In this document: positions 1 through 64,000 of the stretch, piece by piece | How the letters are laid out: every line of letters starts with the position of its first letter | Position numbering within the stretch: the first letter of the stretch is position 1 | Position numbers and translations under genes: made by a program | Notes under the pieces: model-generated | Told to the model about the DNA's origin: nothing | Seen by the model: the letters and a program-made list of their open reading frames with translations, nothing else | The model's database searches: none | From: an uncultured Holosporaceae bacterium | GTDB taxonomy: Bacteria; Pseudomonadota; Alphaproteobacteria; Holosporales; Holosporaceae | Assembly: GCA_964560205.1 (NCBI GenBank) | Contig: CAZLKT010000001.1 | Coordinates: 13,733 to 77,732, forward strand | Reading direction: 5' to 3' | Length of the DNA: 64,000 bases

Positions 1-20043: not shown

Positions 20044-20177
20044 GAATATATATTTGGTTTATCATCAGTTTCATGCCCTTGGCATAGCTGTACCCCCCTT
20101 CACAAAGAAGAGATCTTCCTAGGAAAATCCTTCTTTGTGTTCTTCAGTGAATGGCCATCCCCTCTTCTCCTCAGAGG

Positions 20178-22772
20178 TTAAATGCAATAACTCATCTCCT
20201 CTCTTTCTTTACCATTACCCTTCCCTGATGCTACTTGCTTTACTCCTGGTTTATCGTCGTCTTTCACCTTCAAGGGATTGGGATCACTAAACCCACCGAG
20301 CCCCATCAATTCTTCTTTTGATCTTTCACCACTCTCTACCATCTCCGCTACTGGTTTGTCTTCTTCTTGCTTTACTCCTCCTTGGTTTATGATCTTTCCC
20401 CCCTCTACCGCCGGACCCTCTTCTTGTTCTACCACCACATCCTCATCTTGGAAACCCTCTAGACTCTTTTGTTCAAATAAAGACTGAACCTTGGGGAGCA
20501 ACATCTCCGCTCCTGGTTTTTTGCCTTCTTCTTGCTTTACTCCTCCTTGGTTTATGATCTTTCCCCCCTCCCCTAGGTTCTCTTCTTGTGCTACCACCTG
20601 ATCCTCATCTTTGAAAATACCTCGTTCGTCTTCTTCAAATAAAGTTGCCAGATAATAGTCTGGATCTGACAGCTGTGACTTCTCTTTCTTCTCTCCCTTT
20701 GGATACTTTTTCTTATACCATTCCCTATTCTCTTTCAACCGTTGCTCTCGCAATTCTTTCTTCTCTTTCAACCGTTGCTCTCGCAATTCTTTCTGCTCTT
20801 GCTGCTTTTGCCGCCTTTCCTCTTGCTGCTTTTGCCCCTTAGGATCATAGTATTCGTCTTCAACATCAGAGTCCTTCCAGTGCTGATCTTTCTTCTCTAT
20901 CCGCCACTTCACATGGTCCAATTCCTGCCTCTTCTCTTCAAATCGTGCGCTTATTTTGTGTCCATATTTTAATAATAAGGCCAGCGTTGCTACTGTTCCT
21001 CCTATCACCATATCAAAATTAGACACCTGCTTCCCATCAAAGAATAGCTTATGACCTAATATACCGCCCAGAGCCGCCTCCATCTTCCAGTTCTTCACTA
21101 ATGAGAGGACGGGGGAGGGGAGGAAACGTGAAAAAAGAGAGCCCTTCATATCAGCTCTCTTCCCCAGTAGCTGCTCATACGGAGGTTGATACAAAGATTC
21201 ATATGAAACGTTTGGATCGCCCTGCCTCTGCTCTACTTCTACACCACTACCCCCCTCTGGCACTTCTTGCTCTACTTCTGCACCACTACCCCCTGGCACT
21301 TCTTGCTCTACTTCTTCATTGAAGGGCTTGTAAACAACACCCGCCTCTTCTATTTCTTGTCTTTCAACATTTTTTTCTAAAAATTCCTCATGCAATTCTT
21401 CTATACCACTACTACCCTTCCCTGGCGCTCCTTCCTCTACTTCTTGTTCGTTTACGACGCCTTCTACCACCCCTTCTTGTTTTAGCGCAATCTCCTTATA
21501 TAGGAAATCCTCTAAATCACTTTGATAGAAAGCAGCAGCATCATTATTAAGCTTAAGTTGAAGTAGTTCATCAGGTAACTTCTGCTTACTGTAGGCATGT
21601 AGCATCGCCACCACTCTAAAAAGTGGAGATAGCCGATCTGGCTTCTCTTTCAGATCTGGCTTCTCTTTCAGATCTGGCTTCTCTTTCAGCTCTGGTTTCT
21701 CTTTCAGCTCTGGCTCCTCTTTCAGCTCTGGCTCCTCTTTCAGCTCTGGCTTCTCTTTCAGCTCTGGCTTCTCTTTCAGCTCTGGCTTCTCTTTCAGCTC
21801 CTCCTTCTTCTCACCCCGCAGCCCCACGTTCTGCTCTTCTTTCTCACCGTTAAAAGAACCCATGCCCACAAACATGTCATCTTCCATTATATTACCAAAG
21901 TCTATTCCTAGAAAGGAGAATGGTCTTGCCACTCCCCAGTTTACCCACTCAAAGATACTAGAAAACAAGCTCTTCACAGGAACAACCTGCTGCTGATGAG
22001 CATTATCATCCTTCTTCTCACCCCTCACTTTTTTTAGAGCATATACTGTTGATAGGATTATCGCGGTGGCTGCTACTCCTCCTAGGGCTAGTGTATATGT
22101 ACTATTCCCTGTAAACCTGTTCAGATAGTTAACAAAATCAGCTACATATCCATCTGTCCCGTTCGAAACAGGTAACTGTCCATTAGTCGTCCCTTCTGTG
22201 CCCACATCGATCCCTTGCTCAACAGATTTCTGTCCATCAGTATTGTCTTCCATCATATGAGTATATGGAAACGCTGTACTTTGCTTTTCCCCAGATACAT
22301 CTTCTGGTACTTGGTTTTGGCTTTGGCTTTGGTTTTCCCCAGGTACTTCGTTTTGGCTTTGGCTTTGGCCTCTGCCTTGCTCTTCTTCTTTATTGCCCCT
22401 TTCAAGCTGTTGAGGTACAAGAAGGTTTTTCAATACTAAACCACCACCACCCAGAACTAAACCAGCAGTCACCGGTACGCCTGGCGCCTCCATCCCTAAT
22501 AATGAGGAGACAAGGGAAGGAGGAGGGGACGTCACAGCTCTTTTTATGTCTCCCTTCACATGCTTCGCTGTTTTGCCAGTTTTCTCCTTACTCCTGCTCC
22601 GTGAAGCCCTATTCTTGGTGCCCTGTTTTCCTCCTTTTACTTGTTTTTGAGGAGTTTGTTTCAGAGGTTTTTTGGTATGGTTATCTCTTCCTCCTGCCGA
22701 CTGCGCCCTTTCTGCATTCGTGCATATAAAAAAAAGTAAAAAAACAATGGAAGTTTTTCGAATACAAGACAT
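20178..22772 (-). CDS. Large secreted/membrane tandem-repeat protein (E/K/Q-rich), unknown function
   Basis: 864 aa. Signal peptide MSCIRKTSIVFLLFFICTNAERAQS. Hydrophobic segments YTLALGGVAATAIILSTVYAL and MVIGGTVATLALLLKYG. At least five internal repeat families: KEKPEL x9, QSQSQN-VP x2, EVEQEVP-GGSG x2, KELREQRLKE x2, and a 54-aa module x2. No family recognised. Confidence 0.8.
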   Translation of the reverse strand: MSCIRKTSIVFLLFFICTNAERAQSAGGRDNHTKKPLKQTPQKQVKGGKQGTKNRASRSRSKEKTGKTAKHVKGDIKRAVTSPPPSLVSSLLGMEAPGVPVTAGLVLGGGGLVLKNLLVPQQLERGNKEEEQGRGQSQSQNEVPGENQSQSQNQVPEDVSGEKQSTAFPYTHMMEDNTDGQKSVEQGIDVGTEGTTNGQLPVSNGTDGYVADFVNYLNRFTGNSTYTLALGGVAATAIILSTVYALKKVRGEKKDDNAHQQQVVPVKSLFSSIFEWVNWGVARPFSFLGIDFGNIMEDDMFVGMGSFNGEKEEQNVGLRGEKKEELKEKPELKEKPELKEKPELKEEPELKEEPELKEKPELKEKPDLKEKPDLKEKPDRLSPLFRVVAMLHAYSKQKLPDELLQLKLNNDAAAFYQSDLEDFLYKEIALKQEGVVEGVVNEQEVEEGAPGKGSSGIEELHEEFLEKNVERQEIEEAGVVYKPFNEEVEQEVPGGSGAEVEQEVPEGGSGVEVEQRQGDPNVSYESLYQPPYEQLLGKRADMKGSLFSRFLPSPVLSLVKNWKMEAALGGILGHKLFFDGKQVSNFDMVIGGTVATLALLLKYGHKISARFEEKRQELDHVKWRIEKKDQHWKDSDVEDEYYDPKGQKQQEERRQKQQEQKELREQRLKEKKELREQRLKENREWYKKKYPKGEKKEKSQLSDPDYYLATLFEEDERGIFKDEDQVVAQEENLGEGGKIINQGGVKQEEGKKPGAEMLLPKVQSLFEQKSLEGFQDEDVVVEQEEGPAVEGGKIINQGGVKQEEDKPVAEMVESGERSKEELMGLGGFSDPNPLKVKDDDKPGVKQVASGKGNGKEREEMSYCI
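20340..20616 (-). repeat. Approximately 115-nt module duplicated with a 162-nt period, inside the 864-aa gene
   Basis: 20340-20455 and 20502-20616 share ...catctccgct-ctggtt...cttcttcttgctttactcctccttggtttatgatctttcccccctc... They encode F(Q/K)DED-VV-QEE...EGGKIINQGGVKQEE-K-(P)-AEM twice. Confidence 0.9.
21635..21798 (-). repeat. In-frame 18-nt tandem repeat, about 9 copies, encoding (K/E)(E)KP(E/D)L hexapeptides
   Basis: The units gatctggcttctctttca and gctctggc(t/c)tctctttca run head to tail. The translation is KEKPELKEKPELKEKPELKEEPELKEEPELKEKPELKEKPDLKEKPDLKEKPD. Confidence 0.95.
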
Positions 22773-23049
22773 AAGCCCTAACCTTTCAAATTAAAAATAC
22801 CTGATATTCATTCTATATGTTTAAACCATCAAAGTCAATAGTAAAAATATATTATTTTTATTTAATATTATATTAATAAAAAAAACTGATGGAATAAGTT
22901 GCAAAGATCATGAAAAAAAATGCACACAACGAAATGAATAACATGCTTTTTGGTCTTTATGGTGGTTTTGCTGATGGAGATGGGAGATTCACACCACAGC
23001 AATAACAATGGCTAAGGCTGCTGCACCCACCATCCAGTTTTCTTTTAAA

Positions 23050-23135
23050 AAGAAAGGAAGGGCGTTACAGGTCTGTTTGTATCTCCACCTGTCACATGTT
23101 TCGCTGTTTTGTCAGTTTTCCCATTTTACACACTC
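23050..23135 (-). pseudogene. Decayed fragment paralogous to the 5' region of the 864-aa repeat-protein gene
   Basis: 23081-23120 (tctccacctgtcacatgtttcgctgttttgtcagttttc) aligns with 22551-22588 (tctcccttcacatgcttcgctgttttgccagttttc), and weaker similarity continues upstream. It translates as NGKTDKTAKHVTGGDTNRPVTPFLSF-stop, against KTGKTAKHVKGDIKRAVTSPPPSL in the intact gene. A stop codon precedes the fragment and another follows it. Confidence 0.55.
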
Positions 23136-23138
23136 CCC

Positions 23139-25001
23139 TCAGAAATAAAGGAATGCCCTCATCTGATCAAAGCGCTCCTTCAAGGAGGTCGTGTTACCAT
23201 AGAACGGCTTGTAGAGGTCTCCAGAACGAAAATTCATAAAGAGATCAGAGCTGCCAACATACTTCATAATATAATACAGATTAGAATACTCCCCTAGGGA
23301 GAGAAGACCGTGGCCTTGTAATTTCTTTCCAATGCTCGATAGGGATTTTTTTTTCGCAAAAACGCTCTGGTCAGTTCCTCGCCGTGGAGTCATGAGAAAT
23401 AAGACGCTCCGACGATCTTGCAGGGTGGACTCCTCTGCAAAAAAGTACTGTAAAAATGGAATATCCCCAAGCAGTGGCACCTTTTTCTTAGATGTTGCAC
23501 GCCAGGTGGAGTTAAGACCACCAATAACCATGGTTTGTCCAAATTTTGCCCTCACCGTATTTGACACGTTGGCTCGTGTAATGGCTATCATTTGGTCATT
23601 GATACCTATATTCATATTAGGCTCTTCAATAAAACGACTTCCTGTTACCATGATTTCTATGGTGACATAATCCCCATCAATTTCCAATGGAGTGATTTCC
23701 ACCTTTGATCCTGTATCCATATCAATAATACCTGATCCACTGGACCCAGAAGACGTTCCAATGTAGTTTCTTCCACTATAGAAGCTTGCTGTTTTACCAA
23801 GAACAGTGAAAACCGATGGACGATCAATCACCTCTATGCGTCTTTTCTGCACATTGGCAATGTTCAAATTGTATGCCATCACCACAGGAGTAATGGCAAA
23901 ATTAAAAGCCTGAGTCCAACCTTTGGTGATCTCCTCATTGGCAGAAGTTATGGTTCTTGTGAGTGCTACCAAAGGGTTTGTTCCCCCCAATGTCACTGCC
24001 AGTTTTTCCAAAATATTGTTTCCTTTTTGTGTCATCTCCTCCTCAGAAACATGCAACGTGCAGAAATCAACACCAATGGAACACTCCTCTTCTGGAGATG
24101 GTCGTCTTTCTTGTGGAGGAGGAAAATCATGAGGAGGACGCGCCTGCGGTCGTTCTTGAGTTTCCATCTGTGGTTCTTGAATGGATTGTTCTTGCTCATG
24201 TACGTCTTCTTGAGAATCCAGAGATTCTGGCCCTTCTTCGTCATCATCTCCCTGGACCGGCCTTATGGAAGCATGATTATGGAACGTCCCCCAATCAGAG
24301 ACCCTTTTTTGAAGCTGATCCACATCAGAGTACTCCTTGGGCACAAGATTTCTATACTTTTTCACATAATTCCCTGCCTCCTGAGGTTTATTACATGCAG
24401 CATAAATCAGGGCAGCGGCTCGAACCTTTTTTGCATCCTCTGAGGAGAGTTTGAGGGACTGACGAATGGCTGCCGTGGCTGCAGGAAGATCCCCCACGTA
24501 ATAAGACGCATAGGCCAACGCATAAAGTATCTCCGGATCATTGGAGCGAAGACAAAAAGCATCATAGAGATTTTTTTGGGCATCATGATATCGCCCCACA
24601 CGAATTTCATGCATACCCAGAAGATATGATCCCACCCAATTTGATGGATCTGCAGTTTTTGCTGCTTGATAAGCTACACCCGCTAACTCCGGACTGCTGT
24701 CATAACCATTCTGCGCCATGGTCTCATAGACAAGACCGTTGAGGATATGAAGTGTGGAGCTTTTCACAGAAGATTGCAAAGCAACATTAATGTACTGAGA
24801 TGCTGCCCTCAGCTCACCATTGTCAATTTTGTCCCTCAGTGCATCCATGGAAAAATGGGGAGGCAAATCACTATTTGCGCCATGTATCAAAGCAACTTTT
24901 TTTGATATCTCCTCATGCTGACTTCTTTTATCATGACATCCATAGAACAGACAAGAGAAACAAAGTATAGGAAAAAGAGATATGTGTATATTTTTCATCA
25001 T
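23139..25001 (-). CDS. Lipoprotein with an N-terminal TPR-like domain fused to a C-terminal secretin domain (paralog A)
   Basis: 620 aa. Lipobox-like CLFYGC-HDK. TPR-like helices (EILYALAYASYYVGDLPAATAAIRQSLKL). Acidic/Pro linker. Secretin signature GQTMVIGGLNSTWRATSKKKVPLLGDIPFLQYFFAEESTLQDRRSVLFLMTPR. Terminal FLYF. GGAGGAGG SD upstream. Confidence 0.8.
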   Translation of the reverse strand: MMKNIHISLFPILCFSCLFYGCHDKRSQHEEISKKVALIHGANSDLPPHFSMDALRDKIDNGELRAASQYINVALQSSVKSSTLHILNGLVYETMAQNGYDSSPELAGVAYQAAKTADPSNWVGSYLLGMHEIRVGRYHDAQKNLYDAFCLRSNDPEILYALAYASYYVGDLPAATAAIRQSLKLSSEDAKKVRAAALIYAACNKPQEAGNYVKKYRNLVPKEYSDVDQLQKRVSDWGTFHNHASIRPVQGDDDEEGPESLDSQEDVHEQEQSIQEPQMETQERPQARPPHDFPPPQERRPSPEEECSIGVDFCTLHVSEEEMTQKGNNILEKLAVTLGGTNPLVALTRTITSANEEITKGWTQAFNFAITPVVMAYNLNIANVQKRRIEVIDRPSVFTVLGKTASFYSGRNYIGTSSGSSGSGIIDMDTGSKVEITPLEIDGDYVTIEIMVTGSRFIEEPNMNIGINDQMIAITRANVSNTVRAKFGQTMVIGGLNSTWRATSKKKVPLLGDIPFLQYFFAEESTLQDRRSVLFLMTPRRGTDQSVFAKKKSLSSIGKKLQGHGLLSLGEYSNLYYIMKYVGSSDLFMNFRSGDLYKPFYGNTTSLKERFDQMRAFLYF

Positions 25002-25016
25002 GCACTCCTCCTCCCA

Positions 25017-26828
25017 TTAAAAATAAAGAAACTTGGCAATTTGCTCTAATTTATCCTCCAAAGAGCCTCCTGTGGACCCCCAAAAAGGAGGAATCATATC
25101 CCCACTTCGAAAATTATGAAAGAGAGGATTTTCTTCTAGGTGTCGAAGAATAGTGTATACAGTGTGCCGTTCTCCTATGGACATAACACCATGATCTCTC
25201 AGTTTTTGCGCATTGGAGGACAGTGTGTACAGACTTTTTTTCTTTTTCTTTTTGTGAGACTCCCACCGTGGAGAAATAAGGAAAATGGTATTTCTTGTGT
25301 CGCTGTTCGTGGAATTGGATGCAAAAAAGTATTGTACAACAGGAAGATCCTTCAAAAGCGGAGTACCATACTCATGTGCATGCTGAGCAACGGAGTTGAT
25401 ACCACCGATAAAAATCGTTTCACCAGATCTGGCCTTCACCGTGGTAGAAAGCTTTACTTTTCCTAAACTTAAAAGTTGTGTTGTGATGCCTTTTATAACA
25501 TCTGGCTCTTTCAAAAATGTACTGTCCTCAAGGGTAATGTTCAAGGTTAGTACATCATCCTCATCAATAGAAACAGGTAAAATCTTCACATTGGTACCAG
25601 AACTTACAGACGCCACCGTTGATCCTGTAATACCTGCAGTGGCCCCAGTATACTGATCTCCTTCTAAAAAATGTGTTGGTGTGCCCAAAAGTGTGGTCAC
25701 CGTAGGACGAGAAAGAAGCTCCACCGTATCCACATCCACATTGGCAATATTTAAGCTGTACGCTAAGTTCGAAGAGTTCGCGGAAAAAGCAAAATTTTGG
25801 GTCCATCCTCCCGTAATGGCCCCCCCTTTATTTTCTCTGTCTCGGCTAAGGTCCACATAAGGTAATGTGGTCTTCTCCCCGCCCATGGAAATTCTCAGGG
25901 AATCCAAAATATTCTGCCCCATGCTGGTAAAAGTTGTTTGTGTGGACGTCAGCAAATAACAATCAAAAGTGATCACCTGAGCATGCTTTCTTTGCTGATC
26001 ATCTGGTGAGGGTAGCGGCTGTGGCTGGTCATCAGAGAACTCACCCTCCTCTCCCTGAACATTTTCAAAAAAAGCGGTATTGGTGTGAAGCCTTTTCCAA
26101 TCCGCAATTCTTTCTTGCACCATGACCACATCTGCATCATTGCCTTTCATAGCACTTTTATACGCCACAAAAGACGCTTCACTTTGAGTAAAATCCGAAC
26201 ATGCCGCTGATATAATGGCACATGCCCTATGAAAAAGAGCATTCTTCGGCTCCAACGCCACAGCTTTTTGAATGCTCTCACATGCCAAATGAAGATCCCT
26301 TACATAATAGGACGCACATGCTAAGGCATACAAAATTTCTGGTTTTTCTGGGCGAAGGATGAGAGCATTAACCAAATAATCCTGTGCCTTCTGATATTGT
26401 TTTTTCTGAAGCGAATAGCATCCATATAAATAGGCATAAAGCCATTTAGAGGGATCAAGGGTACAAGCCGAACTGTACGCAACGCCTGCAAGCTCCTCAC
26501 ATGTTTCATCACCCCGTCGCGCTCTTTCTTCGTAAATAATGCCATTGATGACGTGTAAGGCTGGAAAATTCACACTGATCTGGAGGGCCTGATTCACAAT
26601 ATGCGACGCCTCCTTCAAATTTCCCCTTCTTATAGACTCTTTTAACTTTTCTAAAGGAAAATATGTGGGAAGATCGAAGTGCTCTTTGGAAAGCCTTGTT
26701 AAGATGTCCCTCTTTTCAAAAAGTCCTTCTCCCCCCAAACTATTCGTAGAAGCAGACTCCTTGTCATGACAAGCACATAGAAAAATACTACAGAGAGAAA
26801 GAACCTTGGCATAATCTTTATTTTTCAT
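25017..26828 (-). CDS. Lipoprotein with an N-terminal TPR-like domain fused to a C-terminal secretin domain (paralog B)
   Basis: 603 aa with the same architecture as paralog A. SIFLCAC-HDK lipobox, EILYALACASYYVRDLHLACESIQKAVAL, GETIFIGGINSVAQHAHEYGTPLLKDLPVVQYFFASNSTNSDTRNTIFLISPR, terminal FLYF. It ends 15 nt upstream of paralog A. Confidence 0.8.
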   Translation of the reverse strand: MKNKDYAKVLSLCSIFLCACHDKESASTNSLGGEGLFEKRDILTRLSKEHFDLPTYFPLEKLKESIRRGNLKEASHIVNQALQISVNFPALHVINGIIYEERARRGDETCEELAGVAYSSACTLDPSKWLYAYLYGCYSLQKKQYQKAQDYLVNALILRPEKPEILYALACASYYVRDLHLACESIQKAVALEPKNALFHRACAIISAACSDFTQSEASFVAYKSAMKGNDADVVMVQERIADWKRLHTNTAFFENVQGEEGEFSDDQPQPLPSPDDQQRKHAQVITFDCYLLTSTQTTFTSMGQNILDSLRISMGGEKTTLPYVDLSRDRENKGGAITGGWTQNFAFSANSSNLAYSLNIANVDVDTVELLSRPTVTTLLGTPTHFLEGDQYTGATAGITGSTVASVSSGTNVKILPVSIDEDDVLTLNITLEDSTFLKEPDVIKGITTQLLSLGKVKLSTTVKARSGETIFIGGINSVAQHAHEYGTPLLKDLPVVQYFFASNSTNSDTRNTIFLISPRWESHKKKKKKSLYTLSSNAQKLRDHGVMSIGERHTVYTILRHLEENPLFHNFRSGDMIPPFWGSTGGSLEDKLEQIAKFLYF

Positions 26829-27076
26829 AGTGATGTCACTTAAAATCCTTTGCTAACAATATATAAAAAAAAAATTAACGTCAATCCAATATGAATGTGG
26901 ATTTTCGAGTAACAACATGATGGAATTTTGTCAATGGGAAGGAAAATTGTGGAAAGAAGGGAAAAAAGATCACTTGTAACGACAAAAGAAACGTGGTATG
27001 GTTTGTCGTCCTTGTGATTTTTCCCACAGGTGTCGAAAATTCTTTCACAGTTACCTAGGATGGTTTTTGTTCCTTT

Positions 27077-28363
27077 ATGATGCGTTTCCATGAATTTAGA
27101 AAGCAATCACTGCAGGACCTGCTTGCTATAGCGCATACTCTTGCAGTGGATCAACCAGAGTCTTTGAAAAAACAAGACCTGAAACATGCGGTGTTGCGAA
27201 AAAAGGCAGAAAAAGATGAGTTCATCACTGCCGAGGGCGTGGTGGAAATTTTGCCAGATGGATTTGGCTTTCTCCGCTTTTCCTTCACAAACTATTTGCC
27301 GGGAGCAGATGACGTATATCTCTCCTTACAGCAAATTCGTTCCTTCCATTTAAAAACAGGAGATGTGGTTGAGGGCGTTATCCATGTCCCCCAAGATAAT
27401 GGGCGATATTGCACCTTATCAAAGATTATAACCATTAACACACAACCTCCTGGATCAAACCATCATCGTGTCTCTTTTGATTCCCTCACGCCAATCTTTC
27501 CTGAAAAGAAGATTTGTTTTGAGATGGCACCAGCACATCAACCACAGGAAAAGGCCTTCTTACGAAAAGATCTCACATTGCGTGTCATTGATTTGGTGGC
27601 TCCCATTGGGTTTGGTCAACGAGCCCTTATTGTTGCCCCTCCACGCACAGGAAAAACCATTATTTTACAATCCATCATTAAGGCAATTATGGCCAACCAT
27701 CCGGAGGTGCATCTCATCGTTTTGCATATTGATGAACGTCCCGAGGAAGTCACGGAAATGGTACGATTGGTAAAGTGTGGTGAAGTGATAAGTTCCACCT
27801 TTGATGAGCCAGCCACACGTCATGTGCAGGTGGCAGAAATGGTCCTGGAAAAAGCAAAACGTTTGGTCGAGGCAAAAAAAGATGTGGTCATTGTGCTTGA
27901 TTCCATCACCAGACTCGCCAGGGCCTACAATACGGTTATGCCATCTTCTGGAAAAGTACTGACGGGAGGCGTTGATGCCAATGCACTGCAAAAGCCCAAA
28001 AGGTTTTTTGGTGCTGCGCGTAATGTGGAAGAGGGAGGGTCGTTGACCATTATTGCAAGCGCTTTGGTAGAAACAGGGTCACGCATGGATGAAGTGATCT
28101 TTGAAGAATTTAAGGGCACAGGAAACTGTGAAATTATCCTTGATCGCAAACTTGCAGATCGAGGGATTTTCCCAGCCATTGATGCAACAAAATCAGGAAC
28201 TCGCCGTGTGGAACTTTTGGTGGATCCCGCCATTATGATGAAACTTGTTGTGTTGCGGAGGGTGCTCAGCCCCATGGGCTCACAAGAAGGCATGGAGTTC
28301 CTTCTGGATAAACTCGCCCTCACAAAGAACAATGATGATTTTTTTCAAAACATGAATCGTTGA
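27077..28363 (+). CDS. rho: Transcription termination factor Rho
   Basis: The N-terminal RNA-binding region ([14 protein letters not shown]) and the Walker A motif (PPRTGKT) support Rho. The downstream RecA-like motifs and the length (428 aa) also fit. Confidence 0.95.
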
Positions 28364-28405
28364 GAGATCCAGCATAGAGATGAATTCAGGAGATAGTCAT
28401 AGGCG

Positions 28406-29317
28406 CTAATGTAAAAAGTCTTTATAAGGGTCCTTGAGCTTTGGCTGAAGCTTCTCAAAGAGCATAATAGGAATACACAGCAATGCAATCATGCACACCG
28501 CCAAGGCACAGGCCACGGGCCAATCACGATTTGTGAAGAATTCATACCAGAGAAGTCGCCCAATGGTCAGAGAAGAGGATCCTCCCAAAAGCTCCGGAAT
28601 GATATACTCACCCATGGCAGGAATAAATACAAGGCTTGATCCAGACAAAATTCCCGGAAGCGACAGGGGAATCGTAATAGTACGCAATGCACGAAACGGT
28701 TTGCATCCAAGGTCATAGGCTGCTTCTAGAAGGGTTTGATCTATACGACTCAGGGCCGCATAAATGGGAAAGATCATAAAAGGAAGATATGAGTACACAA
28801 TGCCTATAATCACGCCTGTGGTGGTGTTCATCAGGTGAAAAGATGCAGGAATACCAATTTTTTGCAAAAGATGCATTCCTACCCCATCTGGACTGAGAAT
28901 ACCCATCCAGGCATAAACCCGCACTAAGAAGGAGGTGGCAAAAGGAAGTGCAGAAAGCATCAACCACAGAAGCTGTTTTTGGGGTGAAAATCTGGTGATA
29001 CCATAGGCCATGGGATACCCCAATAACAGACAAAAAAATGTGGACAGGGACGCAATGAAAAGCGAATTACTGTATGCCTTCCCGTACAACATGCTGTCAT
29101 GGATGACAAGACTGTAATTGGCAATGGAAAGACGCATTTGAAATGTTTCTTTATCCACCCATTGCAGGGTGGAGGAGTATGGTGGAAAACTTGCAGAAAA
29201 CTCTGAGAAACTTATATTGATAATGCTCAGCATGGGAAGAACAAGAAGAAGAAAGCATGTGACGTACGGGAGAGAGATCCAAGATTTTCTAAAAAAAGAG
29301 GAAGAAAATATGGTCAT
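28406..29317 (-). CDS. potB: Spermidine/putrescine ABC transporter permease (PotB/PotH-like)
   Basis: Six transmembrane segments, the EAA loop LLEAAYDLGCKPFRALRTITIPL, and FFTNRDWPVACA, which resembles the E. coli PotB FLNIRDWPFGAA segment. Confidence 0.85.
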   Translation of the reverse strand: MTIFSSSFFRKSWISLPYVTCFLLLVLPMLSIINISFSEFSASFPPYSSTLQWVDKETFQMRLSIANYSLVIHDSMLYGKAYSNSLFIASLSTFFCLLLGYPMAYGITRFSPQKQLLWLMLSALPFATSFLVRVYAWMGILSPDGVGMHLLQKIGIPASFHLMNTTTGVIIGIVYSYLPFMIFPIYAALSRIDQTLLEAAYDLGCKPFRALRTITIPLSLPGILSGSSLVFIPAMGEYIIPELLGGSSSLTIGRLLWYEFFTNRDWPVACALAVCMIALLCIPIMLFEKLQPKLKDPYKDFLH

Positions 29318-29321
29318 TTTT

Positions 29322-30449
29322 CTACACCGTTAAGATGACACTGCTTTCCGGTCTCCATCGCAGGAAGACTTCACTTTCCCAGGTGACGGGACGTTCAGCC
29401 AATCGTACCAGATTGGGCTGGGTGGCTAAGACCATTTTTCCGGAATCCAACTGAATGTGATACACAGATACATCTCCAAGATATGCAATATCTCGAACAA
29501 TGCCATGGGCTGTGTTATGTGTGGTTTTGGGTGGAAGATGGGTAATCATGATTTTTTCCGGCCGCACCACTACGGAGACCTGAGCGCCAACAGGCACCGA
29601 AGCCGAATACGACACTGCCAAATCTTTTTCCATGTCAGAGCAATGCACCACAACATACTCTGACTCCTCTTCCAAAACAATGCCCTCGAAAATATTAATG
29701 GACCCAACAAATTTGGCTACAGAAAGACAGTTTGGATATTCATAGACCTCTCCGGGAGTACCCACTTGCAAAATTCTCCCTTGATTCATCACAGCAATAC
29801 GAGAGGACATGGTCATGGCTTCTTCTTGATCATGGGTAACCATGACAAAGGTAATGCCCACTTTTTCCTGGATGTTCATAAGTTCAAACTGGGTTTTCTC
29901 TCGAAGGGTTTTATCCAGGGCCCCGAGGGGCTCGTCCAGCAAAAGCACTTGCGGTTGTTTTGCTAAAGAACGTGCAAGAGCAACCCGCTGCTGCTGGCCT
30001 CCAGAAAGCTGATGCGGAAGTCTTTTGGCATAATCTGTCATGTGTACCAAATCCAACATTTCATGGACGCGCTCTTTAATCACACTTTTGGACATTTTGT
30101 CTTGTCGAAGGCCGAAGGAAACATTTTCCTCCACAGTCATATGCGGGAAAAGGGCGTAGGATTGGAACATCATATTGACAGGAAGTTTGTAGGGAGGAAA
30201 CTCTGTCACATCCTGATTGTTAATAAAAATTCTGCCATTGGATGGTTTCTCAAAACCTCCCAAAAGCCGAAGCAGAGTGGTTTTTCCGCACCCTGACGGC
30301 CCAAGGAGGGAGAAAAACTCTTTGCGATAAATGGACAAACTCACTGTATCGAGGGCCTGGACTGATCCAAACTTTTTTGAAACCCCGTGAATATATATAA
30401 GCGGAGTCGCTTGTGGATCTTGCCATGGATAGAGTTGGGGAGTTTCCAT
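29322..30449 (-). CDS. potA: Spermidine/putrescine ABC transporter ATP-binding protein
   Basis: Walker A (GPSGCGKTT), signature (LSGGQQQR), Walker B (LLLDEP), and a TOBE-like C-terminal domain. Confidence 0.9.
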   Translation of the reverse strand: METPQLYPWQDPQATPLIYIHGVSKKFGSVQALDTVSLSIYRKEFFSLLGPSGCGKTTLLRLLGGFEKPSNGRIFINNQDVTEFPPYKLPVNMMFQSYALFPHMTVEENVSFGLRQDKMSKSVIKERVHEMLDLVHMTDYAKRLPHQLSGGQQQRVALARSLAKQPQVLLLDEPLGALDKTLREKTQFELMNIQEKVGITFVMVTHDQEEAMTMSSRIAVMNQGRILQVGTPGEVYEYPNCLSVAKFVGSINIFEGIVLEEESEYVVVHCSDMEKDLAVSYSASVPVGAQVSVVVRPEKIMITHLPPKTTHNTAHGIVRDIAYLGDVSVYHIQLDSGKMVLATQPNLVRLAERPVTWESEVFLRWRPESSVILTV

Positions 30450-30455
30450 ACGCCC

Positions 30456-31874
30456 TCAAGACTTTTTATGGGGAATGGATGGTTTTTCAGGATGCGCCGC
30501 CCACACAGTTAAAACCCCATCGGAGTTAAAAAGAAAAATCTTTCCATGGGCCACAGCGATGGCAGCCTTTTCCGCACCCTCACTCCCTTTATACTCAGAA
30601 AGAATATGACCTTTTTTGGTGGGGTCCATGGCGATAATATCCCCCTCATTATTCACCACATATACCGCATTATTAGCTACAAAAGGACCAAACCACGCTG
30701 CAGAAGGAAGCCCACGTGCATTCACCAAATCTTTTGCCCACATGACCTCCCCTGTATCTGCATGAAGTGCCACCATCCTCCATGAAGACATCCCCATTTC
30801 CGATGGTTTTTCTATGCAAAAAAGCATATGCCCTGAAATCCAGGGGGTACTGTTTAAGCGCAGGGGACACTTCCATATGAGATCCCCTGTCTCAAGCTGG
30901 TAACAACACACATAATGATCAGTCGTAACGGTGTATAGATAATGGTTATTAATAACGGGAGAGCATCGTGTGTGGGAAAGATGGTGCTGGGTGGAGGCCA
31001 AAGATTTTGTTTTTTTCCCATCATTTTTAATCCATAAAAGCGCTTCATTCACAAGAGATAATGCCACCACCTCACCCGAAGAAAATGTAGACACCATAAT
31101 GCCATCATCAGAAATAGAGGGCGATATATTGCCCAAATACCGCGATTCCTCCACAAGACCAGAATAGTCCATCACAGACTCTCCGGTTTTCGTATCAAAA
31201 ATCTCCACCTGATTATTCATATTAAGACAACACACATAGTTCTCATAGTATACTGGCGCTCCACGGACCGGAGCCGTGGTGGCTTGGGTCCACAGAGTAC
31301 TCCCATCTTTTTCGGAAAGACAAAAAATATGACAGCAGGGGGTGGTAATAAAAAGATGTCCCTTCCCGTCACTACACATGCCACCACCAAACTGTGTCAC
31401 ATCTGACTCTTCTGAAAGCGCCTTATTCCACTGGAGCTGACCAAAAAGATCCACGCAATGAACGGCACCACAATGATAGAGAAAAACATGGTCGTGGGTA
31501 ACAATGGGGGTGGCCGTCAAGTAACTGGGTTCCTGCCTGGTGCTATAGGACCATGCAGGAGTCAAAGGCCCTGGTGAAAGAAAAAGATTGCTGCTGTTGC
31601 GAGACGCAGTACGCCCATCCTGAAGCCACAGAAGATCCGCCCTCATAACTGGGGAAAGAATAATTTCTCTTTCTCCTGCCAACGAAGATTCCACGATCTT
31701 CGAGGTTGTATCATCCACATCCACTGAAATACGCTTTCCCTCCAAAGGTATTTTTTCCTTTTCAAAGAGACTGCATCCTCCGAGAAAAAGTCCACATAAA
31801 AGGACCACCCCCATGGAAAGCGCTCTTTTCTGTGTCAACAGACCCTTCAAAAAACTCCAACAACATTTTGTCAT
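30456..31874 (-). CDS. bamB: PQQ-like beta-propeller outer-membrane lipoprotein (BamB-like)
   Basis: Lipobox LFLGGC-SLF. Repeated beta-propeller blades with W/G periodicity. It lies immediately downstream of a YfgM-like gene, as in the conserved yfgM-bamB pair. The start may be the internal MGVVLLC methionine at 31814. Confidence 0.65.
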   Translation of the reverse strand: MTKCCWSFLKGLLTQKRALSMGVVLLCGLFLGGCSLFEKEKIPLEGKRISVDVDDTTSKIVESSLAGEREIILSPVMRADLLWLQDGRTASRNSSNLFLSPGPLTPAWSYSTRQEPSYLTATPIVTHDHVFLYHCGAVHCVDLFGQLQWNKALSEESDVTQFGGGMCSDGKGHLFITTPCCHIFCLSEKDGSTLWTQATTAPVRGAPVYYENYVCCLNMNNQVEIFDTKTGESVMDYSGLVEESRYLGNISPSISDDGIMVSTFSSGEVVALSLVNEALLWIKNDGKKTKSLASTQHHLSHTRCSPVINNHYLYTVTTDHYVCCYQLETGDLIWKCPLRLNSTPWISGHMLFCIEKPSEMGMSSWRMVALHADTGEVMWAKDLVNARGLPSAAWFGPFVANNAVYVVNNEGDIIAMDPTKKGHILSEYKGSEGAEKAAIAVAHGKIFLFNSDGVLTVWAAHPEKPSIPHKKS

Positions 31875-31884
31875 GCTTCATATC

Positions 31885-32571
31885 CTACTCATATTGATCT
31901 TTTTCTTGAAATGTACGAGAAACTCCTGCACCTAGGGCAGTATAAAGAAAAAGCCAATATCCTCGGCTGTTTGCCTCTATTTTGCTCTCCCACTGAGAAA
32001 AGCCCTTCAGAAGTTGAGACCCACCCTGGGGATTCACTGTGCAATATTCTGCCAAAGCATCATAAAGAAGCACCATGGGTCTCCATGCAACGCTTTTCTT
32101 GTAATATTCAGAAAACTTCTTGTCTTCAGAAGAAGAAATACCTGCTCCCCCTGTATCGATATGCTTTAATGCCATGGCTGCAGAGAGAAAGTTCATGATC
32201 TCCACGGACTCACTGTAAGGAGCAAAAAAATCCTTTATTTCTTGAGCGCTGTGTGCTTCTTTCAGCAAATATAGGGATGAAAGGGTCTCCATCCCATCCC
32301 TTTCTGAGACTGATGTCTTCAGGACCTCCTCTGCGTCCTTCTTCTCTTGTGAGGTTGCATCCGTCTTTTCCAAAATCTCTATGGAAGAAAGAAAGACATG
32401 CTCTCTCTCATACAGGGCCTCCTCTCGTCGCGCATTCATCCATGTTTTCAGTGCCACCCCCATGAGGAGAAAGACCGCACATATGCCTGCAATGGCAAGC
32501 ACGCGAAAAAATTTTTTCAAAAAATCTTCTCGTTTAAGCTCCTCGTGGATTTCATCAAGAATTTTTGTCAT
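31885..32571 (-). CDS. Membrane-anchored helical protein, YfgM-like (call rests on synteny)
   Basis: One N-terminal transmembrane segment (FFRVLAIAGICAVFLLMGVAL) followed by a helical periplasmic domain. The position directly upstream of the bamB-like gene supports the call. Sequence evidence alone is weak. Confidence 0.45.
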   Translation of the reverse strand: MTKILDEIHEELKREDFLKKFFRVLAIAGICAVFLLMGVALKTWMNARREEALYEREHVFLSSIEILEKTDATSQEKKDAEEVLKTSVSERDGMETLSSLYLLKEAHSAQEIKDFFAPYSESVEIMNFLSAAMALKHIDTGGAGISSSEDKKFSEYYKKSVAWRPMVLLYDALAEYCTVNPQGGSQLLKGFSQWESKIEANSRGYWLFLYTALGAGVSRTFQEKDQYE

Positions 32572-32723
32572 AAAAAAATGCCCAGATATAATCGCCTCAC
32601 CCATCATAGAATATTTCACAGATCCTCGTAAAGTGTTGTTTTTTTTTCTGGTATTTTTCTTGTCTTCTTAAGGTGTATACCATACACTTATGTACACGAG
32701 AATGGTAAGAGGTTACGTGCGTC

Positions 32724-33749
32724 TTGAGCACCAGAGCATACCCACATTTTTCCTTAGGGCCTGTGCAGCTTCCCGGCCCTGTGGTGATATTAGCCCCTCT
32801 ATCGGGGATCACAGACTTTCCCTTTCGATCCATGGTACGAAAATATGGAAACCCAAGCCTTGTGGTATCTGAAATGATAGCAAGCCCCTCCATGGTGCGC
32901 CACATTAAAAAGACTCTACGCCGTGGCCGTCATCCTCAGGAGCCTGGCCCCATTTCTGTTCAGCTGGCAGGCAATGATCCTGCCATCATGGCGGAAGCAG
33001 CAAAAATAGGGGTAGATCATGGCGCCACCATCATTGATTTAAACTTTGGGTGTCCGGCAAAAAAAATTGCCATTAACAGCTATGCGGGGTCTGCACTGAT
33101 GAAGGATGAGGTGCTGGCAGGACAAATTTTCTCAGCTGTGGTGAAAGCCGTACCCGTGCCTGTCACTGTAAAGATGCGCAAAGGATGGGATGACAAAAAT
33201 CTGAATGCCCCCAATCTTGCCCGTATCGCACAAGAGAGTGGGATTGCCATGGTAACAGTACACGGTCGCACTCGATGCCAGTTTTTTCAAGATAGAGCAG
33301 ACTGGTCTTTTTTCCAGAACGTCTGTGATGCCATTTCCATCCCAGTTATAGGAAATGGTGATATCCGAAGCCTGGAGGATGCTTCATCTGTTTTTCGCAT
33401 GTCCGGCGTAAGAGGCATCATGGTGGGGCGTGCGTGCTATGGAAAGCCATGGCTTATTGCCCAGATACGACACTTTCTCTCCACGGGAGAGACCATGCCT
33501 CCACCTCCCATAAAAAAACAGAGGGAAATTGTGGAGGAGCATATGGACATGCTGTTGGAACACTATGGGCGCGAAAGCGGTCTTATGATCATGCGCAAGC
33601 ATTTGGCGTGGTACAGTCGATCTCTTCCATCTGCCACCTCTTTTCGAAACCACATATTTCAGGAAAGTTGTGAAAACCGTCTTCGTCACACCATTCGAGA
33701 TTTTTACAAAAGCGCAGAGGATGCCCTGGAAAAGGAGGAAAATACATGA
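32724..33749 (+). CDS. dusB: tRNA-dihydrouridine synthase (DusB/NifR3-like)
   Basis: LAPLSGITDFPFR..., IIDLNFGCPAKKI, VTVKMRKGWD, VTVHGRTR and IGNGDI motifs. Confidence 0.9.
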   Translation: MSTRAYPHFSLGPVQLPGPVVILAPLSGITDFPFRSMVRKYGNPSLVVSEMIASPSMVRHIKKTLRRGRHPQEPGPISVQLAGNDPAIMAEAAKIGVDHGATIIDLNFGCPAKKIAINSYAGSALMKDEVLAGQIFSAVVKAVPVPVTVKMRKGWDDKNLNAPNLARIAQESGIAMVTVHGRTRCQFFQDRADWSFFQNVCDAISIPVIGNGDIRSLEDASSVFRMSGVRGIMVGRACYGKPWLIAQIRHFLSTGETMPPPPIKKQREIVEEHMDMLLEHYGRESGLMIMRKHLAWYSRSLPSATSFRNHIFQESCENRLRHTIRDFYKSAEDALEKEENT

Positions 33750-34159
33750 ATTTTCTGGACGATGTTTTTTCCTGGGCAAAAAAATTTCCTCCATATTTTG
33801 GAGCATTGTGCATTGATGCCCTTATTGTCGCAACCTCTGTGGTTTTTTTGTGGGACCCACATCAGACTTTTCCTTTATGGGTTCTGAGCCTCTCCAAAGT
33901 TCTTTTCTTTGTGGCCATCCAATGGATATGGGGTCCCCCATCACATCCATGGGCCACCCCTGAGGAACAACAGGAAAGTTTTCAAAAAGTGGGTTGTGTG
34001 GAGGGGCTTTTTTGTATTTTATTAATTTTGATTAAGGTATGGACCTTGGGAGCCTTTTTTCTGCAGTGCAGTTTTACCTATGTGCTCTTATGGGGTGTGA
34101 GATATGCATGGAGAAATGTATGGAAGAAAAAGCATAACAAAATGGAGCATATGAAATAA
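33746..34159 (+). CDS. Hypothetical small integral membrane protein
   Basis: 137 aa with about 4 hydrophobic segments. AAGGAGG SD. ATGA overlap with dusB and a 1-nt overlap with the next gene imply translational coupling. Confidence 0.55.
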   Translation: MNFLDDVFSWAKKFPPYFGALCIDALIVATSVVFLWDPHQTFPLWVLSLSKVLFFVAIQWIWGPPSHPWATPEEQQESFQKVGCVEGLFCILLILIKVWTLGAFFLQCSFTYVLLWGVRYAWRNVWKKKHNKMEHMK

Positions 34160-35232
34160 TGTCCCCTGAGTATGCAAAAATTTTAGTGATTGGTGCGGGA
34201 CCGGTGGGTCTTTTTTCCGTCTTTACCTGCGGTATGCTTGGCATCCCTTGTTCCGTTCTGGATACTCTATCGACTCCTGGGGGTCAGTGCCGCACACTCT
34301 ATCCGGAAAAGCCCATTTATGATATTCCTGCATTTCCTAAGATCTTGTCAGAGGACTTTATACAACAGCTGGAAGCCCAGATAACACCCTTTCGTCCCCA
34401 GTTTTTTCTGGGGGAATCTGCCATCACTCTTGAGCGTCTCTCTTTAGAAAAATATGCACATCTCCAAGAACACTTTGATATACCGCTCTCCACATTACCA
34501 GCTGTATGGCGAGTGCACACATCGGCGGGGCGCTCCTTCATCACCCTGTGCATCCTTATATGCTCAGGAGGCGGGGCACTCATCCCCAAAAGACCCCCAT
34601 TAGAACACGTGGAACATTTTGAAGGAAAAAGTGTTTTCTATCATGTGAGCCACAAAGAGCGTTTCAAAGGAAAAAAAATCGTTATTGCGGGGGGAGGAGA
34701 CTCCGCAGTGGATTGGGCTGTACTTTTAGCTCCTGATGCAGAGATTGTTCATATGATTCATCGACGGCATCAGTTTCGAGCACAGGATGCTTCCCTCAAA
34801 GCCCTCAAAGAACTTATAGATGCTGGGAAAATCGTACTCCATGTGCCCTATCAATTGCACATGGTTTCTGGGGATCATCATGGTATGCTTCATAAAGTCA
34901 CCCTCTGTCATTTAGAAACCCAAGAGCCCATCGGCATCGCCTGCGATTATCTTTTACCTTTTTTTGGTATTGATTTTGATATGGGGCCACTTTTGTCATG
35001 GGGACTGCACATGGAAAAGGGAAGAATCATCACCCATCCCACCGCTGGCACCACAAACCTTCCGGGCATTTATGCGGCTGGAGATGTCAGCACCTACCCT
35101 CACAAATTAAAGCTTATTGTCACAGGGTTTGGAGAGGTGGCCAATATTGCACATCACATTCAACAGTATCTCTTCCCGGAAAAAAGCTTCTCGTTTCAAC
35201 ACTCCACCACCACAGGCATTAAAAGCCTCTAG
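34159..35232 (+). CDS. Ferredoxin--NADP(+) reductase, thioredoxin-reductase-like type
   Basis: VIGAGPVGLF (FAD GxGxxG), GGQCRTLYPEKPIYDIPAFP, AGGGDSAVDWA (NADPH site), and YAAGDV. Confidence 0.85.
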   Translation: MSPEYAKILVIGAGPVGLFSVFTCGMLGIPCSVLDTLSTPGGQCRTLYPEKPIYDIPAFPKILSEDFIQQLEAQITPFRPQFFLGESAITLERLSLEKYAHLQEHFDIPLSTLPAVWRVHTSAGRSFITLCILICSGGGALIPKRPPLEHVEHFEGKSVFYHVSHKERFKGKKIVIAGGGDSAVDWAVLLAPDAEIVHMIHRRHQFRAQDASLKALKELIDAGKIVLHVPYQLHMVSGDHHGMLHKVTLCHLETQEPIGIACDYLLPFFGIDFDMGPLLSWGLHMEKGRIITHPTAGTTNLPGIYAAGDVSTYPHKLKLIVTGFGEVANIAHHIQQYLFPEKSFSFQHSTTTGIKSL

Positions 35233-35244
35233 AGGACAGAGACT

Positions 35245-35643
35245 ATGATTATTGGTATCGGCATTGATTATGTAGATATTCGACGAATACAGCGTCTTTT
35301 GGAAGAATTTCCTCGTTTTATGCACCGCATTTTTACGCCCCAAGAGCGAACCTACGCGCAACAACGTACCAACCCCGCAGGCATTTACGCCAAAAGATTT
35401 GCGGCCAAGGAAGCTTTTATAAAAGCCACCGGAAAAAAGCTTTCGCCAAGCTTTTCTTGGCAAGATGTTTATGTGGAAAACACTGAAAATGGCATGCCAT
35501 TTTTAAATTTTTCCACACAAGGTCGACATTTTCTCATGGAACAGTTCGGAGATGTCGTCTGTCACCTCAGTCTCACCGATGAACCACCGTATGCAGCAGC
35601 ATTTGTGGTCATGGAGCGTATCTTACACAATGGTTTATTCTAA
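35245..35643 (+). CDS. acpS: Holo-[acyl-carrier-protein] synthase
   Basis: MIIGIGIDYVDIRRI..., FTPQER, AAKEAFIKA, and SLTDE motifs. Confidence 0.9.
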   Translation: MIIGIGIDYVDIRRIQRLLEEFPRFMHRIFTPQERTYAQQRTNPAGIYAKRFAAKEAFIKATGKKLSPSFSWQDVYVENTENGMPFLNFSTQGRHFLMEQFGDVVCHLSLTDEPPYAAAFVVMERILHNGLF

Positions 35644-38358
35644 AGACAGAAGATTTTCCTCTGGGCTCTCCATATGACCTTCCGGAGAGGAGCTCTCATC
35701 TTCTGGCCCCTCCTCTTCTTGCGGGATGGCGGCCATGGACACAATGTGCTCGCCGTTTTCCGCCAAACGAAAGACTCGTACCCCTTGAGTTTTTCTCCCA
35801 GAAATGCGGATCTTCTCCACCGGGCATCGCAAAAGCTGCCCTTCATTGGTCAAAAGCAAGATATGATCCGTATCTTTTACTGGACAAGCATTGACGATGT
35901 ATCCTGTGCGCTCTGTCACCTCCATGGTTGCCACCCCCTGTCCCCCGCGCTTAATACGACGATATGCGTAAGAGGACGTACGCTTTCCAAAGCCCTGTTC
36001 ACTTATACACAGCACAAATTCCTCATCCTTCTCCATGGAAGTCCACAGCTGCTCTGAGGAAACGGTGGCGCCCTCTTCACCCTCCTCCCCATGGTGACGA
36101 CGCAGATAACTTTCTGTGTCTTCAGAAGAATACTGTGTGGAGGACAGAAGACTCATGGACACAACAGAATCACCTTTTTTAAGATTCATACCACGTACAC
36201 CAGTGGAGTTGCGACCAGCAAATTTCCGCAACTCCCCCACCCCAAAACGAATGCTCTTTCCATATCGAGATGAAAGAAGGATGTCCTCTTGGCCATGGGA
36301 CAAAACCACGGCAATAAGCTTCTCCCCCGGAGAAAGCTTCATGGCAATTTTCCCGTTGGATCGAATGGAGAGAAAGTCTTCCAAAGCATTTTTTCGCACC
36401 ATACCATGGGATGTGGCAAAAATAATAAATTCTGGGCACTCCTCTGAAGCCTTAGGAAGAGAAAGAATGGTGGTGAGTTTTTCATCTTCTGAAAAGGGGA
36501 AACATGTGACAAGGGGCTTGCCTCGAGAGGTCGCCGACCCAAGGGGCAGCTCATGAACCTTCATTTGATACACTTGTCCCAGAGAAGTGAAGAAAAGCAG
36601 CGGAGTATGGGTATCCGCCACAAAAACCTGTGAAACTGCATCTTCCTCACGGGTCATCATGGCATGACGACCACGTCCTCCACGTTTTTGGCTTCGATAG
36701 GTTGTCAGTGGTACGCGCTTGATGTAGCCATTGACGCTTACGGTTACCACCATCTCTTCACAGGGAATCATATCCTCCATGGATACAGATTTCAGGGACT
36801 GGATTTGCACAAGGGTTTTTCTTGGCATGGGGAAAAGGCGTCTAACCTCTTGCATTTCCTCCTTGATCATGGAAAAAAGCTTTTCGTCCGACCCCAAAAG
36901 GCCAAGATATGTGTCTATGGCGGCTTGCAGCTCTGTCAGCTCATCTTGCAATTTCCCTCGCTCCATATTGGTGAGACGACTGAGACGCAAGGCCAGGATA
37001 GCTTTAGCCTGATCTTCAGAGAGAAAATAGGAAGCACCACTGGAGCCTTGTGGAAGCAAATCCAATCGTGCAAGGTACTCTGCAATGCTGCTCTCCAGAG
37101 GCCACTCCTTTCTTTGCAGTGCACTCAGCGCATGGGCATGATCTTCTGATGCCTTAATGAGGGCGATAACCTCATCGATTCTCTGCACAGCCACAAGAAG
37201 CCCCACCACCACCTGCACCTTATCTCTGGCTTTATGAAGATAAAATTGGGTGCGCCGCACCACCACTTCCTTTCGAAACTCCAAGAAAGCTGCGAGAATG
37301 TCCACAAGGGACATCTGTTGCGGTTGACCTCTATGAATCACCAGCATGTTAATACCAAAGGATGTCTGAAGAGATGTCATGGCATAAAGCTTATTCAGCA
37401 CCACTTCGGACACCACATCTTTTTTAAGCTCCAATACAATGCGCACTCCATGGCGATCAGACTCATCTCGCAGGTCTGATATGCCCTCCAGCTCTTTCTG
37501 AGAAACCAGATCGGCAATGCGCTCAATGAGCAAAGCTTTATTCACCTGATAAGGGATTTCAGTAATGATAATGGCTTCCCGTTCTTTCTTGATGGATTCT
37601 ATATGATGGCGTCCACGGATCAAAAAACTTCCACGACCAGTGGAGTATCCATCCACAAGGCCCGTATCCGTAATGATAATGCCGCCAGTGGGAAAATCCG
37701 GTCCTTGGATAAAAGCACTCAGGTCCTGGAGAGACACATCCATCTTTTTATCAATCATGTAGCAACATGCATCAATAAGTTCCTCAAGGTTGTGAGGTGG
37801 AATGTTTGTAGCCATACCCACCGCGATGCCGCTGGCACCATTCACCAGAAGATTTGGAAACCGTGCTGGCAATACCGTGGGCATCTCAAGGGTTTCATCG
37901 TAGTTGAGTTGGAAATCCACAGTGGCTTTATCATAGTCTTCCAAAAGAAAATGAGCTGCATGGGAAAGGCGAGCCTCTGTATAACGCATGGCAGCAGCCT
38001 TATCTCCATCCATGGATCCAAAATTTCCATGGCCGGAAACCAATGGCAAACGCATGGAAAACTTCTGAGCCATACGCACCATAGCTTCATAAATGGGTTC
38101 CATACCATGGGGATGATATTTTGCAAAGACTTGCCCCACGACATTTGCAGATTTTCTATGAGGCTTATTGTAGTCAAAGCCGCCCTCTATCATGGCATAC
38201 AGAATACGCCGATGCACCGGCTTAAGCCCATCTCGCACATCAGGAAGCGCCCTTCCCACAATGACGCTCATGGCATAATCCAGATAGGATCGCTTGAGCT
38301 CATCCTCTACAAAAACAGGAACAACTTCCCCAAAAAGCTGTGATTGTTGCATAGACAC
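35635..38358 (-). CDS. gyrA: DNA gyrase subunit A
   Basis: [14 protein letters not shown], the active-site region AAMRYTE, and the GyrA box QKRGGRG; 907 aa. Confidence 0.95.
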
Positions 38359-38361
38359 TCT

Positions 38362-38838
38362 CTAAAAAGGAATCTCATCATCCGTAAGGGGCGGCCCCGA
38401 GGCGTCCTCTCCGGATGTTGATCCTCCGCCACCTTCTTCATCTCCATATCCCTGAGAAGCGCCCGCATATCCGCCTTCACCCCCCTTGATGCCATCCAAA
38501 AGAATCACATCTCCTTTGTATCGAATACAAATTTCATGGGTGCGCTGCTCAACATTGGTTTCAGGGTTGATAAAGGTACGGCTCTGCAAAGTGCCCTCTA
38601 CAAAAACCTTACTCCCCTTCTTCAAAAGCCGCTCACATCGCTCAATGAGATACGGATTAAAGATAACCACCCTGTGCCACTCCGTGCGATCTTTTCTCTC
38701 GCCGGTGGTGCGATCCTTCCACGACTCTGATGTGGCAATGGATAAAGTAACAAATCTTGCCGGCGACTGACTTTTTGAGGGCTCTGGATCCCGTCCCAAA
38801 TTTCCAATAAGGGTTACCCTGTTCAAACTATATACCAT
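38362..38838 (-). CDS. ssb: Single-stranded DNA-binding protein
   Basis: LNRVTLIGNLGRDPE..., a Gly-rich tail, and a C-terminal DDEIPF. Confidence 0.9.
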   Translation of the reverse strand: MVYSLNRVTLIGNLGRDPEPSKSQSPARFVTLSIATSESWKDRTTGERKDRTEWHRVVIFNPYLIERCERLLKKGSKVFVEGTLQSRTFINPETNVEQRTHEICIRYKGDVILLDGIKGGEGGYAGASQGYGDEEGGGGSTSGEDASGPPLTDDEIPF

Positions 38839-39069
38839 GCGAAAGCTCCTCATCACATACTAACCATTTATCATACGTAAAATCCTCTCAAAAGCCAAAT
38901 AAAAAATATGATTTTTTTTCTTGTTTCTTTTTTTCAAAAGAGATTACGGGGGTCCTTCAGTGGAAAATATATGGGAAAGAGGAGAAGAAGAAATATATTT
39001 TCCCTGTGTCCCTTTACAAAGGGGGCCATGAAAAAGTAAAATGGTGGCAGATTTCATGAGGAGAAAAGG

Positions 39070-39207
39070 ATGAAAAGAACTTTTCAGCCCAGTGTGCTTG
39101 TTCGAAAGCGTCGTCATGGGTTTCGGGCGCGGATGGCTACAGTAGGTGGTCGGCTTGTTATTTCCCGAAGAAGACAAAAAGGCAGAAAGCGGTTGTCGGC
39201 TCAATGA
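39070..39207 (+). CDS. rpmH: 50S ribosomal protein L34
   Basis: Hand-translated ORF, not in the track: [45 protein letters not shown]. Its stop overlaps the rnpA ATG. Confidence 0.95.
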
Positions 39208-39617
39208 GATGCGCATCTTTGCCACAATCTCACGGTGCATGGGAAAGGTTCCGTCAGGTGCCTTTCCGAAGAAAGATGTCCGAGAATCCTGAGCTTTTGG
39301 TAAAAGTTATCACGTCTGAGGATACGGCTTGTGCATCTGGTGCTTTTTTGTATGGCATTGTGGTATCAAAGAAGCTCGGTAATGCCGTGTGTCGCAATAA
39401 AATGAAGAGAAGGGTGAGAGAAGCCTTTCGCATGATTTCTCGGGCTTTTTCCCAAGAAGTTCCTCTGGAAAAAAGAGCATTCCTGGTGATGTCGTGTTTG
39501 GTGCTCTTAAAAGAAAAAGCCTTGGCGAACTTTCCCTTTTCATTGGTTGTGGAACAACTTTCCGCCCATGTTGCTCACTTTTTCCCCCACTTTATACAAA
39601 AAACTGCCCCCCCATGA
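39204..39617 (+). CDS. rnpA: Ribonuclease P protein component
   Basis: The RNR motif region [18 protein letters not shown] and the conserved position after rpmH. A later start (MSENPE) is possible. Confidence 0.85.
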
Positions 39618-39904
39618 TAAAAACAGAAATTTATGCCTTTTATCTCTGGGTGATGCGTATGGCGGCCCACGGAGCGGAACTTCTCTATCTCTCCTGGTTC
39701 AGACCCTGGTTTTCTGGACAATGTCGTTTCCATCCCACCTGTTTTCCCTATGTTAAGGAAGCTTTTCTACGTTTCTCTCTTGGAAAAGCTCTTTTTTTAA
39801 GTATTCGACGCTTATGTCGGTGTCATCCATGGGGTCCCATGGGTGAAGATCCTCTTCCACTTTTTCCACCACAAAAAAAAGGACCGTATCATGGAAAAGA
39901 ATAA
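39614..39904 (+). CDS. yidD: Membrane protein insertion efficiency factor YidD
   Basis: ...GQCRFHPTCFPYVKEAF...IRRLCRCHPWGPMGEDPLP. ATGA overlap with rnpA. Confidence 0.85.
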   Translation: MIKTEIYAFYLWVMRMAAHGAELLYLSWFRPWFSGQCRFHPTCFPYVKEAFLRFSLGKALFLSIRRLCRCHPWGPMGEDPLPLFPPQKKGPYHGKE

Positions 39905-41618
39905 AAATATTTTTATTGCAGCCCTTTTGTTCATCATCATCTGGCTTGGGATGGAGCTCTGGAGAAAACCAGAAACCCCTTCTAGAGAAACCACTTCTAC
40001 TCAGAGCAACGCCGTAATGCCTGCTCCTGCCCCGGTGGTGTGTCCTCCCTGTGAGAAAAAAGTATCACGAGAGGAAGCCTTATTGCTGACAAAGGACCAG
40101 CGCATCGCCATAAACACACAATATCTTCAAGGATCCATTCTCCTCAAAGGGCTTCGCATGGATGATGTGGCTCTTCGAGCATATCCTGCACAAACAGAGG
40201 GGGATGCCCCAGTAGTCATTTTGGCGCCCCTCGAAACACCCCAGGCTTATTATGGAACCTTTCGATGGGAAAATATGAAGGAAGAAAAAAATATTGAACT
40301 TCCTTCAGAAGACACAGTATGGAGCTGTGACGAAACATCTTTTACAGAAGAAAAGCCCATTACACTCTACTGGACAAATAATGTTGGAATAAGGTTTGAA
40401 TATATATTGTCTGTTACTGGGTATATGATTACTGTAAAACAGAATATCTCTAATGGTACTTCTGAGCCTATCCATGTAAGGGCCGTTGACGTGCTTCACA
40501 AAAGTTGTCCAGAAAAATCCCAGGGGATGATTTTTCACGAGGGCGCCATAGGGGTTTTTCAGAATAAACTGAGAGAAGTCACCTATGAAAAATGCTATAA
40601 GCCTCAAGAGCAGAACCCTCAATTCCTCCATGGAGACGAAAAATATCATGGGTGGATAGGCATTACAGACAAATATTGGTTAAGTGCTTTTATTCCAGAG
40701 GAAAAAAGTACCATGGGGCGTTTTTATGGTGCTTCTGGAGAAAGAGCTTTTTGCAGTGCAGAAACCTTTTCTCCTGTACAGGTGGTGGCCCCAGGAGCAA
40801 CCAAAACAATTACAAGCAATTTTTTTGTGGGACCTAAAAATCTTAAGCTTTTGGAGGGATATAAAAAGGAATATCATATCGCTCATTTTGATTTAGCAGT
40901 GGACTTTGGGTGGTTTTATTTTTTGACAAAGCCATTCTTTTTGATGTTGTCCTTTTTAAAGGAGCTTTTGGGAAGCTTTAGTCTTGCAATTCTCATCATG
41001 ACAGTTCTTATTCGTGTGTTGTTCTTGCCTCTATCCATTAAATCACAAAAATCCATGATACGCTTAAAAAAACTACAGCCAAAAATTGATGCTTTAAAGG
41101 CACAATATGCATCCGATAAATTGCGGTTGAACCAGGAGCTTTTAGGACTTTACAAAAAAGAAGGCATTAATCCCGTTTCTGGATGTCTTCCCATGCTTAT
41201 ACAACTTCCATTTTTCTTTGCTCTTTATAAAGTACTCTTCATTTCTCTGGAAATGCGCCATGCACCTTTCTGGGGATGGATACGAGATTTATCAGCACCA
41301 GACCCAAGCAATATCTTCACAGGATTTGGTCTTTTTTCCTACGAGGTTCCCTTTGGACTTCATATGGGAGCATGGCCCATCATCATGGGATTGAGCATGT
41401 GGCTTCAACAAAAAACTACGGATTCCCCTTTGATGGATCCTCATCAACGATTTCTCCTCACCTATGTCTTGCCAGCAGTATTTGCATATATGTTTGAAAA
41501 CTTCCCTGTTGGACTTGTCATTTATTGGACATGGGGAAATATTCTCACCATTGTCCAACAATGGGTCATGACAAAATGGATGGGGAAAGGATCACAGTCG
41601 TTTTCTCTATCACCGTAG
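39891..41618 (+). CDS. yidC: Membrane protein insertase YidC
   Basis: N-terminal transmembrane segment, a large periplasmic domain, and the conserved core ...LAILIMTVLIRVLFLPLSIKSQKSMIRLKKLQPKIDALK...INPVSGCLPMLIQLPFFFALY. Confidence 0.9.
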   Translation: MEKNKNIFIAALLFIIIWLGMELWRKPETPSRETTSTQSNAVMPAPAPVVCPPCEKKVSREEALLLTKDQRIAINTQYLQGSILLKGLRMDDVALRAYPAQTEGDAPVVILAPLETPQAYYGTFRWENMKEEKNIELPSEDTVWSCDETSFTEEKPITLYWTNNVGIRFEYILSVTGYMITVKQNISNGTSEPIHVRAVDVLHKSCPEKSQGMIFHEGAIGVFQNKLREVTYEKCYKPQEQNPQFLHGDEKYHGWIGITDKYWLSAFIPEEKSTMGRFYGASGERAFCSAETFSPVQVVAPGATKTITSNFFVGPKNLKLLEGYKKEYHIAHFDLAVDFGWFYFLTKPFFLMLSFLKELLGSFSLAILIMTVLIRVLFLPLSIKSQKSMIRLKKLQPKIDALKAQYASDKLRLNQELLGLYKKEGINPVSGCLPMLIQLPFFFALYKVLFISLEMRHAPFWGWIRDLSAPDPSNIFTGFGLFSYEVPFGLHMGAWPIIMGLSMWLQQKTTDSPLMDPHQRFLLTYVLPAVFAYMFENFPVGLVIYWTWGNILTIVQQWVMTKWMGKGSQSFSLSP

Positions 41619-41632
41619 CACACACCATTTGT

Positions 41633-42223
41633 ATGAAAAATCAGCTTATTTTTCCACCATCGTGTCGTTTTCTTGCAAGTGCTAGCACATTTTCAGCGCT
41701 CCCTCCCGAAAGCTGTCGGGAGGTGGCCTTTTGGGGGCGTTCTAATGTGGGAAAATCATCACTTCTTAATGCACTCATGGGAAGAAAAAATTTAGCTCGA
41801 TGTTCCAAAACCCCAGGCTGCACGAAAAGTTTCATTTTTTATGAGGTGCATCCCCTCCTCCACTTTGTTGATCTTCCTGGATATGGCTATGCAAAAGCCC
41901 CATCTTCCATGCAAGAAAAATGGGACTATCTTATGGATGCCTATGTTTCATCTCGCAGAACCCTCTATCATATTTATCTCCTCATTGATGGACGCCATGG
42001 CGCAAAAGCTTCTGACAATATGGTACGACACTTTTTGGAAGACAAAGGAAAGCCCTATTCCCTCATCTTCACAAAAAAAGATAAAACATCACCTCTTACT
42101 CGACAAAAATGCTTGGATGATGTTATGACATGGAATTTTTCTCTGCCTTATTTTGTCAGCGTTAAAAATATGGATGGTATTGCACATCTCAAAAGTAGCA
42201 TTGAATCACAATTTTTGTTTTAA
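41633..42223 (+). CDS. engB: Ribosome biogenesis GTP-binding protein YihA/EngB
   Basis: EVAFWGRSNVGKSSLLNAL, DLPGYGYA, and TKKDK motifs. An internal ATG was chosen as the start. Confidence 0.85.
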   Translation: MKNQLIFPPSCRFLASASTFSALPPESCREVAFWGRSNVGKSSLLNALMGRKNLARCSKTPGCTKSFIFYEVHPLLHFVDLPGYGYAKAPSSMQEKWDYLMDAYVSSRRTLYHIYLLIDGRHGAKASDNMVRHFLEDKGKPYSLIFTKKDKTSPLTRQKCLDDVMTWNFSLPYFVSVKNMDGIAHLKSSIESQFLF

Positions 42224-42248
42224 TCGTTTTAACCCAATGGAGTAATTT

Positions 42249-43529
42249 ATGAATACATCATTACCAAAAAGAAATTCTTCACAAAAAGAATGCTTGCCTC
42301 TTGCAGTGCTTATGCTAAGCATCAGTACTCTTTTCATTAATTGGTCTTCCGTGGTTGTTTTTACCTGTATGCCTCTTGTTTTAACCAAATATTTTTCCCT
42401 TGGTATGTCCAGCACGGGTTCCCTTGAGGGCGCTGTAGAAGGATTTTCCCTTATAACCAGAGCTGTTTCCGGCATGGTTAGTGATGTGAAGAGAAAAAGA
42501 AAAAGCTTTCTTGTCATAGGCTACATCATTTCCCTTGTTTCCCGAGTGATATCTTCCACATCCATTTCTATGTATATGATGGCGTCTTCCCGTTTCTTAG
42601 ATAAGTTTGGAAACGGCATTCAAGCAAGTCCTCGAGAAGCATTTATTATGGACCAAGCGCCAAAAGCGCTTTTAGGAAAATCCTTTGGATTGAATAAAAC
42701 CTTCGGCATGCTAGGCTCCGCCATAGGGTCCCTTCTTTTGTGGTGGATTTTTCATGTATGGGGAACCTACTGGTCAGAAAACCTCTTCCAAATTCTTTGG
42801 GGGGCTACTTTCCTTATGTTTATTGCCACAGGACTTCTTATTGTAGGTACACGCGAAACACAGGATACACACACTGAAAAAAGAATTAAAAAAGAAACAT
42901 ACTTTCATAGGCTTTTACAAATCATAGAGGATATAAAAAGCTTTCCCACATCTTATTGGGTTGTCATTATTATTTCCTTCCTTTTTAAACTTGGGTATTT
43001 CAGTGGTGCATACATTATGCTTTTCGTGCAACGACAGAAATTCACATCTATCCTTGGCATTCCTGTGTTAAGTGATATAGAAATACCTGCCATGGTTATG
43101 TCCATTCAAAATATTTCCTGTGCGCTTTTATCGTACCCCATGGGTTATTTATCAGACCTTCTCAGTCGTCGAAGTTCAGTGTTTTTGGGATTTACAGCCA
43201 TGCTATTGTCCCTTCTCTGCTTTAGTTTCGGATCACAATATGCCAGCGTTGTGATAATGGGCATTCTTCTCTATGGTATACAAATGGGTATGCAGGGGGC
43301 TCTTCTGGCACTTCTTTCCACCAGTATTCCTGATAACCTTCGTGGTACAGGCTTTGGGGTTTTTTATTTTCTCACTGGTATTTCGGTTATCGTTGCCAAT
43401 AGTGCCATTATGAAGCCCCTGTGTGACTTTTTCACTCCAGAGATAGCCTTTCTCTTTGTATGTCTTCCCATTTGCTTTGCTTTGGGACTGCTTTTTTCTC
43501 TTCCATCCAACCAACCGGAGAAAAAATGA
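42249..43529 (+). CDS. MFS transporter
   Basis: About 12 predicted hydrophobic segments and a GMVSDVKRKRK loop between TM2 and TM3; 426 aa. Confidence 0.75.
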   Translation: MNTSLPKRNSSQKECLPLAVLMLSISTLFINWSSVVVFTCMPLVLTKYFSLGMSSTGSLEGAVEGFSLITRAVSGMVSDVKRKRKSFLVIGYIISLVSRVISSTSISMYMMASSRFLDKFGNGIQASPREAFIMDQAPKALLGKSFGLNKTFGMLGSAIGSLLLWWIFHVWGTYWSENLFQILWGATFLMFIATGLLIVGTRETQDTHTEKRIKKETYFHRLLQIIEDIKSFPTSYWVVIIISFLFKLGYFSGAYIMLFVQRQKFTSILGIPVLSDIEIPAMVMSIQNISCALLSYPMGYLSDLLSRRSSVFLGFTAMLLSLLCFSFGSQYASVVIMGILLYGIQMGMQGALLALLSTSIPDNLRGTGFGVFYFLTGISVIVANSAIMKPLCDFFTPEIAFLFVCLPICFALGLLFSLPSNQPEKK

Positions 43530-44206
43530 CTATTTTTCACCTCGGACAACAGAACAACCCAGAGGGTGTGGTTGTTCTCTTCCATGGATATGGGGCCTCT
43601 GCAGCGTCTTTTCTGAGCATAGCAGAGATGTTGTATCAGCATCATCCCACCCTTCTTTTCTTAGTGCCGGATGGTATAGAACCCCATGAAGGTGATGGAG
43701 GCCGTCAATGGTTCTCTCTCAAAGGATTCTCCTTAGAAGAAGACTCCTTTTTAAAAACATTGCACCAAAAGCTTACGGGCACAGCTTCTGCAGTATATGC
43801 TCTTTTAAAAGAGAAATTTCCCTGTGTGGAGCATGCCCCCCTCATTCTAGGTGGTTTTTCCCAAGGAGCAAGCTTAGCTATTCATATGGGATTATATACC
43901 ATAGAAACAAAGGGTATTCTCTCCTTTTCTGGCTTTTACCAATCCCGGGAAGACATACCCCCCATTTACTCCCCCCCCATTTTTTGGGTCCATGGAAAAG
44001 AAGACGAGGTTATTCCCATTTCCCTTATGGAGCAAAGTGTTGCCTCTCTACGCCAGGCACACATCCTTGTGGATACCATGAAGATCGATAATGTGGATCA
44101 CAAAATCTCCTCGTCCTGCTTCCCACAAGTCCATCATTGGATAAGAACATGGATTAGTTCATCTGATGAACCACCGAGATCATCTGATCCAAGGAAATAT
44201 TTTTAG
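43526..44206 (+). CDS. Alpha/beta hydrolase, phospholipase/carboxylesterase family
   Basis: VVLFHGYGAS, the nucleophile elbow GFSQGA, then WVHGKEDEVIP...DH. ATGA overlap with the MFS gene stop. Confidence 0.75.
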   Translation: MTIFHLGQQNNPEGVVVLFHGYGASAASFLSIAEMLYQHHPTLLFLVPDGIEPHEGDGGRQWFSLKGFSLEEDSFLKTLHQKLTGTASAVYALLKEKFPCVEHAPLILGGFSQGASLAIHMGLYTIETKGILSFSGFYQSREDIPPIYSPPIFWVHGKEDEVIPISLMEQSVASLRQAHILVDTMKIDNVDHKISSSCFPQVHHWIRTWISSSDEPPRSSDPRKYF

Positions 44207-44387
44207 GAAGCTTGTTTTTAAGAAATGCAATTTTGTCTGATGGAGTTGTCCCCAGCTTCCCTCCAGCCCGGAGCTTTTCTCTCACCCATTTTTCCACATT
44301 TGCTGGGCTTTCCTTTGCATACACATGGCCAGCCCCCCCTAGACAAAAAAGAAAGACCGCATGAAAAAGAACTTTGTTTACTTTCAT
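44154..44387 (-). CDS. Hypothetical small secreted protein
   Basis: 77 aa. Signal peptide MKVNKVLFHAVFLFCLGGAGHVYA-KE. GGAGA SD upstream of the ATG at 44387. Its 3' end overlaps the convergent hydrolase gene by 53 nt. Confidence 0.45.
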   Translation of the reverse strand: MKVNKVLFHAVFLFCLGGAGHVYAKESPANVEKWVREKLRAGGKLGTTPSDKIAFLKNKLPKNISLDQMISVVHQMN

Positions 44388-44823
44388 TTTATTTCTCCGT
44401 TTGTTTTTTTATTATTATATACTCGAAAAAATTAAAACAAAACAAATTTTTACTAAAAAAAACAAATAAAATTATACCTTGGGAAAATAAACGAATCAAA
44501 GCATACCTTCACCCTTTTTTGCAAAAAGGCAAACACTCTTTATTCACACAACATTGTGGAAAAAAACTGGGAAAAAATTTTTTTCAGGGGAAAAATGGAG
44601 AAAAAATCTTTTTTTCCTCCTTTATAAAAAAGTTTTCAACAGGAAAAAATCGCCCCAAAAGCATTTTTCTTTCAGGGATTTAAGAAAAAATCCACAGGAC
44701 ACCGCCCGTACTATCACCACTATTTTCTTATTATAAAAAAATTAAAAAAGGGTAAAGGATCAGTAGGAAAAAATTTCCATCGTGATATACTCTTTCCCAG
44801 AATCATCTCGGTGGTATTTTCCT
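44388..44823. promoter_or_regulatory. AT-rich, low-complexity intergenic region upstream of alaS with recurring GGAAAAAA-type motifs
   Basis: G(G)A5-7 motifs occur at about 44558, 44569, 44587, 44597, 44641, 44682 and 44765, interleaved with T7 runs. There is no credible ORF. Confidence 0.35.
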
Positions 44824-47466
44824 ATGAAAACGCAGGATATCAGGAAGAAATTTCTTCATTTTTTTGAAAAGCATGGACATAAAGTTCTCCCTTCTGCGTC
44901 GCTGTTACCAGAAGACCCGACGCTTCTTTTTACAACGGCTGGCATGGTGCCATTTAAGGACTATTTCACACGAAAAAAAGAACCACCCTTTCCAACGGCT
45001 GCCACAAGCCAAAAGTGTGTACGAGCTGGAGGAAAGCATAACGATTTGGAACAGGTGGGGTATACAAAGCGGCATCATACTTTCTTTGAGATGTTGGGTA
45101 ACTTCTCCTTTGGAGATTATTTTAAGCGAGACGCTATTTTTTATGCCTGGACCTTTCTGACAAAGGAGCTGCTCCTTCCAGAGGAGAAACTTTCTGTAAC
45201 CGTTTTTCATACTGATGATGAGGCCAGGATGCTCTGGAAAGAGATTGCAGGACTTCCGGATGAGCGCATTTATTCCATCGATACCGATGATAATTTTTGG
45301 TCCATGGGTAACACAGGGCCATGTGGACCTTGTACAGAGATATTTTATGACCATGGGGAAGATGTTTTTGGTGGACCTCCTGGATCGGCTCATGCAGATG
45401 GGGATCGCTTTGTGGAAATATGGAATATTGTCTTTATGTCCTATGAAAAAATTCAAAAGGGTGACGACATTGAAACCATTCCTCTCCTCAACTCTTCCAT
45501 TGATACTGGCATGGGCTTAGAAAGGCTAGCCACAATTCTTCAAGGGGTGAAGGATAATTTTGAAACAGATATTCTCAAGGCTTTGGTCTTAAAGTGTGAA
45601 GAGCTAAGCGGAATATCCTCCAGAGGAGAGAAAAAGTTTTCCCACAGAGTTATTGCAGATCACATAAGAAGCATATGTTTTCTCATGGCCGATGGTCTTC
45701 TTCCTTCCCATGAAGGTCGAGGTTATGTTCTCCGCCGTATTATACGCCGAGCTTTGAGGCATGCTCAGCATCTTTCCTGTGGTGTCTCTCTTCTTATTGA
45801 TATTATTCCAACTCTTGTGCGGGAAATGCAGGATCCGTATAGAGAACTTCTTTCCTATGAGTCAGCCATCAAAAATACCCTTCTTCAAGAGGGAGAAAAA
45901 TTTTCACATCTTTTGCAAAAAGGCCTTGTATTTTTGGATGGCTGGAAGAAGGAAAAAGACCCTACCTCCCATGTTTTTCCTGGAGAAAAAGCCTTTCACC
46001 TTTATGATACCTTTGGTTTTCCCTTGGATCTCATTCAAGATATCATGAAGGAGGACGGCATACAGGTGGATGAAGGCGTTTTTCATCAGTGTATGGAGGC
46101 TCAGAAGGCTCGATCAAAGGATTCTTGGGTGGGATCTGGAGAAAAAAGTTTGGAGGATATCTGGATTTCTTTGGAAAAAAATCATAGTCCCACAGAGTTT
46201 GTGGGATATGATAAAACGCAGGACACCTCTTCTGTTTGTGTGATACTAAAGGGAAACGGAAATGACTCTGCTCAGAGTATTTCCGCGGGAGAAAAGGGAA
46301 AAATTATTACCATTTCTACACCATTTTATGGGGAGTCTGGTGGACAGGTGGGAGATAAAGGTATAGCGCGGACCAAAACAGGAACTTTTCTTATTTCTGA
46401 CACTCAGAAAAAAGGTGTTTTTGTGGTTCATGACGGGCATGTGGAAAGTGGGTCCATTGGTGTTGGAGAAGCCATAGATTTGTCTGTGGATACAGTACAT
46501 CGTCGTCTTACTGCGGCCAATCATTCTGCCACCCATCTGCTCCATGAGGCTCTCCGCCAAGTATTGGGGAATCATGTGGTGCAGAGGGGGTCTCTGGTAT
46601 CATCAGAAAAGCTTCGATTCGATTTTAATCATTTTCAAGCACTGACTGTGGAAGAGATAGAAAAAGTGGAGCGCTTGGTCAATGGACATATTCAAGCCAA
46701 TCTCCCCATTGATAAGAAAGTTATGAAAAAGGAAGAGGCTTTTTCCCTTGGGGCAATGGCTCTCTTTGGAGAAAAGTACGAAGACAATGTGAGAGTCATT
46801 TGCATGGGAGAGGCTCCTGAAGAAAAGGCAGAAAAAAAGGCTTTTTCCATAGAATTTTGTGGAGGCACCCATGCGTCAAGAACTGGAGATATTGGGGTTT
46901 TCAAAATCATCGCAGAAGGAAGTGTCTCTTCCGGTGTGCGTCGTGTGGAGGCCGTTACAGGAGAGGGAGCCGTGGAATTTTTCCAGAAGCTCTTTTATGA
47001 AGGAAAATCTGTGGCAGAAAAGCTCCACTGTGGGCTTTTTGATATATGTAAAGCCCTTGATGAAAGAGCAGAGAAGACATTAAAGAAAAAGGGAGTTTCT
47101 CCCTCTTCTTTTCTCTGGACACGGGAAGATATGGGAGACAATACTTTTTGTTTTACCCATACGCAAGAAGATGTTTCTGTGGATGAGCTGAGAGAAGCTG
47201 TGGACAAGGAGAGAGGAGCTATAAAGAAAGGTCTTGTGCTTATAACTTTTTTGCAAAAGGGAAGTTTATCTTTTGTTCTCTGTATGGTGGGACGAGAGAA
47301 GGATAATGCTTCCCTTATGATCAAAGAAATGATAGCTTCTCTTGGGGAAGGAAATGGTGGTGGACGAAAGGATTTCGCACAAGGTGGTGGAATTAACCCT
47401 GTTCGCCTTTCAGATATACGTACCTTTTTCCGTCAATGGCTTATACAAGGAGGAACCCTCTCATGA
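44824..47466 (+). CDS. alaS: Alanine--tRNA ligase
   Basis: MKTQDIRKKFLHFFEKHGH..., FTTAGM, the editing-domain HSATHLLH motif, and a C-terminal GGGRKDFAQGGG. Confidence 0.95.
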   Translation: MKTQDIRKKFLHFFEKHGHKVLPSASLLPEDPTLLFTTAGMVPFKDYFTRKKEPPFPTAATSQKCVRAGGKHNDLEQVGYTKRHHTFFEMLGNFSFGDYFKRDAIFYAWTFLTKELLLPEEKLSVTVFHTDDEARMLWKEIAGLPDERIYSIDTDDNFWSMGNTGPCGPCTEIFYDHGEDVFGGPPGSAHADGDRFVEIWNIVFMSYEKIQKGDDIETIPLLNSSIDTGMGLERLATILQGVKDNFETDILKALVLKCEELSGISSRGEKKFSHRVIADHIRSICFLMADGLLPSHEGRGYVLRRIIRRALRHAQHLSCGVSLLIDIIPTLVREMQDPYRELLSYESAIKNTLLQEGEKFSHLLQKGLVFLDGWKKEKDPTSHVFPGEKAFHLYDTFGFPLDLIQDIMKEDGIQVDEGVFHQCMEAQKARSKDSWVGSGEKSLEDIWISLEKNHSPTEFVGYDKTQDTSSVCVILKGNGNDSAQSISAGEKGKIITISTPFYGESGGQVGDKGIARTKTGTFLISDTQKKGVFVVHDGHVESGSIGVGEAIDLSVDTVHRRLTAANHSATHLLHEALRQVLGNHVVQRGSLVSSEKLRFDFNHFQALTVEEIEKVERLVNGHIQANLPIDKKVMKKEEAFSLGAMALFGEKYEDNVRVICMGEAPEEKAEKKAFSIEFCGGTHASRTGDIGVFKIIAEGSVSSGVRRVEAVTGEGAVEFFQKLFYEGKSVAEKLHCGLFDICKALDERAEKTLKKKGVSPSSFLWTREDMGDNTFCFTHTQEDVSVDELREAVDKERGAIKKGLVLITFLQKGSLSFVLCMVGREKDNASLMIKEMIASLGEGNGGGRKDFAQGGGINPVRLSDIRTFFRQWLIQGGTLS

Positions 47467-48596
47467 AGAAAAACATCATACTTTTTTTTGGTGGTCAATC
47501 GGCAGAACATGAAATTTCCGTTATTTCCGCGCAAAATATTTTCTCCGCCATGTGCAAGAAAAAATATGAGGTTTTCTGTGTGGGCATCAGTAGGAAAGGA
47601 CACATGGGATACTTTTCTCACGAAGATTTTGCCGCGATGAAACGAGTTGATGAGGAGAGCGTTTTACAAAATCCTTTAACAATGTTCATGGATTCTTCAG
47701 GGTTTTTCATAAATATCATGGGAGAAAAAACCTCTAAAAGAGTTGTTATTCATCTTGCTTTTCCCGTACTCCATGGGCCCATGGGGGAGGATGGTGCCAT
47801 ACAGGGATGGCTTGAGAGCTTCAACATTCCCTACGTGGGGAACCCTGTGCTGGCTTCTGCTTTAAGTATGAATAAAGCTCTCACAAAAACCATCGCTCTT
47901 GCCAATGGTATTCCTGTTATCCCATTTTCCGTTCTTCGAAAGGGTGAACACCTTCTGTCTTATGATGATATGATGAGCATCTTAGATTCCAAAACCCTTT
48001 TTGTGAAACCCAATGCCTTGGGATCTTCTGTAGGCATGGCAAAGGTTTCTTCTTCCCAAGAATATACAGATGCGGTAAAGGATGCTTTTCTCTATGGAGA
48101 TACTGTCATTGTGGAAAAATTTATGAGAAAACGACGAGAGTTTGAATGTGCGGTTCTGGGAAATATATCTCTTCAGGTGTCTGGTGTTGTGGAGGTAAAA
48201 TGTTTTCATGCATTTTATTCCTACTCAGCAAAATATTTAGACCCGGACTCCACTGATTTTTTCTTACCTGCCCCTATTTCTCAAGAGCTTTGCCAAGAGA
48301 TACGGAAAAGAAGCAGAGAGATATTTCGTCTTTTGGAATGCCAGGGAATGGCAAGGGTGGATTTTATCATGGATGAGGACAATGACAGGCTCTATTTCAA
48401 TGAGGTTAATACAATACCTGGATTTACCTCCATAAGTTGCTATCCAAAATTATTTTTACACGAGGGCATTTCCTATGAGGACCTCATCCAAAAGCTTCTT
48501 GACCTTGCCGAGGAGAGATTTTCTCGATGGAAAAAATTTTCCGTGGAACATGATGTTACAAAGGATCTCATTTACTATCCTTCAAAGGAAAAATAA
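47463..48596 (+). CDS. ddl: D-alanine--D-alanine ligase
   Basis: MKKNIILFFGGQSAEHEISVISA..., FPVLHGPMGEDGAIQG, and an ATP-grasp C-terminal half (EVNTIPGFT). ATGA overlap with alaS. Confidence 0.9.
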   Translation: MKKNIILFFGGQSAEHEISVISAQNIFSAMCKKKYEVFCVGISRKGHMGYFSHEDFAAMKRVDEESVLQNPLTMFMDSSGFFINIMGEKTSKRVVIHLAFPVLHGPMGEDGAIQGWLESFNIPYVGNPVLASALSMNKALTKTIALANGIPVIPFSVLRKGEHLLSYDDMMSILDSKTLFVKPNALGSSVGMAKVSSSQEYTDAVKDAFLYGDTVIVEKFMRKRREFECAVLGNISLQVSGVVEVKCFHAFYSYSAKYLDPDSTDFFLPAPISQELCQEIRKRSREIFRLLECQGMARVDFIMDEDNDRLYFNEVNTIPGFTSISCYPKLFLHEGISYEDLIQKLLDLAEERFSRWKKFSVEHDVTKDLIYYPSKEK

Positions 48597-48597
48597 T

Positions 48598-49551
48598 ATG
48601 GTTTTTTCCCCTGAATGGCAGTTTGTGCAGCTTACATGGATTCTTCCAGAGGAAGAGGCGCTTTTTCTCATGGGATTCTTAGATGAGTGCTGTACGAGTA
48701 CGGCAATTTTTGCAGTGGAGGAGGATTCCCCAGAAGCTTCGACCTCGTGGTGTGTGGAGGCGCTTTTGGCTCTTCAGCAGCACACGGAAGAATCATATCA
48801 TATGTGGCTTCAAGGAGTTCTGGAGTTTTGCCAAAGAACCTCCTTACCTGTCCCTCATCAAGAGGGAATTTTTGAGAAAAATTGGTTACTGGAATGTCAG
48901 ACAAAGCTTCCCCCTATTCATGTGGGATCTTTTTATATCTATCAAGATTTTCATCAGGAAGATAAAACTGCATTACATGCTTTGTGCATTCAGGCTGCCA
49001 CAGCTTTTGGATCTGGGTATCATGAAACAACCCAAGCATGTCTTTTTTTACTAGAAAAACTGTGGCAGGATGATCCGTGGGACACTGCTTTGGATCTTGG
49101 TTGTGGTTCAGGGATCCTCACATTGGCCATGAATTGCTTGTCTCCAGGCTCCACCATAGGTGCAGATTATGATGATGAAGCGGTGAAGATCTCATCTGAA
49201 AATGCTATGGTCAACAAAATATCCTGTGATTTTGTCACCAGCATGGGATTTTCTCACCATGAACTCCGACGAGAATTTTCTCTCATCGTGGCCAATATTC
49301 TGTACGATCCTCTCACAGAACTTGCAGAAGATATAACCGCTTTTGCACAAAAATATGCAGTGCTTTCTGGCATACTGTCTCAGCAGAAATCGGGTCTTTT
49401 GGAGATATATGAGAAAAAAGGGTGGCATCTTTTGGCAGAAAAAGACATAGGAAAATGGTGTGCGATTCTTTTAAAGAAAAATGAGCATTGTGCCGCCGGA
49501 GAGAATCGAACTCTCGACCCCGTCCTTACCAAGGACGTGCTCTACCACTGA
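48598..49551 (+). CDS. prmA: Ribosomal protein L11 methyltransferase
   Basis: FGSGYHETT and the SAM motif LDLGCGSGIL. ANIL is also present. The last 61 nt read through the antisense tRNA-Thr gene before the first stop. Confidence 0.8.
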   Translation: MVFSPEWQFVQLTWILPEEEALFLMGFLDECCTSTAIFAVEEDSPEASTSWCVEALLALQQHTEESYHMWLQGVLEFCQRTSLPVPHQEGIFEKNWLLECQTKLPPIHVGSFYIYQDFHQEDKTALHALCIQAATAFGSGYHETTQACLFLLEKLWQDDPWDTALDLGCGSGILTLAMNCLSPGSTIGADYDDEAVKISSENAMVNKISCDFVTSMGFSHHELRREFSLIVANILYDPLTELAEDITAFAQKYAVLSGILSQQKSGLLEIYEKKGWHLLAEKDIGKWCAILLKKNEHCAAGENRTLDPVLTKDVLYH

Positions 49552-49562
49552 GCCACGGCGGC
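49491..49562 (-). tRNA. tRNA-Thr (anticodon GGU), no encoded CCA
   Basis: Hand fold: GCCGCCG TG GCTC AGTGGTA GAGC A CGTCC TTGGTAA GGACG GGGTC GAGAG TTCGATT CTCTC CGGCGGC A. It lies 7 nt downstream of birA on the same strand. Confidence 0.85.
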
Positions 49563-49569
49563 TGGTGTC

Positions 49570-50358
49570 TTATTTTGACATAGACGGAGGATTTTTGGCA
49601 AGGCTTCCATGCAAAAATCTTTTGATGCCTATTCCTGGTCCCAAATCCATCATGATTCCACCCTCATAAGACACTCCAAGTACCCTGCCGTGAACTATAT
49701 GGGACCCATGGTGAAGATATGCCATGTCTCTGTAATACAAAAGTCGCTGATGCAAAAGAGATAAGAAAGCATCTATGTCCGTAAGGAGAAGACCAAAAGT
49801 TTCTTGTAACTGTTTTTCAAGGTGTACTCTTATGGTGAAAAGATCATATTTCTTTTTGGTTTCATGGAAAAGAGATGTGGTGGCGTAGGATGCCTGCTCA
49901 TGGGGAATATTATTTACATTTATTCCTATGCCTACAAGGCACTGAATCCATGTGTTTTCCTGGTTTATTCCCATGGTCTCTGCCAGAGTTCCTGAGATTT
50001 TTTTCCCATTCCATAACACATCATTAATCCATTTTATCTGCAAAGGGGGGATGGCATCATTGATGATGCGTTCCATGGTGACTGCAACGGCATAGGCCGT
50101 TCCCAGAGGCAAGAATGGTAAAAGGTTTTTGTGACACACAGGCCAATGAAAGCACAGGGTACCATAAAACCCTCCTTCAGGAGAGGCCCAGTGTCGCTGG
50201 TGGGTGCCATAGCCTTCTGTTTGTGTGGTGGCAATAATCCAATGCCAAACCTCCGGCGCAGAACTGGGGTTGAGCTTATGCCACTCTTTTCCATGAATTT
50301 GGGTGGACGAAAGAGACGAATAGCTTTCACAGGTGAAAGATATACGAGAAAAGTCCAT
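49570..50358 (-). CDS. birA: Biotin--[acetyl-CoA-carboxylase] ligase (no HTH domain) with an atypical biotin-binding loop
   Basis: IATTQTEGYGTHQRHWASPEGGFYGTL aligns with E. coli IAEYQQAGRGRRGRKWFSPFGANLYLS. KWINDVLWNGKKISGTLAE aligns with KWPNDLYLQDRKLAGILVE. GIGINV is present, and the C-terminal domain looks SH3-like. Confidence 0.75.
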   Translation of the reverse strand: MDFSRISFTCESYSSLSSTQIHGKEWHKLNPSSAPEVWHWIIATTQTEGYGTHQRHWASPEGGFYGTLCFHWPVCHKNLLPFLPLGTAYAVAVTMERIINDAIPPLQIKWINDVLWNGKKISGTLAETMGINQENTWIQCLVGIGINVNNIPHEQASYATTSLFHETKKKYDLFTIRVHLEKQLQETFGLLLTDIDAFLSLLHQRLLYYRDMAYLHHGSHIVHGRVLGVSYEGGIMMDLGPGIGIKRFLHGSLAKNPPSMSK

Positions 50359-50378
50359 GAAAGCTTTCGAAGTTTCCC

Positions 50379-50774
50379 TTATAGGAAAGTTGGAACTTGA
50401 CGAAGGAGAGGCACCTGAGTCTTTGCCTTTTCCACAAGATGTCGAAAAGCATCTGGCTCATTTACCGCCATGTCTGCCAAAACTTTTCTGTTGAGGAGAA
50501 GGGAGACATCACTTTCCATGCGAGACAGCCCATACATAAACTGGTTATATGTGATGCCATAGAGGCGAACGGCCGCATTGATACGCTGGATCCACAGAGC
50601 ACGAAAGGTCCGCTTCTTATTCCTGCGGTCCCTGTATGCATATTGGAGAGCTTTTTCCACCCTTTGAAGAGCTATGCGGAAACACGTGCTGGAACGCCCC
50701 CGATAGCCTTTAGCAAGATGCAAAACTTTTTTATGACGACGATGAGAAGAAACCCCTCTCTTTACTCTAGACAT
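50379..50774 (-). CDS. rplT: 50S ribosomal protein L20
   Basis: [29 protein letters not shown]... Confidence 0.95.
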
Positions 50775-50811
50775 ACCCTACTCGCTCCTTTGTAAAATCC
50801 ACAATTTTATA

Positions 50812-51042
50812 TTATGAAGTTCTCTTTTTGGGTGTTCGCTTTTTACCCCCATAAGGCAAAAAATGACGTACCACCTGCACATCAGAAGGATCCATGGGAC
50901 GCATCCTTCTGCCTGCTCGCTTCATATCCTGTGGCCTTTTGGAAAGATTATGTTGCAATCTTGCTCCCTTAAGCATCAGTTTCCCGGTGCTGGACCACTT
51001 AAATCTTTTTTTCGCACCACTATGTGTTTTCAGTTTCGGCAT
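50812..51042 (-). CDS. rpmI: 50S ribosomal protein L35
   Basis: MPKLKTHSGAKKRFKWSSTGKLMLKGARLQHNLSKR..., upstream of rplT. infC is not adjacent. Confidence 0.9.
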   Translation of the reverse strand: MPKLKTHSGAKKRFKWSSTGKLMLKGARLQHNLSKRPQDMKRAGRRMRPMDPSDVQVVRHFLPYGGKKRTPKKRTS

Positions 51043-51156
51043 AACATCCCTAATAGGATAAAGAATTCACAGTGCACTCATGATACCCATATTTTTCCAC
51101 TGTGTCTAGGCTCCCCATGGAAAATATCTTTTCAGGTGCCTTTAGAGGAAGAGAGC

Positions 51157-51765
51157 CTAGAAAGATATGGGCTCATCATACATTTTTTCCACAAATTTCC
51201 AGTGAGCCAGCTGCTGGAGGAGGGCTTCCACATAGTCCTTTCTTCTGTTCTGATAGTCAAGGTAATAGGCGTGCTCCCACACATCACATGTGAAAAGGGC
51301 TCGTTCTCCGTATAAAAGAGGAAGATCTGCATTGATGGTTTTTCTTATATCCACGGTGCCATCTGCCTTTTTTACAAGCCAGGCCCACCCGCTTCCAAAC
51401 TGTGTGAGGGCAGACTCTATAAATGTTTCTAGGAAATTCTGGACGTTTCCAAATTTTTGTTCTATGGCTTTTTTCAGATTTCCCTCAGGAAGGGGCGCAT
51501 AGTTTTTGGGTGGGCATAGGCAATGCCAATAAAAGGTATGGTTCCACACCTGAGCAGCATTGAGGTAAAGAGCCATGTCCTCTGAAGATCTGGAGGTCTT
51601 TTTAATAATATGTTCAAGATTTTGGTCTTCTGCAGTGGGAAGTAGAGCATTCACTTTTTTTACGTAAGCATCATGATGCTTTTCATAATGGAAAGAAAGG
51701 GTTCTGGAAGAGAGTACTGGCTCCAAAGCATCAAGAGCATAAGGGAGAGGTGGTAATGTGATCAT
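51157..51765 (-). CDS. sodB: Fe/Mn superoxide dismutase
   Basis: LPPLPYALDALEP...FHYEKHH..., and DVWEHAYYLDYQNRR. Confidence 0.9.
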   Translation of the reverse strand: MITLPPLPYALDALEPVLSSRTLSFHYEKHHDAYVKKVNALLPTAEDQNLEHIIKKTSRSSEDMALYLNAAQVWNHTFYWHCLCPPKNYAPLPEGNLKKAIEQKFGNVQNFLETFIESALTQFGSGWAWLVKKADGTVDIRKTINADLPLLYGERALFTCDVWEHAYYLDYQNRRKDYVEALLQQLAHWKFVEKMYDEPISF

Positions 51766-51777
51766 AAAAGCTAGTGG

Positions 51778-54144
51778 TTAGAGAGAAGATACCCTTCGTC
51801 TTATCATCATCCTTCGAAGAAAGCAAGAGACGCGGTTATGAAAATGCCTTTTGTGATGCACAAGGGTATGTGGGAAAACAGCATCAACGCTGCTTACAGG
51901 AATAATTTCAATGCCTTTTTTCACATCATCTGGGATATCTTCCAGATCTTTTTTGTTACCTTCTGGGATAATGACCTTCTTGATGCCCCCTTGATGAGCG
52001 GCAAGGAGTTTTTCTTTGAGGCCTCCAATGGGCCATACTTTACCACTCAAACTGATTTCCCCAGTCATGGCTACATCTTTGTACACCAAAGTTTTCGTGA
52101 GCACAGAAAGAATTGCAACGGAAATGGCGATGCCCGCAGAGGGCCCATCCTTTGGCACAGCCCCCTCTGGCACATGGACATGAATATCGTGGGTTTCTAA
52201 TATTGTGGGGTCTATGTTATACATGGCGGCTTGGGATCTTATGAAGCTGAAGGCCGCTTGTACAGACTCCTTCATGACGTCCCCAAGCTTTCCTGTGGAA
52301 AGAATAGTGCCTTTTCCAGGAAGGAGTACGGCCTCTATGTTGAGAAGCTCTCCCCCCATTTCCGTCCATGCAAGCCCTGTAACGATACCGCAAATATCCA
52401 TGGGAGAGGCCTCTGTACGGGTATATTTTGGAACACCAAGATATGTGCGCAAATTTTCCGTGGTGATATGCAAATTTTTTATTTTTTTCATATCAATTTC
52501 CTTCACAGCCTTTCGGGCCAAGGTGGAAATCCACCGATGCAGGTTTCTCACGCCGGCTTCTCGGCAATAAAAGCGGATGATGCGACGAAGGGCTTTTTCT
52601 TCAATATGGAGCTCGTCTTCTCGAAGACCAGATTCCTTCTTCTCATCTGGAAGCAAATGATGCTGCGCAATTTGCACTTTCTCATCTTCTGTGTATCCAG
52701 AGATAGTGATAAGCTCCATGCGATCTAAAAGTGGTGGTGGAATGACCTGTACAGTGTTGGCTGTACAGATGAAAAGGACACTGGAGAGGTCGTACCCCAC
52801 ATCCAGATAATTATCTTGGAAAGAATCATTTTGTTCTGGATCCAAAATTTCCAAAAGGGCTGATGCTGGGTCTCCACGCCAATCCGATCCAATCTTATCT
52901 ATTTCATCTAAGAGAATAAGCGGATTGGTTGTTTTTGCTTTGCGCAAGGCTTGGATAATTTTGCCTGGCATAGAGCCCACATAGGTTCGTCTATGGCCGC
53001 GGAGCTCTGCTTCATCACGGATACCCCCCAGGGAGATGCGCACGAACACCCTTCCCGTGGCTTCGGCAACGGCTTTTCCTAGGGAGGTTTTCCCTACTCC
53101 AGGAGGCCCCACAAAACATATGACTTTTCCTTGCATTTTCTGGGTTCTGTTTTGGACTGCTAAAAATTCTATGGTGGTTTCCTTGGGTTGCTTTAAGCCA
53201 TCATGGTTTTTGTTCAGAATTTCTTCTGCTTTCCTCAAATCTTTGTACAAGCGTGATTTTTTTTCCCACGGCAGATCAAGGAAACACTCTATATAACTTC
53301 GCTCCACAGAAGCTTCGGAGGACATGGGGCTCATCTTGCATAACCGAGAGAACACCATCTCCACCTTTTCCCGAATTTCTTTGGGAAACTTTGTTTTCTT
53401 GATGCGTTCTCGCAGTATTTCATATTCACTATTTTCCCCAAGTTCCTGTTGAATTGCTTGCTTTCTCATATCTTGTACATAGGAACGCTGCTGGTTCTCA
53501 ATGCTGTTTTTGATGCGTTTGAGGATTCTTTTTTCTATTTGGAAAACTTCTATTTCTCCCCCCAAATATGCTAAAAGCACCTCCATCCTTTTTTCCAAGA
53601 AAACAGACTCCAACACCTCCTGTTTTAAGGCAATAGACATGGGAAGCTGTGTCACGATGACATCAACCATTTTTTCCGTATCCTCAATTTGCTCGGCAAA
53701 ACTTAAAAAATCTAAGGATTTTTTTGACAGCTTTAAATAGGAGTTCAACTTTTCTAAGATTAAGCGACGGAAAGCCATGACTTCCTGAGGGTCTTTTATA
53801 ATGGTGTCGAAATCATCGCCATAAAACTCGCTGAAATGATCATTTTCTTTTTGTTCCTTAATGGTAATTCTTTTTTCTCCCTCTATAATGGCTTTTATGC
53901 CGTTGCCATCGGAGAGCTCTAAGATTTGTACAACGCGGGCCAAAGTCCCCACAGAATAAATATCGTCTATGGTGGGGGTCTCTACACTGGAGTCTTTTTG
54001 TGTGACCAAAAGGACGGGGCTGTTTTGTGTCACGGCTTCTTGAAGGGTTTCAATAAATTTTTTTCTGGAAAAAAAAAGAGGAACGACGGAATGAGGTAAA
54101 ACAACAAGTTGTCTTACAGCAATGGTCAAGTATCCTACGTGCAT
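51778..54144 (-). CDS. lon: ATP-dependent Lon protease
   Basis: Lon N-domain, Walker A (GPPGVGKTS), the catalytic PKDGPSAG serine, and a downstream Lys region; 788 aa. Confidence 0.95.
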   Translation of the reverse strand: MHVGYLTIAVRQLVVLPHSVVPLFFSRKKFIETLQEAVTQNSPVLLVTQKDSSVETPTIDDIYSVGTLARVVQILELSDGNGIKAIIEGEKRITIKEQKENDHFSEFYGDDFDTIIKDPQEVMAFRRLILEKLNSYLKLSKKSLDFLSFAEQIEDTEKMVDVIVTQLPMSIALKQEVLESVFLEKRMEVLLAYLGGEIEVFQIEKRILKRIKNSIENQQRSYVQDMRKQAIQQELGENSEYEILRERIKKTKFPKEIREKVEMVFSRLCKMSPMSSEASVERSYIECFLDLPWEKKSRLYKDLRKAEEILNKNHDGLKQPKETTIEFLAVQNRTQKMQGKVICFVGPPGVGKTSLGKAVAEATGRVFVRISLGGIRDEAELRGHRRTYVGSMPGKIIQALRKAKTTNPLILLDEIDKIGSDWRGDPASALLEILDPEQNDSFQDNYLDVGYDLSSVLFICTANTVQVIPPPLLDRMELITISGYTEDEKVQIAQHHLLPDEKKESGLREDELHIEEKALRRIIRFYCREAGVRNLHRWISTLARKAVKEIDMKKIKNLHITTENLRTYLGVPKYTRTEASPMDICGIVTGLAWTEMGGELLNIEAVLLPGKGTILSTGKLGDVMKESVQAAFSFIRSQAAMYNIDPTILETHDIHVHVPEGAVPKDGPSAGIAISVAILSVLTKTLVYKDVAMTGEISLSGKVWPIGGLKEKLLAAHQGGIKKVIIPEGNKKDLEDIPDDVKKGIEIIPVSSVDAVFPHTLVHHKRHFHNRVSCFLRRMMIRRRVSSL

Positions 54145-54297
54145 GAAATCTCCTTTTATAATTCAGGGCGTATATTTTCTTCATTTTTTTGCAAAATTTT
54201 CAATGCTGCGACTCCCACAGAGCAGAAGAGAATCTTTCTATCCAGGATAAGAGATCTCCGTAGAGGTTTCAACTTTTCTGGATGCACATTTGTGTTG

Positions 54298-54666
54298 TTA
54301 AGGGGATTCCTGACGTTTTTTGAGAATGGATGCAAGATGTCGTGTTACAGGGGGAAGAGTTACTGTAATGCCATCCAACTCAGGGGTCATGCGAATCTGG
54401 CACCCAAGGCGGGACGTGGGGGTCAGCCCAAAAGCAAGATCCAACATATCCTCTTCGTCGTCACTGGGTTCTGACAGAGCTTTATACCACTCTGCATCAA
54501 TAATAAGATGACATGTGGAACATGCCAATGCGCCGCCACAGGCGCCTTCTAAATCAATACAATGATGCCGTGCCACGTCTAAAAGAGAGTCCCCCACATT
54601 CGCTTCAACCTCCTTCATTGTTCCATCTTCTAAAATAAAACGAACTGTTGGCTTTTCTCTAGACAT
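54298..54666 (-). CDS. fdx: 2Fe-2S ferredoxin, adrenodoxin type
   Basis: ...EGACGGALACSTCHLIIDAEWY...LGCQIRMTPELDG carries the Cys ligand pattern CX5CX2C...C. An internal ATG was chosen as the start. Confidence 0.85.
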   Translation of the reverse strand: MSREKPTVRFILEDGTMKEVEANVGDSLLDVARHHCIDLEGACGGALACSTCHLIIDAEWYKALSEPSDDEEDMLDLAFGLTPTSRLGCQIRMTPELDGITVTLPPVTRHLASILKKRQESP

Positions 54667-54792
54667 GTTTCTCAACATAGGGCAAACACATCTATAAGCC
54701 ATAACAAAAATTTCTTTGTGAAGCAAGAGTTGACCTGAGAAAATTTTTCATTTCTCATAAAGCAAGATAGGGGATGACAAAGGGGAATCTTT

Positions 54793-56082
54793 ATGGAAAA
54801 TATCATATTCACGTCGTGGTGGATGGCGGCGCCATTTCTTTTTCTCGTGATGGTGCTTTTGGGGGTTCCCTCTTTTTTCCCTCATATGTGGGATAGGTGG
54901 TTTCCTGTTATTTTGGGTGGTGCTGTTCTTTTCTTTTGCGTGGGGATGGGGGCTGTCTGTGGGGTTCTTCCTTTTTATCACAAAAGTGCACAGGCTCTTC
55001 AGGAGAGTTATCTGCCCTTCTTTTTTGTCTTTAGTATGATGTATATGATGACGTCGTGTTCTGTGATTTCCATTGGTGGGAAAGGTACCCCGGCTTTTTA
55101 TAGTGGGTATCTTTTTTTTACTGCGTTGTGTGCTTCTGTCATTGGTACTTTGGGGGCGTCCATGCTGTTTTTGCGTCCGCTTTTAGAGAATCTGCAGCAA
55201 AGAAAGCATAAGTCCCATACAATTCTCTTCTTTATTTTTATGGTGTGTAATGTGGGAGGGGGGCTTTTGCCTTTAGGGGATCCCCCGCTTTTCATGGGTT
55301 TTTTAAAAGGGGTGCCATTTTTTTGGCCCTTGCAAAAGCTCAGCGGTCCAGTCTTTTTTCTCCTTTTGTGGCTTCTCGTCCTCTATTTTTTGCTGGATAT
55401 TTTTTTGTATGCTCAAGAAAAAAAAGAGGCCCCCCATAAAATGGTGTCTCCATGGTCCATTTCCTTTTCTGGTGTGACATGTGTGGGGTATGGGTATGTT
55501 TTCATAACACTTCTTATATCCGCCTCCATGATTGTTTTGGAAAGCTGGCCTGTGGGAATGAGGAATATCATATGGTTTTGTGGTTTTTGTGGGTGTGGTG
55601 CGTGGGTGATCATGAGGGGAAAATCACGGTTCTTTTCTTGGAAGCCCTTATGGGAAAATGTTGCAACCTTTGGTTCTCTTTTCCTTTTTTCTGTGCCCAT
55701 TATGGAAATGTTATCTTCTGGCGAGGCTGTGGGGTTTTTAGAAAAGATAAGAGGTCCGTGGGAGGCATGTGGGGCTTTTTGGATTTCTGGTGCTCTTTCA
55801 ACCATTTTGGATAATGCACCCTCATATTTGCTATGCTTGGAGGGGTTTGGGGGCGTTACTCGTCTTCTTCATACCATCCATGAGCCCACACTCCAGGCCA
55901 TATCCGCTGGGTCGGTCTTTATGGGGGCTCTTACATATATTGGCAATGCACCGAATTTGTTGGTACGCAGCACGTCCGCAGAGAGGGGTATAGTCTTGCC
56001 TTCGAGTATGATGTATACCTTCTATGCCCTTCTGCTTTTTTTCCCTGGGCTTATGATGGTGTCAGTGCTTTTTTTCCTGTAA
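54793..56082 (+). CDS. Putative ion transporter, ArsB/NhaD (CitMHS-like) permease superfamily
   Basis: 429 aa and polytopic. The LSTILDNAPSYL segment resembles this superfamily. The assignment rests on general resemblance only. Confidence 0.5.
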   Translation: MENIIFTSWWMAAPFLFLVMVLLGVPSFFPHMWDRWFPVILGGAVLFFCVGMGAVCGVLPFYHKSAQALQESYLPFFFVFSMMYMMTSCSVISIGGKGTPAFYSGYLFFTALCASVIGTLGASMLFLRPLLENLQQRKHKSHTILFFIFMVCNVGGGLLPLGDPPLFMGFLKGVPFFWPLQKLSGPVFFLLLWLLVLYFLLDIFLYAQEKKEAPHKMVSPWSISFSGVTCVGYGYVFITLLISASMIVLESWPVGMRNIIWFCGFCGCGAWVIMRGKSRFFSWKPLWENVATFGSLFLFSVPIMEMLSSGEAVGFLEKIRGPWEACGAFWISGALSTILDNAPSYLLCLEGFGGVTRLLHTIHEPTLQAISAGSVFMGALTYIGNAPNLLVRSTSAERGIVLPSSMMYTFYALLLFFPGLMMVSVLFFL

Positions 56083-56424
56083 TTGTTCTGTTTTATATTT
56101 CCCGGATCTTTTTTTCTTCCGTGAGGGATGGCCATTGCTGTAAGTTGTTGTTCCTCCTCTCTTTTTTTCCTCTTGGTATCGTTTAAATTCCTCGTGGCGT
56201 TCTTCGATTTTTTTTTTAAATGTTTCTAAGGCGTTTGCCCTTTTTTTTCTGGCGGCCTCCAGTGCTTTTCCACGAACAACTTTCCACTCCTGCTGTCGCT
56301 TTCTTTTGCGGGCAGGGTCGCGGTTTTTTTCCTCCTCCCTTGGCAAAAAGAAAGTCTGCTTCGTAGCGCTGGCTTCAAAAGTTAATGATAACAGAGGAGA
56401 AAGCCATAAGAATTTTTTGATCAT
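56062..56424 (-). CDS. Hypothetical small exported, highly charged (K/R/E-rich) protein
   Basis: From the internal ATG at 56424: MIKKFLWLSPLLSLTFEASA... then ...PARKRKRQQEW...SRKKKRSGK... It fills an otherwise empty 415-nt gap. There is no clear SD. The upstream part of the listed 177-aa ORF is a shadow of the der P-loop. Confidence 0.3.
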   Translation of the reverse strand: MIKKFLWLSPLLSLTFEASATKQTFFLPREEEKNRDPARKRKRQQEWKVVRGKALEAARKKRANALETFKKKIEERHEEFKRYQEEKKRGGTTTYSNGHPSRKKKRSGKYKTEQLQEKKH

Positions 56425-56497
56425 GAATAAAAGGATGTTTAGTACACTGGCTAACAGTAGCAAGGCTGTGTTAAGATGGGGTGAAATTTCTAGAGGA

Positions 56498-57886
56498 ATG
56501 TATGTGACAAACCGGCTTTCCATAGCCATTGTTGGTCGTCCCAATGTGGGAAAATCCACTCTTTTCAATCGAATTCTCAATAAGCCTGTTGCCATTGTAT
56601 ATGATGAGCCAGGGGTGACGAGGGATTGGCAAATGTATGAAGGGGTATTTCAGGATATTCCCGTGCGGCTTTTTGATACGCCTGGTTTAATGGACGTTGT
56701 TCTTCCAGATTTGCATGGTCAGATACACAATGCGGTGAAAGAGGTGCTTCAAAACTGTCATGGCCTTTTTTTTCTCTTTGATGGGAAGGAGGGGGTTACG
56801 GCTACTGATATTGCCCTCATTCAATGGCTTCGAAAAAACATTTCTCTTCAGAAAATCCCTCTTTTTCTGCTGGCAAACAAGTGTGAAAAATCCTTTGTGG
56901 GTTTTTCTGCAGAGGCTGAAGGAGCGTCCCTGGGATTTGGTGTGCCCCTTACTATTTCTGCTCTGCATGGTCATGGAGTGGCAGAGTTAGGGGCTGTTAT
57001 GAAAAAGCTTTTTGCGTCTCTGCCTTCTGAAGAAACGTTGGAAGATATGCAGGTGGCACAAGAGGAGAGCGTGCCCACCCTTGTGGTGATGGGGCGTCCC
57101 AATGTGGGAAAATCGACTTTTATCAACACATGTCTTGGCATGGAGAGGGTTTTGACAGGATCACAAGCAGGACTCACGCGGGATGCGGTTGTGGTGAAGG
57201 GCCAATGGGATGGTAAGCCTTTTCGCTTTGTGGACACGGCGGGATTACGAAAGAAAAGCCATGTTTCTGGAGCCATAGAGAAAATGGCGTGTCAAGAAAC
57301 GTATCATGCGTTGGTTTTTGCCCACGTGGTGGTGATGATGATAGATGCCACCAGGGGAATTGAAAAGCAGGATCTTGTGATTTTGGAAAAGATCACACAA
57401 GAGGGCAGAGCCGTGGTGGTGGCCTTAAGCAAATGGGATCATGTGGAGGATCCACATACTACTCTTAAAAATTTCTCTAGGTGTCTAGAGGATGCCTTTG
57501 TGCAAGGAAAATCTATACCCATGGTTGCCTTTTCCTCTGTGACACAGAAAGGGTTAAAAAGTCTTCGTGAGGAAGTTTTTCGTGCCTATGATACGTGGAA
57601 CGTGCGGCTTTCCACTGGTCCTCTGAACAGATGGCTTCAAAAAATGATGGTGGCCCATGCGGTGCCTCGGTGTCATGGCCGACCTGTGCGCATCAAATAT
57701 ATAGAGCAAATTAAAAATCGTCCCCCCACATTTCTTCTCCATGGCAATAAAATGGAGGACCTTCCAGAATCCTATAAGCGGTATCTTATAAATGGACTGG
57801 TGAAGGATTTTTCCTTATATGGGTCGTCGCCTCGGCTTATTTTTCGGTCTTCGGATAATCCTTATCATGGAGAGAAGGATTCATAA
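56498..57886 (+). CDS. der: Ribosome-associated GTPase Der (EngA)
   Basis: Two tandem GTPase domains ([17 protein letters not shown] and VVMGRPNVGKSTFIN) plus a KH-like C-terminus. The exact start is uncertain (ATG at 56498, GTG at 56504, or ATG at 56423). Confidence 0.9.
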   Translation: MYVTNRLSIAIVGRPNVGKSTLFNRILNKPVAIVYDEPGVTRDWQMYEGVFQDIPVRLFDTPGLMDVVLPDLHGQIHNAVKEVLQNCHGLFFLFDGKEGVTATDIALIQWLRKNISLQKIPLFLLANKCEKSFVGFSAEAEGASLGFGVPLTISALHGHGVAELGAVMKKLFASLPSEETLEDMQVAQEESVPTLVVMGRPNVGKSTFINTCLGMERVLTGSQAGLTRDAVVVKGQWDGKPFRFVDTAGLRKKSHVSGAIEKMACQETYHALVFAHVVVMMIDATRGIEKQDLVILEKITQEGRAVVVALSKWDHVEDPHTTLKNFSRCLEDAFVQGKSIPMVAFSSVTQKGLKSLREEVFRAYDTWNVRLSTGPLNRWLQKMMVAHAVPRCHGRPVRIKYIEQIKNRPPTFLLHGNKMEDLPESYKRYLINGLVKDFSLYGSSPRLIFRSSDNPYHGEKDS

Positions 57887-57893
57887 CATCTTG

Positions 57894-58463
57894 TTAAAAC
57901 CATATCCCCAGGGAAAGGTTGTGAATATGCCCCCATACCTCTTCTTCTCCATGGTTCGTTTTATAACATAATGAAGAGAGGAGGCCATGGGTCATGAGAA
58001 GGCTGAGTATGGTGCTCTCATTGTGTGAAAGGGATGTGTGGAACACTGCAAACGTGTAAAAATGATGATAAAACGGGTGAATCCACTGGAAAAGGGTGGA
58101 GATGGACAGTGTCGCTTCATATAAAATTTCTTGCATCAGAGAAAAAAATGGCTCCAAGAGATCCATGGTGGTGAGAATACCTTCTATGAAAACTTCTTGT
58201 GCATGAAAGGGCCTTCTTTTTTTGAGTATCTGGAACATGTGGTGCGCAGTTTTCTGGAAAAATGCAGTCATGATATGATTCTTTTCTGGAAAAAGACGAA
58301 AAAGCGTCCATGCATCCACATGTGGGTGCTGTGCCATGAGTTCACGGAAGCAAAAATTTCTCCACCCTCTTTGTATAAGAAGCAGTAAACATTTTTCTAA
58401 AAGATTATTTGCAGAAAAAGATACGGACTTCGGGGGGGTGAAAGAAAAACTCATAGACAACAC
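57894..58463 (-). CDS. Hypothetical protein with a possible TetR-type fold (TetR/AcrR- or COQ9-like)
   Basis: The N-terminal LLEKCLLLLIQRGWRNFCFRELMAQHPHVDAWTLFRLFPEKNHIMTAFF loosely fits the TetR helix-turn-helix pattern. The evidence is weak. Confidence 0.35.
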   Translation of the reverse strand: MLSMSFSFTPPKSVSFSANNLLEKCLLLLIQRGWRNFCFRELMAQHPHVDAWTLFRLFPEKNHIMTAFFQKTAHHMFQILKKRRPFHAQEVFIEGILTTMDLLEPFFSLMQEILYEATLSISTLFQWIHPFYHHFYTFAVFHTSLSHNESTILSLLMTHGLLSSLCYKTNHGEEEVWGHIHNLSLGIWF

Positions 58464-58485
58464 TTTACCATGAAGGAAGAAAACA

Positions 58486-60000
58486 CTACACTGGTGGTGT
58501 CTTTGGGAGATCGTCTAGCGGTAGGACACTCGGCTCTGGACCGTGTAACCCTGGTTCGAATCCAGGTCTCCCAGCGTTTCCTTGGGTGAGTGCGCCCTTA
58601 GGATTTCTTCTCCTTTCTTCTTTTATATTTTTGAGAAGATCACGAAAGTCCTTGGCTTTTTTCTCATAGGGGTCCCCCATGGGTAAAATTTTCAATGCTT
58701 CATCGATGTGAAACTGGGCTTTTTCGAGATCGTTTTCATGGAGCGCGCATTCCGCCAAGCACACACGCATGGGGCCAAATTTTTGCAGTTTTCCATAAAC
58801 AATGCCAAGACGATACCAGACCTCGGGACTAGGCTCGGAAACAAAGAGAAGCTGCTCTAAGGTTTTGACTGCCTCCTTTAAAGCTTCTGGATTATCCATC
58901 ATGGTGAGAATATGTGCTTTAAAAGATGCCAGGAGCATGTCCCTAGGGCGATGCTTTACTGCTTGGTCTATGGCCTCTTTCGCCTCAGGAATACGTCGAG
59001 CGTCCACAAGGATTTGTGCTCGAAGCTCTTCTATAAAGGCAGTGGTAAAGACAGGATTGTTCCGCAAAGGATCTAATATCTGGAGAGCCTTATCCCATTG
59101 ACCCAATCTATAGTGGACAATGGCTTTCCCATAATCTTTCATAATCTGTGGAACAGGAAGCTTCTCAATGGTGAGAAATGCTCCAGCAAGGTCTGTGAGA
59201 TGGGCGATAATTTTTGTTTTTATGAGGGAGAATTTGAGGGAAAAAGTGTGGGGCATGGGGAGGATATTTTTTTGCTCCAGCTTTTCTTTATAGTAATGGG
59301 CAGACATCATACGATCTTTGGAAAACGGGTGGGTTCTTAAATACGGATGCACGCTGTAAACAGAATCTTTTTTGCCTAATTTTTCCATCATGGCAAGAAA
59401 GCCATCCATGGACCATTTCAAGCTTGAAAGCACATGAAGAGCAAATTGATCTGCAGAAGATTCTTGAGTTCTGCTGTATCCCATGAGATCAGCATAGGCC
59501 CAATATTGTCCAATATTCCCAAAGCCAAATGCTCGAACATCCCTCAGAAGACCTGCAGCCAAAAGCCCCAAAAGGGTGGATAATATGGATCTATTTTGTG
59601 TTCTGCTTAAAAGCTCCACACGACTGATCCAATGTTTGCCAGCAATGTGACCAAGCTCGTGGTACAGCACCGCAATGAGCTCTTCCACGGAATCCATTGA
59701 AGCGATAAGACCCGTGTTGCAAAAGATTTCTTGATTAGGTGTGGCAAAGGCATTGATGGAGTCTGTGACAATGACATACATGCGTACGCGGTGAATCTCT
59801 GGTACCTTTCGCAAAGCGGGTGCGAGAAACTCTGCAAGCACTTCTTCGATTTCACTATCGCGAAGCACTGCCCCCTCTTGGATTCTCAGAGGAAAGGAAA
59901 AAATGTCTTGTGGAGCAAGGAAGAAAGAGATCTGCAAGGGAAGAAGAAAACAAAAAAAGTATCTACTGAGAATGCTTGTGAGAAAACTCTTTCTTTTCAT
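58486..60000 (-). CDS. M48-family zinc metalloprotease with C-terminal TPR repeats (BepA-like)
   Basis: Signal sequence, the HELGH zinc motif (LYHELGHIAGKH), and TPR-like helices. The last codons (...RPGFEPGLHGPEPSVLPLDDLPKTPPV) are antisense to tRNA-Gln. Confidence 0.8.
   Translation of the reverse strand: MKRKSFLTSILSRYFFCFLLPLQISFFLAPQDIFSFPLRIQEGAVLRDSEIEEVLAEFLAPALRKVPEIHRVRMYVIVTDSINAFATPNQEIFCNTGLIASMDSVEELIAVLYHELGHIAGKHWISRVELLSRTQNRSILSTLLGLLAAGLLRDVRAFGFGNIGQYWAYADLMGYSRTQESSADQFALHVLSSLKWSMDGFLAMMEKLGKKDSVYSVHPYLRTHPFSKDRMMSAHYYKEKLEQKNILPMPHTFSLKFSLIKTKIIAHLTDLAGAFLTIEKLPVPQIMKDYGKAIVHYRLGQWDKALQILDPLRNNPVFTTAFIEELRAQILVDARRIPEAKEAIDQAVKHRPRDMLLASFKAHILTMMDNPEALKEAVKTLEQLLFVSEPSPEVWYRLGIVYGKLQKFGPMRVCLAECALHENDLEKAQFHIDEALKILPMGDPYEKKAKDFRDLLKNIKEERRRNPKGALTQGNAGRPGFEPGLHGPEPSVLPLDDLPKTPPV
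58504..58574 (+). tRNA. tRNA-Gln (anticodon CUG), no encoded CCA
   Basis: Hand fold: TGGGAGA TC GTCT AGCGGTA GGAC A CTCGG CTCTGGA CCGTG TAAC CCTGG TTCGAAT CCAGG TCTCCCA G. The U1-A72 pair is typical of tRNA-Gln. There is one U-U mismatch in the anticodon stem. Confidence 0.75.
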
Positions 60001-60898
60001 GTTTTTTCCAAGAAAGCACGAGGAGTGACGAGAGTATAACACAAGATCCGCATATCATCCACCATGTGGGATATTCTCTGAAGAAAAGCACTCCCATCCA
60101 TGCACCAAGCACCAATTTAAAGGACCCAACAGGAAGAAGGAAGGAGAGGTCGGTATAGGAAAAAGCTTTGCCAAGGCACCAATGGGCAAAAGCCAAAGCA
60201 ATTCCGCATAACCAGAGAAGAGCGCACTCCTCCCCCGTGGGCCATATCCAAAGGGGGATGCTTGGCAATAGTGTTATACTGACAGAAAGCATAAGAACAC
60301 ACGCAATGGATTGTGGTGAAAACTTTTCATGTAAAAGTTTTTTTCCCAAGATATTGGACAACGAACAGGAAAGGGCCGCGCAGAGAGGCACAAGCATCAG
60401 CCATGATGCGTTTTCTTCTGCAGAAACATGGGATGTGCTGAAAATTCTGGAGCCCTCCATGAGAAGAATCCCTCCACATATGCCAAGCATAATGGATACG
60501 CTGCGCTGCATGGACAGGTTTTCTTTTAAAAAAAGTTTTGCCCCCAGTGCTGTGAAAAAAGGCCCCATGAACCCAAGGGCAACACTTTGAAAGAGGGGAA
60601 GTTTTTGTATGGCATAGGTCCATGATATAACGCTTATAACGCTTATAAAAGATCGAGCCAAGGATGACCACGATGACAAAAGCCCTCGGGGGAAACTTCT
60701 CAGGATGCATAAGAGAAAAACCCCTCCTATGAAATTCTGGCAACAGGCTATCTGTAAAGCGGGCAGAGAAAGACTCTTTATCAGCACGTTGGAAAGAGAA
60801 AAGAAGAGACACGCCAAAAGCTTCCACAGGATCGCCTTTTGGGCAGAAGAAGACATGTGTACAGGAAAAAATCTCATGGCTCCTCTTGCGTCTTGCAT
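59963..60898 (-). CDS. EamA/DMT-family transporter
   Basis: About 10 hydrophobic segments in two similar halves. The start codon is uncertain. Confidence 0.7.
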   Translation of the reverse strand: MQDARGAMRFFPVHMSSSAQKAILWKLLACLFFSLSNVLIKSLSLPALQIACCQNFIGGVFLLCILRSFPRGLLSSWSSLARSFISVISVISWTYAIQKLPLFQSVALGFMGPFFTALGAKLFLKENLSMQRSVSIMLGICGGILLMEGSRIFSTSHVSAEENASWLMLVPLCAALSCSLSNILGKKLLHEKFSPQSIACVLMLSVSITLLPSIPLWIWPTGEECALLWLCGIALAFAHWCLGKAFSYTDLSFLLPVGSFKLVLGAWMGVLFFREYPTWWMICGSCVILSSLLVLSWKKHEKKEFSHKHSQ

Positions 60899-60985
60899 TA
60901 TTGAGCAGTATAAGCAAAAAAAATGTTCTTACAAATTTCTTATGGTTTGTCACGTGGCGTATTTGCAGGTAGTATGGAGGTGTAC

Positions 60986-61059
60986 GCGCCTGTAGCTCAG
61001 CTGGATAGAGCGTTGCCCTCCGGAGGCAAAGGTCGAAGGTTCGAATCCTTTCAGGCGTG
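60986..61059 (+). tRNA. tRNA-Arg (anticodon CCG), no encoded CCA
   Basis: Hand fold: GCGCCTG TA GCTC AGCTGGATA GAGC G TTGCC CTCCGGA GGCAA AGGTC GAAGG TTCGAAT CCTTT CAGGCGT G. The first acceptor pair is a G1-U72 wobble. Confidence 0.85.
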
Positions 61060-61218
61060 CAGAGACCTTTTTCTCCTCATATTTTTGAAAAGCCTTGCTT
61101 TGTAAGGACTTTTTCTGGTGGGGTTTCCATGGAAAGAAAAAGGGGATACCATGAAGTATCGTGGCAGTACTTTTTTGAGGAAGAGAGATTTTCTTTACAA
61201 AAGAAATGGAGAGGTTGA

Positions 61219-61800
61219 ATGAGTGTTCATACGGTATGTGTTTTTTGTGGAGCCAAGAGTGGAAAAAAAGCGGAGATGGTGAGATTGGCTTCGGATGTTG
61301 GCCGTCTTATTGCACAGGAAAAAATATCCATTGTATATGGTGGAAGTAACAACGGGCTTATGGGTGCAGTGACGGTGGGAGCGCTTGCAGAACAAGGGAG
61401 GGTCATTGGGGTTTTTCCCGATTTATTGAATGGCAATGAAAGCCCTCATATGGGTCTTACGGATCTTATACGCACGCCTTGTTTAGCAACCAGAAAGCAA
61501 AAGATGGTGGATATTTCCGATGTTTTTTTGATTTTGCCAGGGGGGTATGGCACCCTTGATGAGATTTTTGAAATTGTGACGCTTTATAAGCTCAGTGCCC
61601 ATGAGAAGCCCATGATTTTATTTAATCATGATCATTTTTGGGACCACATGCTGAAGCAAATACAACTTATGGTGGATGAAGGCTTTATCGATGAAAAAGA
61701 TGGAGATCCATTTTATATTGTCAATACCCTTGAGGAATTGCAGGATAGGCTTCGTCAGTTGAGCGCAGAACTTGTGTGCGCCCATGAGACAGCTTTGTAA
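61219..61800 (+). CDS. LOG-family protein (TIGR00730-type nucleotide phosphoribohydrolase)
   Basis: VCVFCGAKSG..., IVYGGSNNGLMGAV and PGGYGTLDEIFE motifs. Confidence 0.85.
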   Translation: MSVHTVCVFCGAKSGKKAEMVRLASDVGRLIAQEKISIVYGGSNNGLMGAVTVGALAEQGRVIGVFPDLLNGNESPHMGLTDLIRTPCLATRKQKMVDISDVFLILPGGYGTLDEIFEIVTLYKLSAHEKPMILFNHDHFWDHMLKQIQLMVDEGFIDEKDGDPFYIVNTLEELQDRLRQLSAELVCAHETAL

Positions 61801-61854
61801 AAGGAGAAAGCACTTTCTTTTTCAAGGAAATGGCATATAGTGAACAGAGGAAGA

Positions 61855-61930
61855 GGGGCTGTAGCTCAGTTGGGAGAGCGCGTCGTTCGCAATGACGAGG
61901 CCGGGAGTTCGATCCTCCTCAGCTCCACCA
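61855..61930 (+). tRNA. tRNA-Ala (anticodon CGC), CCA encoded
   Basis: Hand fold: GGGGCTG TA GCTC AGTTGGGA GAGC G CGTCG TTCGCAA TGACG AGGCC GGGAG TTCGATC CTCCT CAGCTCC A CCA. The G3-U70 identity pair is present. Confidence 0.9.
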
Positions 61931-61933
61931 TGA

Positions 61934-63211
61934 ATGTTTGGGAGGGGTCCTTTGTCTTCTTTTGGAAATTTTGTCGCTTTGCGATTTTTGTGGTCCTCGC
62001 GGCGAAGGGGATTCGCAGCCCTTGTGGCAATGTTCTCCTTTGTGGGGGTCGTTTTGGGGGTGGCAACGCTTATTATTGTCATGTCCGTCATGAATGGGTT
62101 TCGCCATGAGCTCATGCATCGCATCTTAGGTCTTAATGGACATATTACCGTTTATTCTGGAAAGTCTGTTATGAAAGATTTTTCTGCTGTGCAAGAATAT
62201 ATTGTGCGTGATCCCTTTGTGACCCAGTGTTCGCCCATTATCGAAAAACAGGGCCTTTTTCTTGCCCAGGGGGCTTCAGGAGGGATTATTCGAGGCATTA
62301 TTCCCTCCGCCTCCTATCATCAGAATTCCCTCTTGTCCAAAAGCCTTCTCCAGGGAAGCATCATGGATATGGAGACGCCTTATACAGTTATTATCGGCCA
62401 TAAGCTGGCAAAAAAAATTCATATGCGGGTGGGGGATCGCATGAAAATTATGGTGGCACAAAATCGCCCCACGGTTATGGGGTTTTTGCCGCGTTCTCGT
62501 TCCTTTCGTGTGGTGGGTATTTTTGATACGGGGATGCATGAATATGATCAGGCTTTTGTATTTATGTCCTTGGCCACTGCACAAAAATTTTGGGATATGC
62601 CTTCGGACACGGTGACACATATGGAAATTTTTGTTAAAGACCCGGAAAACATAGACAACATCTCTCGTCATATGGGCATCCAGCTTGCTGAAGGCTTTCC
62701 CCATGAGGAGCTTCTTGTCTATGATTGGCAAAAGGCCAATGCCCACTTTTTCAATGCAATTCAGGTGCAGAGAAATGTGCTTTTTCTCATTCTCCTGTTG
62801 ATTATCCTTGTGGCAGTTTTTAATATTGTGGCCTGTCTTATTATGTTGGTGCAGGATAAAATAAAAGATATTGCTGTCTTACGAACTCTGGGGGCCACAC
62901 GAGGAGCGATTTTAGGCATCTTTCTTCGGGTGGGCGCCTTTATTGGGGGTGTGGGAACCCTTGTGGGCACGATTATTGGGCTTTCGTTTTCTTATTACAT
63001 CGATCATATTCGTCGCTTTTTGGAGTTCTGTTCTGGTGCAGAGCTTTTTCAAGCGGAAATTTACTTTCTCTCAAAGCTTCCTGTGCAGATTCGTGGCTTT
63101 GAAGTTTTTCTTGTGGCTTTTGTAACCATTGGACTGAGTTTTGTGGCATCTTTCTATCCTGCATGGAAAGCATCACGACTTCATCCTGTGGAAGGATTAC
63201 GTTATGAGTAA
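61934..63211 (+). CDS. lolC: Lipoprotein-releasing ABC transporter permease (LolC/LolE family)
   Basis: ...[44 protein letters not shown]..., a periplasmic MacB-like domain, and a C-terminal FtsX-type transmembrane bundle. Confidence 0.85.
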
Positions 63212-63917
63212 AAATCATAGGGCTTTTTCTGCAGTGCCTTTGGTAACAGGAAAAGATCTTTTCTATAGCTATCGTCAGGGGTCTCAAGAGATCAAAGTGC
63301 TGTGTGGGGCAGATCTTTCCATTTTTCCGGGGGAGAAAGTCATCCTTACTGGTCCATCGGGGTCTGGAAAGTCTACCTTTCTCCATCTTTTTGGTCTTTT
63401 GGATAGTCCACACAAAGGAGAAATTCTTTTTTCCCATGAGGGCAGCATTTTTTCCACCATGACCGACAAGCAGCGTACCATGCTTCGAGGGCGCTTCTTA
63501 GGTTTTATTTATCAATGTCATCACCTTTTGGGAGAATTCACGGCTTTGGAAAACGTCATGATGCCGCTGCTCGTTGCTGGTGTTTCCTCCAGAAAAGCCA
63601 TGGAGCGTGCCTGTTATCTCCTGGAGCAGGTCCACATGACCCATCGTCGTCATCACCTTCCCACAGAACTCTCTGGAGGCCAACAACAACGCGTCTCCAT
63701 CGCCCGTGCTTTAGCCCACCACCCAGTTTTGCTTTTAGCAGATGAGCCCACGGGAAATCTTGATCAGAGGAATACTGAGGATATCATGGAGCTTTTCCAT
63801 AATCTTTGCACAAAAGAACATGTGAGCATTCTCATGGCCACCCACAATAAGTTACTGCATAAGGATTTCCATCGGGTGCTTTCCATACAGAATGGGAAGC
63901 TTCATGAGGAGGTATAA
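63204..63917 (+). CDS. lolD: Lipoprotein-releasing ABC transporter ATP-binding protein
   Basis: Walker A (GPSGSGKST), signature (LSGGQQQR), Walker B ([12 protein letters not shown]). It overlaps the lolC 3' end by 8 nt. Confidence 0.85.
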
Positions 63918-64000
63918 GACGTCTTCTGTGATGGTGTCTTCTGTTGTGCTAAGTGCTCCAGAAAATTTTTCCGTGTTGTGTGAAGGAGAGAAGAGTGTGG

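What the first reader, a model, noticed from the sequence alone, without database searches (positions are those of the whole stretch)
20178..22772. 864-aa signal-peptide protein assembled from at least five tandem-repeat families
After a Sec-type signal peptide and a Lys-rich stretch, the protein alternates short hydrophobic segments with long, highly charged E/K/Q/G-rich regions. It carries KEKPEL x9, QSQSQN(E/Q)VP x2, EVEQEVP(E)GGSG x2, KELREQRLKE x2, and a 54-aa module containing EGGKIINQGGVKQEE x2. I recognise no catalytic or known domain. Architecturally it resembles the acidic tandem-repeat surface and effector proteins of intracellular alphaproteobacteria. It lies directly downstream of, and co-directional with, the secretin pair.
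Basis: partly seen in the sequence, partly recalled or inferred. Interest (0 to 1): 0.6.

Follow-up and report, generated by a model that had tools for sequence, protein, structure and literature searches.

The report
Orphan exported repeat protein, symbiont-specific family
The 864-residue repeat protein is a real, intact gene with no relatives outside its own genome; it is one of a dozen or more proteins in this small symbiont-like bacterium that share an unusual export-and-anchor front end, so it probably works at the bacterial envelope or the host interface.

Summary
An intact 864-codon ORF lies on the MINUS strand at 20178-22772. It has a Sec-type signal peptide, a 68-residue polybasic stretch (net +15), three hydrophobic helices and all five repeat families.

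No Pfam, NCBIfam, PDB or Foldseek match was found. An exhaustive HMMER search of 1.84 billion proteins matched only the low-complexity KEKPEL array. The AF2 model is mostly low-confidence.

The genome is 0.93 Mb and belongs to the same order as Ca. Hydrogenosomobacter endosymbioticus (Holosporales).

The new point is that the protein is not a singleton by design. One true paralogue (contig C28) shares its promoter and N-terminus. At least 12-15 ORFs in this genome share the same front-end cassette: signal peptide, polybasic tail (+13 to +20), G/A-rich helix near residue 100, an acidic loop that usually carries tandem repeats, then a TM helix near residues 220-280 with a basic flank. A profile of the signal-peptide-plus-polybasic leaders hits 23 places here and nothing credible in 21 other genomes of the order.

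The link to the secretin pair is positional only. The gene has its own promoter-like site, and six relatives have unrelated genes at that position.

Best reading: a Sec-exported, membrane-anchored, fast-evolving envelope or host-interface protein. Its function is untested.

The parts
20178..22772 (-). Intact 864-aa ORF (P0001), including the stop codon
22810..22838 (-). Sigma-70-like promoter TTGACT-17-TAGAAT (10/12), about 38 nt upstream of the ATG. It lies inside a ~75-nt stretch that is 85% identical to the upstream region of the paralogue on contig C28.
22707..22772 (-). Sec-type signal peptide, aa 1-22 (MSCIRKTSIVFLLFFICTNA|ER). There is no lipobox.
   Evidence: inspection
22503..22706 (-). 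Polybasic tail, aa 23-90 (18 K/R, 3 D/E, net +15)
22416..22502 (-). H1: Gly/Ala-rich, weakly hydrophobic helix, aa 91-119 (..VTAGLVLGGGGLVLKNLLV)
22098..22415 (-). Acidic, Q-rich linker, aa 120-225 (net -11), containing QSQSQN(E/Q)VP x2
22035..22097 (-). H2: the strongest transmembrane helix, aa 226-246 (LALGGVAATAIILSTVYAL), followed by the basic flank KKVRGEKK
21637..21800 (-). 18-nt x9.1 in-frame array encoding (KE[KE]P[ED]L)n, 96% matches
21229..21315 (-). 36-nt x2.3 array encoding EVEQEVP(E)GGSG
20961..21020 (-). H3: third, marginal hydrophobic helix, aa 585-604 (MVIGGTVATLALLL), followed by a basic flank
20673..20960 (-). Long charged helix, aa 605-700. It is the only part of the AF2 model with pLDDT 60-91 and contains KELREQRLKE x2 (33-nt array at 20728-20800).
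20340..20644 (-). 162-nt x1.9 array: the 54/55-aa acidic module with the identical core EGGKIINQGGVKQEE
23055..23120 (-). Relic of a second copy of the front end: 67 nt, 82% identical to codons ~63-84 of the gene (window 22521-22584), broken by stops and followed out of frame by a TM-like stretch
23139..26828 (-). Context only: two tandem TPR + secretin lipoprotein genes (P0002 at 23139-25001; P0003 at 25017-26828)

Best explanation
P0001 is a genuine gene that appears confined to this genome's genus. It encodes a Sec-exported, mostly disordered protein anchored in a membrane.

Its first ~250 residues form a cassette: a cleavable signal peptide, a ~65-residue polybasic tail, a weak Gly/Ala-rich helix H1, an acidic repeat-bearing loop of ~100 residues, and a strong TM helix H2 with a basic flank. 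The same genome attaches this cassette to at least a dozen otherwise unrelated C-terminal regions, up to 2,901 aa long.

I read the cassette as the functional core. It provides export plus a helical-hairpin or single-span anchor at the envelope or host interface. The rest of P0001 is an extended charged spacer or stalk: the KEKPEL array, the EVEQ array, helix H3, a ~95-residue helix and the 54-aa modules. Its near-identical in-frame DNA repeats allow rapid changes in length.

Shown: the gene is intact; it has no homologues elsewhere; a paralogue and a relic exist; the cassette recurs in the genome and is absent from relatives; synteny with the secretins is not conserved.

Inferred: export, topology, surface or host-interface location, and repeat-length variation.
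For: Intact ORF with start context and a promoter-like site.

No domain, structure or homologue anywhere:
- Pfam and NCBIfam;
- word-indexed search of 5.8 billion proteins;
- 40 related genomes;
- GTDB representative genomes and JGI metagenomes;
- exhaustive phmmer against 1.84 billion proteins, where all 18 hits fall on residues 306-393, the KEKPEL array, in unrelated repeat proteins;
- PDB by sequence;
- Foldseek against PDB, best E 1.4.

AF2 single-sequence model: 731 of 864 residues have pLDDT <50; only helix 605-700 is confident.

Paralogue on C28: 36-39% identity over residues 1-112, the same architecture, and ~85% identical promoter DNA. Relic copy in the spacer.

Cassette members with H1 at 86-117 and H2 at 219-282; tail net +13 to +20; loop net -8 to -20 in 7 of 10; K/R directly after H2.

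The leader profile finds 23 places in the own genome and none credible in 21 genomes of the order.

Crude insertion energies place H2 among the good TM helices of SecF and PotH, and H1 and H3 among the marginal ones.

The order contains obligate protist endosymbionts. In Holospora, genus-specific exported periplasmic proteins are released to the host (PMC9866348; bioRxiv 10.64898/2026.10.08.757700).
Against: The signal peptide and TM helices were called from hydropathy and inspection only.

The cassette members fall into at least three sequence clusters that HMMER does not link to P0001 and C28. The 'family' is therefore defined by architecture and charge pattern, and could be convergent.

The charge pattern (+ tail, - loop, + flank) fits the positive-inside rule only if the tail stays on the cis side. 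That conflicts with a canonical N-in signal peptide in the bacterial inner membrane, so the real topology and the target membrane are unresolved.

Only one genome of the genus is available, so selection could not be measured.
Confidence: 0.55

Rival explanations
1. It is a cargo of the adjacent TPR-secretin pair. After Sec export, the protein (and the other polybasic-leader proteins) would be passed through the secretins, powered by the GspE/GspF-like machine, into the host. There the H1/H2 hairpin would insert into a host membrane with both basic flanks facing the host cytosol, like a Sec-dependent version of the chlamydial Inc proteins.
For: The gene is co-directional with and immediately downstream of the secretins, and no terminator-like site was found in the spacer.

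The genome keeps a GspE-like ATPase, a GspF-like platform protein and an A24 prepilin peptidase. Other cassette genes lie within ~5-8 kb of gspE/F on C14.

The charge pattern of the hairpin fits insertion from outside the bacterial cytoplasm. H1 and H3 are only marginally hydrophobic.
Against: The secretin pair is conserved across the family and order, but the downstream gene is different in all six relatives inspected.

P0001 has its own promoter-like site, shared with a paralogue that sits elsewhere.

H2 is hydrophobic enough to act as a stop-transfer anchor in the inner membrane. T2SS substrates are normally folded soluble proteins.

No pseudopilin motif was found.
Confidence: 0.17
2. It is a bacterial envelope scaffold: an inner-membrane-anchored protein whose proline- and charge-rich repeats span the periplasm, working like TolA or TonB as a spacer or tether and not as a host-directed factor.
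For: (KEKPEL)9 resembles the Glu-Pro/Lys-Pro rigid spacer of TonB and the Lys/Glu-rich helix of TolA (my own knowledge of those proteins). There is a strong TM helix with a basic flank and a long confident helix at 605-700.
Against: No TonB_C, TolA or any other domain was found. The protein has a cleavable-looking signal peptide where those proteins have an N-terminal anchor.

The gene is absent from every other genome of the family and order, which is not expected of a housekeeping envelope part. It also belongs to a multigene, repeat-variable class.
Confidence: 0.12
3. It is a decaying or functionless ORF: a remnant of duplication and repeat expansion that is no longer used.
For: It is an orphan. 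It is made of low-complexity and recently duplicated segments. A broken relic copy lies next to it. There is no expression evidence.
Against: All 864 codons are open, with a start codon, a purine-rich SD-like stretch and a 10/12 promoter match.

The architecture and charge pattern are kept in many paralogous or analogous genes that have diverged beyond sequence recognition. That argues for constraint. A 0.93-Mb reduced genome rarely keeps ~4% junk coding capacity.
Confidence: 0.05

Closest known systems
Holospora obtusa exported periplasmic proteins (89-kDa invasion-tip protein; 63-kDa PRP1)
   Same: They come from the same order of alphaproteobacterial protist symbionts and are genus-specific with no outside homologues. 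They have an N-terminal hydrophobic export or anchor segment, a low-complexity N-terminal module and a long helical C-terminal part. They are exported and released toward the host (bioRxiv 10.64898/2026.10.08.757700; PMC9866348).
   Different: There is no sequence similarity: the exhaustive search found nothing. Those proteins have no polybasic tail, no H1/H2 hairpin and no tandem repeat arrays of this kind. The 89-kDa protein is largely a well-folded helical solenoid, whereas P0001 is modelled as mostly disordered.
Ehrlichia/Anaplasma tandem-repeat proteins (TRP32/47/120)
   Same: They are acidic, disordered, tandem-repeat proteins of intracellular alphaproteobacteria and are lineage-specific and fast-evolving (my own knowledge).
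   Different: TRPs lack a Sec signal peptide and TM helices and leave the cell by type I secretion. P0001 has both, and shows no homology to them.
Chlamydial inclusion-membrane (Inc) proteins
   Same: They have two hydrophobic helices with both flanks predicted on the same side, variable C-terminal domains, and form a large lineage-specific family defined by architecture, not by sequence (my own knowledge).
   Different: In Inc proteins the two helices are separated by a short loop (the bilobed domain), and export is by type III secretion without a Sec signal. In P0001 the loop is ~100 acidic residues and the N-terminus is a Sec-type signal peptide.
TonB / TolA periplasm-spanning proteins
   Same: They combine a membrane anchor with an extended Pro/Glu/Lys-rich spacer.
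   Different: P0001 has no TonB_C or TolA domain, has a signal peptide where they have an N-terminal anchor, and is not conserved in relatives.

Membership tests
Ehrlichia/Anaplasma TRP effectors | Detectable homology to TRP proteins | tested here: not met
   No true homologue in 1.84 billion representatives, 5.8 billion clusters or Pfam/NCBIfam
Ehrlichia/Anaplasma TRP effectors | No N-terminal Sec signal; type I secretion signal at the C-terminus | tested here: not met
   A canonical-looking Sec signal peptide is present. The C-terminal signal is not testable.
Chlamydial Inc proteins | Bilobed hydrophobic domain (two TM helices separated by a short loop) | tested here: not met
   H1 and H2 are ~110 residues apart
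TonB/TolA family | C-terminal TonB_C or TolA domain and an N-terminal signal-anchor | tested here: not met
   No Pfam/NCBIfam match at E<=0.1
Autotransporter / Sca-type surface proteins | C-terminal beta-barrel translocator domain | tested here: not met
   No domain match. The C-terminus is acidic, repeat-rich and modelled as disordered.
Holospora 89-kDa / PRP1 families | Sequence homology to the Holospora proteins | tested here: not met
   The exhaustive phmmer search returned only repeat-array hits. The paper reports the family as Holospora-only.
Type II secretion substrates | Sec or Tat signal peptide | tested here: met
   Signal-peptide-like N-terminus; judged by inspection only
Type II secretion substrates | Demonstrated dependence on the secretin/GspE machine | not testable with these tools
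   GspE/F-like genes, an A24 peptidase and secretins are present, but there is no functional evidence and no conserved linkage
In-genome 'polybasic-leader cassette' class (defined here) | Signal peptide, then >=25% K/R over residues 26-90 with few D/E | tested here: met
   P0001 has K/R 0.28 and D/E 0.05. 23-27 ORFs qualify. The profile hits 23 own-genome places.
In-genome 'polybasic-leader cassette' class (defined here) | H1 near residue 100, acidic loop, H2 near 220-280 with a basic flank | tested here: met
   P0001 has H1 at 98, H2 at 227, loop net -10 and flank KKVRGEKK. The same pattern is seen in 9 other members.
In-genome 'polybasic-leader cassette' class (defined here) | Common descent (sequence homology) of all members | tested here: inconclusive
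   P0001 links only to C28. The other members form two further weakly linked clusters.

The most novel reading that the evidence does not exclude
The cassette (signal peptide, polybasic tail, H1, acidic repeat loop, H2) is an undescribed export and membrane-insertion module. Under this reading, a Holosporales-like symbiont uses it to deliver a dozen or more proteins of up to 2,901 aa out of the periplasm, possibly through the T2SS-like GspE/F machine and the TPR-secretins. The proteins would be planted as hairpins in a host or outer membrane with the polybasic tail and the variable C-terminal domain facing the host. This would be a Sec-dependent functional analogue of chlamydial Inc proteins, and P0001 would be one such host-facing protein.
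Probability: 0.15. Interest if true: 0.8.

Novelty: new variant of a known kind. Interest (0 to 1): 0.45.

Why it matters
Reduced genomes of intracellular symbionts keep little that is not used. Here about 4% of the coding capacity goes to proteins built on one front-end design that is seen nowhere else in the order.

If that cassette is a targeting and anchoring device, it would give a sequence-level handle for listing the host-interface proteins of an uncultured symbiont lineage. It would also give a way to test what the widespread, unexplained TPR-secretins export.

Taken alone, P0001 is an orphan repeat protein of the sort common in such bacteria. Its value lies in being the entry point to that class.

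Tried and rejected
- Plus-strand reading of the coordinates gives only stops; the gene is on the minus strand.
- The word-indexed homology search found nothing, probably because it was swamped by low-complexity words.
- The look-up of encoding contigs for P0001 returned nothing.
- Scans of genome contigs and metagenome contigs with P0001 returned nothing.
- The genome-contig scan with the secretin returned only an unrelated Omnitrophota hit, which was useless for taxonomy. Taxonomy came from cluster look-ups of relatives' proteins instead.
- Foldseek on the low-confidence AF2 model returned only meaningless ribosomal-helix hits with E>1.
- jackhmmer from the first 330 residues converged on P0001 plus C28 only.
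- A search for the shared promoter motif across the genome found it only at P0001 and, duplicated, at C28. It is therefore not a regulon-wide motif.
- Regex scans for class III prepilin signals found none.
- A self-BLAST for internal duplications beyond the tandem arrays printed nothing usable.
- I considered a lipoprotein reading and rejected it: FFIC is not a lipobox, and the paralogue has no Cys at that position.
Full report
**Observation.** The coordinates are right but the gene is on the minus strand; the plus strand is full of stops. The ORF has 864 codons and an ATG start, with only five more open codons upstream. It is preceded by a purine-rich AAAGG stretch. A TTGACT-17-TAGAAT promoter-like site (10/12) lies about 38 nt upstream.

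- (KE[KE]P[ED]L): 8 full units plus a partial one, 18-nt unit, 96% matches;
- QSQSQN(E/Q)VP x2;
- EVEQEVP(E)GGSG x2-3;
- KELREQRLKE x2, with 30 identical nucleotides;
- a 54/55-aa module x2, with a 45-nt identical core.

The N-terminus looks like a canonical Sec signal peptide. Residues 23-90 are polybasic, with 18 K/R against 3 D/E. Hydrophobic helices lie at about 91-119 (H1), 226-246 (H2) and 585-604 (H3).

**No known relatives.**
- Pfam and NCBIfam give nothing at E<=0.1.
- The word-indexed search of 5.8 billion clusters gives nothing.
- An exhaustive phmmer pass over 1.84 billion representatives gives 18 hits, none better than 5e-8. All of them fall on residues 306-393, the KEKPEL array, in plainly unrelated repeat proteins.
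- PDB by sequence gives nothing.
- A single-sequence AF2 model has mean pLDDT 40.9, with only the helix at 605-700 confident. Its Foldseek matches are meaningless, with E>1.
- Forty related genomes, the GTDB representative contigs and the JGI metagenomes hold no relative.

**The organism.** The genome is 0.93 Mb in 35 contigs and 93.7% complete. One genome of the same order is Candidatus Hydrogenosomobacter endosymbioticus, which NCBI places in Holosporales. One genome of the same family is the MAG 'Alphaproteobacteria bacterium 40-19'. This is therefore a reduced, symbiont-type alphaproteobacterium.

**Relation to the secretins.** The two upstream genes are TPR + secretin lipoproteins, and they are conserved through the family and order. 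The gene after them is not conserved. I inspected six relatives, covering all four other genera of the family plus one genome from another family of the order. At that position they carry a cvpA-like gene, proS, a HAD phosphatase (twice), an alpha/beta hydrolase and a hybrid histidine kinase.

The 366-nt spacer holds two notable features:
- the promoter-like site, inside ~75 nt that are 85% identical to the DNA upstream of a paralogue on contig C28;
- a 67-nt relic, 82% identical to codons ~63-84 of the gene itself.

No terminator-like site was seen in the spacer, so read-through cannot be excluded. Even so, the linkage looks positional and not operonic.

**The family.** The own genome holds one true paralogue, at C28:2519-3667 and cut by the contig end. 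It is 36-39% identical over residues 1-112 and has the same layout.

Scanning all ORFs for the design 'signal peptide, then >=25% K/R over residues 26-90' found 23-27 genes in about 19 BLAST-unrelated groups. A profile built from 16 such leaders hits 23 places in this genome. In the 21 other genomes of the order it hits nothing credible: only two weak matches, both broken by stop codons, in one genome.

Within this set, at least 12-15 proteins share the fuller cassette seen in P0001: a tail of net +13 to +20; a Gly/Ala-rich H1 at residues 86-117, often preceded by Trp; a loop of 90-175 residues that is usually acidic (-8 to -20 in 7 of 10) and usually carries its own tandem repeats; then H2 at residues 219-282, followed directly by K/R. 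Members reach 1,472, 1,765 and 2,901 aa. Several are cut by contig ends, and one is cut by a 100-N gap.

Sequence methods link these members into three clusters only: P0001+C28; C17b/C20a/C20b/C16/C29; and C6_0/C15_0/C32_0/C33/C17a. Common descent of all members is therefore plausible but not shown. Their C-terminal parts are also orphans, apart from collagen repeats in one polybasic-leader protein and a weak thioester-domain hit in the 2,901-aa member.

**How it probably works.** The canonical signal peptide is followed by a short neutral or acidic buffer before the basic run. This argues for Sec export. I summed Hessa-scale insertion energies, with the scale values taken from memory. These crude sums put H2 (+0.6) among the good TM helices of this genome's SecF and PotH. 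H1 (+4.5) and H3 (+5.0) fall among the marginal ones.

The simplest model is a membrane-anchored protein whose long charged, repeat-built segments act as extended spacers. The near-identical in-frame repeats would allow changes in length.

The conserved charge pattern (+ tail, - loop, + flank) is what the positive-inside rule predicts for a hairpin with both flanks on the cis side. That does not fit an N-in signal peptide in the bacterial inner membrane. This leaves two possibilities open. The hairpin may be meant for another membrane, which is the novel case. Or long loops may simply escape the rule.

The genome retains a GspE-like ATPase, a GspF-like platform protein and an A24 peptidase, and further cassette genes sit near gspE/F on C14. 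A secretin-dependent route is therefore possible but unsupported by conservation.

[quoted passage not shown] These are released toward the host. P0001 shares no sequence with them, and the architecture differs.

P0001 is not a member of the Ehrlichia TRP, Inc, TonB/TolA or autotransporter families. In each case a defining feature was tested and not met.

By itself the gene is a new variant of a familiar kind, the lineage-specific repeat proteins of intracellular bacteria. The cassette class it reveals is the more interesting result and deserves follow-up.

Noticed in passing
Own genome G000, e.g. C1:104137-106060, C1:122886-126151, C2:66646-67972, C4:38859-39761, C22:110-661 (outside the window): 23-27 ORFs carry a signal peptide followed by a 40-80-aa polybasic run, some with classical NLS-like strings such as PKRKV or KKKKRP. 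A profile of these leaders finds none in 21 other genomes of the order. This may be a lineage-specific secondary targeting signal.
   Followed up: partly
G000 contig C14:10110-15418 (L042:1111-6419): A GspE/PilB-like ATPase (T2SSE + MshEN) and a GspF-like protein sit in a row with three orphan ORFs. About 1-8 kb away lies a cluster of signal-peptide orphan genes, including two cassette members. An A24 prepilin peptidase is at C2:45191-45484. No classical prepilin motif was found.
   Followed up: partly
G000 C28:2376-2518 (L002/L043) versus window 22787-22885: The promoter-bearing AT-rich segment (AATATATTTTTANTATTGACTTT) is shared by P0001 and its paralogue and is tandemly duplicated in C28. 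The upstream DNA is more conserved (~85%) than the coding sequence (~36% aa), which suggests gene conversion or a constrained regulatory element.
   Followed up: partly
G000 C17:4512-13217 and C17:13596-18893; C20:1-7204: Adjacent giant cassette proteins (2,901 and 1,765 aa; 1,472 and 824 aa). The 2,901-aa one has a weak thioester-domain (PF08341) hit: 27.7 bits against a cut-off of 22, with no single stretch passing.
   Followed up: no
G000 C6:28332-30479: A polybasic-leader protein with collagen triple-helix repeats (PF01391, E 9e-33).
   Followed up: no
G000 C16:2473-7327, C10:31558-32391, C8:35252-36175, C28:1-2126: A second expanded family of signal-peptide proteins (MKKISYCVFFLCAV... / MKKRVYHVLFLCAV...) with ~40% E+K+D+Q and no TM helices.
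   Followed up: no
G000 C14:22546-22645: A 100-N scaffold gap interrupts a cassette gene inside its EIKDDQDDE repeat array. Many family members end at contig ends, so the family is probably under-counted and partly mis-assembled.
   Followed up: no
L028:13602-16334 (relative G002, 'Alphaproteobacteria bacterium 40-19'): Two leucine-rich-repeat proteins with signal peptides lie about 7 kb downstream of the secretin pair in a same-family genome. These are eukaryote-like repeat proteins typical of protist symbionts.
   Followed up: no
window 22265-22729 (+): A 154-aa antisense ORF inside the gene. It is most likely a shadow of the purine-rich coding strand (GC skew -0.35, AT skew -0.27 on the plus strand).
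   Followed up: no

Follow-up and report, generated by a model that had tools for sequence, protein, structure and literature searches.

A tandem pair of predicted TPR-secretin fusion proteins lacking recognizable docking domains in an uncultured Holosporaceae bacterium

Can a secretin that lacks docking domains serve as an outer-membrane exit on its own, and is the protein encoded next to it its cargo? To our knowledge, every characterized secretin serves a larger machine (T2SS, T3SS, T4P, Tad, or the export complex of filamentous phage) as its terminus at the outer membrane. Characterized secretins need periplasmic N-domains for docking and usually also a separate pilotin. These questions are raised by a locus found in a 64-kb stretch of DNA (hereafter, the window) from an uncultured Holosporaceae bacterium. 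An earlier note on this DNA described a minus-strand block of two secretin genes, a relic fragment, and a repeat gene, located between rluD and rho, and proposed that it might encode a minimal export module. The layout and the coordinates of the block were confirmed exactly and are as follows:

18072..18743, plus strand: HAD-family phosphatase
19045..20043, plus strand: RluA/RluD-type pseudouridine synthase, flanking gene, convergent with the repeat gene
20178..22772, minus strand: repeat protein, 864 aa, intact ORF
22773..23138, minus strand: AT-rich spacer of 366 bp between secretin B and the repeat gene, holding the relic and a promoter-like site
23139..25001, minus strand: secretin B, 620 aa, intact ORF
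25002..25016, minus strand: secretin A-secretin B junction of 15 nt with a strong Shine-Dalgarno sequence, GGGAGGAGGAG
25017..26828, minus strand: secretin A, 603 aa, intact ORF
26829..27076, no strand assigned: AT-rich spacer between the divergent secretin A and rho genes
27077..28363, plus strand: transcription termination factor Rho, flanking gene, divergent from secretin A

The 15-nt gap and the strong Shine-Dalgarno sequence imply that secretins A and B are encoded in one operon of paralogues. Both spacers that had been described as AT-rich are indeed so, with a GC content of 0.33-0.36 versus ~0.44 elsewhere, and the minus-strand promoter-like sites in the secretin A/rho spacer (26884-26856 and 26839-26811) are weak. 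In the Finniella clade, a homologue of the HAD phosphatase gene is located directly 3' of the secretin pair, which marks residual synteny; here this gene is inverted, and hfq, the pseudouridine synthase gene, and the repeat gene lie between it and the pair. Housekeeping genes make up the window throughout; their products include BamA, BamB, and a permease of the MacB/FtsX type, possibly LolC/E. The 64 kb contain no T2SS, T4P, or Tad genes, and the neighbors of the secretins include no gsp, tad, or pilMNOP genes.

Domain architecture of the paired secretins

Secretins A and B are paralogues (37% identical over the full length) with a common architecture that comprises a lipoprotein-type signal, a PilF/TadD-like TPR domain, a disordered linker, a secretin core, and a tail ending in FLYF. 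Their parts are as follows:

Secretin A: signal ending in IFLCAC; TPR domain, about aa 60-240 (nt 26109-26651); short acidic linker; secretin core, Pfam match at aa 368-521 (nt 25266-25727); C-terminal extension ending in FLYF
Secretin B: signal ending in LFYGC; TPR domain, aa 30-245 (nt 24267-24914); disordered linker, aa 246-305; beta core, aa 308-541 (nt 23379-24080); C-terminal extension, aa 542-620, ending in FLYF

In addition to TPR repeats, both ORFs match the Pfam Secretin profile PF00263 (E values of 2e-22 and 5e-26; 80 and 91.7 bits against a gathering cut-off of 27.5 bits) over positions 3-166 of 169, which places them in the Secretin superfamily. Since the core covers almost the whole of this profile, the gate is probably present. 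The invariant columns of the family alignment include the G-x-T...GG(L/I) and VP-L-x-D-(I/L)-P...F motifs. At the same time, neither protein could be assigned to GspD (no match to N0-N3 domains PF21305 and PF03958 at E<=0.1), to PilQ (no match to the AMIN, N0, and N3 domains PF11741, PF07660, and PF03958), or to RcpA/CpaC (no match to BON or T2SS-T3SS_pil_N, PF04972 and PF13629, the N-terminal domains that the database CpaC matches do carry). The NCBIfam scores of the two proteins are far below the respective cut-offs for GspD (TIGR02517, 42 and 60 bits versus 351), PilQ (TIGR02515, 44 and 66 bits versus 284), and SctC (TIGR02516, 47 and 53 bits versus 238), as well as for MshL. The TPR part reaches 31 bits with the PilW model TIGR02521 (cut-off, 154), and its repeats weakly match BcsC and PgaA.

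The AlphaFold model of secretin B, which is of moderate confidence (mean pLDDT of 60), consists of a helical TPR domain (aa 30-245), a disordered stretch (aa 245-305), a beta core (aa 308-541), and a low-confidence C-terminal tail. No alpha/beta N-domain was seen in this model between the TPR domain and the core, which, along with the missing N-domain family matches, bears out the view that these secretins are devoid of docking domains. In Foldseek searches with this moderate-confidence model, the core matched the GspD, PilQ, InvG, RcpA, and pIV chains with a probability of 1.0, consistent with the secretin beta-barrel fold, and the TPR part matched PilF (2fi7 and 2ho1; probability of 1.0, TM scores of 0.63-0.64 normalized to the target). 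The likeness of the modeled TPR part to the PilF/PilW/TadD pilotins should be read as fold resemblance, not as membership. In favor of a putative lipid anchor, the signal Cys of both proteins aligns with the canonical L-x-G-C lipobox of their relatives, and a lipobox-like motif is found in 126 of the 145 family representatives; against it, residues -3 to -1 in the window proteins are non-canonical (LCA in secretin A, FYG in secretin B). No short motif of the family is better conserved than the extreme C-terminus, where the tetrapeptide F-L-[YFW]-[YF] is retained in ~93% of the members.

This combination of features sets secretins A and B apart from the known systems. HxcQ, reportedly a liposecretin that serves the Hxc T2SS in P. 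aeruginosa, also has its own N-terminal lipid anchor (predicted in secretins A and B) and needs no separate pilotin, but it keeps N0-N3, functions as part of a complete T2SS, and is devoid of a TPR domain. The filamentous-phage pIV (PDB 7ofh), the smallest characterized secretin, is likewise compact, encoded away from T2SS or T4P operons, and matched in the core fold; unlike secretins A and B, it keeps N0 and N3, docks onto the phage pI/pXI inner-membrane complex, and is neither a lipoprotein nor a TPR protein. PilQ of type IVa pili, which is served by PilF/PilW/Tgl, shares the secretin core, and its pilotins are the ones matched by the TPR part; however, PilQ has AMIN, N0, and N3 domains and belongs to a pilMNOPQ operon, and secretins A and B have neither. 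The Tad secretin RcpA from P. aeruginosa (PDB 8odn) shares the core fold and needs a PilF-like TPR lipoprotein, TadD, at the outer membrane; the groove in the TPR region of TadD binds the last four RcpA residues, without which the secretin does not assemble (PMC10499894). In both cases the extreme C-terminus stands out, as a TPR ligand in RcpA and as a conserved motif in the TPR-secretins. In contrast to RcpA, the TPR-secretins fuse the TPR domain in cis to the secretin N-terminus via a disordered linker, have an aromatic C-terminal motif (FLYF), carry no VirB9-like or BON-type N-domain, and are not encoded near tad genes.

Genomic surroundings of the TPR-secretin family

Exhaustive HMMER search (a profile word-index search was swamped by TPR proteins) identified 672 representatives of the TPR-secretin family at E<=1e-30 and at least 150 full-length 50%-identity clusters at E<1e-124. 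The nearest relatives of the window secretins are distant (~31-35% identity; 24-33% for those from the genome scan), and a metagenome scan with secretin B alone revealed no close relatives of the locus. Tandem pairs are kept in five Holosporales genomes of the Finniella clade and in one more locus, L033, and both paralogues are under purifying selection in the Finniella-clade genomes (dN/dS of 0.06-0.16). Literature searches on fusions of TPR domains to secretins, on secretins that are orphan or act alone, on Tectonin together with secretins, and on the structure of the A. caldus secretin returned nothing that describes this family, and no pilQ or secretin entries were found in the secretion-system tables in the supplements of a Holosporales comparative paper. 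Judging from their sequences, the TPR-secretins are an undescribed and unnamed kind of secretin, fused to its own pilot domain and devoid of docking domains.

The flanks of the family members (1.39 Mb from 112 loci) contained a single T2SS-type ATPase motif, no prepilin motif, and no recurrent secretion-machine family; among 107 loci from many phyla, one had a T2SS-type ATPase within 8-10 kb. The statement in the earlier note that T2SS, T4P, and Tad apparatus is missing holds for the window and, with that one exception, extends to these flanks. What the flanks do contain is co-directional genes located within 150 bp downstream of the secretin gene (57 of 95 loci), typically at distances from -4 to ~100 bp, and at least 41 of these 57 tightly linked genes code for proteins with signal peptides. 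The downstream partners are pentapeptide-repeat proteins (a signal-peptide pentapeptide-repeat gene is the commonest neighbor, seen in 19 loci), Tectonin, Jacalin, and Vps62-domain proteins; Ricin-lectin proteins are encoded upstream, and some family carriers, such as relatives of Sneathiella or Neptuniibacter, have an AraC-Ricin-secretin-Tectonin cassette. The partner proteins in these other lineages are globular and beta-rich. The gene neighborhoods suggest that the family is orphan as a whole, and this status and the close linkage to genes for signal-peptide proteins support the view that the secretin stands alone.

The strongest alternative is that the pair represents the outer-membrane part of a reduced T4P-like, competence, or Tad machine that is encoded elsewhere, its neighbors being irrelevant. 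In its favor, such machines are where all characterized secretins operate, PilQ gives secretin B its best NCBIfam score, the TPR domain is similar to the pilotins of T4P (PilF) and Tad (TadD), and most Holosporales are described as having "incomplete type IV pili" and some as having Tad pili (PMC9992710), but these incomplete T4P calls may themselves be derived from TPR-secretins, and for a complete Holosporales genome ("Ca. Bodocaedibacter") only Sec and T6SS have been reported (PMC8163844). Further, secretins A and B have no N0, N3, AMIN, or BON-type domain with which to contact PilP, GspC, or the Tad platform, score far below every equivalog cut-off, and belong to a family with the machine-poor flanks described above. 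We consider this alternative unlikely, albeit worth keeping in mind. A T4P-like machine elsewhere in this genome is possible, the inspection having covered 64 kb.

The repeat gene and the spacer relic

The product of the repeat gene, which at 864 aa hardly deserves to be called "giant," is rich in Glu (13%) and Lys (11%), and its gene holds several tandem arrays, for example, 9.1 copies of an 18-nt unit at 21637-21800 that encode nine EKPELK repeats. The N-terminal hydrophobic stretch (aa 8-24) is followed by a segment with 18 Lys/Arg versus 4 Asp/Glu residues (aa 25-95, net charge of +14) and by three more membrane-type hydrophobic segments (aa 96-119, 228-246, and 583-604). About 85% of the protein is predicted to be disordered; its single-sequence structure has a mean pLDDT of 41, so a fold search would not be meaningful. 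No family match was found for this protein. It had no homologue among the best 8000 word-index candidates from the protein database, which is weak evidence of absence because low-complexity words saturated that search, and tblastn against the 112 family loci was negative. The sequence features suggest an inner-membrane-anchored, largely disordered protein. The earlier note credited it with a Sec signal of its own and, hence, a periplasmic location; the hydrophobic N-terminus is there, but the strongly positive segment and the three membrane-type segments make the rest of that claim insecure.

The relic fragment in the spacer is real, but it is small (~70-100 nt, at about 23040-23138) and is a degenerate copy of codons ~58-90 of the repeat gene: its clearest part, 23055-23120, matches 22521-22584 (82% over 67 nt, E value of 3e-11). 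A secretin remnant was rejected as its source, as blastx and blastn similarity was solely to the repeat gene.

According to the module proposed in the earlier note, the repeat protein would be exported by Sec and then exported or displayed on the surface by the adjacent liposecretin pair. The repeat gene does hold the position of the signal-peptide partners in other lineages (immediately downstream, co-directional, with a hydrophobic N-terminus), and the relic shows that secretin B has had repeat-gene sequence as a neighbor for a while. The spacer between them contains no intrinsic terminator or terminator-like hairpin and folds no better than its shuffled versions (z = -0.64). However, this 366-bp gap, as opposed to the much shorter ones of typical partners, includes the best promoter-like site of the region, TTGACT-17-TAGAAT at 22838-22810 (10/12), upstream of the repeat gene. 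The charged and membrane-type segments favor retention in the inner membrane, and the predicted disorder is unlike the globular nature of the partners elsewhere. Finally, the gene order is not conserved: in the five Finniella-clade genomes and L033, that is, in all relatives that keep the pair (the nearest being ~31-35% identical), the pair occurs without the repeat gene, an outcome that the earlier note had listed as refuting its module; a homologue of the repeat gene was found nowhere in the searches. On balance, such a module appears quite improbable. The assignment of the repeat protein as secretin cargo is not supported, and the gene probably codes for a lineage-specific membrane protein.

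Possible modes of action

Another conceivable function is export of a polymer rather than a protein, with the lectin-like and pentapeptide-repeat neighbors in other lineages serving as polymer-binding or ring-forming accessories. PgaA, BcsC, and AlgK-AlgE share the outline of a single chain with a periplasmic TPR region at the N-terminus and an outer-membrane channel at the C-terminus, but their channel is a porin monomer of 16-18 strands, whereas a secretin is multimeric, their genes are located in synthase operons, and the matches to BcsC and PgaA are weak and limited to the TPR repeats. [quoted passage not shown] A pentapeptide-repeat gene is likewise the commonest downstream neighbor in the TPR-secretin family, and other partners have lectin folds (Tectonin, Ricin-B, and Jacalin). 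In contrast, the nozzle secretin is a canonical PilQ, the window locus includes no pentapeptide-repeat gene, and no synthase, glycosyltransferase, or polysaccharide gene is found next to the secretins in the window or recurs in the family flanks. This makes polymer export the most doubtful of the functions considered so far. The notion that the pair stands in for the outer-membrane part that the non-standard T6SS of Holosporales lacks is left as pure speculation, because we know of no T6SS that uses a secretin and the window contains no T6SS gene.

The explanation that we tentatively prefer, and that as a whole has slightly less than an even chance of being correct, is a self-piloting secretin pair without N-domains that acts alone next to an unrelated repeat gene. 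Secretins A and B would be exported by Sec, lipidated at the conserved Cys, and taken to the outer membrane by the Lol system, with the PilF/TadD-like TPR module in cis replacing a separate pilotin. The C-terminal F-L-Y-F probably docks in the TPR groove of the same or a neighboring subunit, by analogy with the last four residues of RcpA and TadD. The secretin cores would form gated outer-membrane rings, either two homomeric ones or a single mixed one. Lacking N0-N3, such rings would have no known way of docking to the inner-membrane platform of a T2SS, T4P, or Tad system, and so they most likely act alone, letting periplasmic substrates delivered by Sec leave through the outer membrane. Against this explanation, the gate of such rings would have to open without a pseudopilus, pilus, or needle. 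The repeat gene, in turn, would be a separately transcribed, fast-evolving, lineage-specific gene at a rearrangement junction, whose mostly disordered, membrane-anchored product is probably no dedicated cargo.

A bolder proposal, which we regard as possible but rather unlikely, is that the TPR-liposecretins in general form a platform-independent translocon, a "secretin-only" step after Sec that releases or displays neighboring periplasmic proteins. Its substrates would be lectin- or toxin-like proteins of the Tectonin, Ricin, Jacalin, or Vps62 type and pentapeptide beta-helices, handled without a pseudopilus, an ATPase, or an inner-membrane platform. The duplicated pair of Holosporales could then be an exit route for periplasmically stored proteins during host infection; the 63- and 89-kDa proteins of Holospora, as cited in PMC11909080, are examples of such proteins that leave the bacterium.

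The TPR-secretin family thus comprises hundreds of sequence clusters of secretins that have dropped their N-domains and carry a pilotin-like TPR domain in the same chain, that are almost never encoded near machine genes, and that often share tight operons with signal-peptide lectin-like proteins. If a TPR-secretin works alone, it would constitute a new minimal two-step secretion route, and the opening of a secretin gate in the absence of a piston would become a question in its own right, for which the cassettes of the free-living carriers offer a testable system. In Holosporales, intracellular symbionts with reduced genomes for which usually only Sec and a non-standard T6SS have been reported, the retention of the secretins as a selected pair makes them a concrete candidate for host-directed export.

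Tandem TPR-secretins without N-domains

The block comprises three intact ORFs, whose boundaries agree exactly with those first read.

25017-26828, minus strand, secretin A (603 aa), a TPR-secretin
23139-25001, minus strand, secretin B (620 aa), a second TPR-secretin in tandem
20178-22772, minus strand, repeat protein (864 aa), downstream of secretin B

Secretins A and B are separated by just 15 nt containing a strong Shine-Dalgarno sequence and are therefore assigned to one operon. The block lies between the genes for an RluA/RluD-type pseudouridine synthase and rho, and both AT-rich spacers were confirmed, as were the other observations of the earlier note except the clean Sec signal of the repeat protein. 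An 88-aa ORF (26840-27106, minus strand) in the AT-rich divergent spacer, overlapping the rho start, is probably no real gene. No T2SS, T4P, or Tad genes were found in the 64-kb window, the remainder of which is housekeeping (including BamA, HflX, IleS, SecF, PotABD, L21/L27, Hfq, BamB, GyrA, YidC, AlaS, Lon, and a MacB/FtsX-type permease that may be LolC/E). Envelope-biogenesis genes are unusually numerous (4069-6495, 30456-31874, 58486-60042, 61934-63211, 39843-41618, and 13628-14518), encoding BamA, BamB, a BepA-like M48 peptidase with TPR repeats, the MacB_PCD/FtsX permease, YidC, and SecF; none adjoins the secretins. Three minus-strand ORFs of 189 to 244 aa (31885-32619, 57894-58463, and 60327-60953) have no Pfam match at E<=1e-5, and the first has no NCBIfam match either.

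Both secretins match TPR families and Pfam Secretin (A, 80 bits; B, 92 bits; cut-off, 27.5) and are 37% identical end to end. Their alignment with seven database relatives reveals a common plan: a signal peptide that runs up to a conserved Cys, a TPR domain of ~200 aa, a linker that is low in complexity and varies in length, a secretin core beginning at the usual V-D-x-x-I-L-x-V strand, and a conserved C-terminal tail of ~80 aa. In most relatives, the Cys belongs to a canonical L-x-G-C lipobox; the lipobox residues of A and B are non-canonical. The AlphaFold model of secretin B contains a helical TPR region (aa 30-245, pLDDT ~85), a disordered segment (aa 245-305), and a beta core (aa 308-541), with no alpha/beta N-domain. 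In Foldseek, the core matched GspD, PilQ, InvG, RcpA, and pIV, and the TPR region matched PilF, a pilotin of T4P; a PDB sequence search agreed. The canonical secretin N-domain families (PF03958, PF21305, PF07660, PF11741, PF04972, and PF13629), which are listed for ordinary secretin matches, are absent from A and B, and their NCBIfam scores fall far under the GspD, PilQ, SctC, and MshL cut-offs. The description "docking-domain-less liposecretin" thus holds, given this architecture, the missing N-domain, and the sub-cut-off scores, with a reservation for the non-canonical lipoboxes of the window pair.

The tetrapeptide F-L-[YFW]-[YF] terminates ~93% of family members. For the Tad secretin RcpA, the four C-terminal residues insert into a groove of the PilF-like TPR lipoprotein TadD, and secretin assembly depends on them (PMC10499894). 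From the conserved motif and this precedent, we infer that the fused TPR module may bind the C-terminus, in cis or in trans.

Family extent and partner genes

When 1.84 billion cluster representatives were searched exhaustively with HMMER, 672 family proteins were retrieved at E<=1e-30, with at least 150 full-length matches at E<1e-124. Members bear only automatic names ("TadD," "PilF," or "GspD"); neither NCBIfam nor Pfam has a family-specific model, and no published description was found in the literature searched.

Outside the Finniella-type pairs (see below), the gene is single, frequently with a closely linked partner. At 57 of 95 loci, the next gene downstream runs in the same direction and lies within 150 bp; 41 of these 57 genes encode a signal peptide by a crude rule, versus 304/872 (35%) in the background. 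Partners include pentapeptide-repeat proteins (19 loci), Tectonin beta-propellers (12 loci), a Jacalin lectin, and a Vps62-domain protein, among others. A standalone secretin beside a Sec-signal protein is thus a real, recurrent pattern at the family level. Such a partner might be exported as cargo or might form an accessory ring; in cyanobacteria, PilQ is co-purified with a pentapeptide-repeat protein that forms a lower ring (PMC12475490).

One cassette recurs in three proteobacterial classes (Alpha-, Beta-, and Gamma-), with carriers in Rhodospirillales, Sneathiella, Neptuniibacter, and a betaproteobacterium. Upstream of the secretin it has an AraC regulator and a large protein that bears a signal peptide and ends in a Ricin-B lectin region; a Tectonin beta-propeller (810-1090 aa, with signal peptide) follows the secretin. 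Its order is conserved with gaps of 5-94 bp (L018:5906-14070, L021:6279-14257, L029:6069-14338, L019:9791-14227, and L017:9806-12769), and it appears to be a horizontally mobile unit of functionally linked genes. The commonest marine and freshwater metagenome context is a TAXI/NMT1_3 solute-binding protein, the TPR-secretin, and a signal-peptide pentapeptide-repeat protein (e.g., L047:3034-6821, L062, L064, L067, and L098-L102), often with overlapping start and stop codons (gap, -4 to 20 bp). This partner (260-350 aa) has a conserved C-x-x-C-[DN]-[LM]-R-[YF] just past its signal peptide.

Motif scans of 1.39 Mb of family flanks detected no prepilin or Flp motif and a single T2SS-type ATPase, at locus L080 (Walker motif GPTGSGKTT at ~5726, minus strand). 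Its 601-aa ORF is divergent from the TPR-secretin of that locus, ~2 kb upstream.

Rearrangement of the locus and the repeat protein

Among 112 loci taken from genome and metagenome scans and clustered locally, the closest clade belongs to the Holosporales ("Candidatus Finniella inopinata" and related MAGs). This clade always carries a tandem pair in the fixed order RmuC< >sec1 >sec2 >HAD, and dN/dS values of 0.06-0.16 show purifying selection on both secretins. Each window secretin, A as well as B, is nearer to Finniella sec2 than to sec1, and tandem pairs also occur in a Rhodospirillales MAG (L011:1777-5703) and a 988-kb metagenome contig (L033:7986-11512), so duplication is probably recurrent; the latter two duplications are independent. 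Such pairing hints that two copies are advantageous, possibly as mixed rings.

The HAD gene, co-directional and directly downstream of the Finniella-clade pair, has its homologue at 18072-18743 in the window, inverted and displaced, within a plus-strand HAD-hfq-pseudouridine synthase block (18072-20043). This implies an inversion or insertion and would place the repeat gene at a junction that has been rearranged and is changing fast. Between the gene and secretin B are 366 bp in which no terminator was found, and the region's best promoter-like site (TTGACT-17-TAGAAT) precedes the gene. The relic fragment noted earlier in the block is a degenerate copy in this spacer, with 67 nt 82% identical to repeat-gene codons ~58-90. 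The gene contains several tandem arrays.

21637-21800, 18-nt unit encoding EKPELK x9 (9.1 copies, 96% identity)
20340-20644, further array
20728-20800, further array
21229-21315, further array

The 18-nt array suggests recent expansion and possibly variable length. The purine-rich coding strand gives the gene strongly negative GC and AT skews on the plus strand.

The repeat protein (E 13%, K 11%, G 10%) has no Pfam or NCBIfam match, is predicted to be ~85% disordered, and has no homologues in related loci or in the protein database, the latter search being weakened by low complexity. Its supposedly clean Sec signal is not secure: the N-terminal hydrophobic stretch is followed immediately by a basic segment (aa 25-95, 18 K/R versus 4 D/E), and there are three further hydrophobic segments, one averaging 1.96 on the Kyte-Doolittle scale across 19 residues. 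By the positive-inside rule, the protein looks, from its sequence, inner-membrane-anchored rather than a soluble periplasmic intermediate.

Proposed export route and a possible link to host infection

As for the proposed export of the repeat protein through an adjacent standalone liposecretin, predicted architecture and family-wide context support the broader notion of a liposecretin that works independently of a platform. The choice of cargo is unsupported: no Finniella-clade genome has a repeat-protein gene between sec2 and HAD, so that gene order is not conserved, and the protein sequence fits the role poorly. The main rival explanation holds that the two secretins may work for a reduced, T4P-like machine encoded elsewhere in the genome, beyond the 64-kb window; "incomplete type IV pili" have been reported in Holosporales (PMC9992710), although Sec and T6SS were the only systems reported for a complete Paracaedibacter-like genome (PMC8163844).

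Holospora is known, from reference titles quoted in a review (PMC11909080) that makes no mention of secretins, to release periplasmic proteins of 63 and 89 kDa in the course of infection. The conserved secretin pair is therefore a candidate worth testing for Holospora-type periplasmic protein release, as a lead rather than a result.

Follow-up and report, generated by a model that had tools for sequence, protein, structure and literature searches.

A tandem pair of TPR-secretin genes

Two ORFs, encoding proteins of 603 and 620 aa, adjoin on the reverse strand in the ORF list of the window, the whole 64-kb stretch of DNA analyzed here. The stop codon of the 603-aa ORF (TAA, 25019-25017) is followed by the ATG of the 620-aa ORF at 25001, so that the spacer of the tandem pair is 15 nt. 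It holds the Shine-Dalgarno-like sequence GGGAGGAGGAG, whose place before the 620-aa ORF suggests that both genes are translated as one operon. The NCBI version of the 620-aa protein, found by cluster look-up, has 619 aa, its start being the second ATG. BLASTP aligns the two paralogs over their whole length with 37% identity (E 2e-126). Both have one domain order, in which a predicted lipobox is followed by TPR helices (~195 aa), a disordered linker rich in acidic residues and Pro, a minimal secretin barrel and, at the C-terminus, 80 aa of tail that end in FLYF (Table 1). The preliminary description of this DNA, which had adjacent paralogous ORFs with a ribosome-binding site before the second, produced by tandem duplication, is borne out by the coordinates, the spacer sequence and the identity.

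Table 1. Features of the TPR-secretin locus, in window coordinates
Feature	Coordinates	Strand	Basis
Upstream paralog, 603 aa, lipoprotein TPR-secretin (lipobox predicted)	25017..26828	-	ORF; PF00263 80 bits; TPR_2 31.5 bits; 51/52 conserved positions
Signal peptide and lipobox, 603 aa, residues 1-20 (...IFLCA-C20-HDK)	26769..26828	-	Pattern match; Cys column 96% conserved
TPR module, 603 aa, ~residues 57-250	26079..26660	-	TPR_2 at 163-196; boundaries carried over from 620-aa model via pairwise alignment
Acidic/Pro-rich linker, 603 aa, ~residues 251-284	25977..26078	-	Gap-rich, non-conserved in alignments
Minimal secretin barrel, 603 aa, ~residues 285-522	25263..25976	-	PF00263 at 368-521; N-terminal strands inferred by alignment to 620-aa model
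Family-specific tail, 603 aa, FRSGD motif and terminal FLYF	25020..25262	-	Conserved F/R/G/D columns; terminal motif
Shine-Dalgarno-like GGGAGGAGGAG	25005..25015	-	Within 15-nt spacer, read directly from sequence
Downstream paralog, 620 aa, lipoprotein TPR-secretin (lipobox predicted)	23139..25001	-	ORF; PF00263 91.7 bits; 50/52 conserved positions
Signal peptide and lipobox, 620 aa, residues 1-22 (...LFYG-C22-HDK)	24936..25001	-	Pattern match
TPR module, 620 aa, residues 50-245	24267..24854	-	AlphaFold2 helices H52-H244 with pLDDT >90; Foldseek TPR matches; conserved residues
Disordered acidic/Pro-rich linker, 620 aa, residues 246-305	24087..24266	-	pLDDT ~44-62, without secondary structure (AlphaFold2)
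Minimal secretin barrel, 620 aa, residues 306-541	23379..24086	-	Beta strands E308-E541; PF00263 at 384-540; Foldseek
C-terminal tail, 620 aa, residues 542-620, FRSGD at 591-595, terminal amphipathic helix ending FLYF	23142..23378	-	AlphaFold2; motif statistics
Candidate cargo, 864-aa repeat-rich E/K/G protein, signal-peptide-like N-terminus	20178..22772	-	366 nt downstream of pair

A secretin core without N-domains

Both proteins matched the Pfam Secretin model PF00263 (cut-off 27.5 bits), the 603-aa protein at 80 bits (E 2e-22) and the 620-aa protein at 91.7 bits (E 5e-26), so the C-terminal secretin domain of the preliminary description stands. The AlphaFold2 core of the 620-aa protein (residues 380-540) has pLDDT 80-96. 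Its predicted double-walled barrel and gate matched the solved secretin cores of GspD, PilQ, InvG, RcpA and pIV by Foldseek with probability 1.00 and E ~1e-14 to 1e-9. The cores of RcpA and pIV are as small as that of the TPR-secretins (TM-score normalized to target 0.58). Secretins form heat- and SDS-resistant rings of 12-16 subunits in the outer membrane, and both proteins may do so too.

What differs from classical secretins (GspD/PulD, PilQ, RcpA/CpaC, SctC/InvG, pIV) lies around this homologous core. Profile-profile alignment to them spans residues 386-575 only, and Pfam models Secretin_N, STN, AMIN, T2SS-T3SS_pil_N and BON had no match in either protein even at E<=1. By Pfam, profile-profile alignment and AlphaFold2, no N0, N1 or N3 domain was found in either paralog. 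Curated class models (GspD, PilQ, SctC, MshL, HofQ, PilN) scored 25-66 bits against cut-offs of 238-598. The proteins are accordingly bare secretins of a distinct class, as had been supposed.

Assignment to each known class was tried. GspD, defined by N0-N1-N2-N3 (PF21305, PF03958) and TIGR02517 at 351 bits or more, was rejected at 42 and 60 bits with no Secretin_N at E<=1; no gspC-M genes lie in the 64-kb window. PilQ of T4aP, defined by AMIN/STN/Secretin_N and TIGR02515 at 284 or more, was rejected at 66 and 44 bits with none of those domains. RcpA/CpaC, defined by an N-terminal pil_N/BON-type domain and a tad operon, was rejected with no PF13629 match and one of 80 homologous loci adjoining tad genes, which have their own CpaC. 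SctC scored 47 and 53 bits against 238 (TIGR02516), and the window has no T3SS genes. Filamentous-phage pIV, defined by N0 and an inovirus context, was rejected since PHROG 1012 matched the secretin domain only, among housekeeping neighbors.

Lipobox, TPR module and tail

Each N-terminus fits a lipobox pattern that we take to be in the style of PROSITE PS51257, with Cys20 (603 aa) or Cys22 (620 aa) followed by HDK. Conservation of this Cys reaches 96% across the family alignment, and the lipobox is missing in ~16% of family members. Both proteins are predicted to be lipidated at the Cys, and the earlier reading of signal peptides with a lipobox-like Cys agrees with these results.

The TPR module of the 603-aa protein reached 31.5 bits with the Pfam model TPR_2 (cut-off 27). 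All TPR models were below cut-off in the Pfam search of the 620-aa protein, for which AlphaFold2, run with a 139-sequence alignment, predicted 13 helices across residues 52-244 with pLDDT >90. Family-specific conserved residues of the module are A67, N88, Y92, Y111, Y167, D171, R233 and W237 (620-aa numbering). The ~200 aa of TPR-like helices and the acidic/Pro-rich linker that had been described are both recovered here, the linker by its low pLDDT in the 620-aa model (~50 or less at residues 245-305) and its gaps in alignments.

Conservation extends to the C-terminus: 105 of 139 family representatives end in two hydrophobic and two aromatic residues, mostly FLYY, FLYF or FLWY. In the 620-aa model the tail helices (H545-H619) are low-confidence except at residues 591-600 (pLDDT 76); since pLDDT of the last helix is ~40, the AlphaFold2 monomer does not support docking of the tail to the TPR module within one chain. 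Such docking has a precedent between chains: RcpA needs its four C-terminal residues for assembly, and these bind to the pilotin TadD in its TPR groove (PMC10499894). TPR-secretins have their conserved C-terminal motif on the same chain as the TPR.

The label "pilotin-like" given earlier to the TPR module did not gain specific support. The best Foldseek matches of this part were consensus TPR, MamA and OGT; PilF ranked 49 in the first structural search and was not among the 50 matches listed in the second. The PilW model TIGR02521 scored 31 and 18.5 bits for the 603- and 620-aa proteins against a cut-off of 154, below family level. Given also the members without a lipobox and the low-confidence tail docking, pilotin identity of the module, and with it self-piloting, is something that we infer.

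A large and conserved family

In a profile search with the TPR-secretin family, 672 clusters (formed at 50% identity) matched at E<=1e-30, the best 150 of these 672 all over nearly full length. We found full-length relatives in 80 species genomes. Among them is Holospora, which likewise has a tandem TPR-secretin pair (loci L003 and L004). With hundreds of full-length homologs, a chance origin of the architecture is excluded. Judged by sequence, TPR-secretins are a large, conserved, unannotated and uncharacterized family that is not peculiar to the source genome. The proposed family, still unnamed, would combine a signal peptide and lipobox, a conserved TPR module, a minimal secretin core and an FRSGD...FLY[FY] tail. 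Both window proteins match its profile end to end (positions 1-614, 781 and 822 bits). At the 52 family positions that are at least 85% conserved, the 603-aa protein retains 51 and the 620-aa protein 50, indicating that both paralogs are under constraint.

This conservation effectively refutes the idea of a functionless pair left over from a filamentous phage (pIV-like) or from some other secretin gene in decay. The PHROG 1012 match (M13 protein IV, E ~1e-13) that would favor a remnant is limited to the shared secretin domain, no phage genes lie nearby, and both ORFs are intact.

Genomic surroundings

The 64-kb window has housekeeping genes only. An ABC importer lies beside the pair, with rho in between. 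No T2SS, T4P, Tad or T3SS components were found among the ORFs of at least 150 aa scanned in the window, and a motif scan of it detected no T2SE-type ATPases or prepilins, in keeping with the absence of secretion-machinery genes noted previously. We extended the survey to 1.36 Mb around 80 homologous loci. One had a T2SS/T4P/Tad-type (T2SE/CpaF) ATPase motif within 10 kb; in the other 79, no ATPase, platform or pilin motif was found within that distance. At the exceptional locus, L039, the family member is directly upstream of a complete Tad operon. The family almost never adjoins a secretion machine, and the pair may be independent of machinery encoded elsewhere in its genome.

The alternative, which we consider unlikely, is that the pair provides the outer-membrane secretin of a T4P, Tad or T2SS machine encoded elsewhere, with the pilotin fused and the TPR module or an adaptor replacing N0 docking. 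Canonical PilQ and GspD are normally also present in free-living hosts (Herminiimonas and Rhodoferax, for example), which counts against it, as do the 79 loci without machinery, the missing N-domain for alignment with an inner-membrane platform, and an enrichment of signal-peptide neighbors (below) that is unexpected for a pilus secretin. L039 supports the alternative by its position, but its Tad operon has its own CpaC secretin. Published work points both ways. "Incomplete type IV pili" are reported in Holosporales (PMC9992710) and a T2SS is cited for H. obtusa in a passage of PMC9866348 that refers to Dohra 2014; both also speak against a stand-alone channel. Separate TPR lipoprotein pilotins are the normal partners of PilQ and RcpA (PMC10499894), whereas no T4P, Tad or T2SS machine was found in Holospora by Garushyants et al. 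(PMC5911502).

Linked genes and candidate cargo

Tight same-strand neighbors of the family genes (<=100 nt) look like soluble signal-peptide proteins in 48 of 60 cases, versus 175 of 856 other genes at these loci (Fisher p = 5e-21; signal peptides called by a crude, home-made predictor with an internal control). This coupling in relatives is the strongest functional clue, and was not part of the preliminary description. Recurrent neighbors include jacalin-domain, tectonin-domain, pentapeptide-repeat and lipase-like proteins.

The carbohydrate-binding jacalin and tectonin domains would suit an exporter of exopolysaccharide or slime, of PgaA-, BcsC- or PelB-like build with a secretin pore. So would the TPR-linker-pore layout common to synthase-dependent exopolysaccharide porins (PMC9384988, PMC8406197) and the demonstrated need of slime secretion for secretins (PMC12475490). 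Yet no glycosyltransferase, synthase or polymer-modifying gene was found in the window or among recurrent neighbors, PgaA and BcsC model matches were negligible (13 bits), and a reduced-genome, obligate-symbiont lineage keeps two copies without such genes nearby. We regard a polymer exporter as improbable.

At six loci (L012, L020, L021, L023, L033, L053), an NMT1_3-family solute-binding-protein gene is directly upstream and a pentapeptide-repeat gene follows the secretin gene; three of them (L020, L021, L023) also have an MFS-sensor protein, and two (L021, L023) an ABC-type binding protein as well. Operons shared with solute-binding proteins and an MFS transporter, as in some of these relatives, fit cargo export poorly. 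Together with the ABC importer of the window and the service of the secretins HofQ and PilQ in DNA uptake, they favor a large gated outer-membrane channel that takes up nutrients, DNA or peptides and feeds periplasmic binding proteins. We think this very improbable: the binding-protein linkage is confined to one subclade, secretin-mediated DNA uptake needs a pilus, and most linked genes encode large secreted proteins rather than transport components.

No tightly coupled cargo gene was found in the window itself. The 864-aa protein encoded downstream of the pair has tandem repeats, and its gene has its own promoter-like site (22838..22810). It had no Pfam or PHROG match and no homolog in related loci. 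It is a possible cargo of the pair, linked by position only.

A possible stand-alone secretin channel

Our favored reading, held tentatively and with confidence a little short of even, is that the pair forms an autonomous secretin channel, able to target itself and serving periplasmic cargo, comparable to Slam/T11SS or PgaA-type TPR-barrel exporters with a secretin pore instead. The ring domains N0-N3, through which classical secretins are coupled to an inner-membrane machine, would have been replaced by an outer-membrane-anchored TPR module, and a family-specific tail added. After export by Sec, each paralog would receive a lipid at Cys20 or Cys22, and Lol would deliver it to the outer membrane's inner leaflet, where the 236-residue secretin core would oligomerize into a gated multimeric pore. 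On its flexible linker of ~35-60 residues, the TPR module would take the role of the separate TPR lipoproteins PilF, PilW and TadD, and may also capture periplasmic cargo. Needing no platform of the T2SS, T4P, Tad or T3SS kind, the pore would release Sec-exported periplasmic proteins, whose genes in relatives mostly adjoin the secretin gene. The source organism is a Holosporales-like alphaproteobacterium, in which the pair of diverged copies could make two channels or one mixed ring. Retention of a tandem pair by Holospora, with its reduced genome, points to such a channel. Against it, we know of no secretin that opens unless a piston or filament pushes it from below, which leaves gating and energy supply unexplained. 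The lack of a tightly coupled cargo gene in the window counts against it as well.

Known systems each share part of this design. In addition to their N-domains, classical secretins differ in being encoded with ATPase, platform and pilin genes and in lacking the 80-aa tail with FRSGD and the FLY[FY] end. The liposecretins HxcQ, BfpB, PilN and MshL have an N-terminal lipobox on the secretin itself, as predicted here; they keep N-domains and sit in complete T2SS or T4P operons, and to our knowledge a TPR module occurs in none of them. In HxcQ the lipid anchor makes the secretin self-piloting, according to a passage of PMC12475490 referring to Viarre 2009. The pilotins PilF, PilW, Tgl and TadD have a lipobox, as predicted here, and ~6 TPR pairs under the outer membrane, but are separate polypeptides, to which TPR-secretin similarity is of the generic TPR kind only.

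Slam/type XI proteins (DUF560) are alike on paper, with periplasmic TPR, linker and outer-membrane pore in one protein and no inner-membrane or ATPase partner needed. The Slam pore, however, is a monomeric 14-strand barrel rather than a multimeric secretin, and has no sequence relationship to TPR-secretins. Inner-membrane transporters first carry type XI cargo across the inner membrane, and genes for cargo and transporter co-occur (PMC8406197), a co-occurrence with which we compare the neighbor coupling of TPR-secretins. That cargo is marked by a TbpBBD barrel (PMC8406197), where TPR-secretin neighbors instead have jacalin, tectonin or pentapeptide domains. PgaA, BcsC, PelB and AlgK-AlgE likewise join a TPR scaffold to an outer-membrane pore, in one protein or as partners; they differ in the type of pore and in cargo, and no polysaccharide synthesis genes were found near TPR-secretins.

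According to PMC5911502, Holospora retains no more than Sec, Lol, Bam and a TolC-like protein, and it secretes periplasmic proteins (PMC9866348). A broader proposal, possible but in our view rather doubtful, is that TPR-secretins are an unrecognized outer-membrane secretion route, widespread in Proteobacteria, in which a secretin alone or with one adjacent gene, its lipid-anchored TPR receptor fused to the pore, would work without an inner-membrane machine. Endosymbionts like Holospora would have in it their missing exit to the host for stored periplasmic proteins, such as the 63-kDa and 89-kDa proteins of H. obtusa. If this is true, TPR-secretins, a family so far unstudied, would be a stand-alone exit route for proteins.

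The tandem gene pair

Two adjacent genes on the same strand encode paralogs of 603 and 620 aa whose alignment spans both proteins in full (37% identity, E 2e-126). The stop codon of the upstream gene is followed by a 15-nt spacer, GGGAGGAGGAG, which on direct reading carries a strong Shine-Dalgarno sequence for the downstream gene. The 603-aa sequence has an exact match in the public collection. The 620-aa protein is present there in a 619-aa form, because its ORF opens with a double ATG and the NCBI protein uses the second; both entries are unnamed. The Pfam Secretin profile (PF00263, cut-off 27.5 bits) matched residues 368–521 of the 603-aa protein at 80 bits and residues 384–540 of the 620-aa protein at 91.7 bits, and these scores, with the ORFs and their mutual identity, bear out the preliminary description of two adjacent ORFs joining a TPR region to a secretin domain. 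TPR_2 cleared its threshold in the 603-aa protein alone. A lipoprotein pattern fits both N-termini, with the cysteine at position 20 (603-aa) or 22 (620-aa) and HDK following in each.

Features of the window and of related loci
Feature	Sequence	Coordinates	Strand	Remark
603-aa ORF	window	26828..25017	minus	ORF call; upstream gene
TAA stop of 603-aa ORF	window	25019-25017	minus	
ATGATG start of 620-aa ORF	window	24996-25001	minus	first ATG at 25001
620-aa ORF	window	25001..23139	minus	ORF call; downstream gene
864-aa protein, E/K/G-rich	window	20178-22772	minus	ORF; 366 nt downstream of pair
18-nt tandem repeat, ~9 units	window	21637-21800		in 864-aa gene
BamA	window	4069-6495	plus	
BamB-like PQQ propeller	window	30456-31874	minus	
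BepA-like M48+TPR protease	window	58486-60042	minus	
LolC/E-like permease	window	61934-63211	plus	
Tandem TPR-secretin pair	L003, Holospora obtusa	9887-15710 (pair and kinase)		
Tandem TPR-secretin pair	L004, H. undulata	473-end (pair and kinase)		
TPR-secretin and Tad operon	L039, Pseudomonadota MAG	207-9469		

Domain anatomy and predicted structure

An AlphaFold2 model built on a 139-sequence alignment (mean pLDDT 75.6) divides into four parts: thirteen helices at residues 52–244 (pLDDT above 90), an unstructured acidic and proline-rich linker at 245–305 (pLDDT no higher than ∼50), a beta-rich core at 308–541 (pLDDT 80–96 across 380–540) and a mostly low-confidence helical tail at 545–619. 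An earlier model from nine sequences had the identical layout. In Foldseek searches the core matched solved secretins of every class (GspD, PilQ, InvG, RcpA, BfpB and pIV; E 1e-14 to 1e-9), and the helical part matched generic TPR proteins. The top match of the core was PDB 8jvb / 9wfd, a 'Type II secretion system protein' of Acidithiobacillus caldus.

Neither protein gave any match to Secretin_N, STN, AMIN, pil_N or BON in the Pfam search, even at E ≤ 1, and profile-profile alignment with classical secretins was confined to residues 386–575. Taken with the AlphaFold2 layout and the Foldseek results, this indicates that the N0–N3 ring domains are absent, as had been claimed for N0/N1, leaving a secretin core of the minimal size seen in RcpA and pIV.

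A large unnamed family

Scanning with degenerate patterns, one genome per species, yielded 80 loci, most of them matching from the TPR region to the final residue of the query; the patterns came from a 5-sequence subset, since the 9-sequence alignment was too divergent. The nearest relatives are in a Holosporales MAG (40% identity) and in Holospora obtusa and H. undulata (33–34%). Further matches fell in many alphaproteobacterial MAGs and in Thalassospira, Herminiimonas, Rhodoferax, Geobacter, Desulfuromonas and Sulfurospirillum; Holospora obtusa F1, Herminiimonas glaciei, Thalassospira aquimaris and the OZ243109 chromosome are examples of genomes with a family member. Word-indexed homolog searches returned only 7–11 relatives, even with a 76-sequence alignment; it was exhaustive HMMER searching that revealed the family. 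Among 1.84 billion representatives, 672 proteins matched at E ≤ 1e-30, and the best 150 of these were nearly all near-full-length, at 430 bits or more. The 29,216 proteins matched at E ≤ 1e-10 we interpret as the wider set of proteins with a secretin domain.

Across 139 aligned members, conservation reaches 85% or more at 52 positions, of which the window proteins retain 50 and 51. These positions include the lipobox cysteine (96%), the secretin core, a tail motif F-R-x-G-D and a TPR signature (A67, N88, Y92, Y111, Y167, D171, R233 and W237). A lipobox-like pattern occurs in 117 of the 139 members; in betaproteobacteria the usual N-terminus is a plain signal peptide lacking the lipobox cysteine. 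The C-terminal end is hydrophobic-hydrophobic-aromatic-aromatic in 105 of the 139, mostly FLYY, FLYF or FLWY. Such conservation, together with genomic context, ruled out both a prophage or phage pIV remnant and a pseudogene.

None of the curated NCBIfam models claims the family, the secretin-class models scoring 25–66 bits against cut-offs of 238–598. Our literature search found nothing relevant on TPR-secretin fusions, orphan secretins or secretin domain architectures. The window proteins are members of the secretin superfamily that lack the defining features of every characterized secretin class and of the pilotin families, and they belong to a large unnamed family of TPR-secretins, which is no curiosity of one genome. 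The earlier interpretation as self-piloting liposecretins is partly supported: a secretin class unlike the known ones stands, whereas the likeness to pilotins does not extend to a family-level sequence match.

Genomic setting in the window

The scanned genes of the window are housekeeping genes (MucR/Ros, BamA, HflX, IleRS, SecF, Sua5, an ABC importer, a BamB-like protein, GyrA, SSB, YidC, AlaRS, Ddl, PrmA, SodB, Lon, Der, a BepA-like protease and a LolC/E-like permease), with the Rho gene divergent from the pair; MucR/Ros is indicative of Alphaproteobacteria. Rfam matches were limited to five tRNAs. A motif scan of the 64 kb found neither a T2SE-type ATPase nor a prepilin, so the earlier statement that no machinery genes are present was correct. 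The BamA, BamB-like, BepA-like and LolC/E-like genes, dispersed across the window, serve outer-membrane biogenesis and supply at least part of the Bam and Lol pathways on which a liposecretin would depend. The window holds no homologs of the neighbor families that recur elsewhere near TPR-secretins (histidine kinase c1, jacalin c2/c26, pentapeptide c3 and tectonin c10).

Downstream of the pair lies a gene for an 864-aa protein whose N-terminus resembles a signal peptide and which has three weakly hydrophobic stretches. The gene contains four tandem-repeat arrays, one of which translates as KEKPELKE-type repeats, and its region has extreme GC and AT skew. The protein looks like a host-interaction or effector-type protein. 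It had no Pfam or PHROG match and no homolog in the related loci, and the gene has a promoter-like site of its own, so its link to the pair is positional only.

Neighbors of the family in related genomes

ORFs were called in the 80 loci and clustered. Soluble signal-peptide proteins, as scored by a crude home-made predictor, made up 48 of 60 same-strand neighbors within 100 nt, compared with 175 of 856 among the remaining genes of the same loci, which served as control (odds ratio 15.6, Fisher p = 5e-21). By Pfam, recurrent neighbors included large proteins with jacalin domains (13 loci; a further cluster has the domain too), pentapeptide-repeat proteins (12 loci) and tectonin-domain proteins (6 loci); a lipase-like hydrolase also recurred, and two-component regulators were common. 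In betaproteobacterial loci (L019, L030, L036, L038, L044, L048, L052, L055, L056 and others) the TPR-secretin, here lacking the lipobox cysteine, is paired with jacalin-domain secreted proteins of 750–1040 aa, and a histidine kinase and OmpR-type regulator pair adjoins.

The lectin-domain neighbors and the protein layout would fit a polymer exporter resembling PgaA or BcsC, and slime export can use secretins (PMC12475490); against this, no synthase gene is linked. In six loci (L012, L020, L021, L023, L033 and L053) the TPR-secretin gene is immediately preceded by an NMT1_3-family solute-binding-protein gene and followed by one for a pentapeptide-repeat protein, the arrangement extending from ∼5 kb before the secretin to 1 kb beyond it. 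Some of these genes overlap by a few bases, which suggests translational coupling. An MFS-sensor fusion is found in L020, L021 and L023, and an ABC-type binding protein in L021 and L023. These operons are the one observation to suggest that TPR-secretins are uptake channels.

An alternative is that the pair serves as secretin for a pilus or T2SS whose genes lie elsewhere in the genome. 'Incomplete type IV pili' have been reported for Holosporales (PMC9992710, whose supplements give no listing of the T4P genes carried), and PMC9866348 cites a T2SS for H. obtusa. Yet TPR-secretins lack the N-domains, Garushyants et al. found Holospora to have no more than Sec, Lol, Bam and TolC (PMC5911502), and 79 of the 80 loci are free of such machines, a motif scan detecting a T2SE/CpaF-type ATPase within 10 kb in L039 alone. 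There the TPR-secretin immediately precedes an entire Tad operon (RcpC, CpaC-type secretin, FHA-CpaF, TadB, TadC, DUF192 and TadE), which has its own CpaC-type secretin and so does not need the TPR-secretin. The arrangement raises the possibility that the family and Tad systems are evolutionarily connected.

Holospora

Both Holospora species carry a tandem TPR-secretin pair; an NJ tree did not separate a duplication shared with the window from an independent one. A hybrid sensor histidine kinase with HisKA, HATPase and REC domains comes 19 nt after the Holospora pair, and 17 of the 80 loci have a kinase of this family close to the secretin. The infectious forms of Holospora have a huge periplasm in which proteins are stored, and some of these, such as the 63-kDa PRP1, are released to the outside (PMC9866348); an 89-kDa protein is reviewed in PMC11909080. 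Holospora lacks the type VI system, an exception among Holosporineae (PMC11909080), and on which outer-membrane secretion systems it keeps, the genome analysis of PMC5911502 conflicts with PMC9866348. The tandem pair of H. obtusa, H. undulata and this related organism is a candidate exit for periplasmic effectors.

Proposed mechanism and significance

Secretins are usually seen as terminal, outer-membrane parts of machines that span the envelope (T2SS, T3SS, type IV pili, phage export), to which their N-terminal rings couple them. The best-supported reading of the pair is a stand-alone, self-targeting secretin. After export through Sec and lipidation, the protein would travel by the Lol route to the outer membrane and form a multimeric gated pore there; the tethered TPR module would stand in for a pilotin encoded on its own, and may also recruit cargo from the periplasm. 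A precedent that makes parts of this mechanism plausible is the TPR lipoprotein TadD, whose groove binds the last four residues of the secretin RcpA, a contact essential for assembly (PMC10499894). The TPR-secretin family has a conserved extreme C-terminus. Anatomy, conservation, the lack of machinery genes nearby and the enrichment among neighbors are what the analysis shows directly; lipidation, ring formation, piloting, autonomy and cargo are inferred. The terminal helix has no confident placement in the AlphaFold2 monomer (pLDDT ∼40), so docking of the tail within one chain is unsupported. That the secretin by itself constitutes a secretion route is the most far-reaching reading, and we regard it as less likely than not.

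Across hundreds of clusters, TPR-secretins have exchanged the rings for a TPR module, lie away from machines and are paired with secreted-protein genes, which suggests that secretin pores can serve as free-standing exporters. This bears on secretin gating and targeting, and on the unannotated share of proteobacterial secretomes. The family has cultivable hosts in Herminiimonas, Thalassospira and Rhodoferax, making the idea directly testable, and for Holospora-type symbionts it offers a concrete candidate for the release of periplasmic effectors.
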